A stretch of 64,000 nt of DNA, from NCBI GenBank assembly GCA_963840855.1, contig CAWJBB010000069.1, forward strand, positions 1 to 64,000, in the 5' to 3' direction. Every line of letters begins with the position of its first letter. Position 1 is the first letter of the stretch. Shown in pieces: positions 1 through 64,000 of the stretch. The stretch is from an uncultured delta proteobacterium (GTDB lineage Bacteria > Desulfobacterota > Binatia > UBA9968). The translations under genes and the position numbers were made by a program. Below the pieces are notes generated by a model, which worked only from the letters and a program-made list of their open reading frames with translations, did not search any database and was not told where the DNA came from.

Positions 1-974
1 TGGCTCGTCGCGCTCTTGCCTCTTACAACATTCGCTCAAGACACGCGGCTGATCGAAGCCGCGAAAAAAGAGGGTACCGTGGCATGGTACACGGGAAGCA
101 ACCTTATCACCATGCGAGCCGTGGCTGACGTTTTCGAGCAAAAATACCCCCCGATCAAGGTGCAGCTCACGCAGAACAATAGCGAGCGCATGGTCAATCG
201 GGTTCGTGCCGAAAGAGACACCGGCAAACTATTTTTCGACGTCTTGAATCTGTCCTTGGCGCCGCTGGTTGTTCCCATGGGAGTTCTGGCGCCTTACGAT
301 TCGCCTGAAAGGAAGGCGTACGGCGCCAAGTTTAAGGATGCCAAGAATTTTTGGACCTCGATGACAAGCAATTATTTTGTCCTTGGGTACCACCTTAGGT
401 TCGTCCCGCGCGCCGACGCGCCGAAAGACTGGCCGGATCTCTTGCAGCCAAAGTGGAAGGGAAAGCTCGGCATCGATCCAGAAGAATACGATTGGCTGGG
501 GGGGATGCGCGAGGGGTTGGGTGAGGAGAAAGCGGCCCGGTTGATGAAAGGGCTGGCACAGCAGGATATCGAGTGGCACAAAGGGCACACACAAGTTCTC
601 AGCTTTTGGTCGCGGGCGAATTTCCCCTCGGTTTGGTCTACGCGCACGCGCTCGAGAACTTGAAGCAAAAAGGCGCTCCACTGGAGTGGGTGCGGACGAC
701 CAAACCGATTGTCGCCTCGACCTCGATGATCGGGGTGTCCGCGCAACCTATGCATCCCAACGCGGCCCGCCTCCTGGTCGATTTGATCCTTTCAAAAGAG
801 GGTCAAAGCGCGATCTTGAAATACGGCTCGGTCCCGGCGCGCCCCGACGTGGCGCCGAAGGATTCGACTCTGAACCCGGCCGGCCTTGATTTGCAGCCGG
901 TCTCGGCCAGCAGTCTGGTCAACTTGAACGAGCAGGCAAAGAAGTTCGAAGAGTTTTTCGGACCTCGGCGCTAG
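1..974 (+). CDS. ABC transporter extracellular solute-binding protein (Fe3+/family 1-like), 5'-truncated by the window, frameshift near 595
   Basis: ORF 16..663 (AAKKEGTVAWY, PKDWPDLLQPKWKGK) continues in another frame as ORF 573..974 (LLVAGEF, HPNAARLLVDLILSKEGQ). The frame is open from position 1. Confidence 0.8.
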
Positions 975-1152
975 GGCAAATCGTGATCGTTGCTCGTGTT
1001 CGTGAGCGCGGAAGAAGCTCAACAGTCCCACTAGCAGACGGAGGTTCTAGGATAAAGGGACTACGCTTCTGACCTTTCCCTAGTCTGCCAGCGCTTCGGT
1101 CAGGCCGGCGAACGAGAGAACTGCGATGACGGCCAAATGCCAATAGAGTTTG

Positions 1153-2759
1153 TCATAGCTGCGTCCCGCTCATGTGGATGCTCGCCAAGCCATCTGAAGC
1201 AGATGGCGGCGGGGCCGCTAACCCGTCGTAACGGTCCTCGGCTCCGTTTAGCGAAGGGTTCTGTTGTCGTTCTGCCTGAACTTTATGGCGCGCCTGTTTG
1301 AGCGCTTCGCGCAGATGCTGCTGCTGCTCGAACCAAAATTGCGAGAACACGTTGCTTATGCGCCGGTCGGCGGCCATTGCCAGCAAATACGCGAAGAGAA
1401 ATCCTACTGCCAAGGGCAACAGCAAAATTGGATTGATGATGGAGATCGCTGCCGAAAGTCCAGCGGCGAATAACACTGCCAGACACGAGAGCAAGTAAAG
1501 ATAATAGGAGCATGGCCCACCGCCATGGCACCACGTACGCGGGTGAGCAGCGATGATTCGTTCCCATGGGCAGCGCGTAGTACCGCCTCGGCGGCTTTTG
1601 CCCTCGTTGCGGCAGAAGCGTTTTTATCGGGATCGCCGGTTTCGGTGATCACCACCGACGCGTTGCGTGGCAGATTGCCGGGCGCATAGTCTTCCGTGCC
1701 ATGTGCGATGCGTTCGAGAACGCTCAAGTGAACGAGCGGGTGCACGCCGTTCTGCCGGCAGATCGCATCGACATCGCGCAGCTTCCAGCGATAGAAAATT
1801 CCTAACCCGGCGCGCGGATCATAGAGCTTGTCGTCGACGTTGGCATGGCTGTGAACATATGCACGGTCGGCTTCGACAAACCGCAAGCCTTCGCCACCAG
1901 CGGGTTTTGCCTCGCGCGCCTTTTGCATCAGCCAGTCGAGTGCCACCAGAGACATCCCCTGTTTGGGATATCCCCCGCCGACGTTCGAATGAGCGCCGGC
2001 GAACCAGATCTGCTCAACTTTTTGATCGGTTGCTTCGGGATGCTTTTCCCACAGCAGCGGATGAAAGCTGTCGCGCTCGTCATCGAGAGAGAGGGCGTGG
2101 TAGGCGTGCTTGATCTGCGGACAGAGTTTTTGATCTGGAAATTTAAAACGATAGATCATGCTGTTGATCAGATCGCCGATGTGAAACGGTAAGCCAACGG
2201 CGTCGACGGTGTCCCAGACGCCGATGAAGTGAACCTCGGGCGCTTGGCGATGGCAATATTTCGCTTGGAATGCTCTGCCGGCGTCTACGGCCGGCTTGCC
2301 TGCGAATAATTCCATTAACACGGTGCGATACATTTTGCGGTAGGTCTTGTAGGCGCAGCGCACCGTGGTTTCGAACTCGGCCGCCGTCAGTTGTTTCTTG
2401 GCTTCAATGATGCCGCAACGCGCAATTAACCCGGCCAATGTGCGCACGGTGAAAGCACCGCGGCTAAAGCCGAACAGATAAATGCGGTCGCCGGGATCGT
2501 AGACACGGCATAGTTCTTTGTAGAGCTGGCGCACGTTGCGGCCGAGACCCCAGCCGGTGGCGCCGGCGAATACTTTTAAGGGTTTGAATCGTTCCGTGCC
2601 GACGCCATCGTCGTAGATAGCGATCTGGGGGTCGAGCTTGGGGTCGAAGCGGTGACCGTTTAAGTCCACCGACTCGAAGATCTTGAAGACATTGGTGCCG
2701 CGGTCTTTTATCGCGGTATTGCCGGTACCGTCCGAGCATATAACGATATTTTTGGCCAC
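1153..2759 (-). CDS. DUF2235 / Tle1-like alpha/beta hydrolase with C-terminal hydrophobic segment, frameshift near 1510
   Basis: KNIVICSDGTGN, GFSRG, VWDTV and WFAGAHSNVGGGY motifs. GTG start at 2759 with AAGGAG upstream. The hydrophobic tail lies in ORF 1153..1494. Confidence 0.8.
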
Positions 2760-3222
2760 AAGGAACTCCTTTTTGAGTGCCGGCTTGAAATAGATCGATT
2801 GATAACGATGCGAAGCCTGCAATCCCTTAACGGACTACAAGATTGCCCATGAGCAATTGCGATGCCGCGGTCCGTATAGTACGAATCGATAGAAAATTTA
2901 AGGTTTTACTGCGCGAGGGATTACGGGTCGGCGCGGTTGAGTGTCAACAGCGTGTTCATGAGTGTGAACGCCGTTACATGATCACGGAAGAAATGGCGGT
3001 GTATCGCAAGGGGTGCGTTCAAAAGGCGAAGGAGGATGCCGCCTTTATCGCAATGGTGCCAGCGATATCGTACGCGCCAGGGGTATGACCCAGTGGGGGT
3101 TCGCTTCACGCCCATGGCTCGTTTCGGTGTAGCTACCATTTCGTCGTCCGCGTTGGGTTGTGGCTCAGGTTAGCGCCAGTATGTTAGCCGTATCTGTCAC
3201 TGAACGTTTGGAGGAGACTTTT

Positions 3223-3634
3223 ATGAAAATCGAAGGCGCGTGCCATTGCGGCTACATCACCTACGTCGCGGAAATCGATCCCGACAAGGTCGGGATATGC
3301 CATTGTACGGATTGCCAAACCCTAACGGGGACCGCCTTTCGCACTAGCGTCGCCGCGGCAAGGGACGCGTTTAGTTTGACGCGGAGGACAACCAAAGATT
3401 TATGTAAAGACGGCCGAAAGCGGGGCCAAGCGCGCCCAAGCGTTCTGTCCCGAGTGCGGCACTCCGATCTATTCGGCAGCCGTAACCGACCCTCAGATAT
3501 TCAATATCCGCGTGGGCACGGCGCGGCAGCGATCCGAGCTACGGCCAAGTTCACAAGGGTGGTGCCGATCCGCGCTCGGCTGGGTTATGGATCTGCATTC
3601 CATAAGACAGTTTTCTAAGTCACGGACCAGTTAG
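3223..3634 (+). CDS. GFA (CENP-V/glutathione-dependent formaldehyde-activating) family Zn protein, frameshift near 3385
   Basis: GACHCG and CHCTDCQ motifs; the shifted frame gives QAFCPECGTPIYS...FSKSRTS*. GGAGGAG RBS. Confidence 0.85.
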
Positions 3635-3726
3635 AGAATTCCGGCGACACGACATAACCGGCCTTGACTGGCCGCGGGAGCTGCGGTCAGGCTTGGACAG
3701 ATTGCACAAACGTAAAATGGCTGGTA

Positions 3727-5494
3727 ATGAGCTCGCTGCGAAATTACATAAGTAATATTTTCAAAGAGGCCTTCGAGCGATGCGGCTTGCCGGGAAATCT
3801 GGGAGATGTCGCCGTTTCCCAACGTCCTGATCTCGGTCAATTTCAGAATAATGGAGCATTGGCTGCCGGGAAAGCAGCTGGAAAGAAACCGTTCGAGTTG
3901 GCTCAGGAGATTGCCCATAGTCTCGATCATACCGAGATCTTTGCCGCGGTCTCGGTAGCCCCTCCCGGATTCATCAACGTCAAAGTATCGGACAGCTTCA
4001 TTGCCTCTTTCATCGATCGCTTATTTGATGACCCTAGGCTCGGTTGTCCCCGCGTCACGTCGCCGCGAAATATTGTCATGGATTTTGGCGGGCCGAATGT
4101 TGCGAAGGCGATGCATGTTGGCCATCTTCGGTCGAGTATTATCGGTGACTCATTGCAGCGTCTTTTCACTTTCATGGGAGACAGTGTCACAAGCGACATC
4201 CATCTGGGCGACTGGGGTTTGCCAATGGGGATGCTCATCGTGGAACTCAAACGACGGCAACCTGATCTTCCGTACTTTGACAAATATCGAGACGGGACTT
4301 TTCCCGACGAGCCGCCAGTGACCATAACAGACTTGGAAGAGCTGTATGTTACCGCCGCGGCCCGCTGCAACGCAGATGCGGACCTTTTTAGGCGAAGCCC
4401 AGAAAGCCACCGTCGAACTGCAACGAGGCCATCCGGGATATCGCGCGCTCTGGCGTCAGTTTGTGGATGTTTCCATCGAGGCTTTGCGCCGTGATTTTGA
4501 CGCGCTGGGTGTATCGTTCAAGCTTTGGCATGGTGAGAGCCGCTATCAAGATCGTATCTGCACGATTATTGAACGACTGGAGCTCACCGGTTATGCCGTC
4601 CGGAGCGAAGGGGCGCTGGTGATTCCGGTCACGGAGGAAGGCGATGACGAACCGATGCCGCCCTTCATGCTGATGAAGGCCGACGGCGGATTTCTTTACG
4701 GCACTACGGATCTTGCCGCGCTTGATGAGCGCGTTCATGACCTGAATGCACACGCCATTTTCTACGTTGTCGACAAGAGGCAAAGTCTGCATTTCCAGCA
4801 ATTGTTTCGCGCGGCTCGAAAAACTGGGCTTGCGGGCAATTGCGAGCTGCAGCACGTTGCTTTCGGCACCATGAACGACCTTGACGGAAAGCCTTTCAAG
4901 ACGCGTTCAGGCGGAGTGATGAAGTTAACGGATCTGATCGCAATGGTAACGGGTGCGGCGTTAAACCGGATGGCGCAAGCCGAGCTGGCCAACTCGGCGT
5001 CGGAAGATGAGCGTCTGGGAATCGCTCGCCGGGTAGGACTCGCCGCCTTGAAGTTCGGTGATCTGATGCACGAGAGGAGTATGGATTACGTATTCGATCT
5101 TGATCGTTTTGCGAGATTCGAAGGGAGAACCGGTCCTTATCTACAATACACGGGCGTGCGGATTCGATCGATATTTCACAAGAGCGGCGGTGACCCCGGG
5201 GCGCGGGGGATGATCCTGCCTCCCCTCGGCTCTGCGGAGCGAGATTTGATGTTAACGTTGAGTGAGTTGCCGGATTCGATGCTCAAGGCATACGAACAGC
5301 GAGCGCCGCATTTCCTATGTGACTTTGCCTTTAGACTAGCGCAGGATTTTAATCGCTTTTACCATCAGTGCCATATTCTCGGCGAGTCCGATCCTGAGCG
5401 CAAAATATCTTGGCTCAAACTCTCGAAGCTCTCGCTAAGGCAACTCGAGCTGCTTACGTCCCTCTTGGGCATCGAGATTCCCGTGGAAATGTAA
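3727..5494 (+). CDS. argS: Arginine--tRNA ligase, frameshift at a T-run near 4388
   Basis: PNVAKAMHVGHLRS (HIGH motif), GDWG, YVVDKRQSLHF, PFKTRSG and GPYLQY, spread over ORFs 3664..4494 and 4346..5494. Confidence 0.92.
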
Positions 5495-5555
5495 GCGCAT
5501 ATCGCGGTCGTGCGAAGACAATCACTTTGATCATGGTTTTTATGGAGGTAGTGTC

Positions 5556-6572
5556 ATGAGGAACAACGGCCGCATCAGTTTATTAGCTGCGGCGATCATC
5601 GCTCTTTTTCTTGATGTTCATGCTCCAACCGCGTTGGCGGCGCAGGCCAAGCCGCTTATAAAAGTCATGGCCGGCTATGGTTCTGCGGACGGCGCCGTCG
5701 CGCCGTTATGGTTTGCCAAGGAAACCAAACTATTTGAAAAGCGCGGCCTCGATGTGGTGCTCGTCGGCATGGGCACCGGATCGGTATCATTGCGCGCCCT
5801 GATCGCCAAAGATCTGGAAATCGCGTCCCTCTCCGGTTCCGGCCTGGTGCAAGCCGCATTGCAAGGGGCCGACACAGTCATTATTTCCGCCGCTATCAAC
5901 GGTTTTATCTTCAAGGTTTTCGGCGCGCCGGAAATTACCAGCCCGGCCCAACTTAAAGGCAAAAAATTAGGCGTCAGCCGCTACGGCGCGACTTCGGATT
6001 TCGCCGTCCGGCTGGCGTTAAAAAAATGGGGACTGAATCCCGACCGCGACGTCAGTATTTTGCAGATCGGCACGTCACAGGACACGGTCCGCGCCATGCA
6101 GACAAAAATGCTCGACGCCGGCCTGCTGAGCGGCACCGCGTCGCTGATCGCGCGCAAAGCGGGATTTCGCGAGCTGGGGGACCTCGCCGACCTGGGGCTA
6201 CATTACCCGATGGCGCCCATCGGCACGACGAAATCTTTTATCCAGAAAAACGAAGGGCTCGTGAAAGAATTCATGCTCGCCTACATCGAAGCGATCCACG
6301 ATTTCAAACGCAACAAAGAAGCCGCGCTGACGGTGTTGAAAAAATACACGCGCAACGATGACCGCGAGGTGCTGGAAGATACCTACACTAGTACCGCAAG
6401 CAAGTATTTAGCTTTGCCGATTCCGACACTCGACGGGATACGCACGATTCTGACGGAACTTTCAAGCACGGTTCCGGCGGCGAAAAACGCCGATCCCGAA
6501 CAGTTCGTCTCGTACAAGGTCGCGCGGGAGATCGAAGCGAGCGGGTTTGTCAAACGGCTCTACGAGAAGTAG
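5556..6572 (+). CDS. ABC transporter substrate-binding protein, SsuA/NMT1/THI5-like
   Basis: Signal peptide; LFEKRGLDV, QLKGKKLGVSRYG and GLNPDRDV motifs; GGAGG RBS. Confidence 0.85.
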   Translation: MRNNGRISLLAAAIIALFLDVHAPTALAAQAKPLIKVMAGYGSADGAVAPLWFAKETKLFEKRGLDVVLVGMGTGSVSLRALIAKDLEIASLSGSGLVQAALQGADTVIISAAINGFIFKVFGAPEITSPAQLKGKKLGVSRYGATSDFAVRLALKKWGLNPDRDVSILQIGTSQDTVRAMQTKMLDAGLLSGTASLIARKAGFRELGDLADLGLHYPMAPIGTTKSFIQKNEGLVKEFMLAYIEAIHDFKRNKEAALTVLKKYTRNDDREVLEDTYTSTASKYLALPIPTLDGIRTILTELSSTVPAAKNADPEQFVSYKVAREIEASGFVKRLYEK

Positions 6573-6691
6573 GGGCGAGAACGCAGGTATTTAACCAGCG
6601 ACGTTTGCACTTGCGAAATCGGAAGAGATTCGGCGTCATGTCCCTTAAGGGCGATAGCGGCATCGGCATAAGTTTCCGTCGTGTCCTGGTT

Positions 6692-7318
6692 TCACTGGCA
6701 AACTCGCCGGAAGGTCAGATTGACCCGCGGGCCACAAGGAAGCTTCTCCTTTTCAATTCCATGTTTCCAACAGTGTTGGGTCTCGCCCTTCATCAATAGC
6801 AGGCTGCCCGAGGCGAGTTGCAAGCGAACACTTTTCAGGTCTCTCCTGGTTTTGTGCTTTAAGATGAAAGTTCGTTCCTCTCCTAGGCTCAACGAGGCGA
6901 TGATCGGCCGGCTTCCAAGTTCCGGCTCATCGTCGCTGTGCAATCCCATGCTGTCTCGGTGGTTGCGATAGTAATTCAGCAGCACGCTATTGAAGTCGGT
7001 AGCAGCAATTTTTTCTATCCTGTTCTTGATGTCTATCAGCGTGGGAGTCCAGGGCAGTGGATGCAGGTGAATGCCGGAGTAAGTGTAATTTGTTCCGTCA
7101 TCACCGTACCACGCAGTCAGACGAGGTTGGGCGTAGGTTTGTCCCCAGACAACGATGTTTTCGGCGCGCCACGGAACTTCATTGATGAGTTGATTCATGA
7201 CAGCTTCGGCGGTTTGAGCAAGAGGAAGTTCCCGCAAATAGTAGACCTCGGCGTCTTGCATGGGGATGCGTTCGAGCGTCGTGTGCCCGCGAAAGAGGTC
7301 ATCGATTAATTTTGACAT
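6692..7318 (-). CDS. AlkB-family 2OG-Fe(II) dioxygenase (ALKBH2/3-like)
   Basis: QPRLTAWYG, LLNYYR, HSDDE, WKHG and RVNLTFR motifs. Confidence 0.9.
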   Translation of the reverse strand: MSKLIDDLFRGHTTLERIPMQDAEVYYLRELPLAQTAEAVMNQLINEVPWRAENIVVWGQTYAQPRLTAWYGDDGTNYTYSGIHLHPLPWTPTLIDIKNRIEKIAATDFNSVLLNYYRNHRDSMGLHSDDEPELGSRPIIASLSLGEERTFILKHKTRRDLKSVRLQLASGSLLLMKGETQHCWKHGIEKEKLPCGPRVNLTFRRVCQ

Positions 7319-7624
7319 GTCACAGCGCCTGCTAACGGAGGCAGCTTTTGAAATTCGATAGCAGACCGCGGTTTTCGGGTTCGCTATTTTTCTGTGGTCC
7401 CTACTCTACCGGTTTTCTTGGCTCCGAACCAGGTACGTGGATTGCGCTCCTTGACCAGTCGGTCTCCCTGGGCTAAGTTCGGTCGTCCATTCTTCATTTC
7501 ACTAATCAAGCACGTGGGGGCTCCGACATGCAGTGTCCACGGTCACATCTTAGACTTTCCGCCGCCTTCGAAAGGCTTAAACAGTCGCCTCGCGGTTTGC
7601 AGGCCAAATCCAGGAGATGAACTC

Positions 7625-8716
7625 ATGAAGATCACTCGGGTCGAAGCAACCTCTCATCGCGTCCCGGCGAAGGTGCCCTTGCTGCACGAGCCGATTATTC
7701 GCGAGATTGTGTTCGTTCGGGTGGAGACGGACGGTGGGGTGACGGGGTACGGTTTGACGGGACCGATTCAGCGGTTTGCGGCGCGAGAGCTCATCAACCG
7801 CGAAATCGCCCCTCTACTCGTCGGCAAAGACCCTCTGGCGACAGAGCGTCACTGGTATGATCTCTTTTACCGGCTCAATCCTCGTGCGCAAACCGGTGCC
7901 TGGTCCTCCGCTGTCAGCGCGGTGGACATCGCCCTCTGGGACATAAAAGGAAAGCACCTCGGCCAGCCGGTATGGAAGCTTCTGGGCGGATACAGTGCCA
8001 CTGTTCCCGCATACATTACATTCGGGTTGCTGGAATACACTCGTGAACAGCTCGTAGAAGCCGCAAAGCACTTTACAGCGCAAGGACATGACAAGCTCAA
8101 GATGGTGGTGGCCATCAACGGCGCGCAAGATCCGGCGGAGGATGCCGCGCGAGTCCGCGCAGTTCGTGAGGCAGTGGGCGACCAGGTGGAGCTTATGGTC
8201 GATGCAAACTACCTCTTTTCGTTTCCCGTCGCGCTGGATCTTGCCAAGCGCATCGAGCCCTACGCCATTAAATGGTTCGAGGAGCCAGTCTATGGAAACG
8301 ACGCGCGGCTCCTAGCGAATCTGCGGCGGCAGACTAAAATCCCCATCTCCGCGGGTCAGAACGAGGGACACAAGTGGCGGCACCGGGAACTGCTGGTCCA
8401 CGAAGCGGTGGACATTCTTCAGCCCAACGTTGTGTACGTGGGAGGTTACACTGAAGGCGTGAAGGTCGCTGCCATGGCGCAGGCCTATAACATACCGATT
8501 GCCAACGGCGGCGGCTGGCCGCACCATAACATGCACTTGATCGCGGCTATGGCCAACGGCTGGCGGGTAGAGTTTCACGTACCGATGTGGGTGACAGGAG
8601 AGATGATCTTCCGCGACCCGCCGAAGCCGTCCCGTGGAACGGTGACGTTGAGCGAGCAGCCTGGCCTTGGGCTGGCACCAAACGAAGAGACGCTCAAAGA
8701 CACGCGGGAGCCGTGA
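7625..8716 (+). CDS. Mandelate racemase/muconate lactonizing enzyme family (enolase superfamily)
   Basis: SAVDIALWDIKGK, KLKM, MVDAN, WFEEP and PGLGL motifs. ATG at 7625 with AGGAG upstream. Confidence 0.9.
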   Translation: MKITRVEATSHRVPAKVPLLHEPIIREIVFVRVETDGGVTGYGLTGPIQRFAARELINREIAPLLVGKDPLATERHWYDLFYRLNPRAQTGAWSSAVSAVDIALWDIKGKHLGQPVWKLLGGYSATVPAYITFGLLEYTREQLVEAAKHFTAQGHDKLKMVVAINGAQDPAEDAARVRAVREAVGDQVELMVDANYLFSFPVALDLAKRIEPYAIKWFEEPVYGNDARLLANLRRQTKIPISAGQNEGHKWRHRELLVHEAVDILQPNVVYVGGYTEGVKVAAMAQAYNIPIANGGGWPHHNMHLIAAMANGWRVEFHVPMWVTGEMIFRDPPKPSRGTVTLSEQPGLGLAPNEETLKDTREP

Positions 8717-8740
8717 CAAAAGTTTCGAAATTTTTATTAC

Positions 8741-8768
8741 CTTGGCGTCCTTTGCGCCCTTGCGCGAG
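8741..8768. repeat. REP-like repeat unit CTTGGCGTCCTTTGCGCCCTTGCGCGAG
   Basis: Related to the units at 9830-10068. Confidence 0.55.
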
Positions 8769-8810
8769 CCTTGTGTTCTTTTTATTTCGGACAAGAAGGA
8801 GGACCATAGT

Positions 8811-9788
8811 ATGTGGACAGCACGCAAAACGATCCTGATGAGTTTTGCCTTAATACTGATCGTGGCTATTCACAGTGGTGTTGCGATTTCCGCCGGCTTC
8901 CCTGAAAAGCCGATTGAGTTCACGGTGCCGTTCGCGGCGGGCGGCGGAAGCGACATTATGGCGCGGACGATGGCTGCGATGATGGAGAAGGAAAAGATTC
9001 TTCCGCAGCCGCTTGTGGTGGTGAACCGGCCAGGCGCGTCGGGCGTTTTAGGGTACATGCACGTGGGGCAGAAAACCGGCGATCCCTACGTGATCACCAC
9101 GGCGACGAACTCTTTCATTATCCAGCCGCTCCTCGGCAAGATGAAGCTAGACTACCGGGAGTACACGCTGATCGCCGGTCTCGCGCTCGACGAGTTTGTC
9201 TTGATCGTTCCCGCGAACTCGCCCCACCGCACGGTACGCGACCTGATCGAGGCTGCGCGGCGGTCGCCGAAGAACGTGAAGGTCGGCGGATCAAGCGCCC
9301 CGAGTATTGACTCCATCATCACTCATCTTGTGGAGAAAGCGACCGGAGTTCAGTTCAACTTTATCGCTTTTAAGAGCGGCGGCGAAGTAATGACGAACCT
9401 GCTCGGGAGTCACATCGATGTCGCCTCGGCAAATCCCGGGGAGGGGCTGACCCAGATACAGGCGAAGAAAGCCAGGGTCCTGGCCGCCGCGAGCGCCAAG
9501 CGGCTCGCCAGCCTGCCGGACGTGCCGACTTTGCGCGAGTCGGGTATCGATGTCGTCGCTACACAATGGCGTGGGGTAGCGTCGCCAAAGGGACTTCCGA
9601 AGGAAGCCGAGGCTGTGCTGGTCTCCGCTTTCAAGCGCCTGTCGGATTCCAAGATCTGGCAGGAAAAGTATCTGATAGAAAACAACCTTACTCCTTATTA
9701 TATGGCGCCGGAGGAGTTTCGGCGCTATCTCGACGACGATACACAAAAGACGCGCCAGACCTTGTCCGAGATGGGTTTGATCAAATAG
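8811..9788 (+). CDS. tctC: Tripartite tricarboxylate transporter substrate-binding protein
   Basis: FPEKPIEFTVPFAAGGGSD, VVNRPGASG, LPDVPTLRESG and WRG motifs; adjacent to tctB/tctA. Confidence 0.9.
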   Translation: MWTARKTILMSFALILIVAIHSGVAISAGFPEKPIEFTVPFAAGGGSDIMARTMAAMMEKEKILPQPLVVVNRPGASGVLGYMHVGQKTGDPYVITTATNSFIIQPLLGKMKLDYREYTLIAGLALDEFVLIVPANSPHRTVRDLIEAARRSPKNVKVGGSSAPSIDSIITHLVEKATGVQFNFIAFKSGGEVMTNLLGSHIDVASANPGEGLTQIQAKKARVLAAASAKRLASLPDVPTLRESGIDVVATQWRGVASPKGLPKEAEAVLVSAFKRLSDSKIWQEKYLIENNLTPYYMAPEEFRRYLDDDTQKTRQTLSEMGLIK

Positions 9789-9829
9789 CAGGCGCGCACT
9801 TAGGTCCGCTATAAGAACAAAACTGTACT

Positions 9830-10068
9830 CGAGCAAAGGCGCAAAGGCCGCCAAGCTCGGACATGAATAAAAAAATTGGGCAGGGTGGGGCCTTTGCGAG
9901 CTTGGCGTCCCTTCGACTAAGCTCAGGACATGCTTGGCGCGATAAAATTCTGAATCGGAAAAGAGTTATCTCGCGCAAAGGCGCCAAGGTTTCGGAGAAA
10001 TGAGTAAAAGTCTTTCATTGCGAGCTTGGCGTCCCTTCGACTTGGCTCAGGACATGCTTGGCGCGAGG
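9830..10068. repeat. Cluster of intergenic REP-like palindromic repeats
   Basis: Two near-identical copies of TTGCGAGCTTGGCGTCCCTTCGACT(AA/TG)GCTCAGGACATGCTTGGCGCGA (~9894 and ~10018), with inverted partners GCAAAGGCGC...CCAAG. Confidence 0.75.
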
Positions 10069-10103
10069 AATAGAATTTACTCTGGATCGGTGAGCGGGGT
10101 GTT

Positions 10104-10553
10104 ATGTCGCCGGTGGTGATTGCGCGACTTGCGGGGTTAGTCGTCACGGGGCTCGGAGTTGCGGCCTGCATTTTCGCTCGCCATCTGCCTGCTCAAACAG
10201 GCTTTGGCCTAGGCCCTGCCTTTCTCCCCTTCTGGACCGGGATTCTGCTCGCCGCGTGTGGGCTGTGGCTCTGTGCCCGCCCGGTTGTGGACGCAGAGGT
10301 CACTTGGCCGAGTGCTCGCGAGTTCGCGCGCGCCGGGTCCGGCTTTGTCCTTCTCGTCTTATATGCGCTTGCGCTGCAGCCGCTGGGCTACCTTTTTAGC
10401 ACCGCGGTTTTCCTTGTCGCCGGGATCTTGCTCCTCGAGCCGCTGCGTCGGGCCCGCGCGCTCGCCGTCGGGATCGCCAGCGCGGCGTTTCTCTTCCTCA
10501 TCTTCCGGGTCTGGCTTCGCATCCCGCTTCCCGGTGGTCTCCTGCCCTGGTAG
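10104..10553 (+). CDS. tctB: Tripartite tricarboxylate transporter small membrane subunit
   Basis: Four hydrophobic segments; GPAFLP, LGY and IPLPGG motifs; lies between tctC and tctA. Confidence 0.85.
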   Translation: MSPVVIARLAGLVVTGLGVAACIFARHLPAQTGFGLGPAFLPFWTGILLAACGLWLCARPVVDAEVTWPSAREFARAGSGFVLLVLYALALQPLGYLFSTAVFLVAGILLLEPLRRARALAVGIASAAFLFLIFRVWLRIPLPGGLLPW

Positions 10554-10564
10554 TCGGTGCCGCT

Positions 10565-12055
10565 GTGGAAATCATCTCGGCTCTCCTCTCCGGCTTTTCC
10601 ATCGCTCTTGAGCCTGTCAATCTCGCTTACTGCTTTCTCGGTGTCCTGGCGGGAACACTGATTGGGGTGCTCCCGGGCATTGGCCCTGTCGCGGGTGTTG
10701 CAATGCTGATCCCGTTCTCGTTCGGGATGAACGCGACCACGGCTATGATCATGATGGCTGGAATTTATTACGGCGCGATGTACGGCGGCTCGACGACGTC
10801 AATCCTGGTTAACCTTCCGGGAGAATCCTCCTCAGTGGTGACCTGCCTCGATGGCCATGCCCTCGCTCGTCAGGGGCGCGCCGGGGCCGCTTTAGGAATG
10901 GCAGCGTTTGCCTCCTTCATCTCCGGCACCCTTGGCGTTATTGGGCTTATGCTAATCGCGAAGCCCGTGGCAGAGTTGGGGCTCCGTTTTGGTCCACCCG
11001 AGACGTTTGCCCTGACCTTCTTTGCTCTCACACTGGTCACCGGTTTGGTTGGCGCGTCGGCAGTGAAGGGGATCGCCGCGGCGGCATTCGGGATGCTCCT
11101 CGGCATGATCGGACTCGATCCTATGTCATCGGAGGAGCGCTTCACGTTCGGCGCGCTCCACCTAGCCGATGGCCTCTCGTTCATAAGTGTGTCGGTTGGT
11201 CTATTCGCGGTGGCCGAGGTCTTTGAAAGTGCGGAGCGCGATCAACACATCGTGCTCTATCAGGAACGTATTTCTAATCTCCTGCCGACCGCCAAGGACT
11301 GGCTTGCGTCGCGAGGCGCGCTCTGGCGCGGCACGGCCATTGGGTTCCTGGTGGGAGTGCTTCCTGGGGCAGGGGCAACGATTGCGTCGATGCTCGCTTA
11401 CTCGCTTGAACGGCGCGTGTCGCGCCATCCGGAGCGGTTCGGTCACGGTGCTATCGAAGGGGTTGCTGCGCCGGAAGGTGCCAACAACGCGGCGACAGCC
11501 GGCGCGCTGGTTCCGCTCCTAACCCTTGGCATTCCCGGATCGGGGACAACGGCTGTCATGCTCGGAGCGCTTATGATCCATGGTCTCCGCCCCGGACCGC
11601 TCCTCTTTGAGCAGCGCCCTGATTTTGTCTGGAGCGTAATCGCCAGCATGTACGTGGGAAACGTCCTCCTGCTGATCCTGAACCTTCCCCTCATTGGCTT
11701 GTGGGTGCGCCTGCTCCGTATTCCCTCGAGCCTGCTGATCCCACTCATTATGGCGTTCTCGGTGACGGGGGTATTCGCCGTCAACAACAACGTAACCGAG
11801 GTCTTGGTGATGCTTGTCTTTGGCGTGATCGGCTATGCGATGCGCAAGGGCGGTTTCCCGGCGGCGCCTGTGGTGCTCGCGCTCGTGCTGACGCCGCTGA
11901 TGGAAACGGCCCTGCAGCAATCGCTGCAGATGTCGCACGGTTCGTTCGCCATTTTCTTCACCCGGCCGATCGCGGCAACGCTAGTCATCATCGGTCTCAT
12001 GTCGCTCGGACTGCCGGCGCTGCGCGGCGCGGCCAAGTGGCTCCGTCCGACATGA
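10565..12055 (+). CDS. tctA: Tripartite tricarboxylate transporter permease
   Basis: GVLPGIG, YYGAMYGGS, GVAAPEGANNA and LGIPGS motifs. Confidence 0.93.
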   Translation: MEIISALLSGFSIALEPVNLAYCFLGVLAGTLIGVLPGIGPVAGVAMLIPFSFGMNATTAMIMMAGIYYGAMYGGSTTSILVNLPGESSSVVTCLDGHALARQGRAGAALGMAAFASFISGTLGVIGLMLIAKPVAELGLRFGPPETFALTFFALTLVTGLVGASAVKGIAAAAFGMLLGMIGLDPMSSEERFTFGALHLADGLSFISVSVGLFAVAEVFESAERDQHIVLYQERISNLLPTAKDWLASRGALWRGTAIGFLVGVLPGAGATIASMLAYSLERRVSRHPERFGHGAIEGVAAPEGANNAATAGALVPLLTLGIPGSGTTAVMLGALMIHGLRPGPLLFEQRPDFVWSVIASMYVGNVLLLILNLPLIGLWVRLLRIPSSLLIPLIMAFSVTGVFAVNNNVTEVLVMLVFGVIGYAMRKGGFPAAPVVLALVLTPLMETALQQSLQMSHGSFAIFFTRPIAATLVIIGLMSLGLPALRGAAKWLRPT

Positions 12056-12068
12056 AGATGCGGGCGCA

Positions 12069-12119
12069 CGCTTGCAATCCGAGATACGCACGGAGTACAA
12101 AAAGCCGACGTTCGAATGA
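12069..12119 (+). pseudogene. Orphan gene 3' end (RLQSEIRTEYKKPTFE*), second copy of the thyX-like tail
   Basis: Aligns codon by codon with 24813..24863; most differences are synonymous. Confidence 0.6.
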
Positions 12120-12165
12120 AGTCGCGGGGTCGTTTTTGCCAACTTAGCCAAACGAGACATCCAAA

Positions 12166-12353
12166 ATGCAATGTCCTCGGTACCAGCATGAAAATCCTTC
12201 TGGAGTGAAGTTCTGCGGCGAGTGTGGGGCGCGGCGGATAGGGAGCCGGCAACAAGCTGAAGAACAGCTCACTACTGCGGTAAAATGATGCGTGAGATGG
12301 AGATGGGACTGTGGCTGGAACAGGCGGAGGCAAAATTGGCCGCGGCACACTGA
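12166..12353 (+). pseudogene. Internally deleted cyclase-STAND-TPR gene (N-terminus joined to C-terminus)
   Basis: Reads MQCPRYQHENPSGVKFCGECGAR|RIGSRQQAEEQLTTAVK* then MMREMEMGLWLEQAEAKL. These match the two ends of the 13188..16542 gene. Confidence 0.85.
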
Positions 12354-12420
12354 TACGAGAGCGTGAAAGTGGAGACGGATCAGGTAATCGAATAATCTTT
12401 AGATTGCGGATGAGGCTATA

Positions 12421-12675
12421 TTAACCCCGTCTCTTGGCCAGACGCCGCTTTACCTCACTCAACGGAACACGTACTTTGCTTTCAGCCGCTTTGTCTATCA
12501 TTTTCCGAAAAGAGGGAGAATACCGAAGCATCAAGGCGGCAAATTCATCCTCGTCATAAGGCACAAGGAAGGCCTTCATCTGGCCATTTTTAGTGATGAC
12601 CACGGGTTCCTCCTGACACATTTCGACGTACTTGCTCAATTGATTTTTGGCCTCATATAGCGGTATTGTTTTCAT
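12421..12675 (-). CDS. Phd/YefM family antitoxin
   Basis: KTIPLYEAKNQLSKYV and EPVVITKNG motifs; overlaps the toxin stop. Confidence 0.85.
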   Translation of the reverse strand: MKTIPLYEAKNQLSKYVEMCQEEPVVITKNGQMKAFLVPYDEDEFAALMLRYSPSFRKMIDKAAESKVRVPLSEVKRRLAKRRG

Positions 12676-12961
12676 AGCCCTTCGCTTCCTCGTAAAACTC
12701 GGCTTCTTTGTCCTTAGACAAAATCCTTAGAATCGTAACCTCGTTAGATTGAACTTGATAGAAAATCCGGTAATCACCCACCCTTAAACGATAAAGGCTC
12801 TCGAACCCTCTCAGTTTCTTTACGCGGCTTCGGGTAACATCTTCAGCCCTTTGCAGCAGAACCGTATCGATTCGCTTTATGATCTGCCTTGCATAGAATT
12901 TCTTAATCTTGTCCAAATCCTTCTCTGCATCGTCTGTGAAAACCACCTCATATTTGGACAT
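12653..12961 (-). CDS. RelE/ParE family toxin
   Basis: YEVVFTDDAEKDL, KKLRG and YRLRVGDYRIFY motifs. Confidence 0.9.
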   Translation of the reverse strand: MSKYEVVFTDDAEKDLDKIKKFYARQIIKRIDTVLLQRAEDVTRSRVKKLRGFESLYRLRVGDYRIFYQVQSNEVTILRILSKDKEAEFYEEAKGYENNTAI

Positions 12962-13063
12962 AGTTCAAGCTAGCCCATTGTCTGGCTAAAATCAACGAAA
13001 CCAATCGGCTGAATGTGAGCGAGCGCGACAAAGTCACGCTTTGCCCGCAAGGCTAATATTTGG

Positions 13064-13093
13064 TTGACACGACAGCCTCTGGTTGGATACGCT
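13064..13093 (+). promoter_or_regulatory. Possible sigma70 promoter for the cyclase operon
   Basis: TTGACA-18nt-TACGCT, about 95 nt upstream of ATG 13188. Confidence 0.35.
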
Positions 13094-13187
13094 CCTCGCA
13101 AATCTCAATTCCAAAACGACCCGAAATTTATCCAAAGTTTGATGCAAGCGGTCATACAGTGATGTTTCTAACCCGGGGAACCTCCCC

Positions 13188-16100
13188 ATGAAGTGTCCTC
13201 GCTGCCAGCATGATAATCCGTTGGGGGTGAAGTTCTGCGGCGAGTGCGGGGCGCGGCTTGAGTCTGCGTGCGCTTCCTGCGGAGCGGCGAATCCACCCGG
13301 AAATAAGTTCTGTAACGCGTGCGGACAGTCTCTAGCTCAAGTAGCGGCAGCGCCAAAGTTCTCATCGCCTGAAACCTATACGCCGAAACATCTCGCGGAA
13401 AAGATTCTCACTTCGAAAAATTCTCTCGAAGGCGAGCGCAAACAGGTCACGGTGCTGTTCGCTGACATGAAGGGGTCGATGGAACTGCTCGCCGACCGCG
13501 ATCCGGAGGAGGCGCGCAAACTGCTTGATCCTGTGATCGAGTACATAATGGAAGCGGTGCACCGATACGAGGGCACGGTTAACAATATCCTGGGCGACGG
13601 GATCATGGCGCTGTTCGGTGCTCCGTTGGCGCACGAGGATCATGCAGTCCGAGCCTGCTATGCAGCGCTCCGAATGCAGGAGTCGGTGAATCGATATGCT
13701 GACGGAGTGCGGCGGACAGAGGGTGTTCCGATTCAAATCAGAGTGGGTTTGAATTCCGGAGAAGTGGTGGTCGGTGCCATCGGCAACGACTTGAAGATGG
13801 ATTACACGGCGATTGGCCAGACCGTGCATTTAGCTTCGCGCATGGAACAGATGGCGACGCCGGGATCGGTTCTGATGACGCCGGATGCGCTTCGTTTAGC
13901 TGAGGGCTACGTGCAAGTGAAGCCGCTCGGCCCGGTCAGCGTCAAGGGATTGACTGAGCCGGTGGAAGTTTATGAAGTTACGGGCGTTGGAGCCGCGCGC
14001 TCCCGCCTGCAAGCCGCGGTTGCGCGCGGTCTCACGCGCTTCGTTGGGCGCGATAAAGAAATCGAGCAGCTACGGACGGCTCTGGACAGAGCAAGCAGCG
14101 CTCATGGTCAGGTTGTTGCGGTAGTTGGAGAGCCTGGGTTGGGAAAGTCGCGGCTGTTCCACGAGTTCACGCATTCGCATCGCACACAGGATTGGTTGAT
14201 CTTGGAATCCGGCTCGGTCTCGTACGGTAAGGCGACGCCGTATCTTCCCCTGATCGATCTTCTTAAATCTTATTTCAAAATCCATGACCGGGATAACCAG
14301 CGCGAGATTCGCGAGAAGGTCACTGGAAAGCTCCTTACCCTGGATGAATCGCTGCAACCGACGCTGCCGGTTTTTCTCGCCCTGCTGGATATTCCGGTCG
14401 AGGACCAACAATGGCAGGCCCTCGATCCGCCGCAAAAGCGCCGGCGCACGCTGGACGCTTGTAAACGTCTCTTGTTTCGCGAGAGCCAAGCGCAGCCATT
14501 ACTGCTGGTGTTCGAAGACCTCCACTGGATCGATGCAGAAACCCAGACTCTGCTCGACAATCTGGTCGAAAGTCTACCGACGGCGCGGCTGCTCCTGTTG
14601 GTCAACTATCGTCCGGAATACCAACATGGCTGGGGGAACAAAACCTTCTACTCGCAACTGCGGCTCGATCCTCTGCCGGCGGAAAGCGCCGAAGAATTGC
14701 TGCAGAGCTTATTGGGCAACGATCCGAGTCTTCAGCCCCTTAAACAACTGTTGATTACGCGCACCGAGGGCAATCCTTTTTACTTGGAAGAGAGCGTCCG
14801 CACGCTGGTCGAAACCAAAGTGCTCGAAGGCGAACCAGGCTTGTTTCGCGTGGCGAAATCCGTTGAGAGTATTCAGGTGCCCGCGACCGTACAGGCAGTG
14901 CTGGCGGCGCGCATCGAATCGGCTGCCGGCTGAGAACAAGCGGCTGCTTCAGTCCGCCGCTGTCATTGGCAAAGACGTGCCATTCGTTTTGCTTCAAGCC
15001 ATAGCGGATTTATCCGAGGATGATTTGCGCCGCGGCCTCGCGCAGCTCCAGACCGGCGAGTTTCTCTATGAAACGAGTCTTTTTCCCGAGCTTGAATACA
15101 CCTTCAAGCACGCGCTCACTCACGAAGTGGCGTACGGAAGCCTGCTCCACGAGCGCCAGCGCGCTTTTCACGCGCGGATCGTGGAAGCCATCGAGACGCT
15201 ATATCCTGATCGGCTGATCGAGCAGGCTGAGCTGCTCGCCCATCACGCGTTTCGCGGCGAGCTTTGGGAAAAAGCTGTGACCTACCTGCGTCAGGCCGGT
15301 GTCAAAGCGACGGGCCGCTCGGCAGATCGAGAAGCAGTCGGCTTCTTCGACCAGGCGCTCAGCGTGTTGAAGCACCTGCCGCAGAATCGCGGGGCGCTCG
15401 AACTGGCTGTGGATCTGCGGCTGGAGATGCGACCTTGGCTGCGGATGCTGGGAGAGCAGGAACGCGTCATTGAACAGTTCAGTGAAGCCGAATCCCTCGC
15501 CGAAGAACTGGGAGACAAGCGGCGACTAGCGCATGTCTTCGCGGACAGCTGCGCTTATTTCTCGCAAGAGGGAGATCATCAGCGCGCCATCAATGCCGGC
15601 GAACGCGCCCTGGTCCTGGCGATCGAAATAGGAGATTCCGCCATCCAGATTGGTGCACAAGTCCGCCTAACCAGGGTTTATGTGAGGTTGGGCGATTATC
15701 GTCGGGCCATTGACCTATGTGAGCAGAACCTGTCGTCTCTAAAAGGAAGACCCGTTGGGGAGCGGAACCCGTTCGGCATGCAAGCCATTCTCTCCGTGGC
15801 TACCCGTTCCCAGCGTGCCGTCTGTCATGGAGAGGTGGGCGAACTGGCCCAAGGGATCGGTTGGGCCCAAGAAGCCGTCCGCATCGCTGAGACGCTGGGC
15901 CATTCTCACAGCTTGGTGACTGCATATTCATCCCTTAGCTATGTCTATTTGGTCAAAGGCGATCTTGAGAAGGCCCTGACGCTGCTCGACCGTAGCCTGC
16001 AGATCTGTCGGACGGCTCATTTGGACATATGGCTTTCTTGGCCCCAAGCACAATTGGGCTACGCCTATGTACATTTAAGCCGCAGCGCCGAGGCTGGCTT

Positions 16101-16542
16101 TGGAGGAGGCGAAAGCGGCCAACCTTGGGCTGTGGGCATTGCATTTCAACTTTGGTGGTTAGGCGAAGCGTATCTTCACGCTGGCCGCCGTGATGACGCT
16201 ATTGCAGTTGTGCAGCGCGCCCTTGATCGCGCGCGGAAGTCCATGGAAAGAGGTCAAGAGGCGTGGGCGCTGCGGCTTCTGGGAGAGATTAGCTCGCAAG
16301 TCGCTGTCCCGGAGGTTGACAAGGCCGAGGAGCATTATCGTCGAGCTATGACCCTCGCTGAAGCGCTCGGCATGCGTCCGCTCATGGCGCATTGCCACGT
16401 TGGTCTGGGCAAACTGTACCGGCGGATAGGGAGCCGACAACAGGCTGAAGAACATCTCACTACTGCGGCAGCAATGATGCGGGATATGGAAATGGGATTG
16501 TGGCTGGAAAAGGCGGAGGGTGAGTTGAAGGAGTTGGGTTAA
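13188..16542 (+). CDS. Double zinc ribbon + class III nucleotide cyclase + STAND/AAA ATPase + TPR protein (copy A), frameshift near 14917
   Basis: Four CxxC; TVLFADMKGS, GDG, RVGLNSG, GEPGLGKS, FEDLHWID, GNPFY and FKHALTHEVAY motifs. Confidence 0.9.
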
Positions 16543-16554
16543 AAAGGAACAGCA

Positions 16555-17896
16555 ATGCGTATTCGGTTCTGGGGGACGCGAGGCTCGCTGGCAAAGCCTG
16601 GGCCTAGCACGATTCGCTACGGGGGCAACACCTCCTGTGTGGAGGTGCGCGCCGCGGACGGGACGCTGATTATCCTGGACTGCGGCACCGGTGCTCATGA
16701 TCTGGGCCGAAGCCTCGTGGCGTCGGGCGAGCGCCCCATACGCGGTCATCTCCTGCTTACTCACACGCACTGGGACCATATCCAGGGTTTTCCCTTTTTC
16801 GCGCCGCTCTTCATCCAGGGGAACGAGTGGGACGTCTACGCGGCGCAGGGTTTGGGGCAGCGCCTGGAGGAGACCCTTGCCGGGCAGATGGAGTACGAGT
16901 ATTTCCCGGTGACACTTGGCCAGCTCGACGCCACGATTCGCTACCACGAGCTCAACGAAGGCGTCTTTGACCTTGGCGCCGTTCAGGTCACCGCCCGTTA
17001 CCTGAACCACCCCGGGCTTGCACTGGGTTACCGCTTGGAAGCCGGCGGCGTGGCGGTGGTCTACGCTACCGATCACGAGCCGCACTCGCGCCATCAGCCC
17101 GAGGTGGCCGACCCGGCTCAGCTCCTCCCGGTTCACCGGGAGGACCAGCGGCACGTGGAGTTCCTTGCCGGCGCTGACCTCGTGATCCACGACGCGCAGT
17201 ACACGCTGGAGGAGTACCCCAGCAAGATGACATGGGGCCATAGCCCGGCCGAGCTGGCCGTGGACTTTGCCCTCGCAGCGGGCGTGAAGCGGCTGGCGCT
17301 CTTTCACCATGATCCGCTCCGCGATGACGCGGCGCTAGACCGGCTGGTGGAGAGCTGTCGCCAGCGCGCTGTTGCCGGCGGGCTCGAAGTCTTTGCTGCC
17401 GCAGAGGGCCAGACGATCGAGCTGGCGGAGCGGGAGGCCGTCACGCCCCGCGCTGCGAGGCAACCGGAAGCTGCCATTGCCAAAGGGGTTGGAGCCGCGT
17501 CAGCGACCATCTTACTCGTTGACGACGACCCGGACATCGTGCGTCTTTTGACCATGACACTCCGGCCAGAGGGCTACCGGCTATTGTCGGCGAGCGACGG
17601 GAACGCGGCGCTGGAGATCGCCCGGGCCGAGCGCCCGGATCTTCTCCTGCTGGACTGGAACATGCCCGGCCGCAACGGGCTGGAGGTGTGCCGCGCCCTG
17701 CGCGCCGAGCTCAGATCCGGACCTCCGCAACGTGCCCGTGGTGCTCCTGACCGCGCAGGTGGGGGCGGAGGACACTGCGGCGGGATTCGCGGCCGGGGTC
17801 ACCGACTACGTGACCAAGCCATTCAAACCAGCGCACATCCGCTCGCGCGTTCACGCGTGGCTCAGGCGAAAGCGTGCTGGCGCAGAGGGCACGTGA
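16555..17896 (+). CDS. MBL-fold metallo-hydrolase fused to a C-terminal receiver domain, frameshift near 17712
   Basis: FWGTRGS, GGNTSC, THTHWDH, WGHS and FHHDP motifs; then ILLVDDD, LLDWNMPG and, in the shifted frame, PVVLLT...DYVTKPF...*. Confidence 0.88.
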
Positions 17897-17899
17897 GCC

Positions 17900-19747
17900 A
17901 TGGCGTGGCTTTCTCTTGCAAGTCTGCGGACCCGGCTGTTGCTGCTCGTTCTTCTCGCAGTCATCCCGGCGCTGGGGCTCACGCTCTACACAAACCTGGA
18001 AGAGCGCCAACTCAGAAAGGCGCTCGTATATGAGCACGCGATGCGGCTGTCCCGCCTCGTTTCTGCGGATTACGAGCGGGTGATCGAGGACGCGCGCCGG
18101 CTTCTCGTGACCCTGTCGCGACTCCCCGCGGTTCGCGATCTTAACCGCGCCGCCTGCGAAGCGCTCTTCGCCGATCTGCTCGCGCAACATTCGTCGTATG
18201 CCAACCTGGGAGTCATCGACGCCGATGGCAACATCTTTTGTAGCGCCGTCCCGACCGGCGAAGTCTACCTTGGCGACCGCGTCTATTTTCGGCGCGCCTT
18301 CGAGACCCGTGACTTCGCCATCGGCGAGTATCAGGTCGGGCGCATCACCCGCAAGGCCAGCGTCAATTTCGGCTATCCTGTCCTCGACGACGCAGGTCAT
18401 GTCCATGCGGTGGTTTTCGCCGCGCTCGACTTGGCCTGGCTCAACAAACTGGCTGGGCAAGCGGAACTGCCGCCGGGAACAATGCTCACCGTAATCGACC
18501 GCAACGGCACGATCCTGTCGCGCTACCCGGACGACGGGAAATGGGTTGGCGAGCTCATGCCGGAGCCACTCGTCTTGAACGCCATTCGGACTCAACAGGG
18601 CAACGGCACGACCGATGCTCCGGGCACGGACGGCATTCCGCGCCTCTTTTCGTTCGCGCCGTTCGGCGGCGCTGCGCAAAGCGCGGACGCGTACGTGAGC
18701 GTTGGCATTCCGGCGGCTGTCGCCTTTGCTGGCGTCAACCGGATTCTCGCCCGCAATATTGCGATGCTGGGGCTTGTCGCTGGCCTCGCACTCGCCGCGG
18801 CCTGGGTGGGTGGAAACCTGTTCATCGTGCGCCAGATCCAGACCCTCGTCGAAGCGACGAAGCGAGTCGCCGCCGGGGAGCTGGGCGTGCGCACCGGGCT
18901 TCCCCAGGGGCAAGGGGAGCTGAGCCAGCTCGCCAGCGCCTTCGATCAAATGGCCGAGTCACTGGAACGAGCACACGAACGGAGGCTCCTGGAGGAGGAG
19001 CTCCGCCGGAAAAACTACCAGCTCGAGCAGCAGAACCTGGCCATTCAGGAGGCGAACCGGTTAAAGACCGAGTTCGTATCGATGGTCTCGCACGAGCTGC
19101 GGACTCCCCTCACCTCGATCCAGGGGTACGCCGAGCTGCTGCTCGAAGACAAGCAAATCGCCGGCGAGGAGCGCGAGAGCCTGACAATTGTGAAGAAGAA
19201 TGCGGACCGGTTGCTGGGGCTGATCAACGATATTCTTGATCTCTCGCGCATGGAGGCGGGCAGGCTCGATCTCCACCGCACGAGCCTGGACCTCGCCCGT
19301 CTGATCCCGGAGGTCGCCGGCTCGCTGCGCCCGCTGATCGAAGCCAAGCGGCAGCGGCTCAGGCTCGACCTTGGCGAGGCGCTGCCGGCTGTGTGGGCCG
19401 ATGCAAATCGCGTGACGCAGATCCTCACGAATCTCGTCTCCAACGCCCACAAGTACACGCCGATGGAGGGCAGCATCACGGTGGCAGCCCGGCGAGACGA
19501 TGGGTTCGTGCGCGTGGACGTCAGCGACACCGGCATTGGCCTCTCGCCCGAGGATCAGGCGCAACTCTTTACCAAATTCTTCAGGGCCCCCGATCGCTCG
19601 GCCCAAGCCGCCCGCGGGACAGGGCTGGGGCTCGTGATCACCCGCTCGCTCGTTGAGCTGCACGGCGGGCGGATCACGGTGTCCAGCGCTCCAGGCCAGG
19701 GCTCTACTTTCACCTTCTCCCTGCCCGCGCTGGAGGTCTCGGCATGA
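17900..19747 (+). CDS. Membrane sensor histidine kinase (Cache-like, HAMP, HisKA, HATPase)
   Basis: Two TM helices; VSHELRTPL, NLVSNA, DTGIG and GTGLGL motifs. Confidence 0.92.
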   Translation: MAWLSLASLRTRLLLLVLLAVIPALGLTLYTNLEERQLRKALVYEHAMRLSRLVSADYERVIEDARRLLVTLSRLPAVRDLNRAACEALFADLLAQHSSYANLGVIDADGNIFCSAVPTGEVYLGDRVYFRRAFETRDFAIGEYQVGRITRKASVNFGYPVLDDAGHVHAVVFAALDLAWLNKLAGQAELPPGTMLTVIDRNGTILSRYPDDGKWVGELMPEPLVLNAIRTQQGNGTTDAPGTDGIPRLFSFAPFGGAAQSADAYVSVGIPAAVAFAGVNRILARNIAMLGLVAGLALAAAWVGGNLFIVRQIQTLVEATKRVAAGELGVRTGLPQGQGELSQLASAFDQMAESLERAHERRLLEEELRRKNYQLEQQNLAIQEANRLKTEFVSMVSHELRTPLTSIQGYAELLLEDKQIAGEERESLTIVKKNADRLLGLINDILDLSRMEAGRLDLHRTSLDLARLIPEVAGSLRPLIEAKRQRLRLDLGEALPAVWADANRVTQILTNLVSNAHKYTPMEGSITVAARRDDGFVRVDVSDTGIGLSPEDQAQLFTKFFRAPDRSAQAARGTGLGLVITRSLVELHGGRITVSSAPGQGSTFTFSLPALEVSA

Positions 19748-22700
19748 AGTGTCCTCAATGCGAGTTTGAGAACCGACCGCAGGCGAAGTTCTGCGAAGAA
19801 TGCGCGGCACCGCTGGCGCGCAGCTGCGCGAACTGTGGCACGCAGCTTTCCGCAACCGCAAAGTTCTGCCCCGAGTGCGCACATCCAGTTAGTTCTCCGT
19901 CCGCTGTTCAGTCCCGCTTCCATTCTCCCCAAGCCTACACACCTAAACATCTCGCCGAGAAAATTCTGACTTCCAAGAGCGCGCTCGAAGGCGAGCGCAA
20001 GCAAGTCACGGTGCTGTTTGCTGACATGAAAGGTTCGATGGAGTTGCTCGCGGACCGCGATCCCGAGGAGGCGCGCAAACTGCTTGATCCTGTGATCGAG
20101 CACATGATGGAAGCTGTGCACCGATACGAAGGGACCGTGAGCAATTTAATGGGCGATGGCATCATGGCGCTGTTTGGCGCTCCGCTCGCGCATGAAGACC
20201 ATGCGGTGCGCGCTTGCTACGCCGCGCTCCGGATGCAGGAGTCGGTGAATCGATATGCTGACGGAGTGCGGCGGACAGAAGGTGTGCCGATTCAAATCAG
20301 AGTGGGTTTGAATTCCGGAGAAGTAGTGGTCGGTTCGATCGGCAACGACTTGAAGATGGATTACACCGCGATCGGCCAGACCGTGCATTTGGCTTCTCGC
20401 ATGGAGCAGATGGCGACGCCGGGATCGATCATGATGACGGCAGACGCGTTACAATTAGCCGAAGGTTATGTGCAGGTGAAGTCGCTTGGTCCGGTAGCGT
20501 GAAGGGCATGAGCTGAACCGGTGGAAGTTTATGAGGTTACCGGAGTTGGAGCCGCGCGGTCTCGGCTGCAAGCAGCGGCTCGCTCGAGGACTCACTCGAT
20601 TTGTCGGACGCGATGCTGAAACCGAGCAGCTTCGAAAAGCACTTGAACAAGCACGAGCAGGCCATGGTCAGGTCGTTGCCGTAGTGGGTGAGCCTGGAGT
20701 TGGGAAATCGCGCCTTTTCTACGAGTTCACGCATTCGCATCGTACCGAGGGATGCTTGATCGTAGAATCCGGTTCGGTGTCGTACGGCAAGGCTACTCCT
20801 TATCTACCCGTGATTGACCTTCTCAAAGCATATTTCAAAATTCAGGACCGAGACAATCAGCGCGACATACGCGAGAAAGTCACTGGCAAGCTGCTGACTC
20901 TGGACAAGAGTCTGGAGTCCGCGCTGCCGGCGTTGCTGTCGCTCTTAGATGTCGCGGCGGAAGATCAGCAATGGCAAAACTTAGATCCGCTCCAGCGCCG
21001 CCAGCGCACCTTGGAAGCGATCAAGCGCTTGCTGTTGCGCGAGAGTCAAGTTCAACCTTTGCTCTTGGTCTTCGAGGACCTGCACTGGATCGATTCGGAG
21101 ACCCAATCGTTCTTGGATAGCTTGATCGATAGCCTGCCCACTGCGCCGCTTCTTCTTCTCGTCAATTACCGGCCGGAATACCGGCATGGTTGGGGCAGTA
21201 AGACGTACTATAGCCAGCTGCGGATCGATCCACTGCCGCCCGAGAGTGCCGAGGAATTGCTCCAGGCGGTGTTGGGAGACGACGCGAGCTTGCAGCCATT
21301 GAAGCAGGTTTTGATCGAGCGTACCGAAGGTAATCCATTTTTCCTAGAGGAAAGTATCCGTACGCTTATCGAAACAAAAGTTTTGCTCGGCGAGCGCGGC
21401 AAGTATCATCTGACGGGCTCATTCGAAATCACGCGCGTCCCTGCCACCGTACACGCGGTGTTAGCCGCGCGCATCGACCGGCTTTCAGCCAACGAAAAAC
21501 GTCTGCTTCAATCGGCAGCGGTCATCGGCAAGGATGTGCCGTTTGTCCTGCTCCAAGCTATCGCCGACTTATCGGAAGAAGAACTGAGACGAGAACTGGG
21601 TCAGCTTCAGGCAGCTGAGTTTGTTTACGAGACGCGCTTGTTTCCCGATCTCGAATTCACGTTCAAGCACGCGCTTACGCACGAGGTTGCTTACGGCAAC
21701 GTCTTACAAGAACGGCGGCGGACGATCCATGCCAAAATCGTCGAAGCAATCGAACGACTCTATCCTGACCGGCTTGCCGAGCAGGTAGAGCTGCTCGCGC
21801 ACCACGCGCTTCGTGGCGAGCTATGGGAGAAGGCTGTGTCCTATTTACAGAAAGCCGGCGCCAAGGCGGCGGATCGATCAGCGCACCGCGAAGCGTTGAG
21901 CTACTTCGAACACGCGCTCGAAGCGCTCAAGCATCTGCCTGAAAGCCGCCAACTGATCGAGCGAGCCATAGATATTCGTATTGATATGCGTAGCTCGCTC
22001 CAGCCGCTTGGGGAGCAAGTGAAAGTACTCGAGCGAATGCGCGAGGCGGAAGGGCTCGCTGCGTCAATCGATGACAAGCGGCGCCTTGGGCAAATCTCTG
22101 CTTATCTCAGCGGTTATTTTGTGCAGGCGGGAGAGGATCCCACTCAGGCTATTGAGAAGGCAGAGCTGGCTTTCATGATCGCCTCAGCAATTGGCGATTT
22201 CAACCTCCAGGTTCAGGCGAACCACTTCCTTGGCACGTCCCATCGCATGATTGGCGATTATGACCGGGCGATTTACCATTTCAAGAAAAATGTCGATTCG
22301 CTAGTAGGCGATCAGATCTACGATCGCTTCGGCTTGGCTTTCCTTGCTTCTGTAGGGTCGCGCTTTCAATTGGTAGAGATCCTGTCCGACCACGGCGAGT
22401 TTAACGAAGCAGCCATTCACGGAGACGAAGCGGTTCGTATTGCCGAGGTGGCCAATCACCCCTTTAGTCTAAACACGGCGTACCTGGCTGTCGGAAACCT
22501 GCATTTTAGAAAGGGGGCCATGGGCAAGGCGATTGCGCTGCTAGAGCGCAGCATGGAAATTTGTCGCGTATGGGACCTCCGTCAGAATCTTCCCCGAGTC
22601 GCGGTTGCTCTCGGTAATGCATTTGCTGCGACTGGGCGTGTCGGCGAGGCTATGCCACTTTTGGAATTGACCAACGAGCGAGCTAGAAATTCTTGGCCTC

Positions 22701-23092
22701 GTGCACAGTTAGCGCACGGCTATCTTTTGGCCGGTAAACTGGAAGAAGCCAACTTGGTTGCTAACCAGGTGCTTGACTCTTCCCTAACCCAAGGGTATCG
22801 CGGTCACGCAGCGCTGTCACTTTACGTTCTCGCCGAGAGTCTTTTACACGCCGATGTTTCGGATGTGGCGAAAGCTGAAGATCATTATGATCGCGCGATG
22901 TCATTGGCTAATGAACTTCGCATGCGCCCGCTCGTCGCGCACTGCCACGTCGGTCTTGGAAAACTATATCGGCGCACCGGCGATTACGAAAAGGCTAAGA
23001 CGCAGCTCGCCAACGGCGTTGCAATGATGCGAGAGATGGAGATGGGACTGTGGCTGGAAAGGGCGGAAGCGGAGTTGAAGGAGTTGTCGTGA
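19744..23092 (+). CDS. Zinc ribbon-cyclase-STAND ATPase-TPR protein (copy B), indels at ~20497-20580
   Basis: Same motifs as copy A across ORFs 19744..20502 and 20531..23092. ATGA overlap with the kinase stop. Confidence 0.9.
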
Positions 23093-23192
23093 TGCGCTGG
23101 CATCAATGTCATTTTGAGATTACGGCTGGTTTGTCGAAAGAATTCGACAACCTCAGTTGGCACCGCGCCCGAGCGCTATTGGAGGGGATCTC

Positions 23193-24552
23193 ATGACTTC
23201 ACTCGATCAAGCAAGTATCGCTGACCTGTCCGCGCGTTTCTCGGGTGTTCTCCTACGTCCCGATGAATCCGGGTATGACGATGTACGCCGGGTACACAAC
23301 GGGATGATCGATAAGCGCCCGGCGTTGATCACCCGCTGCCAGGGCAGTGCCGACATCGCTGACGCGGTCAACTTCGCGCGCACTTACGGCCTCGATCTGG
23401 CCGTGCGCGGCGGCGGTCATAACGTCGCCGGCAGGGCCGTGTGCGACGACGGGTTGATGCTTGACCTATCGATAATGAAGGGTATTCACGTCGATCCAGT
23501 TCGTCGCACGGCGCGTGCCCAGGGCGGCGTCACGTGGCGCGAATTCAACCGAGAGACACAAGCGCATGGACTGGCGACGACCGGCGGCGTAATCTCCACA
23601 ACCGGCATCGCAGGTTTGACCCTCGGCGGCGGCCTCGGGTGGCTCATGGCCAAGTACGGGCTGGCGATGGACAACCTGCTCTCAGGGGAGGTCGTGACCG
23701 CTTCGGGCGACATCGTGCGGGCGAGCAAGGAGGAGAACGCTGATCTCTTCTGGGGTCTTCAGGGCGGAGGCGGCAACTTCGGCGCGGTCTCGTGGTTGGA
23801 GTACCGCTTGCACCCGGTGGGGACGGTCACCAGTGGGCTCATCGCCCACCCTTTCGAACAGGCTCGCGACGTGTTGAAATTTTTTCGTGAGATCACATCA
23901 GGGCTGCCGGACGACCTCACGATCTTTGGCGCGCTGCTCCATGCGCCCAACGGCGTTCAGATCGCCGTCATCATTTTGTGCCACTGCGGCCCGCGCGGTG
24001 ATTCCGAGGCTACGCTGCAACCGATTAAAAAGTTCGGCACGCCCATCATGGATACAATTGGCCCCACCACCTACGAGGCTACGAATATGATGCTGGACGC
24101 TGGATTTCCTCGGGGCGCCCTCAATTACTGGAAATCCAATTTTATGATGGAGCTGAGCGATCAGGCCATCGACACACTAATTTCGCAGTTCGCGGCATGC
24201 CCCTCGCCGATGAGCGGGCTGTTGCTGGAGCATATTCACGGCGCAGCGACGCGTGTCGGCGTCAGCGAGACAGCGTTCCCGCACCGGCGCGAGGGCTACA
24301 ACTTTCTGGTCGTCTCCGAGTGGCTCGACCCGGCTGACAACGCGCGGCAATATCGCGTGGGCGCGGGAGTCGTATGACACGATGCTGCCCTATTTCACGA
24401 GTGGCCGCTACGTGAACTATTTGGGAGATGACGAAGTAGAAGACGCTGTGGAGGCAGCCTACGGGCCGAACTATCAGCGCTTGCGAACTCTGAAAGCGAA
24501 ATATGACCCGACTAACCTGTTCCATCTGAATCAGAATATCCGACCGAGCTAA
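23193..24552 (+). CDS. FAD-binding oxidoreductase (berberine-bridge-enzyme-like), frameshift near 24345
   Basis: VRGGGHN, GLTLGGG, GGGGNFG, YVNY and KAKYDPTNLFHLNQNI motifs. Confidence 0.9.
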
Positions 24553-24576
24553 GCGATTGAACAAGAAGGTCGCGCG

Positions 24577-24637
24577 ATGAGGTGTACCCACTGCCAGCAG
24601 GAGAATCCGTCCGGGGCGAAATTTTGCTTAGAGTGTT
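24577..24637 (+). pseudogene. Stub of a cyclase-STAND N-terminal zinc ribbon
   Basis: MRCTHCQQENPSGAKFCLEC, after which similarity ends. Confidence 0.75.
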
Positions 24638-24863
24638 TGGTACATGAAAATGAAGTTGCGCAAGGCGGTCCATATGATCCAGCCTCACAACGCCCCAAGG
24701 CCATCCCGACTATCGGTCCATCAGCGAGGAAATGTGACGCACGAATCAAGAAGTTCATCCGACGCTGGCCGAGGTGGATAGATTCATCGACGGGAAAAGT
24801 TACCGCCTCGGTCGCTTGCAGTCCGAGATGTGGACGGAATATAAGAAACCTGCCTTCGAGTGA
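24638..24863 (+). pseudogene. Decayed 3' fragment of a long-form FAD-dependent thymidylate synthase (ThyX-like)
   Basis: WYMKMKLRKAVHMIQ/LTTPQGHPDYRSISEEM*RTNQEVHPTLAE...YRLGRLQSEMWTEYKKPAFE*. Family assigned by recalled resemblance only. Confidence 0.55.
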
Positions 24864-24872
24864 GGAGCATGT

Positions 24873-27800
24873 ATGCAGTGTCTTCGCTGCCAACACGAAA
24901 ATCCGCCACAGGCGAAATTCTGCGTCGAGTGCGGAGGCAAGTTCGCGCTGACATGTTCCAAATGCGGCACTGAGCTTCCAGCGGAAGCAAAGTATTGTCT
25001 CGAGTGTGGCCAACCCGTCGGTGTCGGATCCCTCGTACAGTCGCGGTTCACTTCGCCTCAAGCCTATACCCCAGAGCATCTCGCCGAGAAGATTCGCAAC
25101 TCGCGCTCTGCCCTGCCCGGCGAGCGCAAGCAAGTGACCATTCTCTTTGTCGATGTCGTGGACTCCACGGCGATGGCTGAGAAGCTGGACCCCGAAGAGA
25201 TGCATCAGATTCTGGATCAGGCGTTCGAGCTGATGCTGGAGGAGATCCACCGCTACGAGGGGACGGTGAACCAGTTCCTGGGCGACGGGTTCATGGCGCT
25301 GTTTGGAGCGCCGGTGGGTCATGAGGACCACGCCGTTCGCGCGGTGCACGCGGGTCTTGGCATCCGGCGAGTGCTGAGCGAGTATGCGAAGCAGCTTCGG
25401 ACTGAGCGAGGGATCGACTTCAAGATGCGGATCGGTCTGAACACTGGGCTGGTGGTGGTAGGGGCGATCGGCAACGACCTTAGGATGGACTACACGGCGA
25501 TTGGCGATACGACAAACCTTGCCGCGCGGATACAGCAACACGCGACGCCAGGGACCGTGCTCGTCGCGGAACCTACCTACCGCCACATCAGCGGTTACTT
25601 CGAGACGCGCCCGGTTGGGCCGCTCACCGTGAAAGGGAAGGACGAGCCGGTTCAGGCGTATGAGGTACTGGGTGCTCTACACGGTAGGACCCGACTCGAC
25701 CTCGCAGCTGAACGAGGTCTCACACCTTACATCGGACGCATCCGCGAGCTAAACGTCCTCTCCGAATGTTTCGATAAAGTGAAGACCGGTCATGGACAGG
25801 TTGTATTCCTTGTCGGTGAGCCAGGAATTGGCAAATCTCGCCTGCTTTTCGAGTTCCGCCGTCGGCTGGGTGAAGACGCGACCTGGCTTGAAGGGCACTC
25901 TATGTCTTTTGGGCAGTCCATTGCGTTTCATCCCTTGATCGATCTGCTCAAACGGAACTTCCGCATCGAAGAGAGCGACACCGAGGAGACGATTGTTGCG
26001 AAGATCGAACGCGGTGTCCTTATCATCGGCGAAGAACTCAGACCAACGCTGCAATACATCCGCCACCTTTTGTCTGTCGATCCAGGGGACTCGGCGGTTC
26101 TGTCCATGGACCCACAGCTCAGGCGGGGTGAGATTTTTGAAGCGCTCCGTCGTCTCCTCTTGAGTGCCGCTGAGCTGCGTCCCCAGGCGGTGGTCTTCGA
26201 GGATCTCCACTGGATGGATAAGGCAACGGAGGAGTGTCTGCAGGGAATCGCGGATAGCATTACGCGGAGTCGCGTCCTGTTGATTCTCACCTACCGCCCT
26301 GAGTACCATCATCCGTTCGGGGAGCGGAGCTATCATACGCGGATCGCACTCGACGCCCTCTCTACCGCTGACAGCGCCGAGATGACTAAAGCCATTTTGA
26401 CCACCGAGCACCTTCCAGAGGAGCTCGACGCGCTAATCGTTCGGAAGGCTGAGGGAAACCCCTTCTTTGTGGAGGAGGTGGTGAAATCGCTCCAGGAGAT
26501 CGGTGCCATTCGCCCGGCAGGGGATCAATATGTCCTCGCCAAGCGGCTTGACGAGATCTTTATCCCCGACACGATCCAAGACGTCATCATGGCCCGCATC
26601 GACCGGCTGGAGGAAGCGCCGAAGAAAACCCTCCAACTCGCGTCGGTTATCGGCCGGGAATTTACCCGGCGCCTGGTGGATCGGTTGGCAGAGATCCGGG
26701 AACGAACTGAAGAGTTTCTGCGAGAGCTAAAAGCGATTGAGCTTATCTACGAGAAGAGTCTCTTTCCCGAGCTGGCTTACATGTTCAAGCATGCCCTCAC
26801 TCACGAGGTAGCGTACAACTCCCTTCTCGTGCAGCGGAGGAAGGAGCTCCATCGCATGATCGGTTTGGCGATCGAGGATCTCTATGCGAACCGGTTAGCC
26901 GAGCAGTACGAAGTCCTCGGCCATCATTTCTCAAAGGCAGAAGACTGGGCCAAGGCCCTCGACTATCTTCTCAACGCGGCGGAAAAAGCAACTAAGGCTT
27001 TCGCCATCCGTGAGGCGGTGGCGCTGTACGACCACGCCTTGGAGGTGGCGGAGAGGTTAAGCGAGGCGGTGGATGTCAGAACCCTCATGTCGATCCACCA
27101 GGCCAAGATGAGCCTTTACTTTGTCCTGAGCGACTTTGAGAGTTCTCGGGCCGAGGGCGAGCGCCTCCTGGTTCTCGGGCGTCGAGCCGGGGATCAAGTG
27201 AGCGAGGGACGAGCCTTAGCCGGGATGGGGCTTGCTTCGCTCTGGGCTCACGACTTTGACCATGCCCTCGACTTCTCTCGGCAAGCGATTGAAGTCGCAA
27301 CAGAGGTGGATGCCAAGCCGGTTCTGGCCGGCGGTCACTTTGTAACCGGCTTCGTGTATGGCACGCTTGGCCGCCTCGACGAGTCGACACGAGAGATTGA
27401 GCGTGCCCTCACAATCAGCCGACAGGCTGGCGATGTCTTGCATGAGTCGCTCTCGCTTTCCTTCATGGGGCTAGAGAAGAACTGGGGCGGCAACTACGAT
27501 GAGGCGTCCCGCCTTCTCTCCCAAGGGCTACGGATCGCTCGAGAGAACAATCTCGTGCTACCGCTCCTTTACAGTCTCTTCATGCATGGGGTTACGCTGA
27601 TTGGCAAAGGCGATTACGACGCAGCCCTCATCAACTTGGAGGAGGGATTGGCTCTATCCGAGAAGGTAGGCGACGAGGTCCAACGCCATCGGATGCTCAA
27701 CTCTCTCGGCTGGCTTTACATCGAATGCGGTGACCTGGAGCGCGCCATTGACCTTAGCCGCGAGGGTGCTAAGGGGGCGCGTAAGCGGGGTGACCCAGAG

Positions 27801-28358
27801 ACAATCGCGAACTCTGAAATCAACTTGGGCGACATCTTTCTAGCAAAGGGCGACTTCACCCTGGCCAACGAGTTCCTCGACGGCGTTCACCGGCTTGTGA
27901 AAGACCCGGCAACCAGCGAATGGATGCGGTGGCGCTACTCAACTCATCTCTTCGCGAGCCTGGGAGGCCTTTGGCTTGCCCACGGGGACTACACGAAGGC
28001 ACAGGAGTTTTGCGATCACTGTCTCGACATCGCGACGCGCACTCAATCCAAAAAATATCTCGTCAAGGGGTGGCGGCTCAAGGGAGAGATCGCTCTGGCG
28101 CGCCGTCAGTGGGATGAGGCGGAGAGCGCGTTTCGACGGGCAATGACGATCGCGCAGGCGATCGGCAACCCGACCCAGCTCTGGAAGGCTCACGCCGCTT
28201 TGGGCGGGCTCTATACCGATACAAAGAAGGCGGAGTTGGCCGAGGAGGCGTTTAACGCCGCCCGAGAGGTGATCGAGCGCATCAAGGGAAGCGTTCAGAA
28301 CCCTGGGCTGCACGCGAGTCTCGAGAGGCTCCGATGTTCCAAAGAATCTACGAGCTGA
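24873..28358 (+). CDS. Zinc ribbon-cyclase-STAND ATPase-TPR protein (copy C); may end at 28369 after a late indel
   Basis: 1161-aa ORF with TILFVDVVDS, GDG, IGDTTNLAAR, GEPGIGKS and FEDLHWMD. Confidence 0.92.
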   Translation: MQCLRCQHENPPQAKFCVECGGKFALTCSKCGTELPAEAKYCLECGQPVGVGSLVQSRFTSPQAYTPEHLAEKIRNSRSALPGERKQVTILFVDVVDSTAMAEKLDPEEMHQILDQAFELMLEEIHRYEGTVNQFLGDGFMALFGAPVGHEDHAVRAVHAGLGIRRVLSEYAKQLRTERGIDFKMRIGLNTGLVVVGAIGNDLRMDYTAIGDTTNLAARIQQHATPGTVLVAEPTYRHISGYFETRPVGPLTVKGKDEPVQAYEVLGALHGRTRLDLAAERGLTPYIGRIRELNVLSECFDKVKTGHGQVVFLVGEPGIGKSRLLFEFRRRLGEDATWLEGHSMSFGQSIAFHPLIDLLKRNFRIEESDTEETIVAKIERGVLIIGEELRPTLQYIRHLLSVDPGDSAVLSMDPQLRRGEIFEALRRLLLSAAELRPQAVVFEDLHWMDKATEECLQGIADSITRSRVLLILTYRPEYHHPFGERSYHTRIALDALSTADSAEMTKAILTTEHLPEELDALIVRKAEGNPFFVEEVVKSLQEIGAIRPAGDQYVLAKRLDEIFIPDTIQDVIMARIDRLEEAPKKTLQLASVIGREFTRRLVDRLAEIRERTEEFLRELKAIELIYEKSLFPELAYMFKHALTHEVAYNSLLVQRRKELHRMIGLAIEDLYANRLAEQYEVLGHHFSKAEDWAKALDYLLNAAEKATKAFAIREAVALYDHALEVAERLSEAVDVRTLMSIHQAKMSLYFVLSDFESSRAEGERLLVLGRRAGDQVSEGRALAGMGLASLWAHDFDHALDFSRQAIEVATEVDAKPVLAGGHFVTGFVYGTLGRLDESTREIERALTISRQAGDVLHESLSLSFMGLEKNWGGNYDEASRLLSQGLRIARENNLVLPLLYSLFMHGVTLIGKGDYDAALINLEEGLALSEKVGDEVQRHRMLNSLGWLYIECGDLERAIDLSREGAKGARKRGDPETIANSEINLGDIFLAKGDFTLANEFLDGVHRLVKDPATSEWMRWRYSTHLFASLGGLWLAHGDYTKAQEFCDHCLDIATRTQSKKYLVKGWRLKGEIALARRQWDEAESAFRRAMTIAQAIGNPTQLWKAHAALGGLYTDTKKAELAEEAFNAAREVIERIKGSVQNPGLHASLERLRCSKESTS

Positions 28359-28442
28359 GCGCAAAATAATTTCATCTTTGCTCTCGCGACCTTCCGATGA
28401 ACCTGGGCTGAATGGTTCTCGAAGAGCGTGAAAAGATCACAC

Positions 28443-31400
28443 ATGCGTTGCCAACGCTGCTCTGCCGATAACCGTGAAGGCCGGCGCTTTTGCGCGGAGT
28501 GCGGCGCGTCGTTAAACCTCGCTTGTCCTTCTTGCGGATTTTCAAACGAAGCGGGCGAAAAGTTTTGTGGTGGCTGCGGGCAGCCGTTAGTTTCTTCTCA
28601 GCAAATTGCCGCGAAGTTTTCGTCTCCCGAAGTTTACACTCCAAAACATCTCGCCGAAAAGATTCTCACTTCGAAAAGCGCACTCGAAGGCGAGCGCAAG
28701 CAAGTTACGGTGCTATTCGCAGACATGAAAGGCTCAATGGAATTGCTGGCCGACCGCGATCCAGAGGAGGCGCGCAAACTTTTCGACGCAGTGATCGAGC
28801 AGATGATGGAATCGGTGCACCGTTACGAAGGGACGGTGAATCATATCCTGGGCGACGGGATCATGGCTCTCTTTGGCGCGCCGTTGGCGCACGAGGATCA
28901 CGCGGTGCGCGCTTGCTATGCGGCGCTCAGAATGCAGGAGTCAGTGAAACGCTACGCGATGGAAATTCAGCGCACGCAGGGTGTCCCGATTCAGATTCGT
29001 GTCGGTTTGAACTCCGGCGAAGTGGTTGTCGGTGCCATCAGGAATGATCTGCACATGGACTACACGGCCATCGGCCAAACCGCGCATCTGGCGGCGCGCA
29101 TGGAGCAGATGGCGATGCCGGGGTCGATCTTGATAGCGCCTGACACGCTACGGTTGGCTGAAGGCTTTGTACAACTCAAGCCGCTTGGATCGGTTAGTGT
29201 GAAGGGAATAAGTGAACCTTTGGAAGTGCACGAAGTCACAGGCGCGGGTCCGGTGCGTTCGCGGCTGCAAGCCGCAGCCGCGCGCGGACTCACTCGCTTT
29301 GTCGGGCGCACCGCTGAATTCGAGACGCTATGCCAAGCGTTGGACCGAGCCAGAGTCGGCCATGGCCAACTGGCAGCCCTTGTCGGAGAACCAGGTGTCG
29401 GCAAGTCCCGTCTGTTCTGGGAATTCACTCATTCCCGTCGTACCGTTGACTGGCTCATCGTTGAAAGCGGCTCGGTCTCCTTTGGCAAAGCGACTGCCTA
29501 CCTGCCCGTCACCGATCTGCTCAAGGCGTACTTCGCGATTGAGGACCGAGATGATGTGCGGAAGATCCGCGAGAAGGTTACAGGCAAGCTGCTAACGTTA
29601 GATAAGTCTCTAGAGCCAGCGCTGCCTGCGTTCCTTGCACTTTTGGATGTGACAGTTGAGGACGAGCAGTGGCAGAGCCTTGATCCTCCTCAACGCCGTC
29701 AACTGACTCTTGGCGCTGTCAAGCGGCTGCTGCTTCGAGAAAGTCAGGTCCAGCCTCTGCTGCTTGTATTCGAGGATCTTCATTGGATCGATTCGGAAAC
29801 TCAGGCGGTGCTGGACAGTTTAGTTGAAAGCCTGCCGACCGCACGTATGCTCCTGCTCGTAAACTACCGGCCCGAGTATCAGCATAGTTGGGGAAGCAAA
29901 TCATACTACAGCCAACTTCGAATCGATCCGCTGCCGCCGGAAAGCGCCGGTGAACTGCTGCAGGCGCTGCTGGGGAACGACACAAGCCTGCTGCCGCTCA
30001 AGCCACTCTTAATCGAGCGTACCGAAGGGAATCCCTTCTTCCTGGAGGAGAGTGTCCGGACACTCATAGAAACAAATTTTTTGACGGGTGAGCGAGGATA
30101 TTATCGTCTTGCCAAACCGATTCAGAGCACCCAGGTGCCGGCAACAGTCCAAGCCGTGCTGGCAGCTCGAATTGACCGCCTTCCACCGGAGGAGAAGCGT
30201 CTTCTTCAGTCGGCAGCCGTCGTCGGGAAGGACGTGCCGTTCGGGCTCCTCCAAGCCATCGCGGATCAATCTGAGGAGGAACTTCGCCACGGCCTCACGC
30301 GACTTCAGTCCGCGGAGTTTCTCTATGAGACAAGTCTCTTTCCGGAGATCGAGTACACATTCAAGCACGCGCTGACACATGAGGTTGCTTACGGCAGCGT
30401 TTTGCAAGAGCGGCGCCGCGCGCTTCATGCTCGTATCGTGGAAGCGATTGAGACGACTTTATTCCGAACGCCTTACCGAGCAAGTGGAGCGGCTCGCGCA
30501 TCACGCATCCCGGGGCGAGCTGTGGGAAAAGGCCGTCGACTGTCTTCATCAGGCCGGCAAGAAAGCTACCGGCCACTCGGCAACTCGCGAGGCGATAGTG
30601 TACTTCGAGCAGGCGTTGGACGCTCTCAAGCACCTTCCTGAAGGTCCCCAGACGATCGAGAAAGCCATCGATATCCGGGTCGATCTCGGTCCCGCGTTGG
30701 TTGCCACAAGGGTTATGCGGCGCCCGAAGTTGAGGAAAACTACACTCGCGCACGGGAGCTCTGCGAGCAGTTTGGGGAGACACCGCAGCTCTTCCCCGTA
30801 TTGTGGGGCTTGGCAAGGATGCACGACAATCGCGGGGAGCTGAGGGTCGGGCGGCGATTGGGAGAGCAGCTCCTCAACTGGCCCAGCGAGCCCAGGAACC
30901 TGCATTGCTCCTCGAAGCCCACCACGAACTTTGGGCCAACTTGTTTGCTGTCGGCGAGTTGGTCTCTGCCCGGATGCATATGGAGCAAGGCATCGCGCTG
31001 TACGACCCACAAAAACACAGACACCATGCGTTTCGATATGGAGGACATGACCCTGGTGTTTGCTCGCGCTACCAGGCAGCAGAGGCGCTTTGGTTACTTG
31101 GCTATCCGGATCAAGCCCTGCGGCAAAGCCAGAACTCGTTGACTTTGGCACGTGAGCTATCTCACCGCATCCACCATGTCCGCCGCGTTGACTGGGCCGG
31201 CTTGGTTCTATCAGATCGTGGTGAGAAGCAGGCCGTTCAGGCGCGAATCGATGAGGGCATGGCGCTGGCAACGGAGCAGGTTTAATGAGCGCGTGGCGCA
31301 AGCAACTGTCCTGCAAGGATGGCTTTTGGTCGAAGAGGGTCATGAAAAAGGCCGGCATAGCTCAAATGTTTAAGCACAGAGTATTGTCAGGGCGGTTCCA

Positions 31401-31800
31401 CATCGCCAGGCAGCTTTGCTGGGTGAGGCTTGTAGGAGACAGGGCAGAATGCGAGGGGCTCAATGTAGTGACCGACGCGTTAACCCGAGCGCAACAGACG
31501 GGTTGTCGTTACTATGACGCTGAGCTGCGTCGGATCAAAGGTGAGTTGCTGCTGGCGCAAGCTGCGGGGGACGAGGGAGGGGCCGAAACGTGCTTCCATG
31601 ACGCGCTGAAAATCGCGCGCGGACAGAGCGCGAAATCATTGGAGCTGCGCACAGCGATGAGCTTGAGTCGCCTCTGGAAAAAACAGGGAAAGAAGGTGGA
31701 AGCTCGTCAACTGTTGGCAGGAATTTACGGCTGGTTTACCGAGGGCTTCGACACGGCTGATTTGAAAGCGGCAAAGGCACTGCTCGACGAACTTGCATAA
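28443..31800 (+). CDS. Zinc ribbon-cyclase-STAND ATPase-TPR protein (copy D), several frameshifts after 30455
   Basis: Same N-terminal motifs. Distinct C-terminus: GHDPGV, LLGYPDQAL, AKSLELRTAMSLSRLW and WFTEGFDTADL. Confidence 0.85.
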
Positions 31801-32038
31801 GAAAAAACGGGTCATGATGAGAGTTGCTTATCTCCCGGGCAAGGAAGGGCTCTTTTTATGAATCTGACATTTGTCTAAGGTCTAGGGTCCCGTGTCTCTG
31901 AGTTTCCTCAAACCCTAGACTCGAGAGGCTGGGCTCTAAATTGCGCAGGCTTAATCTTGACGCTCTGAGGTCTCTGGTGATAGACGTGGCCGTAGAATGC
32001 TAACCCGAAAAACGATTTAGCCAAAGGAGGAAAAGGAT

Positions 32039-33097
32039 ATGGCTGGTAGCGAAGCGGGTTGTGAAGTCATCATTTCTTCAGACTCCCACGTCATGGAGCC
32101 TTCGGAGATTCTAGTCGAACGGGCGCCGCAGTCTTTCAGGGATCAAGTGCCGCGCTTTCCGAAATTGCCAGTCGGATCGAGCTTTCAGTCTCATCCCGGA
32201 GGCTCGGACCCAACGCACCGAATCACAGAGATGGAAACGGATGGCGTAAGTGGCGAGGTGCTTTTCCCGACCTATCTTTTGCCCCACTTTGCGATGGACG
32301 ATGCCAAGCTTCAGGAAGTCTCTTTTCGCGCCTACAATGACTGGTTGATCGATTACTGCAAAGTGTCGCCCAAGCGTTTGCTCGGGATCGCGGCAATTTC
32401 GGTTTACAACATCGACGAAGGCGTTAAGGAGCTTGAACGCTGCGCCAAAGCCGGCATGTACGGCTCGATTATCTGGCAAGCGCCGCATCCGGATCTGCCG
32501 TTCAAGTCAGAGCACTACAATAAATTCTGGGCCGCCTCACAGGATCTGAACATGCCCGTCCATCTCCATATTCTTACCGGCCACGGCTACCACAAGGAGA
32601 CCGTTTTCGGGAACAAGAGGACGGGACCCGAGGCCTATCGCGGCAGCGTCAATCTCAAGCTCGCTGAAATCATCAACGCCTTTTTCGAACTGATTTTTTT
32701 CGGCGTCATGGAGCGTTATCCGAAGCTCAAATTCGTCAGCGTTGAAAACGAAATCGGCTGGATGCCCTTCATGCTGCAGCAATGGGATTACTATTATAAC
32801 CGGTTCAAGAACGAGAACCCGCCGCCGATTACCAAGAACCCGAGCGACTATTTCTCGAATCAGGTCTTCGGCACCTTCTTCCGCGATACCGTTGCGGGCC
32901 ATAGTTTCGAATGGTGGGGCCAGGACAACTGCATGTGGTCGAATGACTATCCGCATGGCAACTCGACATGGCCGGAGTCCAAAAAGTACATTGACCGCGA
33001 TCTGGGCCATCTCCCGGCGGAAACGCGGCGCAAGCTCGTTTACACCAACGTCAAGAAGCTCTACGACATCGATATTCCGCATCCGGCGTTGCAATAG
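32039..33097 (+). CDS. Amidohydrolase family 2 protein
   Basis: ISSDSHVMEP, AYNDWL, PVHLH and WSNDYPH motifs; AGGAGG RBS. Confidence 0.9.
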   Translation: MAGSEAGCEVIISSDSHVMEPSEILVERAPQSFRDQVPRFPKLPVGSSFQSHPGGSDPTHRITEMETDGVSGEVLFPTYLLPHFAMDDAKLQEVSFRAYNDWLIDYCKVSPKRLLGIAAISVYNIDEGVKELERCAKAGMYGSIIWQAPHPDLPFKSEHYNKFWAASQDLNMPVHLHILTGHGYHKETVFGNKRTGPEAYRGSVNLKLAEIINAFFELIFFGVMERYPKLKFVSVENEIGWMPFMLQQWDYYYNRFKNENPPPITKNPSDYFSNQVFGTFFRDTVAGHSFEWWGQDNCMWSNDYPHGNSTWPESKKYIDRDLGHLPAETRRKLVYTNVKKLYDIDIPHPALQ

Positions 33098-33125
33098 CGG
33101 GCGATCAAATCGGGAAGAAACAAAT

Positions 33126-33171
33126 GGCGCGCCTTCGGACGAGATAAAGTCTGACGGCGCGCCTTTTTTTT
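33126..33171 (+). terminator. Intrinsic terminator
   Basis: GGCGCGCCTTCGGAC...GTCTGACGGCGCGCC hairpin followed by a T-tract. Confidence 0.7.
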
Positions 33172-33220
33172 GGTGCGATGTGGATCTAATGTCTTGTGTC
33201 AGGCATTTATTTCTTCCTCT

Positions 33221-33307
33221 GTCATTCCGGGCAAGCTGGTGATAGCTAGCGCGACCCGGAATCCAGGCGAGATTTGGGGCCTGGATTCCCGCCTTCGCGG
33301 GAATGAC
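33221..33307. repeat. REP/dRS3-like palindromic element
   Basis: GTCATTCC...GGAATCCAGGC...GCCTGGATTCCCGCCTTCGCGGGAATGAC; contains ATTCCC-N8-GGGAAT at 33285..33304. Confidence 0.7.
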
Positions 33308-33387
33308 GAGGAGACGTCTCTAACTTTTTTAGCGGCCTGCACAGGAAGAGTGCTCGCAAAAAATAATAACTAGCGATAGGAGGTTTT

Positions 33388-35136
33388 ATGCCAGCCCGTT
33401 ACGGATCAGACCTGATCGTCGATTTAATGAAGGTGCTGGGGATTGAATATGTCGCGTTGAATCCCGGCTCGAGCTTTCGCGGTATTCACGATTCCCTGGT
33501 CAATTATGAAAGCGGAACCAAGCCCAATCCTGAGATCGTTCTCTGCTGCCACGAAGAAATCGCCGTCGCCGTCGCCCATGGCTACGCCAAAGCGACGGGC
33601 AAGATTATGCCGGCCATCGTGCACAATGTGGTAGGCCTGCAGCATGCGTCGATGGCGATTTACAACGCCTGGTGCGATCGCACGCCGGTGCTCGTCATGG
33701 GCGGCACCGGCCCGATGAACTCCAGCAAACGGCGCCCGTGGATCGACTGGATTCATACGGCGCTGGTGCAGGGCAATTTGGTTCGCGACTTCGTCAAATG
33801 GGACGACCAGCCCATCGGCATCGAGGCGATCCCGTCATCGATGATGCGTGGCTATCGCATCGCCATGAGCGATCCAGGGGGGCCGGTCTATCTCTGCTTC
33901 GATGTGACCGATCAGGAGGCGGCAATCGAGAAGGAAATTCCGCTGCCCGATCCGAATCGCTATCGCCCGCCGGCGCCGCTGCAAGCGGAAACCGCAGCGC
34001 TTCAGGAAGCGGCTCGGTTGCTTTCGTCGGCACAGACTCCGGTCATCGTTGCCGACTATGTGGGTCGGAGCAATGACGCGGTTCTAAGTCTCGTCAGACT
34101 CGCCGATCTTTTGTCGATCCCGGTAATCGACCTCGGCGCGCGACTGAATTTTCCCAACACTCATTCACTGAATCTTACCGGCAGAAATCGCGAGCTGATC
34201 GCCAATGCGGATGTCATTCTCGGATTGGACGTGACTGACCTTTACGGCGCCCTGGTGCGCTCGGATCCGAACACGCACGCAACCGTGCCAGCAACCAAGC
34301 CCGGCTGCAAAGTGATTCACGTGACGCTCGCCGACATTTCTATGCGTGGCTGGACCAGCGACTTTCAAGAATTGGCGCCGGTGGATTTGCCGATCGTCGC
34401 CAACACGAGAGTTTTTCTGCCCGCCCTCGAGGAAGAAATCAAAAAACAGGGAAAATTTTCCAAGACTGTGGTCGACGACAGACGAAAGGCCGTGGCCGCA
34501 CAGCATGAGGAAGTCCACGCGCGCTGGCAAAACGATCTAAAGAAGCGGTGGGACGAGCGGCCGATCGCGCCGCCGCGTTTGGCCTATGAAGTCTGGGAAG
34601 CGATCAAGAAAGAAGATTGGCTGTTGGTCGCCGGCGGCTTCCGCGGCTGGCCGAGCCGCCTGTGGACGTGGGACAAACCCGGTCTGTTTCTCGGCGGCTA
34701 CGGCGGCGGCGGGTTAGGTTATGGTCCAGCGGCTTCGGTGGGCGCTTCGCTTCCTTACCGCGGCACGGGCAAAATATGCGTCAACTTGCAGCGCGACGGC
34801 GAGATGCTTTACACGTCGAGCGCCATGTGGACGGCGGCCAACACCGGAGTGCCGCTGCTGACGGTGATGACCAATAATCGTGTTTATTATAACGACGTGG
34901 AGCATCAGGAAAAGGTCGCGATCACGCGCGGCCGGCCGGTGGAGAACAAACTAGTAGGCATGGAAATGGCCAGGCCCCCTGTAGACTTTGCCAACTTGGC
35001 GCGCTCCTTCAGTATCTACGGCGAGGGACCGATCACCGAACCGGAGCAGATTCGTCCGGCGGTGGAACGAGCGATCAAGGTTATTAAAGAAGAGAAGCGG
35101 CCGGCATTGGTCGATGTGTATATGCAACACGTTTAG
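33388..35136 (+). CDS. Thiamine pyrophosphate-binding enzyme (acetolactate synthase/decarboxylase superfamily)
   Basis: LNPGSS, CHEE, AHGYAK, GGLGYG and RDGE...NN TPP motif. Confidence 0.88.
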   Translation: MPARYGSDLIVDLMKVLGIEYVALNPGSSFRGIHDSLVNYESGTKPNPEIVLCCHEEIAVAVAHGYAKATGKIMPAIVHNVVGLQHASMAIYNAWCDRTPVLVMGGTGPMNSSKRRPWIDWIHTALVQGNLVRDFVKWDDQPIGIEAIPSSMMRGYRIAMSDPGGPVYLCFDVTDQEAAIEKEIPLPDPNRYRPPAPLQAETAALQEAARLLSSAQTPVIVADYVGRSNDAVLSLVRLADLLSIPVIDLGARLNFPNTHSLNLTGRNRELIANADVILGLDVTDLYGALVRSDPNTHATVPATKPGCKVIHVTLADISMRGWTSDFQELAPVDLPIVANTRVFLPALEEEIKKQGKFSKTVVDDRRKAVAAQHEEVHARWQNDLKKRWDERPIAPPRLAYEVWEAIKKEDWLLVAGGFRGWPSRLWTWDKPGLFLGGYGGGGLGYGPAASVGASLPYRGTGKICVNLQRDGEMLYTSSAMWTAANTGVPLLTVMTNNRVYYNDVEHQEKVAITRGRPVENKLVGMEMARPPVDFANLARSFSIYGEGPITEPEQIRPAVERAIKVIKEEKRPALVDVYMQHV

Positions 35137-35315
35137 CGGACTTTTTTTCTCTTGTTGACACGAATTGAGAGCAGGTGCGGCGTACGGGCGTCGGCTGGGC
35201 AGAAAACCCCTGGACGCCGCCGATCCGCATCGCTCAACTGCGCAGGGCTAACGATGTTACGCGTTACTTTTTGAAGCGCGAAGTTTACGGAATAGCCGGC
35301 CCTTCGCAAAGCGCT

Positions 35316-37997
35316 TTACGCGTGGGCTTCGGCCCAGTTGGCGCCGCTGTGTACTTCCACGGCCAAGCCGCAGCGAAGATCGACGGCTTGGGTCATTTCC
35401 TTCTCGATCAACGCGCGCGCTTGAGCGAGCTTGTCCGCAGGCACCTCGAAAACCAGCTCGTCGTGGACCGTTAGGAGCATTTTGGCGACCGGCTCTTTGC
35501 GCAACGCGGCGTCGACGTCGATCATCGCCTTTTTGAGAATGTCGGCGGCGCTTCCCTGGATCGGCGCATTGAGCGCCATGCGCTCGCCCAGTGCGCGCAG
35601 ACGAAAATTAGATGACTGCAACTCCGGGACATAGCGGCGCCGGCCGAACATGGTCGTGGTGAATCCGTCGACCTTTGCTTTCTCCACCTGGGCGGCGAGA
35701 AATTCTTTCACTTTCGGAAATTGCCCATAATAGGCATCGACGAAGCTGGCCGCTTCGTCCATTTCAACGCCGAGCCGCTGCGAGACCCCGTAAGTCGACA
35801 TGCCATAAGCGATGCCATAGGAAAACTGTTTGACCTGATTGCGCATCTCCGAAGTCACGTCTTTTAAAGGGACGCCGTAGACCTTGGCGGCGATGGTCGC
35901 ATGGAAGTCATGTCCTTGGGCGAAGGCCTGGCAAAAGGTCTCATCCCCGGAGAGATGCGCCAGCACTCGTAGCTCGATCTGCGAATAGTCCGCCGAAAGC
36001 AGCAGGTGCCCGGCCGCCGCGATGAAAGCGCGGCGAATTTGCCGTCCCAGTTCGCCGCGAATGGGAATGTTTTGCAGGTTGGGCGCGGTCGATGACAAGC
36101 GCCCGGTGGCGGCCGTGGTCTGCTCGTAAGTGGTGTGAATGCGCCGTGTCTTGGGATCGATGAGGCCAAGCAGCATCTCGCTAAAACCGTTCTTGAGCTT
36201 CGAGACCTCGCGGTATTCGAGCAACGACGCGACGATCGGATGGCGGCCGGCGAGCTTCTCCAACTCTGCCGCGTCTGTGGAGTAGCCGGTTTTGATTTTT
36301 CGCGTTTTGGGCAACGACAATTTTTCAAAGAGAATGCGCTGCAGCTGGACGTTGGAGTTCACGTTGAATTCCTCGCCTGCGACCTGCTGAATCGTTTGCT
36401 CCAGGCTTGTCATTTTTTGGCCGAAGTCAGAGTTCAGCTGATCGAGATAGTCGCGGTCGACAAGAATGCCGGTGTGCTCCATACGCGCGAGCACGGGGAT
36501 CAAAGGAAACTCCAGGGTAGTCGCAAGCTCCCAGACGCCTTGGGCGCGGAGTTGTTCTTCCACCACCGGCGCCACGGCGCGGATCGCCACAGCTTCCCGG
36601 CACACGCTCTGCTTCTCGTCGGTGGCAAATGAGAGCGTGCCTTGCTCTCCTGATTGCGGCTCGTTCTTCTCTGCATCGAGGGTGACGCCGAGGTGGCGAT
36701 TGACGATGTCGCGCAGTTGGTACCCTGACGAAGAACCGGGTTCGAGGAGATAGGCGGCGATCTTGGTATCACAACGGAGGCCGTAAATTTCGCCGCCGGC
36801 GCTTAGGATAGAGCGGAACAGTGCCTTGGCGTCATGTGCAGCTTTTTGCCGGTTAGGGTCTTTGAGACAACCGGCAAACCGATCCAGCGAGTCGGCGAAA
36901 GGCAAAAAGCGCGCTTCGCCGGCTCGGTCGCTCAGGGCGAGCCAGTCCTCATTCCACGCCAGCGCCACGACTTCGTCCGGATGCAGGTCGGCCTCGGCGG
37001 TGAATTCGGTCATCGAGTTTATTTCGAGCGCAGCCGACACCGCAACGTCGGCGCCATGAAATTTGAGATCCTTCAGCCGGTCATGCAGGGTGCGAAATTC
37101 AAGCGATAGAAAAAGCTTGCGCACCGCCTCCTCGTCCCATGCCTCCAGGCGAAGGTTTGCCGGGTCGAGGTCGAGCCGCACATCGTCAAGCAGGTGGCCG
37201 AGCTCTTTGTTGATCCGAACCTGATCTGCGTGTTTCTTAATGGCATCGCGCAGTTTCGGCGTTAGCTCGTCGGCATGAGCGATCACCTGCTCGATGTCGC
37301 CGTATTTGTTGATCAGCTGAGCGGCGGTTTTGTCGCCTACGCCGGGAACGCCGGGCAAATTGTCCGAAGCTTCGCCTTTAAGTGCGACGAAGTCGATCCA
37401 CTTTTCCGGCGCGACGCCGTAGCGCTCCAGCACCGTCGGAGCATTGTAACGGATCACGTCGGAAATACCGCGGCGCGTCATGATGACCGACACGCCGTCG
37501 CGGACCAGTTGTAGAATATCGCGGTCGCCAGTAACGATCATCACCTCACAACCTTCTTCTCTGGCGTGCTTGGTCAGAGTTGCAAGCAGATCGTCGGCTT
37601 CGTAGCCTTCCAGCTCGACCATGGGAATCCGCAAGCTCTCGAGTACTTCGCGGATCAAAGGCAACTGCTGTTTAAACAAGTCCGGGGTCGCCGCTCGTCC
37701 GGCCTTGTATTCGGCGTAACGGTCGAGGCGAAATTGCGGCGCACCCCTGTCGAAACAAACGACCACGCCCTGCGGCCGCTCGTCGGCGAGAAGCTTGATC
37801 AACATCGCGGTGAAACCGTAAACCGCGTTAGTCACTTGCCCCGAAGACGTGACGAGGGTGTCAGGAAGGGCAAAAAAAGCGCGGTAAGCCAACGAGTGGC
37901 CGTCGAGCAACAGCAGCTTATGTGCGTCTGCCTTGGCCGGCGCCGCCAGCTTGCGCTTAGACTTTTCTTCAGGCTGCTTCTTGGTTCTCTCGCTCAT
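35316..37997 (-). CDS. polA: DNA polymerase I
   Basis: 5'-3' exonuclease (LDGHSLAYRAF, YEADD, TGDRD); TGRLSS, PNLQNIP, DYSQIELR, NAPIQGSAAD and VHDE motifs. Confidence 0.97.
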   Translation of the reverse strand: MSERTKKQPEEKSKRKLAAPAKADAHKLLLLDGHSLAYRAFFALPDTLVTSSGQVTNAVYGFTAMLIKLLADERPQGVVVCFDRGAPQFRLDRYAEYKAGRAATPDLFKQQLPLIREVLESLRIPMVELEGYEADDLLATLTKHAREEGCEVMIVTGDRDILQLVRDGVSVIMTRRGISDVIRYNAPTVLERYGVAPEKWIDFVALKGEASDNLPGVPGVGDKTAAQLINKYGDIEQVIAHADELTPKLRDAIKKHADQVRINKELGHLLDDVRLDLDPANLRLEAWDEEAVRKLFLSLEFRTLHDRLKDLKFHGADVAVSAALEINSMTEFTAEADLHPDEVVALAWNEDWLALSDRAGEARFLPFADSLDRFAGCLKDPNRQKAAHDAKALFRSILSAGGEIYGLRCDTKIAAYLLEPGSSSGYQLRDIVNRHLGVTLDAEKNEPQSGEQGTLSFATDEKQSVCREAVAIRAVAPVVEEQLRAQGVWELATTLEFPLIPVLARMEHTGILVDRDYLDQLNSDFGQKMTSLEQTIQQVAGEEFNVNSNVQLQRILFEKLSLPKTRKIKTGYSTDAAELEKLAGRHPIVASLLEYREVSKLKNGFSEMLLGLIDPKTRRIHTTYEQTTAATGRLSSTAPNLQNIPIRGELGRQIRRAFIAAAGHLLLSADYSQIELRVLAHLSGDETFCQAFAQGHDFHATIAAKVYGVPLKDVTSEMRNQVKQFSYGIAYGMSTYGVSQRLGVEMDEAASFVDAYYGQFPKVKEFLAAQVEKAKVDGFTTTMFGRRRYVPELQSSNFRLRALGERMALNAPIQGSAADILKKAMIDVDAALRKEPVAKMLLTVHDELVFEVPADKLAQARALIEKEMTQAVDLRCGLAVEVHSGANWAEAHA

Positions 37998-38108
37998 CTA
38001 TTGTAGTGTAATCAGAGAATTTGTTGGCGGCAACCTCGCGCTGCAATCCGGGTAGCGGCTGTGCAGGATCCTATTCGTAGTTGCCGCTCATACGCAGACC
38101 AAAACTTG

Positions 38109-38756
38109 CTAGTAACTTTTGCCCTCGTACACCCAGCGATCTAAGTTATCGAAGTACTGCCGCCGTAGTACCAGACTCATCGCCACGGCGCGAGCGGCTC
38201 TCTCCTGCTTCTCTGCCGTCGTTGCGTATTTGACGAGAATCTCGAATGGGTAATTGCCGTGTTCTTCTTCGTCATCGTGGATTTTCTGGTAGGGCGCTGT
38301 TATCCATTTCGGCACGGTGCCGGCCTTTAAACTCTTGGCAATTAAATAGTCTGCCACACCCTCGCCCGCCATTGGAAACGCCGCGATTCTTTCAACCGTA
38401 TCGGTCAATCCTTCAAAAGCGTTAAACATCGCCATCTGCGCCGGCAGCGCTCGGTAATCGTGGGGCACGACGCCTTTAGCGCGCAGCGCTTCTTCGAGAA
38501 AAGTCGCGTGCTCGTATTCTTCGTGGGTCGCCTCCGCCAGGGTTTTCTTGACATCCAGTTCCGGCGTGCTTTTTAGCCAGCCGCCGAAGATCTCACCGGC
38601 GCGAATCTCGTTGAACAACCGGCTCTGCATAACCTTAATGCGCATCTCATCCGTGGTCAGCGGAATGTAGCTGTAGGCAGGGAGCTTGGCATCGAGAGAC
38701 GCGCAGAACTCGGCAACCTGTTTTTCTATCGTCTTGGCAAACTCTCGGCTGTCCAT
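38109..38756 (-). CDS. Ferritin-like diiron protein
   Basis: E...EEYEH...GE...DEEEH ligand pattern. Confidence 0.7.
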   Translation of the reverse strand: MDSREFAKTIEKQVAEFCASLDAKLPAYSYIPLTTDEMRIKVMQSRLFNEIRAGEIFGGWLKSTPELDVKKTLAEATHEEYEHATFLEEALRAKGVVPHDYRALPAQMAMFNAFEGLTDTVERIAAFPMAGEGVADYLIAKSLKAGTVPKWITAPYQKIHDDEEEHGNYPFEILVKYATTAEKQERAARAVAMSLVLRRQYFDNLDRWVYEGKSY

Positions 38757-38815
38757 ATCGACCTCTCTTGCCCGAAAGCACTTCCGTACTCGCTATCAAT
38801 AGAACGACCTCGGCG

Positions 38816-39727
38816 TCAAGTCTTTGCGTTTTGATCGTGGCGGTTAAAGGGACGTCTCTCATTTCTCAAAATTTTAGGTCGGGAAACGGCCAGGCCGACC
38901 CCACCCAGAATCACCACAGCCGATATCACGAGACGCAGACTAATCGCTTCGGATAAAACGAATACGCCGGCGAGCGCTGCTAGCACCGGCACCGCTAGCT
39001 GGACCGTCGCCGCTCGTGTCGCCGTCAGGCGAGGCAGTGCTGCGTACCACAGGACGTAGCCTACTCCCGATGTGATGGATCCCGATAGGGCCGCCCAGAG
39101 AAAACCCATAGGAGTTATAGTCAGTGTGGGTAGCCACAATAAGACGACACCGATAGCCAAGGGCACCGTGCGCAGAAAATTGTCCGTAGTGACGCCGACA
39201 GGATCACTGGCGCCGCGGCCTCTGAGAGAGTAAATGCCCCAGGCGATTCCGGCGGTGGCCATAAGAACCGATCCGAGGATGGAGGGGGCGGTGGTCCCGG
39301 GAGATACTAAATAAATCAGACCAGAAATGGCGATGAATAAGCCCAACCACTCCAAAATCTCCGGTCTTTCACCCGTAGAGAGGCCCACCGCGATCATTGT
39401 GATTTGCACCGATGCGAAGAGAATTAGCGCTCCGGTTCCCGCGCTCAAGCTTATGTAAGCGAAAGAAAAGGTTACGGCATATAGAAAAAGCATTGATGCA
39501 GAAATCCAACTGCCGGCGGATTTCCCGAAGGATTCCTTCCGGCGGAAAGCGGCGATTATCCATAGAGTGACCGCTCCGGTGATCAGCCTGACCGCTGTGT
39601 AGCTCGCCGGGTCGATGATCGGCCCAGCCAGTGCCAAACGGCAGAACACGGAATTGCCGGCAAAGGCGATGAGAGCGAGAACTGTAAGAGCCGCCGTGGC
39701 GGATCCTTTCGCAGATGATCTGCGCAT
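38816..39727 (-). CDS. DMT/EamA family transporter
   Basis: About ten hydrophobic helices; AFAGNSVFCR, YAVTFSFAY and GYVLWY motifs. Confidence 0.88.
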   Translation of the reverse strand: MRRSSAKGSATAALTVLALIAFAGNSVFCRLALAGPIIDPASYTAVRLITGAVTLWIIAAFRRKESFGKSAGSWISASMLFLYAVTFSFAYISLSAGTGALILFASVQITMIAVGLSTGERPEILEWLGLFIAISGLIYLVSPGTTAPSILGSVLMATAGIAWGIYSLRGRGASDPVGVTTDNFLRTVPLAIGVVLLWLPTLTITPMGFLWAALSGSITSGVGYVLWYAALPRLTATRAATVQLAVPVLAALAGVFVLSEAISLRLVISAVVILGGVGLAVSRPKILRNERRPFNRHDQNAKT

Positions 39728-39741
39728 CCCGTTTACATCGA

Positions 39742-40569
39742 TCAGCTCGACAACTGTTGACCGTTGGTGGCTCTTGAGCGCGAGGGTTTGCGGGCGAAGA
39801 AATTGACTCCTTGAACGAAAAGGTCTCTGGACAACTTGGCTTTAGCAGAAGTGCCTTCATAACAGTCGAAACGCTCCACAATCTCACCGTCTGTCAAACC
39901 AACGTCGGCAGTGATCCCATAAAGCTCTGCCTCCGGCAGAGCGCCGCCAATTCAGGCCGCCCAGAGATCGACGTCGCTTCGTGCCGTCAGCGAAAGTTCT
40001 CTTTGAACGACGACATCCGCGAGATACAAGCGTCCTCCGGGACGCAGCACCCTATAGACCTCGCGAAAGGCGCGATCTTTGTCCGGCGAGAGATTGAGCA
40101 CGCCGTTGGAGATAATGACATCCACACTCTCAGTCTCCACCGGCAACTCTTCGGCCATGCCCCGGCGCACCTCAATGCTTTGCCACAAACCAGCTTTTAA
40201 CGCACCGCGCTTGGCCAACTCAAGCATAGAAGGAGTCATATCCACTCCCATCGCGTGTCCCGACGGGCTGGCGCGGCGCGCGGCCAGCAAAAGATCCATG
40301 CCCGCGCCGCAGCCGATATCCAGCACTATCTCCCCTGGTCCGATGGGACCGATGCGATGGGGATTGCCGACGCCGGCAAAAGATGCGGTGGATTCCGCCG
40401 GAATTGTCGCCAACTCGTCCGGATCGTACCGGAGCATGCGGCAAGCATACTCGGGTCCCCGATGAAAATGAAAGTTTCCGTTGGGTTGCCGCGCTACCCG
40501 ATCGTATTCCGCGCGGACCAATTCCCGCAATTTATCGACATTGAACCCTACCGGACATATCGCCGCCAT
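39742..40569 (-). CDS. ArsM-like SAM-dependent methyltransferase, probable selenoprotein (TGA at 39952..39954 read as Sec)
   Basis: VLDIGCGAGMD, ISNGVLNL and RVLRPGGRL motifs; LWAA(TGA)IGGAL is followed by 69 open codons ending ...NFFARKP...LSS*. GGAG RBS before ATG 40569. Confidence 0.85.
39924..39942 (-). promoter_or_regulatory. Candidate bacterial SECIS hairpin
   Basis: mRNA reads UGA-AUUGGCGGC-GCUCUGCC-GGA-GGCAGAGC: a perfect 8-bp stem whose G-led loop starts 18 nt after the UGA. Confidence 0.75.
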
Positions 40570-40606
40570 AGTGATTCTCCCTGGCGCGATGGCTCGTTGC
40601 GCCAAC

Positions 40607-41167
40607 TCATGCTTTATCCAGCTGCACGGAGACCGTCACTGGTTTTGCAATACTATTGAACACCGGTGAGTATTTTTGGGCCATCCGGATAAGTTCCTCT
40701 TTCTGAGTTTCAGAGACATCTGCCTCGATCTTGAAATATAGACGGATATTCTGATATCCCACAGGAACCTCTTCCGATATTCCTAAAAAACCACGGAGAT
40801 CGAGATCGCCCTCATACCTGGATTCCAGTCCTTTTATAGCGATTCCCCGAGCAGCGGCATGGGCGACGAGACTTGTCGTCAGACAACCAGAGAGCGCAAC
40901 GAGAAGATACTCTACGGGATTCGCCCCCAGGTTTTTGCCGCATAGAACAGGCGGTTCGTCTATTTCAAAGACCAATGGGTCCCGCGAGTTGTCTTCCTTG
41001 AGAGCGCCGTAGAAATCTTTAACTGTCGCGCGATTGTAGGTTCCGTCGATCCACCTATTCGTTGCCCGAAATTTGAATTGAGCAACCTCTGGATTCCCCT
41101 TGATTACCTCCATGGTGCTGAACAACTGATCGACATTCACTCCGTTGATAATCTTTTCCTTTGCCAT
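40607..41167 (-). CDS. OsmC/Ohr family protein
   Basis: DEPPVL, GANPVEYLLVALSGC and DLDLRGFLG motifs; the second Cys position reads SPV. Confidence 0.85.
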   Translation of the reverse strand: MAKEKIINGVNVDQLFSTMEVIKGNPEVAQFKFRATNRWIDGTYNRATVKDFYGALKEDNSRDPLVFEIDEPPVLCGKNLGANPVEYLLVALSGCLTTSLVAHAAARGIAIKGLESRYEGDLDLRGFLGISEEVPVGYQNIRLYFKIEADVSETQKEELIRMAQKYSPVFNSIAKPVTVSVQLDKA

Positions 41168-41207
41168 TCTCTTACCCTCCTTTGCATTGTTGTTTTCTGC
41201 TTGCTAG

Positions 41208-41861
41208 TTAAACTGCTCCATCCTCAGCTAGATTGGGTATCGCCTTCTGAGAAGGGTAGTCGTTACCCAAAGAGAGTCGCCGCGGTTTCCGGAGCATCGG
41301 AAAAAGGGGAGGTGAAGATCCGACCTGAATCGTGTCGACTAACTCGAACCCGTGCCGCTGATAGAGCGGAACACTTTTTGGGCTCGACGATTCGAGATAG
41401 GCGAGTTTGCCCTCGCCATCGCACCGTTCAAGCGCATGTTTCAACAACGCCGAGCCATAGCCATTGCCTTGTTTGGCCGGGTCTACCCCGATCATGGGCA
41501 AATACCAGTGAGGTTCGGACGGATGGGAGCTATCCATCTGCTCGATAAAGGCAAAGATCTCTTGTTGTTTCTCCTCTGGAATCGTGCGTTGAAGCAACGC
41601 GGTCAGAGCGTTTTCGTCAGGGTGTACGTCCGGCGGAAGCCAAAGTGCCGCGCCTGAGTATCCATCAATCTGGTAAGCGCTCTTGTATTCAAACGCCTTG
41701 CCAGCGAATGCCCGTACGAAGCTCGGTAAATGGAGCAAATATTGATGCGGGTCGGGATAAAACCAGCGGGCCACGGGATCCGCACTAAACGCGAGCACGA
41801 CCGTGCCGACGGCTTGATCCGCATTTGATGGCGTTACGGTTTTGATTATTGGCTTGATCAT
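41208..41861 (-). CDS. GNAT family N-acetyltransferase
   Basis: AFSADP, HWYL, GVDPAKQGNGYGSALL, YLESS and LYQRHGF motifs. Confidence 0.9.
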   Translation of the reverse strand: MIKPIIKTVTPSNADQAVGTVVLAFSADPVARWFYPDPHQYLLHLPSFVRAFAGKAFEYKSAYQIDGYSGAALWLPPDVHPDENALTALLQRTIPEEKQQEIFAFIEQMDSSHPSEPHWYLPMIGVDPAKQGNGYGSALLKHALERCDGEGKLAYLESSSPKSVPLYQRHGFELVDTIQVGSSPPLFPMLRKPRRLSLGNDYPSQKAIPNLAEDGAV

Positions 41862-42039
41862 AGTCGGTTCTCCTTCATAGACATTTTGTTTTATTCGGCT
41901 CGAAGCTCCAGGCGAAAACGATCACGCACGCTTTGTCGTCCAAATGACTTCGCGCTGGTTCTATGAGTCACCATAAGAAATAGCCACATAGAAAACTACG
42001 AGGGCGAAGAGTAAAAATCCTTCCATGACGACATTCTCT

Positions 42040-43422
42040 TCAAGGTTTGATGTTCTGATTCAAATGAAAAACATTTTCGGGATCGTAGCGTCTCTTGATC
42101 TCCACCAGGCGATCATAGTTGGATCCGTAAGCCGCGGCGACACGGTCGCCCTCCTCCGCGGTCATAAAGTTTACGTAAGCGCCGGCCGACGCATAAGGCG
42201 CACTGGCGTTAAAAAACTCGCGCGCCCACCCAATACACTTCTGGTCATCCTTCGCGTCATCCCATCGCCCGTGGACGTTCAAGACGAACTTCGCGTCCCG
42301 GTGGCCGTAGGCCATTGCGTTGGGAGCGATGCGATTCGGCGCGCCGGCACACAGTCCTATGAAAATCTCGCACTGCGGGGAGGGGAGCTTCCCGGCAAAC
42401 TCGATAACGGAGTTCAGCGCTCCGTCGGCAAGCTCGGTGAAGTTATGGGACTTCCAGTAGTTTCTTGCGCCGGGTGTCAGCAACGGGTCAAATGCTTTTT
42501 GCCAGGCAACATAGGGCTGGGCGCCGATATGCTCACCGTGAGCATTGCCGAAAGCGCGCACAGGGGCGATGAGTTTCTCTGCTTCCGCGACGGCGCCAGA
42601 GTAAAAGATAGGCAGCACAACAACTTCCTTGCCGTGTATATTTTCCGGAAGAAAAGGCAATGGCGGCGCCTTGCGCAGCACAACCCAGATATTGAGCTCC
42701 TCGGGAGCCGAATTTACAAATTGACGATACTTGGTAAGTATCTGTTTTGCCTGGTTGAACGGAAAAACGATCAGGCCGGCGACTATTTCGGGACCCACGG
42801 GGAAAAGCTGGAATTCGAACTGAGTGACGACGCCAAAGTTTCCCCCGCCACCGCGAATCGCCCAGAAAAGATCTGCATTTTCGGTTTCACTTACTCGTAT
42901 TTTCTTGCCTTCGGCGGTGACCAGGTCGACAGAGATGAGATTGTCGATGGTCATGCCGTATTTGCGAGTAAGCCAGCCGAAGCCGCCGCCCAAGGTTAAG
43001 CCCGCAATGCCTGTCGTGGAATTGATCCCTACCGGCGTGGCCAGACCGTGCGCCTGAGTCGCTTCATCCAAGTTCGCGAGGGTCGCCCCGGGCTCGACAT
43101 AGGCGCGCCTTTTCCTGGAATCCACGCGAACGTTCTTCATTCTTGAAAAATCGATCGTAACACCATTGTCGCATAGGGCATTTCCGGCGATGTTATGCCC
43201 GGCGCCGCGAATTGAAATTTCAAGCCCGTTTTCTCGCGCAAACCTGATCACCGGCGGGACATCGTCAGCCTGCGTGCATTGCACGATAACCGCGGGCCGC
43301 CGATCGATCATGGCGTTCCAAATCTGGCGCGCTTCCTCGTAATCGGGCTGACCGGGAACTAAAATGTTCCCTTTGATAGTGCCTCTGAGCTCTTCTCTCG
43401 CTCTCGACGTTTGAGTTGTCAT
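42040..43422 (-). CDS. FAD-binding oxidoreductase (berberine-bridge-enzyme-like)
   Basis: IRGAGHN, GLTLGGG, RGGGGNFG, YVNF and YDPENVFHLNQNI motifs; paralog of 23193..24552. Confidence 0.92.
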   Translation of the reverse strand: MTTQTSRAREELRGTIKGNILVPGQPDYEEARQIWNAMIDRRPAVIVQCTQADDVPPVIRFARENGLEISIRGAGHNIAGNALCDNGVTIDFSRMKNVRVDSRKRRAYVEPGATLANLDEATQAHGLATPVGINSTTGIAGLTLGGGFGWLTRKYGMTIDNLISVDLVTAEGKKIRVSETENADLFWAIRGGGGNFGVVTQFEFQLFPVGPEIVAGLIVFPFNQAKQILTKYRQFVNSAPEELNIWVVLRKAPPLPFLPENIHGKEVVVLPIFYSGAVAEAEKLIAPVRAFGNAHGEHIGAQPYVAWQKAFDPLLTPGARNYWKSHNFTELADGALNSVIEFAGKLPSPQCEIFIGLCAGAPNRIAPNAMAYGHRDAKFVLNVHGRWDDAKDDQKCIGWAREFFNASAPYASAGAYVNFMTAEEGDRVAAAYGSNYDRLVEIKRRYDPENVFHLNQNIKP

Positions 43423-43455
43423 AATTACTTTGCCTCCAACCTTAAACTTGGCGCG

Positions 43456-44367
43456 CTAACAGAACGCCGGCGCCATTTCCTCTATTTGCTTTCTTCCTTC
43501 CGGCTTGATCTCCTCGACGGTTGCGAGAAAGTTCGGATGCGTCATGCCGGTGCCGAGATAGGTCCAGCGCATTCCTTTCAGGACGGCGTTGGTCATCTCC
43601 TCGCGCTCGCTCTTGGAGAGCTTTCTCCCGGTAGCTTGAACGAAGCTTTCCGCTTCGAACTCCGCTTGCTGCTTGATGCCGTTATCGATGAACATGCCGA
43701 TTTCGGCGTACTCTTCAAAGGCCTGATCGATCTCTTTTGGAGTAGAACCCTTCACGACCGACTCGACGATCAAAGTATCGAGCTTGGTATGCTGCGACTC
43801 TTCCAGCCAGTGGTGCTTGAGCAAGCTTTTGAACTGGGGGTCGAGGTTCTGATTATCCCTGACGCCTTCGATGTAGTGCCTCAGGGTGATCCATTCGATA
43901 TGGAGAATCGCAATTCCGACACCCAAAGGACTGTGCGAGAGAACAAAGCGGCTTATGTCTTCGGCGGGACCGATGAAGTCGCATTTGCTGCCGAACCCGC
44001 CCTCGAATTCTTGCCGGAAGCGCTTGAACAGATGAATGTGCTTTGCCTCTTCGCCGGCGAACTGAAGCAGAGCCCGCGCGCGGTAGTCATCTCCAGAGAG
44101 ATGAAGCCGCGCATGATCCACTACGTAGGGGAGAATAAATTCTTCCACCAGACCGAACATGGCGAGATATTCATGGCCGCGAATCTGATTCAAAGTGAGC
44201 TGTTCCTCGGCAGTGAGAAACGAAAGCTGTTTCACCTGCGCCAAGGATTCCGGCATGAACGGTTTGGTGAAGTCGAGCTGCTTGTCGCCGCCAATGATAT
44301 CGTCCACTTTCCAGCCGATTCGTTCAGAGGCGGCGAGCGCCGATTGGTATGAATAACTGTGTTGCAT
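43456..44367 (-). CDS. Ferritin-like diiron protein (AurF/oxygenase-like)
   Basis: VEEF, EEAKH, HIEW and HHWLEESQH ligand pattern; AAGGAGG RBS. Confidence 0.7.
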   Translation of the reverse strand: MQHSYSYQSALAASERIGWKVDDIIGGDKQLDFTKPFMPESLAQVKQLSFLTAEEQLTLNQIRGHEYLAMFGLVEEFILPYVVDHARLHLSGDDYRARALLQFAGEEAKHIHLFKRFRQEFEGGFGSKCDFIGPAEDISRFVLSHSPLGVGIAILHIEWITLRHYIEGVRDNQNLDPQFKSLLKHHWLEESQHTKLDTLIVESVVKGSTPKEIDQAFEEYAEIGMFIDNGIKQQAEFEAESFVQATGRKLSKSEREEMTNAVLKGMRWTYLGTGMTHPNFLATVEEIKPEGRKQIEEMAPAFC

Positions 44368-44411
44368 TTTCCTTTCCTCCTTCTCAAGTGACGTTGCTGG
44401 AAATGCCTTAG

Positions 44412-44427
44412 AGCAGCCCGCGTGCCA
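44412..44427 (-). promoter_or_regulatory. Sigma54 (-24/-12) promoter
   Basis: TGGCAC-GCGGG-CTGCT, about 45 nt upstream of ATG 44367. Confidence 0.75.
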
Positions 44428-44495
44428 TCTTGTCTACGTCGGATTTATTGAGGAAAACCATTGACTTAGCGAAATCCACCATTATCGGAACAGTT

Positions 44496-44551
44496 GTGAG
44501 ATTTCACGAGTTACGAGATCTCACGTTCATCCCCTGTGAGATCTCGTAACT
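44496..44551. promoter_or_regulatory. Putative enhancer/operator
   Basis: Perfect 16-bp inverted repeat AGTTACGAGATCTCAC-N11-GTGAGATCTCGTAACT (44509..44551), plus GTGAGATTTCAC at 44496. Confidence 0.6.
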
Positions 44552-44669
44552 GAAGACGAAGGAGTTAACCGGGGAAGGTGTCAATCGAATGTCGCCCAAT
44601 GTCAGGACAAAATCTGTGTGAAGGATTATTCCCCTTTCATAACAAGACAAAATTCGGAGGCGTAAGCGA

Positions 44670-46028
44670 ATGCCGACCTTTAAATCCGGGGCCAAAAAAC
44701 CCAAAAATATCGTCGCAGGACTCTGGCTAGTGTGGGTTGCCTTACTGGTTGCGCAGTCATCTTACGCTGACGACAAACTCACTGACATCTACACGTTTCC
44801 GGACATCCCCATCAAAGAATTTCACAACAAGTTGCTTCCCGATAGTGTCGGCGACCATCGCAAAATTCTTCTGGGGTCGGTCGGTAGCGATCTAGGGCGC
44901 GGGCCGAAAGATCCGCGCGATGAGTTTTGGATGGTGACCGACCGCGGACCTAATGGTCAGATCAAAGTGGATGGGACGAGCCGCCGTACTTTTTTGGTGC
45001 CGGAATTCAATCCGACGATCCTCAGAGTCAAAACCCAAGGCAAAGAGGTTGGTATTTTGGAAGCCCTACCCATCGTCGGCCAATCGGGGAAGGCCGTGAC
45101 GGGACTGCCGAATTTGAAAGGGATGAACGAGACGCCATACGACTACTCCGCTCAGGAATTGCTAAATTTCAATCCTAACGGTCTTGATACTGAAGGGCTC
45201 GTCCGCACGACCGCTGGTGACTTCTGGATCGTCGAAGAGTATGGGCCTTCACTTGTCCACGTGGATCGAACCGGCAAGGTGCTGAAGCGCTACATCCCCG
45301 AGGGGCTCAAGATCGAGGATACGGACTATCCCGTCGCCAACGTGTTGCCGGCGATCTATGGGAAGACAAAGATAAACCGAGGCTTCGAGGGGCTGGCGCT
45401 AAGCAACGATGAGAAGACTCTCTATATCGTGCTCCAAAGCCCGCTGCTCAATCCTGACGGAAAGACCGGAAACGCTTCGCGCAACACCCGGGTGCTTGTG
45501 TTCGACATCGCCGCCGAGAAAGTCACAGCCGAGTATACCTATCGATTCGACGCGTCGAGCGAATTCGACTCTAATCCCAGGAACAGCCCTGATGAGATGA
45601 AACTCTCGGGAGTAGCCTTTCTCAACCCAACCACACTTCTCGTGCTTGAGCGGACGGACCGCGTGGCGAAACTTTACAGCGTGGACATGAGTAAAGCGAC
45701 GAACATTCTTAACACTCGATGGGACGACGCGAAGACGGCTCCCGCTCTTGAAGCGCTCCACGATCCGGCGAGTGCGCAAGTGCGCGTTCTACCCAAGTCG
45801 CTCGTGCTCGATTTGAGTTCTCTATCCGGCATGCCCGAGAAGATCGAAGGAATCGCAGTGCTCGACCGGCATACCATCGCCGTCGCCAACGACAACGACT
45901 TCGACAGCGAAGAAAGTAAAGATGATGCTGAAGGCAACGGTATCGGAAAGGCAAAGAAATCTCAGATTTTCGTCATTTCTCTAACCAAACCCCTGCCGCT
46001 CCCTCTAGACAGCGTCGCTGCCCGCTAA
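44670..46028 (+). CDS. Esterase-like activity of phytase family secreted protein
   Basis: Signal peptide; TDRGPN, GLDTEG, EEYGPS, NRGFEGLA, LQSPL and NDNDF motifs. Confidence 0.88.
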   Translation: MPTFKSGAKKPKNIVAGLWLVWVALLVAQSSYADDKLTDIYTFPDIPIKEFHNKLLPDSVGDHRKILLGSVGSDLGRGPKDPRDEFWMVTDRGPNGQIKVDGTSRRTFLVPEFNPTILRVKTQGKEVGILEALPIVGQSGKAVTGLPNLKGMNETPYDYSAQELLNFNPNGLDTEGLVRTTAGDFWIVEEYGPSLVHVDRTGKVLKRYIPEGLKIEDTDYPVANVLPAIYGKTKINRGFEGLALSNDEKTLYIVLQSPLLNPDGKTGNASRNTRVLVFDIAAEKVTAEYTYRFDASSEFDSNPRNSPDEMKLSGVAFLNPTTLLVLERTDRVAKLYSVDMSKATNILNTRWDDAKTAPALEALHDPASAQVRVLPKSLVLDLSSLSGMPEKIEGIAVLDRHTIAVANDNDFDSEESKDDAEGNGIGKAKKSQIFVISLTKPLPLPLDSVAAR

Positions 46029-46059
46029 CATTTTGGAAAACTATCTAACGCGTTTCTCT

Positions 46060-46301
46060 CTACGCCGCTTCGGCGGGCAAGCAAAGCGCAAAGATCATGG
46101 CGCTCAGCGCAAGGACGGTAATTTCTCTCTTCATGTTTTTCTCTGCCCTCTCTACTCGACACTCGACACTCGCCCCACTTCTCACTTGATCACCTTATCG
46201 GCTCTATACAGCATAGATTGCGGAATGGTCAGGTCGATCTGCTTAGCCGTCTTGAGATTGATCACCAGCTCGAACTTCGTCGGCTGCTCCACCGGCAGGT
46301 C
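46060..46301 (-). pseudogene. Remnant junction of two tandem ABC SBP genes
   Basis: 46182..46301 encodes [39 protein letters not shown]. 46060..46134 encodes MKREITVLALSAMIFALCLPAEAA*. Confidence 0.85.
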
Positions 46302-46404
46302 AGGGTCATTGTCCTTGGATCTTTGTGCCTGCTGCCGTACCATGACAATGACCCTGACGGTATTTTCCCATCTGCGCAGGTTGTGCTCAGCTAAAGGTGC
46401 TCCA

Positions 46405-47349
46405 TTAATTTAAAGGCTGTGGCTCGCCGTAGATAAAGTCATCCATCATAACGATGTCGTTCTTCCCATCATCATCCGGCCCCGGAGCAACGTCGCCGGT
46501 TGTGATCCGGACCCGCGCGATGCGCGCATCCTCAAACACGATGCCGAAGAAAGTAAGGCTCGCATCGCCCGGCGAGGCCGGAACGAAACTGCTGAACAAA
46601 AGCTTGCCGTACGCGTCGAAGTACTCCATCAGCGTGCTAGCGCCGCGGTTTCCTTTCTTCTTTCCAGGTCCGCTCCCATCCGGCTGGTCAACGTCTGTGA
46701 AGACCGCGCCGAATCCGGTGATCGTTGCTGGTATAGCTCCATTGGTGCCGGGCACGAAGAACGAAGCTTCGGTGATGTTGCTGCCCACTGGAGTGAACAA
46801 CCGCGACGGGCTGAAGGCGCTGAAAGTGGTGCCGTAGGTCGGATTGTTAAAGAGCGCCTCAAGGCCGCCCTGAGGCCCGCCCGATGCGGGAGCCTGTGAA
46901 AGGCCTATCCCCGGTGTCGTGAACTGACCACCGCGTGTGTTTAAGAACACATTGAACGGCGTTACCGGGGCTGTGGTATCCAGAACATTGGGGGGGTTGG
47001 CGCCGTCCCAGTTGATCTCGCGGCGACCGCTTCTGTCGAGCGGCGGTGGGTTATTGCCGTTGTTGGGATCGCCCAGAGCAGTGCGGAATGCAGCGACCGT
47101 CCCCTGAATCGAGTCGGCCGTTGACCCTGCCGCCTGGAACACAGCCGGCGCAACAAAGTCCTTGGATGAGTTGCCCTGCGCGTGCGCAGCCTGGCGGACT
47201 GGGACTAGCAACGTCATGAACAACAAGCCAAACGCGAGTACGTGAGTTAAAGGTACATGCCTCTTCATGATTGCATGCTCTATCGAGCCCCCTAGGCGGG
47301 GATGGTTATTTTCGACTTCCTCAATTTTCGTTGTAACTATGGTATTCAT
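46405..47349 (-). CDS. Hypothetical secreted protein (start may be the internal Met of MKRHVP)
   Basis: Signal-peptide-like segment; [17 protein letters not shown] and MDDFIYGEP in a long G/P-rich ORF. Confidence 0.7.
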
Positions 47350-47603
47350 TTCTTCTTCCTTTCTTATTTCATATGGGTTATTCGTGCTTTCCTATTAAAC
47401 GTGAGCGAATGTTCTCGAAGCTCATTCGATTCTCCGGCTCGCGATTAAATAATTCTTCTTTGGCTTACTGTAGAGTTGGTTCATCGCTAGATAGATGATA
47501 ACGATCGCAAGCAACAAAAACTCATTCATAAAATTCCTCTATCTCCTAACTAAATCTCATTTTGCAAAATCCATTTTCTCTGCTTTCGACAACTGTTTCT
47601 CGT

Positions 47604-48233
47604 TTACTTGTCCCAACAGCCAGGCGAAACGATATCAGCCGAGTCGTTAGTTTCTTCGACCCAGTTCTTCCCGACGCGCGACAGGACCATGGAGGCGACT
47701 TTGTCCTCCCCAAGCGCTGCAAACGCTTTTGCGACCGCAACAAGCCCTGATCGACTTTGCCTCTTCTCGGCTGCGACCATCGCGCGAAGAAGAAGCGCAT
47801 TTGTCGAGGAATAAGGACCTCTTTCCCTTTCCAGCGTTTTAATCCCATAGGCGGCGGCGAGTAACCCTGCCCAATCGTCGCGCCAGACTGCGAACATCCC
47901 CGCTTGCAAATACAAATGCTTCGCGTAATACAGATCGCCCTTTGCCCCCGCCGCATCCGCGAGTGCAAGAACGGGTTTCCAGTCTGGAATCTCCCGCCCG
48001 CTGAAGTCAGACTGCGACCATGTCAAAGCCGCCAGAACCAGAAGGGTCAGAAGTATTGCTCGATAGGTGACCGCCCACCACGACTTTGCGCGAAGATTCT
48101 CCCCAGAATGAGGTTGCGTAATATTGAGCGTTCCGCTTTCGACGGAACGGTTTTGATCTCGTAAACCCTGATCCGGTCGGGTTTGCCTATAAGGTGAATA
48201 AGTTGAGTGCATTGATTCGTCATTCTTGTTCAT
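47604..48233 (-). CDS. Hypothetical membrane-anchored helical (TPR-like) protein
   Basis: One TM segment followed by Ala-rich helices; overlaps the upstream small ORF. Confidence 0.55.
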   Translation of the reverse strand: MNKNDESMHSTYSPYRQTRPDQGLRDQNRSVESGTLNITQPHSGENLRAKSWWAVTYRAILLTLLVLAALTWSQSDFSGREIPDWKPVLALADAAGAKGDLYYAKHLYLQAGMFAVWRDDWAGLLAAAYGIKTLERERGPYSSTNALLLRAMVAAEKRQSRSGLVAVAKAFAALGEDKVASMVLSRVGKNWVEETNDSADIVSPGCWDK

Positions 48234-48423
48234 GGGTACTTCGAGCCAAAGGGATTTTGCTTCTGACATTGATTTCCTCCGCATGGAGCCGAAGCCTTTT
48301 CGCCGCCATAAAACAGAGGGAGCAAACAATCATATCAAGCAGCCTAATGCCTTCATCTTCGCTCGTAACCCGATAGGCGCTACCTACAATCAACTCCCCG
48401 CAATATTGACAAGAACGTTTCAT
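48220..48423 (-). CDS. Small CxxC...CxxC zinc-finger-like protein
   Basis: MKRSCQYCGE...VCSLCF; GGAAGGAG RBS. Confidence 0.6.
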   Translation of the reverse strand: MKRSCQYCGELIVGSAYRVTSEDEGIRLLDMIVCSLCFMAAKRLRLHAEEINVRSKIPLARSTHEQE

Positions 48424-48681
48424 AACTCTCCTTCCAAAAACACGACACTCAATATCAGGAATAGACCAGACGGAACCGACCGATGATGGGAGTCGAACCC
48501 AGACCTCTTGGATGCCATTCAAGAATGTATCGTGACTAGATCCACCTGTTTACTGGTGTAGCCTAAGCATTGTGCCCTCGAGCTCCTCGAGGAGGACGGT
48601 GCGGGATTCATCGAACCGAATACGGTCAAAAATCATTCCGGAGAAGCACCACGATTTTTCTAATCATAGGCCCGCCTCTAG

Positions 48682-48697
48682 AGCAACGCGCGTGCCA
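48682..48697 (-). promoter_or_regulatory. Sigma54 (-24/-12) promoter
   Basis: TGGCAC-GCGCG-TTGCT, a consensus match. Confidence 0.8.
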
Positions 48698-49086
48698 CGA
48701 ATAGAAGTCCGTAAAAATCGCAACTTATGAGTGAAGGGTATTGTCAAGAACCGTCGCAACCTTGCTACCCGGGGAGTAGCAAACTTGATTCAGTTGACAA
48801 CGGGACGAGCTAACGAGCTTCGGAACGTCATCGGCTTAGTATCTTTGATCAGCTCCAGAAGCTTTCCGCCGCTCTCCGCTAATGCTCGTTAGGCCAGTGA
48901 TGTTGCCACCGGGTGTGTGGAGCCGCACTCAGAACAGCTTCGCTGCCAAGGTAGTGGCGAGTGCTTGCCTATCCAGTGGCCACCTTCGCCCCTGCGACAA
49001 AGAGCGACAAGGGAACGCGCGAGAAACTTGAGACCCAAGGTCATAGCCGGCGCGCGCGGAATTGCGGAGGGCTGGCGCAACGCCCG

Positions 49087-50523
49087 CTATTCTGGCGGTT
49101 CGGCAGAGAGTTCCGGTTGGTCACGGCGGCGCAGGCGTTTATTTAGGGCTTGCCGCGATACGCCGAGGAGCCCGGCGGCCACGCCCTGATTGCCGTCCGC
49201 TCGGCTCAGCGCCTCAGCGATCAACGCGTCCTCGGCCTCTTTGAGCGTGGGGAGCCGATCAGGAGACCACGCGACCAGCCCGGTGGACGGCTCCTCCGGC
49301 TGCTGGGCCGCGGCGAGGTCCGACTTGCCGGCAATGGCTTCTTTGAAGCTTTGCAGCGACAGGATCGTCCCCTCGTGGCGGGCAACCGCGTCGAAGATCA
49401 ACCCTTCCAACTCGCGCACGTTCCCTGGGAAACTATAGGTCTTGAGCAACTGACAGAGCGCCAGCGGCACCGTCGGCATAGGTTTGCCGAGGACGCGAGC
49501 CGCCTTGTCAACAAAGTGATTGATCAATAAAGAAAGGTCGCCCCTACGGGCACGCAACGGCGGCAGATGGAGATGGTGGGTCCGCAGTCGGTAATAGACG
49601 TCTTTGCGAAACGTCCCTGCGCTAACGCTCCGCGTGATATCACAATTCGTGGCGCAGACGATCCGGGCACAGCTCTGGCGTGGCCGATCCGCGCCGACAG
49701 GATAAAAGGTGCCATCCTGGAGGAGACGCAGCAACTTGACCTGCGAAGAGACTGAAAGGTCGCCGATCTCGTCGAGAAACAGGGTGCCCTCTGCTGTGCT
49801 CGTCATCAAGCCGTCCCGCGCCTGATCGGCGCCGGTAAACGCACCCCTCGTATGACCGAACAAGGTATCCGAGAACAGAGTATCGTCCAGGCCCGCCACA
49901 TTGACGGTGACAAGCTCTCCCGGGCGTGCCGAGAGCCGATGAAGCGCTCGAGCAACCAGTTCCTTGCCCGTGCCAGTTTCACCGGTAATCAAGACCGGCT
50001 GCGGTGACGGCGAAACAGCCTCGATATAGCGAAAGATCGCAAACATTTCCTTGCTCTGCGTGATGATTTCGGCGAAGGCTTCGCGCTGATGCGGCGTATC
50101 CGTCAGGAGACGCTCTTTCAGGGACAACACCTCCGCACGCAACATGCGGATCTCTAATGCGCGCTTAACAGACGATACCAGGCGGTTTTCTTCCACCGGC
50201 TTGACCAGATAGTCGACGGCGCCATCTTGCATACACTGCACCGCGGTCTGGAGATCGTTCGTCGCCGTCATAACAATGACCGGAATATCCGGATGATCTT
50301 CGGTAACTTGCTCCAGGAGCGCATGCCCGGATAGATGGGGCATCGTGAGGTCGAGCAGCAACGCCCCGATGTCCCGTTCCGCCAGTAGCGGCATTACGGA
50401 GCGACTATCGTCGACAGTGAGAACGTGCACCAGGCCCGAAGAGCGCAGCACGATGCTCGCGCTGTGCAGCACCGGGGTATCGTCATCCACCAACAGAACC
50501 GGCATATTGGAAACGTCTTTCAT
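49087..50523 (-). CDS. Sigma54-dependent response regulator (NtrC family)
   Basis: Receiver LLVDDD; GETGTGKE, GAFTGA, LFLDEIG and FPGNVREL motifs; C-terminal Fis-type HTH. Confidence 0.95.
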   Translation of the reverse strand: MKDVSNMPVLLVDDDTPVLHSASIVLRSSGLVHVLTVDDSRSVMPLLAERDIGALLLDLTMPHLSGHALLEQVTEDHPDIPVIVMTATNDLQTAVQCMQDGAVDYLVKPVEENRLVSSVKRALEIRMLRAEVLSLKERLLTDTPHQREAFAEIITQSKEMFAIFRYIEAVSPSPQPVLITGETGTGKELVARALHRLSARPGELVTVNVAGLDDTLFSDTLFGHTRGAFTGADQARDGLMTSTAEGTLFLDEIGDLSVSSQVKLLRLLQDGTFYPVGADRPRQSCARIVCATNCDITRSVSAGTFRKDVYYRLRTHHLHLPPLRARRGDLSLLINHFVDKAARVLGKPMPTVPLALCQLLKTYSFPGNVRELEGLIFDAVARHEGTILSLQSFKEAIAGKSDLAAAQQPEEPSTGLVAWSPDRLPTLKEAEDALIAEALSRADGNQGVAAGLLGVSRQALNKRLRRRDQPELSAEPPE

Positions 50524-52640
50524 AGGATCGGCTTCTCCTCTCTAGCAGGCGACAAGTTGGGGAGACTCGACTTTTCCTCGCTAGGGCAGGGAAAGGCGAC
50601 CCGGGCGCGCGTGCCTTTGCCCGGCTCGGAATCAAAAGTGAGTCGGCCACCGTGCAAGCGGACGAGAGAAGAGGTGATGGCCAAACCAAGCCCTGTCCCT
50701 CCGCTGTCTTGCTTGGTGGTGAAAAAAGGATCGCACAAGCGTGCCAGATGCTCCGGCGGAATGCCGACACCTTCGTCGCGCACCTCGAGTACCACATAGC
50801 CCTTGCTGGCGTCGAAGGATGTCGTCACGGTGATTCCGTGTTTCCTGTCAGGCAACGCCTCCACGGCGTTGGTCAGAAGATTGACGACGATTTGCTCCAC
50901 GTGCTGCGCATCTCCCGGCAAGGACGGCAATCCCTGCGCAAGACCGACGTGCATGCGATCCGTGCGGTTCTTGATCAGATGGGCGAGCAAGCGTAGCGCG
51001 CGCTCGACCGCTTCGTTCAACTGTAAGGCGGTATGAGCCCCTCGTCCGCGCGGTCGCGAAAAATGCTTGAGGTCGTCAACGATGCGCTCGATCCGTCGCG
51101 CGCCGTCGTGTACGTCTCGAACCAGCGTGGGTACGGTGCGGCGCATTTCGCTATAAGGTAATCCGCCAAGTGAAAATGCCCCGTGTTCCTGCGCATAGTC
51201 ATCCAAGTTGCCCATAGCGTCATCCCACGCTTGCGCCAGTACCCTTGAGTTCATCAACACGACCTGGTTCGGATTGTTGATTTCGTGCGCCACGCTCGAG
51301 ACCAGCGTGCCCAAGGCGGTCATCTTATTGGCCTGGATGAGCTGCAGCTCCTGCTGGCGGGTGGTTTCCTGCAACTGTTTTTGGGCGGTCAGGTCACGGA
51401 TAATGCCGGTCACGTAGTTGTCGTGCGCCGTCGACCAGGTTGAGAGTGAAATCTCCAGCGGGAACTCACTGCCGTCTTTGCGGACACCGGAGAATTCCAC
51501 CGTAGTGCCAACCAAGCGAGAAGAGCCGGTGGTAGACCATTGCCTGAAGCGCTCAAGGTGAGCCAAATGGTAGCGGGTGGGTATCAGACGCGTGAAAGGA
51601 GTGCCCAGAATTTCCTCCGCCGTGTAGCCAAAGATCGCCTCTGCCATGGCGTTCCAAGAGACGATGTTTCCCGAGCTATCGGCGGAAATGATGGCGTCAT
51701 TGGCTGATTCTGTGATGGCACGGAAGCGTTCTTCGCTGGCGCGCAAGGCGGCGACAGCCTGCTGGCGCTCCCCCATCTCTCTCTCTAGGTCGGTATTGGC
51801 CCGGCGCAAGTCCCGGGCATTCGAGCGCAGTCGCGCAAACTGGTAAAACAAATAGCCAAGCAGGATGACGGCTACGAGGTACAGCAGCACTCGAAACAGT
51901 TGCGCGCGCGCTTCGACACTGTTGGCATACTGGAGCACGGCATTCTGGAGGGCATCTGCATGGGCCGTCGTGGGGGCGGCGATGATCTGGCGCAAGAGGG
52001 TATCGACTCGAGGAAGCATCTCCACAATCAGCCAACCATGTGCGATTAGCGTGTCGAGACCTCGCTGCATGCGCGGGTTAGCTGACAAACGACTGAGCGC
52101 TGCCTCTGCCTCTTTGCCCGCGCCGAGTTCCGACGTGTGTATGAAGCGCACCAGTACGTGCGAGACGGCAGCGATTTCTGCCGCCACGTTTTGCTCCGCT
52201 TTGAACTGTTTGCCGATGTTCTGCCCGGTATGTGTGAAATACCTCAAAGAGTTTTGCAGCAGGGCGTTGTCTGATTTGAAGTACTCGACCAGAGTTAGCT
52301 TCTGTTGCAACGCGGCCGTCAAGGCCTCCGCGTGCTTGCCCATTTCCTTTGGCGCCGCGCCCGATACGGTCGTAATCTCGGCGCGCAGCGCATCCGCTAT
52401 CTGGGAGAGCTGCTGACCGATCCGCGGCAACGAATCATAATTGGAAAGTAGCCCGGCGCGCGCAAGCAATACGTCGCGGGTCAGCTCCGTGTCATGCAGT
52501 TGCAAATTCTGCAATGCCTCTTGCATGCGTGCCCGCCGAGCGAGGTCTGGGTTCCTGCTCTGGATGAGCAAGTAGGTAAGCAGCAGCAGGAGGCCCGCCA
52601 CGATCGACAAAGGCTTCCACAATCTAACTATACTTGTCAC
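50520..52640 (-). CDS. Sensor histidine kinase, all-helical (DAHL-like) periplasmic domain + PAS
   Basis: Two TMs; LVEYFKSDNALLQNSLRYF; PAS (WNAMAEAIFGY); AHEINNP, FFTTK and GTGLGL motifs. Confidence 0.9.
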   Translation of the reverse strand: MTSIVRLWKPLSIVAGLLLLLTYLLIQSRNPDLARRARMQEALQNLQLHDTELTRDVLLARAGLLSNYDSLPRIGQQLSQIADALRAEITTVSGAAPKEMGKHAEALTAALQQKLTLVEYFKSDNALLQNSLRYFTHTGQNIGKQFKAEQNVAAEIAAVSHVLVRFIHTSELGAGKEAEAALSRLSANPRMQRGLDTLIAHGWLIVEMLPRVDTLLRQIIAAPTTAHADALQNAVLQYANSVEARAQLFRVLLYLVAVILLGYLFYQFARLRSNARDLRRANTDLEREMGERQQAVAALRASEERFRAITESANDAIISADSSGNIVSWNAMAEAIFGYTAEEILGTPFTRLIPTRYHLAHLERFRQWSTTGSSRLVGTTVEFSGVRKDGSEFPLEISLSTWSTAHDNYVTGIIRDLTAQKQLQETTRQQELQLIQANKMTALGTLVSSVAHEINNPNQVVLMNSRVLAQAWDDAMGNLDDYAQEHGAFSLGGLPYSEMRRTVPTLVRDVHDGARRIERIVDDLKHFSRPRGRGAHTALQLNEAVERALRLLAHLIKNRTDRMHVGLAQGLPSLPGDAQHVEQIVVNLLTNAVEALPDRKHGITVTTSFDASKGYVVLEVRDEGVGIPPEHLARLCDPFFTTKQDSGGTGLGLAITSSLVRLHGGRLTFDSEPGKGTRARVAFPCPSEEKSSLPNLSPAREEKPIL

Positions 52641-53791
52641 TGTCTCTTCTTCCCTGGCGCTCCGACAGGCCGTCCTTGATATTCTCCGGTTAAGGTATGC
52701 AAAAACTGTATGATCAACCTAATCTCCTCTGCGGTCAGCGTCCTTCCCAACTGAACTCTGATCATCGTCCTCACGGCGTCCTCAAGCGTCTGCGCGCGTC
52801 CATCGTGAAAGTATGGGCCGGTGGCCGCCACATTGCGCAGGCTCGGCACGCGGAACACCTCCCGGTCGCGCGGCGCCTTGGTCACGGCATAGCGCCCCAA
52901 GTCGACGGGGGCGCCGGGGATTTCCGCGCCACTGGCCTCCGCAAAAACGCCGAATTTCTGGTATATGTTGCCGCCGATATTCATTCCCTGATGGCAGGCC
53001 ACGCAGCCGTAGGATTTGAACAGTCCGTAGCCCTGCTGCTCCGCCTCCGTCAGCGCGTGCCGCTCACCGCGCAGATAGCGATCGAAACGAGCATTGGGCG
53101 TCAACAAGGACCGCTCGAAGGTAGCTAGAGCGGCCAACGCGTTGGCTCGCGTCAGGCCTTCGGGGTAAGCGTTGTTGAACCGGGCAACGTAGTCCGCATC
53201 AGCGCGCAACTTAGTGAGGAGCTCCGGCCAAGTCGTGTTCATCAATCTCGGACTCAACAGAACGATCTCGGCTTGGGCCTCTAAGGTTTGGGCGATGCCG
53301 TCCCAATTAAAAGAGGCATTAAATCCCACATTAAAAATTGTCGGGGTATTGCGAGCGGGCGACGAATCGTTGGCAGAGCTGGCACTGCGGCGGCCGTCCA
53401 TGCCGCCTTGGTCTAACGGATGGCAAGCAGCGCAGGATTTCGTATTGTCGCGAGACAGTCGCACATCGTTAAACAACCGTTCTCCGAGTGCCACCCGTTT
53501 CGGATCAAGATCCACGGAAAGCGGAAGGGGCGTAATGGGCTCTTGTGGCCCCGCAGCGGACGAGCTTGAAACCAGCACGCCGATGCGCCAGACCTTCGCC
53601 GGCTGCTGCGCCGCAACCGGCAAGCTAAGCGCGAAGAGCATGGCGCCTAGACCAGAGATCAGAACTCGGATATCGGAGATCGGTTTAACCACAGAGGAAC
53701 AGAGGGCACAGAGAAAGCGCTCCGTGCCTCGGCGGCGAATTTTTACCCTCTGATTTCTGACTGCTGCCCTCTGATCTCCGACCTCTGTCAT
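52637..53791 (-). CDS. Di-heme cytochrome c peroxidase/MauG-like protein (start uncertain)
   Basis: CAACH and CVACH heme motifs; LGERLFNDVRLS, RNTPTIFN, FRVPSLRNV and PYFHDG. Confidence 0.9.
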   Translation of the reverse strand: MTEVGDQRAAVRNQRVKIRRRGTERFLCALCSSVVKPISDIRVLISGLGAMLFALSLPVAAQQPAKVWRIGVLVSSSSAAGPQEPITPLPLSVDLDPKRVALGERLFNDVRLSRDNTKSCAACHPLDQGGMDGRRSASSANDSSPARNTPTIFNVGFNASFNWDGIAQTLEAQAEIVLLSPRLMNTTWPELLTKLRADADYVARFNNAYPEGLTRANALAALATFERSLLTPNARFDRYLRGERHALTEAEQQGYGLFKSYGCVACHQGMNIGGNIYQKFGVFAEASGAEIPGAPVDLGRYAVTKAPRDREVFRVPSLRNVAATGPYFHDGRAQTLEDAVRTMIRVQLGRTLTAEEIRLIIQFLHTLTGEYQGRPVGAPGKKRQ

Positions 53792-54776
53792 CTGATCACT
53801 TTATCCGCTCTATACAGCATAGATTGCGCAATTGTTAGGCCGATCTGCTTCGCCGTCTTGAGATTGATCACTAACTCGAACTTCGTCGGCTGCTCGACCG
53901 GCAGATCGGCAGGCTTGGCTCCCTTCAGGATTCTGTCCACGTAATATGCGACGCGCCGGTAGCTGTCCGCGATGTCCGCCCCGTAGGACATGAGTCCACC
54001 GGCATCTACAGGTGCTCTGGTGCTGTACATCGACGGTAGTCGGCTCTTTAACGCAAAGCCCAGAATCCGTCTCCGGTTCGCATTCACAAGCGGACCCGCG
54101 GGAAAATAGAGTCCGTCCGGGCGCTCCTTGTTTAGCGCAGCGAATACCTTCTCGAAACCGTCCGCAGCTCGTACCTCCCAAGGCTGAATAGTCAACCGCA
54201 GTGCACGCGCCGCGACCGGGAGATCCTCTTTCACCTCGCGTACACTGGTCGGACTGGTCGGATCGTAGAGAACCGCCACACGGCCAAGTTTGGGAACCGC
54301 TTCTTTGAGCAGCTCCAGTCGCTTACCGCCAATTTCCGTGCCAAAGCTCGTAGGGCCGGTTACGTTGCCGCCGGGACGGGCAAGGCTTTCAATGTAGCCT
54401 GCCTCGACAGGATCGATCCCACTGCTCGCCATAACGATGGGAATCGTCTTGGTCGCTTTCTTGGCTGCCCCGATCCCCTGTCCCCTACCGCCACGATGAT
54501 ATCAACTTTGAGACGCACCAGCTCGGCTGCAAGCTCAGGGAAGCGATCGACTTTCCCTTCCGCATATCGGTACTCGATGGCGATATTCTGGCCTTCTATG
54601 TATCCCAACTCGCGCAGAGCCAGCCGAATGGCCTCGGAACGGGCGGACTCACTGGCTGGATTGGTATTCGATAGATAGCCTATTCGCGGGACCTTCTTCG
54701 GCTGCTGCGCCGTGGCGGGAAAGCTAAGCGCAAAGAGCATGGCGCAAAGAGCAAGGACGGTGATTTTTCTCTTCAT
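53788..54776 (-). CDS. ABC transporter substrate-binding protein (ABC_sub_bind type), frameshift near 54480
   Basis: QQPKKVPRIGYL, LARPGGNVTG, KRLELLKE, GGLMSYG and [18 protein letters not shown] motifs. Confidence 0.88.
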
Positions 54777-54951
54777 ATTTTTCTTTGCCTCTTCCCACTC
54801 GTCACTCGACACATGACACTCGCCCCCCTCACCTTATTGCGCACCTCATTTCGAGCGTTATGTATCACGCGGATGGAGATAAAGGAAAGTGTGATTTACA
54901 CGGCGAAAGACAACAGGTATTCGTCGAGTGGAAAAACCAGATTTTTAGCCT

Positions 54952-55021
54952 GAGATTGAACTGAACGACGCAAAGGACAAATCTCACAGGATTGAGTAGA
55001 TGGAGAATTCAATTCAATCCT
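54952..55021. repeat. 70-bp palindromic intergenic element, copy 1
   Basis: GATTGAACTGAA...CAAATCTCACAGGATT...TTCAATTCAATCCT. Confidence 0.85.
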
Positions 55022-55046
55022 GGCAGCGCAGCTTTGTTTTCTTCCA

Positions 55047-56074
55047 TCACTTAATCACCTTGTCCGCCCGCTCCAGTACCCTGGGCGGAAGGGTCAGTCC
55101 GATCTGTTTCGCCGCCTTCAAGTTGATCACAAACTCAAACTTCGTCGCCTGCTGCACCGGCAAATCAGCCGGTTTGGCGCCTTTCAAGATCTTGTCCACG
55201 TAAACAGCCGCGCGCCGAAAGAGGTCATCGAAGTCCGCCCCATAGGACATAAGGCCGCCCTCATCGACAAACTCCTTCTGGAAGTAAATAGCCGGCAACC
55301 GATGCTTGACGGCAAGCTCGACGATGCGCTTTCTTTCGGCGAAAAAAGTGCGACTGCTGATCGTCATAATCCCGCCCACCTGCTTCTGCTTCGCGGTTTG
55401 AAAGGCGCTCTCTAAACCTTTGGCATCGGGTTGAGTTTCTATCTCCTCCAATTTTAGCTTCAGCGCCAGAGCCGCAGGCCTGATCTCTTTCAGTTGGGGG
55501 CTGATCGACGACGTCCGCAGAAGGCCAACTCGGGCGAGCTTGGGGATCGCGTCCTTGAGTACCTCTAGCCTTTTGCTGTTTAGCTCAGTCCCTAAGGACG
55601 ATGATCCAGTGACATTCCCTCCTGGCCGCGCCAGACTGGCAACATGACCGAACCCACGGGGTCCACAGAGTTCGCCAGCACGATGGGGATGGTAGTAGTC
55701 GCTTTCTTCGCCGCTAACGCCGGTGGGTCCCCTGTGGTCACGATCAAATCAACATTGAGACGAACCAAGTCCGCCGCAAGCTCAGCCAAACGCTCAGCGC
55801 CTTTTCCCTCTGCAAACCGGTACTCGATCGCGATATTCTTCCCCTCTATCCATCCAAGCTTGCTCAGCTCTTGTCGGAACGCCTCCGAGAGGACCGCGAT
55901 ACCAGAAGCAGTGCTCCCATCCAGGAAACCTATGCGAGCGACTTTCGCCGGCTGCTGCGCCTCGGCAGACACGCAAAGCGCAAAGAGCATGGCGCCGATC
56001 AGGATTGCGAATTTGAGATTGCGGAGTGCGGATTTTAGATGAACCTGCAAAGAGTCCATTCGAACTCGTTTCAT
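55047..56074 (-). CDS. ABC transporter substrate-binding protein (ABC_sub_bind type), frameshifts at ~55600-55650
   Basis: Same family motifs across ORFs 55592..56074 and 55047..55451. Confidence 0.85.
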
Positions 56075-56116
56075 TGTTTTTCCCTCAATCCGAAATTCGA
56101 AATCCGCAATCCGAAA

Positions 56117-56162
56117 TTACTTAATGACTTTATCCGCTCTCGCCAGCACATTCGGTGGAATC
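56117..56162 (-). pseudogene. C-terminal stub of an ABC SBP gene
   Basis: IPPNVLARADKVIK*. Confidence 0.75.
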
Positions 56163-56436
56163 GAGGTCTCCCATAACAACTACGGACAAGCAATAGGCTC
56201 GCGGACGGCGAAAGCTCAGACGCCACGGTTTATCTCATAGTCGAGATATCGCGTCAATTGCCGCAGCAACTTAGGCCGCAAGTAGGGTGCCAATCTGCGG
56301 ACATGTAATGATCTGCGAGATTTATCGAACACAGAACGCTTTTCCGAGAAGTCGCTCGAGTTTCGGGTTCAGAAGGACAAGAAAAGGTAGCTTTTGTGTT
56401 TTCCGGCGAAGCAAAAATGCTTCGCTCGGATAGAAT

Positions 56437-56484
56437 GAACTACCCCGCAGCAAGCTGCGGGGAATTAGACCCATAGAGATTAAA
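56437..56484. repeat. GC-rich hairpin resembling an IS200/IS605-type end or REP
   Basis: CCCCGCAGC-AA-GCTGCGGGG at 56443..56462; no transposase nearby. Confidence 0.45.
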
Positions 56485-56611
56485 TAACCCGGTCCCGCGG
56501 CCTTCTTGACGGCCAGAGCTACGCCGTAATAAGGAATTCTGTAGCATCAACGAGCAGTTGATTGGAGAGTCTATCGTAGGCCTGGAACCCTTGATCCTCA
56601 GGAGGTAAAGT

Positions 56612-57751
56612 ATGGATGCCAGCTCTTTCAAAAGAGTTAAATCCGGCTTTTTTCTCGGCTTGTGGTTGCTCGCCACGAGTAGCCTGGCCGCTGACATAAA
56701 TCCCTCCCTGTTGAAGGCCAAAAAAGACGCTGAGGCCAAAGGCTACATCTTTGAAACCAGCCGCGATGCAATTGTCGCTAAGGCCAGAAAGGAAGGCCGA
56801 GTTAAATCGCTCAGCAGCTTAGAGAACGATGTACATCCTCACCTGATAGAAAGTTTCAGGAAAAAATATCCCTTCCTCGCCGTTGAAATGGTCGACATCC
56901 AAGGACCCGATGCCGCCCAGCGCTTCGTGATGGAAATGAAGGCGGGCACTGTCCGCGAGTGGGACATTGCCAATGTCTCAACCGATTTCTATCCGGAGTA
57001 TCCTCCTTTTGCAAAAAAGTTTGACATTCTTGGAATGGCAGAGCACGGGATCCTGAAGATTTCGCCCAAGATGATCGACCCGCAGCATCGCAACTTCGTA
57101 TCTCTTACGACAGGTATCAGCGTGCCGGTTTACAACAAAAATCTCATTTCAGAGGACAAGGTCCCTAACAGGTGGGAGGATTTTCTTAAGCCTGAGTTCA
57201 AGGGAAAAAAATTCCTGGTCGATCTCCGTCCCCATGTCTTCGCGGCTTTTCCCGCATGCCCGAAAGAAGGCCTTGGCCCAGAGTGGACGATGAAGCTAGC
57301 GAGAGGGTTACGCGACCAAGAGCCGGTATGGTTTCGTGGCAACAGCAGGGGCATTAGCGCGATCCAGTCGGGAGAATATTCGCTTCACTTTGCCATCCAC
57401 TACCAGTCGGTCGTAAGAGCGATGCAGAAAGATCGCGCGGGCGCGCTGCAGCTCAAGATCATCGAGCCGGTGCCGGTCCGGGACTCTAGCTTTGAGACGA
57501 TACTGAGCTCGGCCCCGCATCCGTATGCCGCGCTGTTGCTCCTCGAGCATGAGGCCAGTCCTGAGGGACAGAATTTGGTCGATAAGTACTACCCCCAAGT
57601 AGCGTCGGTTCATTCGCCGGGAAGCCACCTGTCCAGGTTGCTCAAAGGTAAAAAGCTTTGCGTCAACGACTTCGAGACTTTTCACAACTCCGCGAAGTGG
57701 ATGGCGCAGGCGGTCGAGGCTTTTGGCTTTCCCAATGCAGAGGGGAAATAG
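56612..57751 (+). CDS. ABC transporter extracellular solute-binding protein
   Basis: [23 protein letters not shown] and APHPYAALL motifs; AGGAGG RBS; same family as 1..974. Confidence 0.85.
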
Positions 57752-57758
57752 ATGCGGC

Positions 57759-57847
57759 TCTCGCGCGCATCTCCAACCGCATCAGCAACCATGTCCGCGG
57801 CGTCAACCGCGTCGTCTACGACATCTCCTCGAAGCCACCCGCCACGG
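57759..57847 (+). pseudogene. guaA: GMP synthase C-terminal fragment
   Basis: [29 protein letters not shown]; the terminal IEWE is missing. Confidence 0.85.
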
Positions 57848-57910
57848 AAGCCAGGACTTTCCTATCACTTGTTCGAGTTTGCGAATTTCTCTAGGTGAGC
57901 GGCGATCACG

Positions 57911-58039
57911 TTAGCCGCCAATTGATTCCCCGCAATATTCCAGTGTGTAGTCGCGCGCGTCTACGAGCAAACCCGTCTTGTTGGCCTCGCAAATATCCCA
58001 GCAGTTGCTTCCCGGGTTTAGGATTCTGTGATCAGTCAT
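57911..58039 (-). pseudogene. N-terminal fragment of a phospholipase D-like protein
   Basis: MTDHRILNPGSNCWDICEANKTGLLVDARDY, then diverges. Family assigned by recalled resemblance. Confidence 0.55.
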
Positions 58040-58180
58040 GATTTCAGTAACAATACTGAAGTCGCTGCCTGTTTTCCAGCAAGCGACGATAGCCCGAATC
58101 GTATTATCTCCTCATTGAGAGCGGAGGCCAGCGGAGACGGGGCGTGAGCCGGCACCTATTCCGGAGGCACTCTTTAAAAT

Positions 58181-59146
58181 CTAAGATTTCGAGTCTTTTC
58201 GCTCTGATCTCGTCAGCCGTCGCCGCGTCTTTTGTGGGCACAAGAAGGAAATCGAATGAGCCCCGATTCTAACATCGATGATTTTGGACTGCTTCTTTTT
58301 CTTGCGATCGTCATTTGACCACGGCTTATCATCAATGTGAACCGGAGACCCGTCCCATTCGATTTGTAGATGTCGGCCGCGTTGCACGGTAAGCTTCGCA
58401 TCGACATTCCGTCCACGTATGCAGTGCGTGAGATATCGGCTCAGTTTCTTTTCTTCTCCGTGAACAAGCAGAACGACCTCGAGCAGACCATCGTTGGTGT
58501 CCGCAGTCGGAGCGAGATCCAGGTTTGGACCGACATATCGTATATTCAATGCCTGCAGCAGAATGTAATCGCCCGACAGATCCTCATCATCCAAAAGCAC
58601 CGAAAGTTTCTTCGGAGTGTGTTTTTCTAGCCGTTCCTTTAGAATGGCGAGGACTCTCTCAATTTCGTCGTCGCGGCGAACATCAGCTGCCAGGAGGGGA
58701 TGGTTGCGTTGCTCCAGCTTCAACATTGTCGAGGCAAACAGACCGAATCCAAAACCTTCAATGAAGTAATATGAACCCCATGGCCCATCCACCTCGCCTA
58801 CGTCAAAGTTGACTCGGCGCGCAGAATCCCAGTCGGCAATGAGGGGGTCTAAAGCCCTTCCGGTCAACCCCAAGCTGTGACCGACATTATTGGCGGTGCC
58901 CAGAGGGAGAATCGCAATCGGAGTCGGATTGCCGACCATTCGGCGGGCAACTTTTCCAACGGTGCCGTCTCCGCCGGCAACAGCGATAATATCTGTGGAT
59001 TTCTTCAGCGCCTTTTTCCAATCATTGTCTTTAGAAGAATAATATTTGACCTTATGGCCCGCGGCCTGGATCATATCGGTAATCCGATCACCTGTAGGCT
59101 GTGAGTCGTCACCGGCGGATGGGTTATGAATCAATGTAACTTTAAT
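58181..59146 (-). CDS. Diacylglycerol/lipid kinase family protein (apparent ATT start)
   Basis: LIHNPSAG, VAGGDGT, LPLGTANN and DGLLEV motifs. Confidence 0.88.
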   Translation of the reverse strand: MKVTLIHNPSAGDDSQPTGDRITDMIQAAGHKVKYYSSKDNDWKKALKKSTDIIAVAGGDGTVGKVARRMVGNPTPIAILPLGTANNVGHSLGLTGRALDPLIADWDSARRVNFDVGEVDGPWGSYYFIEGFGFGLFASTMLKLEQRNHPLLAADVRRDDEIERVLAILKERLEKHTPKKLSVLLDDEDLSGDYILLQALNIRYVGPNLDLAPTADTNDGLLEVVLLVHGEEKKLSRYLTHCIRGRNVDAKLTVQRGRHLQIEWDGSPVHIDDKPWSNDDRKKKKQSKIIDVRIGAHSISFLCPQKTRRRLTRSERKDSKS

Positions 59147-59180
59147 TGGTTTGCTTCTCCTTCGTGTACAATTTACCGCT

Positions 59181-59250
59181 AGGATTGAACTGAACGACGC
59201 AACGGACAAATCTCACAGGATTGAATCGTCGGAGAATTCAGTTCAATCCT
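59181..59250. repeat. 70-bp palindromic intergenic element, copy 2
   Basis: Perfect 14-bp arms AGGATTGAACTGAA/TTCAGTTCAATCCT. Confidence 0.88.
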
Positions 59251-59275
59251 GGCAGCGCCGCTTGGTTTTCTGCCA

Positions 59276-60265
59276 TCATTTGATCAGCCTATTCGCTCGG
59301 GCGAGCACCTCCGGCGGAATCGTCAAGCCTATCTGCTTTGCCGCTTTGAGATTGATGACGAAATCGAATTTCTTGGGCCGATCCACCGGTATGTCAGCGG
59401 GTTTTGTCCCCTTGAGAATCTTATCCACGATCTCAGCGGCGCGCCGGAGCATCTCTGAACGATCCTCTGAGTAAGTCATCAGTCCACCTGCCTCAACGTA
59501 CCGAACGTTGGGATACACGCCTGGAAGCCGATTCTTTGCCGCTAGCTCTACGATCCGTTTTTGGTGAGAGCTGAGGAACCCGCCGCCGCCGCCCAACATA
59601 AGCGCCTGAGCACGCTTCTTTGTTGCAGCTTGAAATGCCCTTTCGATGTCGTCAGGCCCTTTCACCTCTAAGGATTGGATCCCTAACCGTAAATACCGAG
59701 CCACAGTCTCTGTCTCTTTCATCGCATAGTCCGCCTCTGGATTGGTCGGACTCCAGAGATATCCCACCTGCGAGAGTTTTGGAATTATTTCCTTGAGCAG
59801 TTCAAGCCGTTTTCCGTTTAGTTCGGTGTTAATAGAGGTCAGCCCCGTGATGTTTCCACCGGGGTGTGCGAGGCTCGCGATGATGCCACGCCTTTCGGCA
59901 TCCGCGCCGAATGCCATTACAACGGGGATCGTCTTGATCACTTTTTTAGCAACCTCCGCCGCTTCAGTCCCAGTGGTAACGATAACGTCGCAGTTGAGAC
60001 GGACTAGCTCGGCGGCGAGGTCTGGCAACCGATCAACCTTCCCCTCCGAGAACCGGTACTCGATTGTGAAGTTCTGCTCCTCGACGTAACCGATCTCGCG
60101 TAAACGATCACGAAATGGCTTCACGTAAATTGTTTCAGTAGAAGCATTGCTCGCTCCCAGAAAACATATCCGCGCCACTTTCTTCGGCTGCTGCGCCTCG
60201 GCTATGACTGCAACAGCAAGTAGGATCACTACGAACAGGATTGACAAGACACCAGCTTTTTTCAT
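59276..60265 (-). CDS. ABC transporter substrate-binding protein (ABC_sub_bind type)
   Basis: Signal peptide; QQPKKVARI, LAHPGGNITG and GGLMTY motifs. Confidence 0.9.
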   Translation of the reverse strand: MKKAGVLSILFVVILLAVAVIAEAQQPKKVARICFLGASNASTETIYVKPFRDRLREIGYVEEQNFTIEYRFSEGKVDRLPDLAAELVRLNCDVIVTTGTEAAEVAKKVIKTIPVVMAFGADAERRGIIASLAHPGGNITGLTSINTELNGKRLELLKEIIPKLSQVGYLWSPTNPEADYAMKETETVARYLRLGIQSLEVKGPDDIERAFQAATKKRAQALMLGGGGGFLSSHQKRIVELAAKNRLPGVYPNVRYVEAGGLMTYSEDRSEMLRRAAEIVDKILKGTKPADIPVDRPKKFDFVINLKAAKQIGLTIPPEVLARANRLIK

Positions 60266-60370
60266 TGCAGACACCATGTGCGCATTACGCGGAAGGTAGC
60301 AGAGAAAAGTGACATTTACGACAGAAGGCGAAAGGTATTCCGTCGAGTGGAAAAACCAGATTTTTAGCCT

Positions 60371-60440
60371 GAGATTGAACTGAACGACGCAACGGACAAA
60401 TCTCACAGGATTTAGTAGACGGAGAATTCAGTTCAATCCT
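60371..60440. repeat. 70-bp palindromic intergenic element, copy 3
   Basis: Near-identical to copy 1, including about 35 bp of left flank. Confidence 0.88.
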
Positions 60441-60466
60441 GGCGTCGCTGTTTGTTTTTCCTGGCA

Positions 60467-61453
60467 TCACTTGATCACTTTATCCGCTCTATACAGTACG
60501 GACTGCGGGATGGTCAGGCCGATCTGCTTGGCAGCTTTAAGATTAATGATGAACTCGAATTTCGTCGGTTGCTCGACTGGGAGATCAGCGGGCTTGGCGC
60601 CTTTCAATATCTTGTCGACATACGTCGCGGCGCGGCGGAACAATTCGGGATAGTTCGTGCCGTAGGTCATGAGTCCGCCGGCGTCGACATATTCCGGCCT
60701 GGCATAGGCCGCCGGCAGCCGATGCTTTGCCGCAAGGTCGACAACTTGTTGGCGCTGGAGATTGAGGATGGGATTCCCCAGCACCAGAAGCGCATGGGCG
60801 CGCCCCTTGGCGGCGGCTCGGACCACCGGCTCAATATCCTTGGGATCTTGGACGTCCAGATATCGAAGATAGATGTCGTAGGATCCGGCGGCGAGTACCG
60901 TCTCTCGTAAAACTTGTGCGTCGCCTGGGTTGGTCGAATTGCCGATGATAGCCACACGCGAAAGTTTGGGAACGATCTCTTTCAGGAGCTCCAGTTGTTT
61001 GCCGCTCATCTCCGGTGCCAGAGCCGCCAATCCAGTGATGTTCCCGCCAGGTTTCGCCAGACTGGCGATGAACCCGTTGCCGACGGGATCGGTATCTTGC
61101 CCCATGACGATCGGTATCGTAGAAGTTGCTTCTTTGAGGACACGGGTTATCGTCGGCCCAGCGGAGACGATGACGTCGACCTTCAGACGCACGAGCTCGG
61201 CGGCAAGTTCATTGCGACGCTCGATTTTTCCTTCTGAAGAGCGCCACTCGATGATGATGTTCTTACCTTCAATGTACCCGATCTCGCGGAGACCTTGGCG
61301 GAAGCCTTCGATGCGAGCGGTCATAGCAGAAGCAGGCGCGTCGAGCTGAAATCCTATACGCGGGACCTTCGCCGACTGCTGCGCCTCGGCTATCAACACA
61401 ACACCGAGCAGCGTCACTGCAACCAAGATTAACGACCAACGAGCTTTGATCAT
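60467..61453 (-). CDS. ABC transporter substrate-binding protein (ABC_sub_bind type)
   Basis: Signal peptide; LAKPGGNITG, KQLELLKE and [13 protein letters not shown] motifs. Confidence 0.92.
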   Translation of the reverse strand: MIKARWSLILVAVTLLGVVLIAEAQQSAKVPRIGFQLDAPASAMTARIEGFRQGLREIGYIEGKNIIIEWRSSEGKIERRNELAAELVRLKVDVIVSAGPTITRVLKEATSTIPIVMGQDTDPVGNGFIASLAKPGGNITGLAALAPEMSGKQLELLKEIVPKLSRVAIIGNSTNPGDAQVLRETVLAAGSYDIYLRYLDVQDPKDIEPVVRAAAKGRAHALLVLGNPILNLQRQQVVDLAAKHRLPAAYARPEYVDAGGLMTYGTNYPELFRRAATYVDKILKGAKPADLPVEQPTKFEFIINLKAAKQIGLTIPQSVLYRADKVIK

Positions 61454-61565
61454 TGCTCACCTCGTTCATGAGCAAACTTATCACGCTCGCGGTAATTGCG
61501 AAAACGATTAGTTACGGCATAAGAAAAACCCGATTTGTCGAGGGGAAAAAAGGCAATTTCGACGC

Positions 61566-61635
61566 AGGATTGAATTGTACGACGCAACGAACAAATCTCA
61601 CAGGATTGTGTCGTCGGAGAAATTAGTTCAATCCT
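61566..61635. repeat. 70-bp palindromic intergenic element, copy 4
   Basis: AGGATTGAATTGTACGACGCAACGAACAAATCTCACAGGATTG...GTTCAATCCT. Confidence 0.85.
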
Positions 61636-61808
61636 CGCGGTTCCCGCGTCCTCGCGGCGCTCAAAGCCCACGATAATTATTCGTAGAGTTGTCTACTATT
61701 GGACAGTAATCCTTACCCATTGGCTTATGTTAAGGTTAGGAATTGAATAACGTGATTCGTTGGACGGCGGCCTACCAGATTCGGAAGGCCCAGCCTTTTT
61801 GGAGAAAC

Positions 61809-62069
61809 ATGATGGACAGAACATGGTCGGTAGAAATTGAAGGCAAGAAACACCTGATCGAAGTTGACTATGGCAGGAATGCCAGCCAGACCGGCAAACT
61901 ATTGGTCGACGGCAATGAATTGCAGACTTGGAAGAATGCTCAGCATTTGGACGTCCCTCCAGAGATTACTTTCCAGGTCGAAGGCAAACCGGCCGTCTTA
62001 CGCGCAAAGGGGTTTTTTAAACCCAGGATAGATTTCTTTTTTGGAGGGCAATTAATAGAACAAGCTTAA
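61809..62069 (+). CDS. Hypothetical small beta-rich protein
   Basis: GGAG RBS; ORF MMDRTWSVEIEGKKHLIEV... Confidence 0.6.
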   Translation: MMDRTWSVEIEGKKHLIEVDYGRNASQTGKLLVDGNELQTWKNAQHLDVPPEITFQVEGKPAVLRAKGFFKPRIDFFFGGQLIEQA

Positions 62070-62250
62070 TTCAAAATTAGGCATACCGGAGGGCGAGTTT
62101 TAAAGCCCCTCGACTGCCTTCTTACCGAGTCTATTCAATATACAGATTCTTAACTGTTCGGTACAAAGGATTTAGCAGGGATCAGCAGCAAGAGGCTAGG
62201 GCCTGCAAACGTGCACGCGCGCAGTCTTTAGCTGCGAGAAAGGGGATTAT

Positions 62251-62841
62251 ATGGAGAGAATTCTTTTTCTTCTTTTCATTCTCTATTCGCTTTTTGTTGC
62301 TTCAATTATCTCAGCTGCTGAGAGTCAAACATGGATGATACGACCCGGCGACAATCTTGATATCATTGCGACGACTCTGGAAATTCCCAAAGAAGAAATT
62401 AAAAAACATAATCCCGGGGTTTTGGAGAACAGTCTCCAAATCGGCCAGAAGCTGAAACTGCCGCTTCGCTCATATGTAGAGGTTAAGACGCTGGAAGACG
62501 AACTGGGCAAAAAAGTTGAGCGGATTGGAAAGCTCGAAAGAAAAAGCAGTGATTCTGAGCAAAAAATCGCTAGCGCAGAATCGCAGTTGCGCTGGCATCC
62601 CGTTTGGCTTTGGGGATTCTGGATTTCTTTCGGCATTATTGCATTTATAGTTTCCGGCGCATATTGGATTTTTCGTCAAACGCACCCGCAGGTTTTTGAG
62701 CAACCGCATGACCGGTCCATCAGAGACTTAAGAGAAAGCAAAATACGAGCGCGGTCATCATTTCCGCACGACGAAGAAGGTGCAAGCAGCCGCGGAGGCA
62801 AATGGCAGCCGTCACTGAAGCCGCTTCCCGCACACCGTTAG
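62251..62841 (+). CDS. LysM-domain protein with coiled coil and TM helix
   Basis: Signal peptide; IRPGDNLDIIA...HNP...LQIGQKLKLP. Confidence 0.8.
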   Translation: MERILFLLFILYSLFVASIISAAESQTWMIRPGDNLDIIATTLEIPKEEIKKHNPGVLENSLQIGQKLKLPLRSYVEVKTLEDELGKKVERIGKLERKSSDSEQKIASAESQLRWHPVWLWGFWISFGIIAFIVSGAYWIFRQTHPQVFEQPHDRSIRDLRESKIRARSSFPHDEEGASSRGGKWQPSLKPLPAHR

Positions 62842-63007
62842 CGGAAACAGATGAAGCTCAGGTGCCAAGCCGGCAGTTGGCGCTCCTCTAACGAACGAGC
62901 CCATCGCAACACAGCGGCCTTCATGACGCAGACTGTCAGAAGCAGCGTTAGGAATGGATTGATGGAGAATTCAGTTCAATTAGGGGTCTGTTCTTGGGGA
63001 AAACATA

Positions 63008-63994
63008 TTAGCTTGCCGTGGCGGCTACAATAACACTTGCGCGATTTCCTAATGGCCTACGGTCGACTTGGCGCCAACCACTCGTTTGAAGCCAGTTACG
63101 AACTTCTTCCTCGCTATAAATATCGCCTTCTCCGGTTCGTAGTAGGAAGGCGCCAGCCATCAGCGCAGCGAACATCGGTTCTGTGTGAGTGGAATTAGTC
63201 CAAAAGTCGACGAGTAACAGCGTTGCATCATCTCGCACGTTTTGGCGGAGACGCCGAAGGAGTACAAGATTATGCTCCGGTAAAAGTAAATGCATCACGT
63301 TGGCGATAATGATAACGTCGTTATCCTGCGGAATTGGATCGGTAAAGAAATCGCCTTCCACTACGCTGATCCGATTCGCAATGGTTTGAGGTATCCGTCG
63401 CCGAGCAACAGCGGCAACTTGTGGGCGTTCAAACAAAATTGCTTCCAAATGGCTTGCCTGCCTTAACACCGCGCTGAGGAAGGAGCCCGTCCCTCCTCCG
63501 AGATCTAATACGCGATGATGAGAAGTAAAATCATACGTAGCAGCAAGCGCATTCGCAGCCTCCACTGTGAATGATTCTACCCCTTCTGAATAAATTCGTT
63601 GCTCTTCTTCTGTGAGTTTGAGATCCTTGAACACGGGCTTGCCCGTCCGGACTGCTTCTTCTAGTTTCATCCACATGGAATAATTCAGCCGGTCCAAGTA
63701 CCGCAAGAGTGGCCGCAAATCTTCGTTGCCACGGCCGCTCAAGAAACTGAGCGCCGCCGCGCTATTGTGGTATCGCCCGCCGTGATTTTCCACAAAGCCT
63801 AACGCAACCATGGCATCAGTCAGTATTCGCATCGTTCGACCTGGCATCCCGATGCGTTGCGTTAGTTCATCCAAGGTAGCCGGACTATCAGCCAGCTGCT
63901 CAAATATCCCTACCTCATTAGCGACGAATAGGAGTTTGGACGCCATGAATCCGCAGCCAACCTGAAATATCGTGTCGGGTTTTACGTCGTTCAT
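63008..63994 (-). CDS. Class I SAM-dependent O-methyltransferase with dimerisation domain
   Basis: GFMASKLL, VLDLGGGTG, GDFF and ANVMH motifs. Confidence 0.9.
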   Translation of the reverse strand: MNDVKPDTIFQVGCGFMASKLLFVANEVGIFEQLADSPATLDELTQRIGMPGRTMRILTDAMVALGFVENHGGRYHNSAAALSFLSGRGNEDLRPLLRYLDRLNYSMWMKLEEAVRTGKPVFKDLKLTEEEQRIYSEGVESFTVEAANALAATYDFTSHHRVLDLGGGTGSFLSAVLRQASHLEAILFERPQVAAVARRRIPQTIANRISVVEGDFFTDPIPQDNDVIIIANVMHLLLPEHNLVLLRRLRQNVRDDATLLLVDFWTNSTHTEPMFAALMAGAFLLRTGEGDIYSEEEVRNWLQTSGWRQVDRRPLGNRASVIVAATAS

Positions 63995-64000
63995 GGATCG

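Follow-up and report, generated by a model that had tools for sequence, protein, structure and literature searches.

A seven-gene cluster of a soil bacterium has as its fixed unit one gene, diFe1, with a sigma-54 promoter, three boxes upstream of this promoter and a sigma-54 activator of GAF-PAS type; related loci carry the remaining six genes in varying number and order. The cluster comprises seven co-directional, minus-strand open reading frames at positions 38109-44367 of the window, the whole 64,000-nucleotide stretch of DNA that was analysed, and their intergenic gaps from head to tail are 33, 178, 40, 37, 14 and 59 nt. These coordinates agree with an earlier note, which had described seven co-directional genes with gaps of 14-59 nt and one of 178 nt. 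We tentatively propose that the genes form an inducible, modular 'oxidise, conjugate, export' operon, detoxifying or catabolic, for a small molecule, a function that we infer from family resemblance alone and to which we give somewhat less than an even chance. The genes, from head to tail, are:

43456..44367, minus strand: diFe1, 303 aa, a candidate ferritin-like diiron-carboxylate oxygenase of AurF/CmlI shape (Pfam and predicted model)
42040..43422, minus strand: EncM-like FAD-linked oxygenase/oxidase, 460 aa (FAD_binding_4 and BBE)
41208..41861, minus strand: GNAT N-acetyltransferase, 217 aa (Pfam Acetyltransf_1/7/10)
40607..41167, minus strand: one-cysteine OsmC-like protein, 186 aa (Pfam OsmC, 67.2 bits)
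39742..40569, minus strand: ArsM-like SAM methyltransferase, selenoprotein candidate (NCBIfam, in-frame TGA)
38816..39727, minus strand: EamA/DMT-family membrane transporter, 303 aa, putative exporter (Pfam EamA, 82.8 bits, two stretches)
38109..38756, minus strand: diFe2, a 215-aa helical protein and second putative diiron enzyme (E / ExxH / E / ExxH motif)

Structure comparison strongly supports the view that diFe1, the first and only constant gene, encodes a diiron enzyme that activates oxygen and has the shape of AurF and CmlI. The predicted model (pLDDT 97.1) aligns by VIA-align with CmlI (5hyh; Z 20.0, 268 aligned, rmsd 3.7) and AurF (2jcd; Z 19.5), and less well with R2lox and RNR-R2 (Z ~16), although identity to AurF and CmlI is only 10-13%. 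The match to the Pfam AurF family (PF11583) is weak, its 21.8 bits falling short of the 29.6-bit cut-off. Of 56 diverse relatives, 49-52 retain the candidate metal ligands E75, E107/H110, E158 and H186/E190/H193, and all 56 retain H164; at E<=0.001 the representative library contains 1329 relatives.

Upstream of diFe1 lie two regulatory features:

44412..44427, minus strand: sigma-54 (-24/-12) promoter TGGCAC-N5-CTGCT, TGGCACgcgggCTGCT, 60 nt before the diFe1 ATG
44498..44551, minus strand: predicted upstream activator site of three RY-GAGATCTC-RY boxes (sequence pattern and conservation)

Transcription would be expected to start near 44401, given that start sites usually lie ~12 nt beyond the GC. 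The pattern TGG[CT]A-N7-[TC]GC recurs at -52 to -77 in 32 of 36 upstream regions (the window and loci L019-L054) and in 2 of 42 more distant loci (L085 and L086). The boxes, which lie ~80-120 nt upstream of the -24/-12 element, include two copies of GAGATCTC at 44538-44545 and 44515-44522 (-178 and -155 from the ATG) and, at 44498-44505 (-138), a third box that is degenerate and reads GAAATCTC on the coding strand. The 16-nt inverted repeat of the earlier note is the palindrome AGTTACGAGATCTCAC-N11-GTGAGATCTCGTAACT at 44509-44551. Although GAGATCTC occurs 88 times in the 7.1-Mb assembly, the only pair within 60 nt of each other is the one at this cluster, and related loci have 50 perfect boxes in 13,550 nt of upstream sequence (-260 to -90) versus 23 in the other 1,140,605 nt; on both counts the boxes are beyond chance. 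Close relatives share the three-box pattern at -130 to -198: at least one box is present in 35 of the 36 upstream regions (79 boxes in total), with recurrent spacings of 17 nt (22 times) and 22-23 nt (18 times) and a distance of 76-80 or 94-97 nt from the last box to the -24 element. The promoter and the palindromic upstream site that had been placed ahead of a compact co-directional cluster are real, and the promoter and boxes are conserved in related loci.

The enhancer-binding protein family paired with this promoter is, with strong support, a GAF-PAS-AAA+-HTH family of ~650 aa (GAF, PAS, Sigma54_activat and HTH_8; cluster c1). A c1 gene lies immediately upstream of the diFe1 unit, and co-directional with it, in 30 of 80 related loci, namely 29 of the 38 close ones and L086. 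The source genome encodes rpoN (436.5 bits, above the cut-off) and a c1 orthologue, 73% identical, on the same contig 25 kb upstream of the cluster. This orthologue is spread over three reading frames, through a possible defect in the gene or indel errors in the assembly; selB is likewise split in this assembly. At 49090-50523, 4.7 kb upstream, a response regulator encoded together with its kinase is a second sigma-54 activator and a possible alternative regulator.

Several observations bear on transcription of the cluster. A simple scan found no sigma-70-like promoter within it (mean of 3.8 in shuffled sequences) and only 4 terminator-like sites (mean of 8.5); polA follows, co-directional, 111 nt past the cluster end. 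Soil metatranscriptome contigs from relatives, at identities of at least 88%, bridge the diFe1-flavoenzyme junction (X17 record 24, X18 record 32), the methyltransferase-EamA junction (X16 record 10, X18 record 27) and the EamA-diFe2 junction (X18 record 25), evidence that concerns individual junctions and does not reach to a single transcript. Another RNA-library contig (X16 record 16, positions 44249-44553) spans the promoter and boxes, so DNA carry-over or upstream read-through is possible in these data. The 178-nt spacer ahead of GNAT divides two recurrent modules, diFe1-flavoenzyme and GNAT-methyltransferase-EamA-diFe2, and could contain a second promoter; alignment of this gap from 4 loci revealed no clear shared motif.

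What follows diFe1 in relatives is a set of differing subsets in differing orders. Among the 36 close loci whose downstream sequence extends to at least 700 nt, the BBE flavoenzyme is found in 14, GNAT in 11, the methyltransferase in 11, OsmC in 10, diFe2 in 7 and the DMT exporter in 6, and 7 carry none of the six; no locus of the 80 has all six. Minimal units consist of the activator and diFe1, with or without one flavoenzyme of BBE or acyl-CoA-dehydrogenase fold. The recurring pairings are GNAT-methyltransferase, methyltransferase-EamA (adjacent in L021, L022, L030 and L033, as here), diFe1-flavoenzyme (BBE type immediately downstream in 10 of 72 loci) and diFe1-OsmC. Of the two pairs that the earlier note had singled out for neighbourhood conservation, the diiron-flavoenzyme pair recurs with diFe1, and the OsmC-methyltransferase adjacency is not conserved. 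Its expectation that the genes co-occur in other genomes holds for subsets behind the same head gene but not for the full set. Its redox/detoxification or tailoring-export pathway is supported in part, by the compact cluster, conserved promoter and recurring subsets, but the idea that a selenoenzyme lies at the centre is not: diFe1 with its activator and promoter forms the anchor, and only 11 of the 36 close loci above have the Sec-methyltransferase.

Our proposal for how such an operon would work begins with the activator, which would sense a small molecule, bind the boxes and open the sigma-54 promoter. The transcript would then continue through whichever accessory genes are present, the source genome having the fullest set seen. 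diFe1, the EncM-like flavoenzyme and diFe2 would oxidise a small compound, probably amine-bearing or aromatic. The oxidised compound would be capped, by N-acetylation through GNAT and methylation through the Sec-methyltransferase, and expelled via the EamA exporter.

The same enzymes could instead make something. An unlikely alternative is an inducible pathway that makes a small N-oxygenated compound from a primary metabolite and exports it, for instance a chelator or signal of hydroxamate, nitroso or N-N type; the two metallo-oxygenases and the flavoenzyme would build the functional group, GNAT and the methyltransferase would tailor it and EamA would export it. An exporter and two tailoring transferases suit a product pathway, and AurF/CmlI-shaped enzymes are, by the titles of their structure entries, N-oxygenases of antibiotic pathways. 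HamC of the ham cluster is AurF-like. HamA, described in abstracts on that cluster as an N-N bond-forming enzyme, appears in the diFe2 fold list along with the N-oxygenase HrmI, FlcD and BesC. That list, however, comes from a model of pLDDT only 71.8 and is ambiguous (TenA, Z 17.2; CADD, 14.9; ferritin-like 3ez0, 14.8; BesC/PqqC/HrmI, 14.5). The Atlas names EncFtn-like/ferritin-like proteins and DUF455 as look-alikes, and the Pfam AurF match of diFe2 is weak (20 bits). In 26 sequences (84-94% identical bar one paralogue) E55 of diFe2 is nearly invariant and E80, H83, E132, E163 and H166 are invariant. The two proteins that had been paired as 'diiron' have no detectable relation by BLASTP (E 0.34), and they occur together in just the 7 close loci that have diFe2. 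The flavoenzyme's top NCBIfam rows are bagremycin/ferroverdin oxygenases, but at scores far under the cut-offs (BagK/FevA1, 246.8 bits; cut-off 800). Against biosynthesis, too, are the variable content of close relatives, down to those without accessory genes, and the absence of any scaffold-forming or activating enzyme (NRPS, adenylase or lyase) from the cluster and the 80 related loci.

The methyltransferase of the proposed capping step is, as the earlier note had it, a selenoprotein candidate, and the evidence for this is good. Its Sec codon is the TGA at 39952-39954, residue 206 from the ATG at 40569, and its stop is the terminal TGA at 39742-39744. An in-frame TGA occurs at the same codon in 13 of 13 copies (12 related loci), with the coding sequence conserved beyond it and variable C-terminal tails that finish in ordinary stops. 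The codon is followed by a hairpin:

39924..39942, minus strand: SECIS-like hairpin GCUCUGCC-GGA-GGCAGAGC, beginning 10 nt past the UGA

The 66-nt stretch that contains it folds at -26.8 kcal/mol (z -2.0), and all 14 sequences retain the stem, 10 of them with 8 of 8 pairs and 4 with one mismatch; substitutions are one-sided only, in a region that also codes (GALPEAEL). The enzyme is a member of a known group of ArsM-like proteins with selenocysteine ('UxxG'); the table of known selenoproteins in a review includes an arsenite methyltransferase with this motif, NF008823 (PMC13188914). Arsenic methylation or resistance, in which an arsenite methyltransferase, GNAT and the exporter would handle organoarsenicals, would accord with that entry, with top NCBIfam rows that are arsenite methyltransferase families and with ArsM enzymes as the top solved relatives. 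With the TGA read as a sense codon, the NF008823 score rises from 190.7 to 212.4 bits, which is below the cut-off of 263. Moreover, Val67 and Gly156 stand where solved wild-type ArsM chains have Cys (V/L and G/A in the 13 copies), and family searches of the cluster genes turned up no ars member. Among 151 sampled genomes of the class, 5 without a diFe1 match have in-frame-TGA relatives of the methyltransferase at 42-54% identity. Beside these relatives we found none of the other six cluster genes and, among 30 ORFs scanned, no arsenic-resistance family. Genes for old-yellow-enzyme, SDR, ADH, nitronate monooxygenase and ECF sigma/ChrR-cupin proteins lie next to them, and such a set is typical of responses to stress or electrophiles. 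We consider an arsenic function highly improbable.

The association of the oxygenase with the OsmC-like protein ranges more widely than any other in the cluster. An OsmC-like gene begins within 400 nt after diFe1 in 21 loci, whose record titles name Binatia, Acidobacteriota, Alphaproteobacteria and Thermodesulfobacteriota, and is the commonest immediate downstream neighbour of diFe1 (20 of 72 loci). The protein matches the solved hypothetical protein 2opl (E 2.2e-91); its Cys95 is invariant in 14 sequences, whereas the second Cys of the solved OsmC chain is replaced by Ser167 in all 14. One invariant Cys is kept by both OsmC types. In the oxidise, conjugate, export scheme this protein would partner the diiron enzyme or clear peroxide by-products, and the widespread link is unaccounted for by simple detoxification. 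It would fit a thiol/chalcogen or peroxide stress unit with a core of diFe1 and the one-Cys OsmC-like protein, acting on cysteine-bound or peroxidic species, with DsrE-like proteins and the Sec-methyltransferase as further sulfur- or selenium-handling accessories. Consistent with such a unit, a DsrE-like gene (c24) lies beside or near diFe1 in 5 loci, a diFe1 paralogue on contig C75 lies beside a YHS-domain gene and ~3.2 kb from a metallo-beta-lactamase-rhodanese gene, and Sec would chemically suit chalcogen chemistry. Two library proteins, P0134 (522 aa) and P0165 (505 aa), read as diFe1-OsmC fusions. These are unverified metagenome gene calls, however, and may be read-through calls because the stop is TGA and OsmC is in the same frame in 5 of the 21 loci; all 21 carry diFe1 and OsmC as separate ORFs. 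In the source cluster the two genes do not adjoin, and Pfam found no known sulfur-oxidation genes there. We consider a stress unit of this kind decidedly unlikely.

We found no description of this gene combination in the literature, where a search gave nothing relevant, as the earlier note, which did not recognise it as a described pathway, had suggested. The flavoenzyme's best solved relative is EncM (6fye; 419 bits, E 2e-124, residues 15-460 aligned), and the GNAT's closest solved chain is puromycin N-acetyltransferase, a drug-inactivating acetyltransferase (7k09; E 1.8e-19). Together with diFe1 and EamA, these predicted identities point to oxygenation and conjugation. The regulon and the gene combination are new, and every component family is known.

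Seven minus-strand ORFs fill 38109-44367, which agrees with the seven-gene cluster that the earlier note had drawn. They encode, in order, diFe1 (a 303-aa putative diiron oxygenase), a flavoenzyme, a GNAT protein, an OsmC-like protein, a candidate selenocysteine (Sec) methyltransferase (MT), an EamA protein and diFe2 (a second putative diiron protein, 215 aa). The gaps between them measure 33, 178, 40, 37, 14 and 59 nt, and polA, co-directional, lies 111 nt beyond the cluster. The window is positions 1-64000 of contig C69, and the assembly comprises 7.1 Mb in 93 contigs (94% complete, 8% contamination). A scan of one genome per species returned 343 stretches that encode a diFe1 relative, of which the best 80 were kept as related loci with up to 10 kb of flank each.

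The regulatory features associated with diFe1 are as follows.

44427-44412, minus strand: sigma-54 promoter TGGCACgcgggCTGCT, with -24 and -12 elements present, 60 nt before the first ATG
-178, -155 and -138 from the ATG: three boxes of the form RY-GAGATCTC-RY, the third degenerate
Contig C69, about 69,445-71,399 (5445-7399 of the flanked locus L099), minus strand: activator orthologue, 73% identical, 25 kb upstream and outside the window

Sigma-54 promoters carry GG at -24 and GC at -12 with fixed spacing, in a consensus of the TGGCAC-N5-TTGCW type. Conservation of the promoter and boxes was assessed in 36 upstream regions of sufficient length, namely the window and loci L019-L054, in which diFe1 is at least 73% identical. 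The pattern TGG[CT]A-N7-[TC]GC lies at -52 to -77 in 32 of these 36 close regions, and in 2 of 42 more distant loci (57-64% identity, plus L055 and L056). At least one box, allowing one mismatch or fewer, is found in 35 of the 36, for a total of 79 boxes; they are spaced by 17 and 22-23 nt, and a distance of 76-80 or 94-97 nt separates the last box from the -24 element. Across all loci, 50 perfect boxes fall within the -260 to -90 windows (13.5 kb), compared with 23 in the other 1.14 Mb. The core GAGATCTC occurs 88 times in the 7.1-Mb assembly, and the sole pair within 60 nt is the one found here. The 16-nt inverted repeat of the earlier note corresponds to the first two boxes with their flanks, and its proposal of a sigma-54 promoter with an upstream palindrome is borne out: both are conserved in close relatives, the box pair is unique, and the genome carries rpoN on contig C68 (TIGR02395, 436.5 bits; cut-off 277).

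The activator-type gene encodes about 650 residues with GAF, PAS, sigma-54 AAA+ and HTH_8 domains, and it stands co-directional and directly upstream of diFe1 in 29 of the 38 close loci and in L086, a total of 30 among the 80. Because the promoter and boxes are retained and the activator adjoins diFe1 in relatives, we propose, from sequence comparison, that activator, boxes, promoter and first gene form one conserved unit. No NCBIfam equivalog threshold was reached by the activator (NifA, 374 bits against 529; NorR, 368 against 476), and the matches to these two models are confined to the AAA+/HTH part. Its sensor region shows a weak similarity to the FixL PAS domain (E 0.0086), which gives no clue to the signal. 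In this assembly, reading the orthologue on C69 takes three frames in a stretch of about 110 nt in the GAF region. The split selB of the same assembly makes indel errors as likely an explanation as a real pseudogene. Flavoenzyme or MT matches broken into pieces in different frames were also seen in L021, L028, L041 and L026; this suggests indel errors there and calls for caution about frameshifts in the present assembly.

On its upstream side, the C69 orthologue retains the usual neighbors of the activator, namely E1 alpha/beta genes and an EamA gene. Within the 25 kb that separate it from the cluster are a phytase-like gene, several genes for solute-binding proteins and another candidate sigma-54 system. 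This system, 4.7 kb upstream of the cluster on the minus strand (49090-53791), is a row of genes for a sigma-54 response regulator (478 aa), a DAHL-PAS histidine kinase (706 aa) and a di-haem cytochrome c peroxidase/MauG protein. Five ORFs match ABC_sub_bind (PF04392), within 53791-61453 of the window and at 4224-5201 of L099; two short pieces of 214 and 160 aa (53791-54432 and 55595-56074) look like one split gene.

What follows diFe1 is a mosaic. All six followers occur together in none of the 80 loci, the maximum being five, and gene order varies from locus to locus.

Accessory genes in close loci. First count: 36 loci with at least 700 nt downstream; second count: 21 loci with at least 6 kb downstream.
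Flavoenzyme (BBE): 14/36; 7/21
GNAT: 11/36; 6/21
Methyltransferase: 11/36; 7/21
OsmC-like: 10/36; 6/21
diFe2: 7/36; 5/21
EamA: 6/36; 5/21
None of the six: 7/36; 6/21

Adjacencies that recur are diFe1-flavoenzyme, GNAT-MT, MT-EamA and EamA-diFe2, and additional participants include DsrE-like and SnoaL-like proteins and an acyl-CoA-dehydrogenase-fold flavoprotein. A consensus scan of the whole cluster returned no sigma-70-like site, alignment of the 178-nt gap in four loci revealed no clear shared promoter element, and no known RNA family was found at E<=1 in 37900-44800. Contigs from three soil metatranscriptome runs, representing relatives of at least 88% identity, extend over most of the cluster and span three of its six junctions. 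Such contigs cannot prove a single transcript, and DNA carry-over is possible, because one contig covers the promoter and boxes. In two of the runs (X17 and X18), contig depth upstream of the ATG is close to zero; we did not use this drop, since depth along contigs does not reveal where a transcript begins.

The earlier interpretation is partly right: the genes probably form a co-regulated redox, tailoring and export cluster, but its content is fluid between relatives. We infer all functions from family resemblance. With that basis in mind, the reading that we tentatively favor, and which could well be correct, is an inducible unit that would oxidize, conjugate and export a small molecule. The flavoenzyme, with FAD_binding_4 and BBE domains, is EncM-like (419 bits over residues 15-460), and the R-G-x-G-H stretch aligns. 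The nearest solved chain to the GNAT protein is puromycin N-acetyltransferase, and the transporter is EamA by Pfam. A second FAD-linked BBE-type oxidase gene lies elsewhere in the window (23157-24377, plus strand) and is 39% identical to the flavoenzyme over 395 residues.

The constant gene, diFe1, yields a confident structural model (pLDDT 97.1) whose best structural matches are CmlI (Z 20.0) and AurF (Z 19.5), about 4 Z units above the R2-like oxidases (R2lox) and RNR R2. The alignments with CmlI and AurF span 268-277 residues, nearly the full length, at an identity of only 10-13%. The carboxylate and histidine positions (E, ExxH, E, HxxxExxH) are kept in 49-52 of 56 diverse relatives. The modeled fold and the predicted metal-ligand pattern fit the AurF/CmlI diiron type, of which AurF has the third histidine as a hallmark. 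By profile, diFe1 scores 21.8 bits against Pfam AurF (PF11583), under the cut-off of 29.6, and two relatives score above it (P0184, 39.9 bits; P0131, 29.7 bits). The Atlas clusters nearest to diFe1 are named 'aminobenzoate oxygenase family'. A profile search against solved chains gave weak R2lox and RNR-R2 rows only (best E 0.0022), and a search for longer fused forms (532-2000 aa) gave one protein, P0391, without an added Pfam domain. In other phyla, diFe1 lies beside ECF sigma/Ser-Thr kinase, AraC-type (AraC-cupin) or AAA_16-domain regulator genes. The AurF-like family, with well over a thousand library relatives, lies outside antibiotic-type clusters in the loci surveyed and usually beside a regulator gene.

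This assembly also encodes a diFe1 paralogue, 40% identical, on contig C75 (15994-16923; L100 6997-7923), with an adjoining YHS-domain gene and, about 3.2 kb away, a metallo-beta-lactamase-rhodanese-YgaP fusion gene. BLASTP detected no homology between diFe1 and diFe2 (E 0.34), and we treat the two as unrelated.

Among the partners of diFe1, the OsmC-like protein (Pfam OsmC, 67.2 bits against a cut-off of 27.5) has the broadest association. Immediately downstream of diFe1, in 72 loci, stand an OsmC-like gene (20), the flavoenzyme (10), GNAT (3), MT (1), or another gene or none (38), and in the distant loci OsmC-like is the only recurring accessory gene (11/36). In all 21 cases where it lies within 400 nt of diFe1, each gene has its own ORF and diFe1 has a constant length of 303 codons; an apparent diFe1-OsmC fusion is read, at the protein level, in 2 of 150 listed library representatives. 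A predicted complex of the two proteins (score 0.00, mark 0.32) is evidence neither way. The OsmC-like protein matches PDB 2opl over residues 2-185 (E 2.2e-91) with the same single-cysteine pattern, a match that gives no role because 2opl is an uncharacterized 'hypothetical protein'. OsmC/Ohr thiol peroxidases use two catalytic cysteines. Here, the sole invariant cysteine is Cys95, and Ser167 stands in 14 of 14 sequences at the cysteine (C-P-V stretch) of the solved OsmC 9wo1, so the protein does not appear to qualify as a two-cysteine peroxidase of this type.

These data bear on two further readings. A thiol/chalcogen or peroxide unit centered on the diFe1-OsmC pair would accommodate the recurrence of that pair; we judge this reading improbable. 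Equally speculative, and to our minds a long shot, is that diFe1 and the one-cysteine OsmC-like protein form an unrecognized two-part enzyme, found in several phyla with a different dedicated regulator in each (the sigma-54 GAF-PAS activator, an ECF sigma factor with a kinase, or an AraC-type protein). In such an enzyme, the diiron center would act on the OsmC cysteine or be serviced by it: it might oxidize a cysteine-bound species, or it might draw on the cysteine protein as a dedicated reductant or as a peroxide shunt. The Binatia operon would in that case consist of this core plus swappable modules, among them a Sec-MT that no longer has the presumed arsenic-holding cysteines and would therefore act on a new substrate. 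The recurring oxygenase-OsmC link is a concrete lead to new chemistry.

We next turn to the selenocysteine features.

39952-39954, minus strand: in-frame TGA of the MT gene, proposed Sec codon
Contig C1, 37592-42090: contiguous selA, selB and selD genes

With the TGA read through, the NF008823 score of the MT is 212.4 instead of 190.7 bits (cut-off 263). Its nearest families are arsenite methyltransferases (Pfam/NCBIfam), and it scores under the cut-offs of every family tried. The protein has a SAM-methyltransferase fold, with Sec at a cysteine position of solved ArsM chains in a U-I-G-G context. All 13 related copies share this TGA with the window, and the peptide (I/V)(G/A)GALP(E/V)(A/V)EL is conserved downstream of it. 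Beginning 10 nt past the UGA here is a hairpin with an 8-bp stem and a GGA loop (GGA/GGT across the copies), which all 14 sequences retain. The hairpin displays no two-sided compensatory changes, and its sequence is also constrained by coding. The conserved UGA, the downstream coding and the SECIS-type hairpin together make the MT a selenoprotein candidate. As to the machinery, selA scores 616 bits; selD (382.6 bits), with an in-frame TGA of its own, is a further selenoprotein candidate; and selB is split into two neighboring fragments that lie in different frames (207.6 and 193 bits). No tRNA-Sec was found with RF01852 (best 43 bits, under 47) or ARAGORN, which is uninformative in an assembly that is 94% complete with 39 tRNA genes. 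A second Sec at the C-terminus (…SS-TGA-TCG-ATG-TAA) was considered and rejected: that TGA is a stop codon, since the tails of the 13 copies vary and seven end in TAA/TAG without a TGA.

This kind of selenoprotein is already known, since a table in a 2026 review (PMC13188914) places arsenite methyltransferase NF008823, 'UxxG', among known selenoproteins. A literature search on Binatota and selenocysteine returned nothing relevant. The Sec fusion families NF041537, NF041536 and NF047649 differ from the MT, which is a single domain with one Sec. In a Planctomycetota MAG (L097, about 10992-12545), two tandem ArsM-like MT genes directly follow a diFe1 homologue, each with an in-frame TGA and a hairpin; reading the TGA as Sec joins the two into one open frame.

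Alignment with the solved chains 5evj and 4kw7 places Val67 at the GCG(N/S) cysteine, Gly156 at the SNC cysteine and Sec206 at the third cysteine; in the related copies, the first two positions are V/L and G/A. In ArsM, conserved cysteines hold As(III). Arsenic methylation would explain the family resemblance, but the MT falls short of the family cut-off, lacks the other two cysteines and has no arsenic gene context, and we regard this reading as highly improbable. The MT looks like ArsM yet probably cannot bind arsenite in the manner of ArsM, which bears on how 'arsM' counts in soil metagenomes are read.

Among 151 sampled genomes of the class, diFe1 is present in 11 and TGA-bearing MT relatives in roughly nine, and just two genomes, the present one and one more, have them side by side. 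Alongside seven MT relatives of 42-54% identity (from five other genomes and a second contig of genome G011), none of the other six cluster genes was found. Their neighbors include old-yellow-enzyme, SDR, ADH, nitronate monooxygenase and ECF sigma/ChrR-cupin genes, and no ars family was found among the 30 ORFs scanned. The earlier view of a cluster built around a selenoenzyme thus does not hold: the MT is present in only 11 of 36 close loci, it has relatives elsewhere without cluster genes, and it is the first diiron gene that is constant.

The other diiron candidate, diFe2, has an E/ExxH/E/ExxH motif that is invariant in 26 mostly close sequences. Its model has a pLDDT of 71.8, and its structural matches, at Z 14-17, include both TenA/CADD/BesC-type and ferritin-like chains. 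A Foldseek search with the model returned no match at E<=0.001, a profile search against solved chains gave only E>=0.15, and the single Pfam signal is a weak AurF match (20 bits). We consider diFe2 a putative diiron protein and accept no fold class for it. A paralogue, 58% identical, is encoded on contig C41 (112972-113619; L101 6972-7616) between glyoxalase/VOC-fold and fumarylacetoacetate-hydrolase-family genes, followed by a TPP enzyme; that setting looks catabolic.

Searches of the literature on AurF/OsmC and diiron/OsmC/sigma-54 combinations found no described pathway, as the earlier note had supposed. If the function proves to be ordinary detoxification, the value of these data is mainly in annotation. 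They also provide a clean, testable regulatory unit of activator, three boxes, sigma-54 promoter and oxygenase in Binatia-type bacteria, which are known mainly from metagenome assemblies.

One remaining alternative is inducible biosynthesis of a small metabolite, which we consider unlikely, if less so than a unit centered on the OsmC pair. Several biosynthetic systems offer comparisons. AurF and CmlI, arylamine N-oxygenases and the structural relatives of diFe1, are found in antibiotic gene clusters, whereas diFe1 is outside any such cluster and is paired with a dedicated sigma-54 activator gene. EncM, known for unusual flavin chemistry, acts in enterocin biosynthesis; the flavoenzyme here is without a polyketide synthase context and is paired with a diiron oxygenase. 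The ham/pvf clusters, which direct diazeniumdiolate/signal biosynthesis, contain an AurF-like protein (HamC/PvfB), and solved HamA is in the fold list of diFe2 (Z 14.1). However, no NRPS-type enzyme occurs here, and diFe1 and diFe2 occur together in only 7 of 36 close loci. In addition, the abstracts on ham/pvf describe HamA as a haem-oxygenase-like iron enzyme and report it as mononuclear (PMC12522199, PMC5878181), whereas diFe2 has a two-ExxH motif.

The regulatory unit itself has precedents in the GAF-domain sigma-54 activators NorR, NifA and FhlA. Unlike these, the activator combines GAF and PAS sensor domains and reaches no equivalog score. It shares with them the order of sensor, AAA+ and HTH_8 domains, and here too multiple palindromic sites lie about 80-120 nt upstream of a -24/-12 promoter. 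Like them, it would be a dedicated regulator, in this case with what appears to be a single, putative target promoter.

Follow-up and report, generated by a model that had tools for sequence, protein, structure and literature searches.

An ArsM-like methyltransferase gene of an uncultured Binatia bacterium with a probable in-frame selenocysteine codon

The stretch of DNA analysed here (the window: 64,000 nucleotides, positions 1 to 64,000 of contig CAWJBB010000069.1 in assembly GCA_963840855.1) comes from an uncultured delta proteobacterium of the Desulfobacterota, class Binatia. It contains a gene whose product is very probably a SAM-dependent methyltransferase of 275 residues from the ArsM/AS3MT lineage, with codon 206, a UGA, decoded as selenocysteine (Sec). 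The features of the gene are as follows.

39742..40569, minus strand: ArsM-like class I SAM methyltransferase gene at full length, 275 codons plus a final TGA stop
39952..39954, minus strand: in-frame UGA, codon 206, in the motif U-I-G-G (UxxG), placed by translation, by the homolog column and by alignment with CmArsM
39943..39951, minus strand: 9-nt spacer from the UGA to the stem, ATTGGCGGC, directly 3' of the TGA
39924..39942, minus strand: putative bSECIS hairpin, 8-bp stem GCUCUGCC/GGCAGAGC with the apical loop GGA, the loop beginning 17 nt after the UGA
39745..39951, minus strand: 69 codons 3' of the putative Sec codon, IGGALPEAELY... to GVNFFARKP, missing from the 205-residue gene call
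39742..39744, minus strand: true stop of the methyltransferase, TGA, 14 nt ahead of the ATG (39727) of an EamA/DMT gene

The gene starts with an ATG at 40569, with GGGAGAA just ahead of it, and homologs start with MA(A/T)TCP at this same ATG. The first 205 codons end in DLWAA and are followed by the in-frame TGA. A preliminary description of the window had placed this TGA at 39952 within DLWAA-TGA-IGGAL, had noted 69 more codons running to GVNFFARKP, and had pointed out that read-through ends 14 nt before the EamA/DMT gene, against a gap of 224 nt if counted from the first TGA; the frame and both distances were found as described. In tblastn searches, homolog matches covered residues 1-275 with a single TGA, and the frames of the homologs ran on past the TGA column with the sequence remaining conserved. 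The C-terminal tails of the homologs are unconserved beyond FFARKP, and the terminal TGA at 39742..39744 is therefore not a second Sec codon. Such a C-terminal second Sec, resembling that of UXPK-star, was considered and ruled out, as the tail would read U-S-M-stop and the match to NF047649 stops short of the C-terminus. Logan contigs of related strains from four runs (X1, X2, X5 and X15), aligned to the window at 85% likeness, span positions 39952-39954, and no difference at these positions appears among the 40 of 186 differences listed; no sequencing run matched more than 0.31 of the sampled words. The contig from X15 derives from an RNA library and also spans the UGA codon, with DNA carry-over as a possible source.

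Homologs pair Sec with Cys at codon 206. Genome contigs representing one genome per species gave 80 homologous loci, and the column could be assigned in 79 of them: 44 carry TGA, 34 carry Cys (TGC or TGT) and one carries Arg (CGC). TGA is found in the closer homologs and Cys in the more distant ones; among the genomes of relatives, 26 of 29 loci have TGA at the column. Metagenome contigs yielded 77 TGA and one TCA (n = 78 loci), and because one of the six search patterns carried Cys at the column, any bias of that search ran against TGA. All 151 distinct rows of the family alignment have Cys or Sec at the position of residue 206, and the Sec and Cys forms are split by a single change on the tree of these rows. 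The preliminary description had proposed Sec at a conserved Cys site, which these counts, together with a hairpin tied to TGA, strongly support; TGA-form homologs neither end at the column nor lack the hairpin.

Gene callers end the protein at this codon, and among the 120 clusters that match best in the protein database, 63 stop exactly before the UGA column, as would be expected if a nonsense mutation, a sequencing error or a true stop had produced a pseudogene or a 205-residue protein, with the downstream open frame and the hairpin as coincidences. Long open frames are, moreover, common in GC-rich DNA. We nevertheless regard this explanation as very improbable, since 44 species-level genomes and 77 metagenome contigs share a TGA at this column, the protein past the UGA is conserved and belongs to the fold, and the hairpin covaries and accompanies TGA. 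Two of the 205-residue database forms bear the NCBI name "methyltransferase domain-containing protein".

The hairpin comprises the arms GCTCTGCC (39942..39935) and GGCAGAGC (39931..39924) around GGA (39934..39932), with 8 perfect Watson-Crick pairs; the perfect 8-bp stem with a GGA loop, 9 nt past the UGA, that had been described from the letters of the window is thus present. The spacer AUUGGCGGC (39943..39951) encodes I-G-G, and its length is invariant, with zero gaps in an alignment of 109 distinct rows. Folded alone, the hairpin has an energy of -13.4 kcal/mol, and when a 71-nt stretch is folded, the MFE and centroid structures both contain it (z = -1.97; 7 of 200 shuffles were as stable). 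The bSECIS model as quoted in a 2026 review (PMC13188914) specifies a loop of 3-9 nt, a stem of 4-16 bp, a G in the first two loop positions, a UGA-to-loop distance of 16-37 nt and an MFE <= -7.5. The methyltransferase hairpin falls within all of these published constraints, with its 3-nt loop, 8-bp stem, GG opening the loop, 17-nt spacing and the folding energy given above. Like the bacterial SECIS elements modelled from fdhF and other selenoprotein mRNAs (the bSECISearch consensus), it lies in-frame directly 3' of the UGA and has a small G-led apical loop, an 8-bp upper stem and a UGA-to-loop distance inside the quoted ranges. Unlike these modelled elements, it is very compact, with its 3-nt loop and without a bulged U; SelB binding is putative. 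When all 1938 TGA triplets of the window (both strands, any frame) were screened for a perfect 8-bp stem, a loop of 3-9 nt, a G in the first two loop positions and a spacing of 16-37 nt, 3 had a comparable hairpin on their 3' side, and of these only the one in the methyltransferase is flanked on each side by a long open frame (227 codons upstream and 69 downstream), which further argues against a true stop.

The hairpin co-occurs and covaries with TGA. Among the genome loci, it is fully paired (8/8) in 37 of 44 TGA forms and in none of 34 Cys forms, and at least 7 of the 8 pairs are formed in 44 of 44 TGA forms versus 2 of 34 Cys forms (mean number of pairs, 7.84 versus 4.29). Metagenome loci behave similarly, with 8/8 pairing in 62 of 77 TGA forms. 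In the covariation test, pairing was seen in 97.5% of the cells of the 109 distinct rows as against 93.2% in shuffles, a level reached by 0 of 500 shuffles, and slid control positions are 31-54% paired. Changes on both sides of a pair were seen in 26 cells versus 2.5 expected (again 0 of 500 shuffles), with compensatory changes at 3 stem pairs. These compensatory changes alter the peptide, from ALPEAEL to ALLEAEL, ALLETEL, ALSETEL or ALPEGEL, and it is therefore the RNA, not the peptide, that is preserved. The hairpin sequence is near-invariant across phyla because the same bases are codons for A-L-P-E-A-E-L. Selenium is likely to be incorporated at codon 206.

Some sequences carry an ordinary residue at this column. 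One same-genus relative (L029) has TGG (Trp), and 17 of the 56 read-through clusters in the protein database have G, S, R, L or W, all of them single-base neighbours of TGA; in the sole such case seen as DNA (L145, with TCA), the hairpin is still paired 8/8. L029 and these clusters would fit a reading of the UGA as Trp, Cys or Gly, by a variant code or near-cognate suppression and not as Sec, but TGA serves as a stop in this genome, for example as the terminator of the methyltransferase itself, and the SelB-type hairpin, with its G-led loop at SECIS spacing, goes specifically with TGA. In addition, Cys occupies 34 of the 35 non-TGA genome loci, those of distant homologs, and selA and selD are present, the latter with a canonical Sec codon. 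Decoding as a standard residue is accordingly hardly credible.

The part of the protein encoded 3' of the UGA is conserved and structurally necessary. In the AlphaFold model (pLDDT 87.3), it forms a helix (213-222) and two strands (226-234 and 252-260) of the methyltransferase fold. Pfam matches are Methyltransf_31/11/25 and Ubie_methyltran, the SAM-binding motif reads VLDIGCGAGMD, and ArsM-type models are the top NCBIfam matches, all of them below their cut-offs. Kinship to ArsM at the level of the fold is clear: the best PDB matches in both sequence and fold are canonical ArsM/AS3MT enzymes (CmArsM 4fr0/4fs8/6cx6, CrArsM 5evj and human AS3MT 8xt7), with 4fr0/6cx6, 5evj and 8xt7 as the closest folds. 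In the alignment with CmArsM, U206 falls on the GECLGGAL cysteine (chain residue 224), as anticipated by the earlier suggestion that the UGA falls in the catalytic-Cys motif of ArsM. Residues 72, 174 and 224 of CmArsM are what we take to be its As(III) site, and the titles of PDB entries for C72A and C224A mutants fit such a role for those residues. When the other two cysteines of this site were looked for, Val67 was found at the YGCGS site (CmArsM residue 72) and Gly156 at the ISNCV site (CmArsM residue 174). The whole family shows this pattern: of the 118 Sec forms, all have V, I or L at position 67 and 117 have Gly at position 156, and each of the 33 Cys forms has V, I or L at the former position and Gly at the latter. 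The window protein also differs from canonical ArsM/AS3MT in its length, about 275 residues versus 320-390, as it is without the large C-terminal domain of ArsM. Judged by its sequence, then, the methyltransferase falls outside the canonical ArsM enzymes: of the CmArsM site cysteines, the Cys224 position alone is retained, as a putative Sec, and the protein scores below the NCBIfam cut-off for ArsM. Within the Sec clade, Cys5 is near-invariant and Cys236 is also conserved.

Arsenite methyltransferase selenoproteins with a UxxG motif have been catalogued since 2007-2008, and the family is not new, as the preliminary description had allowed in stating that Sec-containing methyltransferases were already reported in surveys. 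A table of the GOS survey lists an arsenite methyltransferase selenoprotein family (PMC2398784), arsenite methyltransferase is given among the top 20 bacterial selenoprotein families with 41 proteins in 39 organisms (PMC5029168), and Table 1 of the 2026 review marks it as "experimentally verified", citing Fomenko et al. 2007 (PMC13188914). The window protein shares with the catalogued "arsenite (S-adenosyl)methyltransferase" selenoproteins (PRK11873/NF008823-type) the fold family, the UxxG motif of the Sec codon and a bSECIS directly after the UGA. It differs from them in lying below the curated cut-off of NF008823, with 212.4 versus 263 bits when the query carries Cys in place of Sec (E = 8.4e-63, profile positions 5-231 of 272). 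Three of the four top NCBIfam matches are ArsM/AhpD (NF041537), ArsM/DUF2284 (NF041536) and methyltransferase/UXPK-star (NF047649), with 216, 198 and 192 bits against cut-offs of 510, 575 and 460, and these matches concern the methyltransferase part only. Such fused or double ArsM selenoproteins share the UxxG Sec motif according to Table 1 of the same review (PMC13188914); the window protein is unlike them in having neither a second domain (AhpD, DUF2284) nor a second Sec. We regard the gene as a further case of a kind of selenoprotein already on record. The fused families were reportedly introduced by Haft and Tolstoy 2025.

By analogy with the established bacterial pathway, a ribosome arriving at the UGA would encounter the 8-bp, GGA-loop hairpin 9 nt downstream, which may bind SelB-GTP-Sec-tRNA(Sec); Sec would then be inserted at codon 206, and translation would continue through 69 further codons, which complete the Rossmann-type fold with its final helix and two strands. 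Sec206 would sit at the position of the metalloid-binding Cys224 of CmArsM, beside the SAM site, and its most likely role is to hold the substrate, as a soft nucleophile or ligand, while the methyl group is transferred. Cys5 and Cys236, both conserved in the clade, may act as partners of Sec206.

Decoding of this kind depends on the selenium machinery of the source assembly (G000), for which selA, selB, selC and selD had been named in the preliminary description as the genes to look for. The set looks incomplete: selA is intact, and selD lies on contig C1 with its own in-frame TGA at G-U-AAK and is otherwise unbroken, but selB, though present, is frameshifted, and selC was not found. Relative to the same-genus genome G002, selB is split over two frames by one extra base at C1:39984, a frameshift that is uncompensated across the 2.35 kb aligned to G002, and in G005, G027 and G016 a one-base gap lies no more than a few bases from the same site. 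Three methods failed to find a tRNA-Sec gene (selC) in the source assembly: the best Rfam match among the 150 of 901 candidates scored was a tRNA-Ser (43 bits, below 47), Aragorn found none, and blastn with the tRNA-Sec regions of ten relatives gave no match. Relaxed Aragorn settings (-ps80) gave dozens of tRNA-SeC calls that were obviously false and were discarded. tRNA-Sec was present in 30 of the 41 genomes searched, with G000 among the misses. The fdhA gene for a Sec-type formate dehydrogenase contains a TGA, and two 1-nt deletions disrupt it, one site seen against three relatives and the other against G002 and G027; the sites lie on contig C40 at about 301536 and at 302817-302821.

These breaks could mean that the methyltransferase is a true Sec gene by descent in a strain that has recently lost Sec decoding, so that the UGA now acts as a stop and yields a non-functional 205-residue fragment. 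Consistent with such a loss are the uncompensated selB frameshift, the missing selC, the broken fdhA and the concentration of damage, as about 5.7 kb of Sec-linked genes hold 3 uncompensated indels and about 17 kb of rpoBC and ribosomal genes hold none. Frameshifts were likewise absent from positions 30-50 kb of the window. On the other hand, the 69 downstream codons, the 8/8 hairpin and selA are intact, selD is unbroken save for its in-frame TGA, and an ordinary gene of the window is frameshifted as well (an uncompensated +1 at 17710). Decay specific to Sec genes was demoted from the main reading to a rival after this last observation: because an ordinary gene is affected too, assembly or consensus indels, or general pseudogene formation, explain the selB and fdhA breaks equally well. 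The assembly is 94% complete and 8% contaminated, and its tRNA genes are under-assembled, with 39 found and none for Asn; relatives from the same genus and the same family possess tRNA-Sec. Intact selenoprotein genes beside a broken selB and fdhA point either to consensus error or to a very recent loss of the Sec trait. We consider that the methyltransferase is unlikely to be a relic of this kind, and Sec decoding is probably still active in this strain.

The methyltransferase lies in a same-strand cluster with four other genes.

41208..41861, minus strand: GNAT acetyltransferase, first gene of the cluster (Pfam Acetyltransf_1/7/10)
40607..41167, minus strand: OsmC-like protein, Cys form (LSGCLTT), upstream neighbour, 37 nt from the methyltransferase (Pfam OsmC)
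38816..39727, minus strand: EamA/DMT-family transporter, downstream neighbour (Pfam EamA)
38109..38756, minus strand: 215-residue protein, last gene of the cluster, without a Pfam or NCBIfam match

This arrangement was compared with the available flanks of the 16 closest TGA-form genome-contig loci (L061-L075 and L077). The EamA/DMT gene (tblastn, E<=1e-8) recurs in 8 of the 16 and adjoins the methyltransferase in 7, and by the same search it was not found near more distant genome-contig loci. The GNAT gene recurs in 9 of the 16 and the gene for the 215-residue protein in 7; the OsmC-like gene also recurs near close methyltransferase homologs. The top NCBIfam match of the OsmC-like protein is an OsmC-related (seleno)protein family, at 61.9 bits and below the cut-off of 95. 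Pfam and NCBIfam scans of 12 neighbouring proteins (32039 to 47349) found no ars genes (ArsR, ArsC, ArsB or Acr3), and the GNAT of the cluster gave no ArsN-type match. The neighbourhood was considered as a clue to arsenic and set aside, as the scans of the neighbouring proteins gave no ars match.

Gene callers routinely shorten genes of this type, and the gene in the window is a mis-called gene that was correctly caught. Since database clusters stop at the UGA, the stored versions of an enzyme that is widespread in soils and sediments lack its last two strands and its key residue. The compact, near-invariant SECIS, found across many phylum labels, provides a handy search pattern, and is a clean example of an RNA structure that constrains a peptide (ALPEAEL versus ALPEPEL). 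The Sec clade may not consist of arsenite methyltransferases at all and could instead methylate another soft substrate (selenide, tellurite, antimonite or a thiol metabolite) on the selenol, for export. We put this forward as a tentative and somewhat doubtful possibility, because two of the three As(III)-site cysteines are absent, with Cys5 and Cys236 present instead, and because the cluster of the closest relatives consists of GNAT, OsmC, methyltransferase and EamA exporter genes without ars genes. If true, a very common function of soils and sediments would have been hidden by annotation that cuts the enzyme at 205 residues. The abundant Sec clade keeps one of the three metalloid-site cysteines of ArsM, apparently as Sec, and hence the question of its substrate can be tested.

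The gene under study, a methyltransferase gene on the minus strand, starts with an ATG at 40569, with GGGAGAA just before it, and its first 205 codons, ending DLWAA, are followed by an in-frame TGA (codon 206; 39954..39952). The frame then stays open for 69 further codons, beginning IGGALPEAELYGITADVGLTDGEIVERFDCYEGTSAKAKLSRDLFVQGVNFFARKP..., and closes with a second TGA (39744..39742) that lies 14 nt ahead of the ATG of the next gene; were the first TGA the stop, 224 nt would separate the two genes. The 9 nt that follow the first TGA lead into a perfect 8-bp hairpin, GCUCUGCC-GGA-GGCAGAGC (39942..39924). When the window was re-read, the frame, TGA, read-through end, gap, and hairpin agreed in every detail with the preliminary description. 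The gene belongs to a same-strand run with successive gaps of 40, 37, 14, and 59 nt, which is flanked by polA downstream and an FAD/BBE oxidase gene upstream; a scan of proteins neighboring the methyltransferase revealed no ars genes.

Genes of the run, in order of transcription
41208-41861, minus strand, GNAT acetyltransferase, first in the run
40607-41167, minus strand, OsmC-like protein, between GNAT and the methyltransferase
40569..39742, minus strand, methyltransferase
38816-39727, minus strand, EamA exporter (EamA/DMT transporter), next after the methyltransferase
38109-38756, minus strand, 215-aa protein without family, last in the run

Of the 16 closest loci of the genome set with TGA at this position, 8 also have EamA, 9 have GNAT, and 7 have the 215-aa gene. 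OsmC is found at 87-93% identity in 2 and at about 33% in 7 further TGA-form loci, of which 6 belong to this group of 16. In the available flanks of more distant loci (E <= 1e-8), EamA, GNAT, and the 215-aa protein gave no match and OsmC-like matches were few. The best NCBIfam match of the OsmC-like gene itself was 'OsmC-related (seleno)protein' (61.9 bits against a cut-off of 95), the gene being of the Cys form, LSGCLTT. Elsewhere in the window, there are short stretches of about 80-240 nt (around 46067-46304, 48257-48434, and 33222-33309) to which each of three related genomes has dozens of matches at separate places (76-94% identity), and which look like members of a dispersed or MITE-like repeat family.

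Homologs were compared at the alignment column of codon 206. Among the best 120 clusters of the protein collection, 63 stop exactly before this column, 56 read-through clusters matched by residue pattern carry C (39), G (7), S (4), R (3), L (2), or W (1), and 1 cluster fell outside the pattern. The G, S, R, L, and W codons (17 clusters within P0003-P0113) are one-base neighbors of TGA; such clusters look like rare or very recent variants or errors of the TGA codon, and not like functional replacements, being stored as full-length only because the stop codon vanished, and thus favored by gene calling. Codons were also counted in DNA, independently of gene calling.

Codons at the column in extracted loci
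One-genome-per-species contigs: column placed in 79/80 loci; TGA 44, Cys 34, CGC 1
Metagenome contigs: column placed in 78/80 loci; TGA 77, Cys 0, TCA 1
Relatives of the window's genome, 29 loci: TGA 26, Cys 1, TGG 1, and 1 mistranslated fragment

Two unpublished genomes, G009 and G015, are counted among the relatives, and no conclusion rests on either; the relatives' sole Cys locus is a paralog that is itself a canonical arsenite methyltransferase, ArsM. The single TCA metagenome locus (L145) keeps an 8/8 hairpin. Both the genome loci (44 TGA, 34 Cys) and the metagenome loci (77 of 78 TGA) bear out the suggestion that TGA stands here in place of Cys. In a tree built from 151 distinct family rows, every Sec form was separated from every Cys form by one change. 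The tree came from a quick IQ-TREE search in which Sec was written as C, so that the column was identical in every row, and the hairpin-encoded residues beside it were left unmasked.

The isolated hairpin has a folding energy of -13.4 kcal/mol and appears in the MFE fold as well as in the centroid fold of a 71-nt stretch (z = -1.97), 7 of 200 shuffles being equally stable. A comparable hairpin at SECIS spacing follows 3 of the 1938 TGA triplets of the window, and of these sites the methyltransferase TGA is the only one with long open frames on both sides. Section 5 of a 2026 review (PMC13188914) quotes a consensus for bacterial SECIS elements (bSECIS), and all of the quoted constraints are satisfied by the hairpin, in line with its initial reading as a SECIS.

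bSECIS consensus (PMC13188914, section 5) and the methyltransferase hairpin
Apical loop: 3-9 nt allowed; hairpin, 3 nt
Upper stem: 4-16 bp allowed; hairpin, 8 bp
First two loop positions: G, usually G[G/U]; hairpin, GG
UGA-to-loop distance: 16-37 nt allowed; hairpin, 17 nt
MFE: <= -7.5 kcal/mol; hairpin, -13.4 kcal/mol

The stem is linked to the TGA codon. In the genome set, TGA forms have the 8-bp stem fully paired in 37/44 loci and at least 7/8 paired in 44/44, against 0/34 and 2/34 of the Cys forms (mean stem pairs, 7.84 vs 4.29); in the metagenome set, TGA forms reach 8/8 in 62/77 and at least 7/8 in 75/77. Covariation was examined on 109 distinct rows of TGA+48 nt, aligned without gaps: 97.5% of stem cells were paired, compared with 93.2% in shuffles, and 3 of the 8 stem pairs showed changes on both sides (26 cells, 2.5 expected); neither value was reached in any of 500 shuffles. 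Sliding the partner by 1-3 columns lowered pairing to 31-54%. The compensatory changes (G-C to C-G in 14 rows, C-G to U-A in 4, and C-G to U-A or A-U in 8) recode the peptide ALPEAEL to ALLEAEL, ALLETEL, ALSETEL, or ALPEGEL, and the Cys forms mostly have ALPEPEL, the coding of which breaks the stem; hence, selection keeps the RNA structure. On these comparative grounds, namely the column counts, the TGA-linked hairpin, and the covariation, the Sec interpretation first proposed is supported, and we regard it as highly probable that the methyltransferase gene codes for Sec with a working-type SECIS. A branch about 42% identical (L034-L039, from relatives G041, G011, G032, G023, G014, and G043) has TGA at the same column, DLWTA-U-IAGGLPC, followed by a shifted and different hairpin, GGCCUGC-cgugu-GCAGGCU, and the SECIS thus differs among branches of the family.

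The window's own genome assembly (G000; 7.1 Mb, 93 contigs, 94% complete, 8% contaminated) carries selA, selB, and selD consecutively on contig C1. Upstream of selB, selA is intact (616 bits); downstream, selD (C1:37592-38518 = L239:1593-2519) has as its sole break an in-frame TGA at the canonical Sec/Cys site, ...VKAAG-U-AAKLGP, and is itself a selenoprotein gene. The selB gene (C1:38613-40500) is split across two frames by one uncompensated extra base at C1:39984 (L239:3985) relative to the same-genus genome G002 (89% identity, 2.35 kb), and alignments with same-family genomes G005, G027, and G016 each have a one-base gap no more than a few bases away. Similarly, the Sec-type formate dehydrogenase alpha gene fdhA (C40:300397-303685) has one TGA and lies in three frames, with single-base deletions near C40 301536 (L237:1237; vs G002 and G027) and 302817-302821 (L237:2518-2522; vs G002, G027, and G007). 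A tRNA-Sec was not found in G000 with Rfam (best 43 bits, cut-off 47; 150 of 901 first-look candidates scored), the best matches being tRNA-Ser and other ordinary tRNAs; Aragorn gave 39 tRNA genes, with none for Sec or Asn, and blastn with tRNA-Sec regions from ten relatives gave no match. Among 41 genomes searched, 30 had a tRNA-Sec above the Rfam cut-off, G000 being counted among the misses. That this strain recently lost Sec decoding would fit the selB and fdhA breaks, but seems improbable to us, since frame breaks are not confined to Sec genes: an uncompensated +1 relative to G002 at window 17710 splits an ordinary gene, single and long in G002, into ORFs 16555-18033 and 17900-19747 (plus strand). 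Control comparisons with G002 showed no coding indels in a fusA-rpoC-rpoB-ribosomal region of about 17 kb, and no uncompensated indels were found in window 30-50 kb. Errors in the consensus or true pseudogenes could each account for the selB, fdhA, and 17710 breaks. At two more places in the window, ORFs overlap in different frames (7394-8716 with 8667-9788, and 13188-14933 with 14863-16542).

As a protein, the read-through product has class I SAM-methyltransferase Pfam domains (Methyltransf_31, 11, and 25, and Ubie_methyltran), and its best NCBIfam models are all ArsM-type, 3 of the top 4 being selenoprotein models.

Best NCBIfam models (score; curated cut-off)
ArsM/AhpD 'UU': 216 bits; 510
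PRK11873 arsenite methyltransferase: 212.4 bits; 263
ArsM/DUF2284 'UU': 198 bits; 575
Methyltransferase/UXPK-star: 192 bits; 460

The nearest solved folds are the arsenite methyltransferases CmArsM (4fr0, 6cx6), CrArsM (5evj), and human AS3MT (8xt7). An AlphaFold model (pLDDT 87.3, pTM 0.88; 27-row alignment) places a helix at 213-222 and strands at 226-234 and 252-260, and the segment lost by stopping at codon 206 is therefore predicted to be integral to the fold. On a more distant branch (L041, L042, and L044, from relatives G024, G026, and G029), frames of about 540 aa combine the methyltransferase with a second domain bearing a radical-SAM-like motif, CxxxCxxC. The column again has TGA (DDWFK-U-IAGAL), and the frame end, ...CLKGST-TGA-A-stop, could hold a second, near-C-terminal Sec or simply a stop.

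Sites were matched to CmArsM by HMMER alignment, with positions counted on the printed chain numbering. U206 corresponds to the Cys of GECLGGAL (residue 224), and two defining features of canonical ArsM are replaced, the YGCGS Cys (residue 72) by Val67 and the ISNCV Cys (residue 174) by Gly156. We take Cys 72, 174, and 224 to be the As(III) site of CmArsM, a view backed here by the PDB titles of the C72A and C224A mutant structures. All 151 family rows have V, I, or L at position 67, and Gly occupies position 156 in 117/118 Sec forms and 33/33 Cys forms; this conservation count covers rows whose column lies at least 190 residues into the translation. Conserved instead in the family are Cys5 (MAxxCP; 117/118 Sec forms, 28/33 Cys forms), Cys87 within the SAM motif, and Cys236 (FDCY; 93/118 and 28/33). 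Canonical ArsM is also about 100 residues longer, and its NCBIfam cut-off is not reached. Judged from sequence, the methyltransferase probably descends from the ArsM lineage and would work like ArsM; it is classed as a putative ArsM-like methyltransferase selenoprotein rather than a canonical ArsM. Of the ArsM metalloid pocket, the clade appears to keep only the Sec site.

The GOS selenoproteome table includes a Sec 'arsenite S-adenosylmethyltransferase' (PRK11873), described as occurring in prokaryotes as well as eukaryotes (PMC2398784). Another survey places Sec arsenite methyltransferase in the top 20 of bacterial selenoprotein families, at 41 proteins in 39 organisms (PMC5029168). The 2026 review calls it 'experimentally verified', with the motif UxxG, crediting Fomenko et al. 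2007, and credits three fused/double-Sec derivatives to Haft and Tolstoy 2025 (PMC13188914). These listings confirm the caveat, raised at the outset, that Sec methyltransferases already figure in selenoproteome surveys. Novelty at the family level is low: this kind of selenoprotein is already known, and the window gene is a new, mis-annotated member of it. Its clade is abundant in metagenome contigs and MAGs, with labels that include Deltaproteobacteria/Thermodesulfobacteriota, Ca. Binatia, Acidobacteriota, Myxococcota, Chloroflexota, and Verrucomicrobiia. The points of interest are the substrate of this Sec-site-only clade, and the standing of the selB and fdhA breaks as assembly errors or as signs of a decaying Sec trait.
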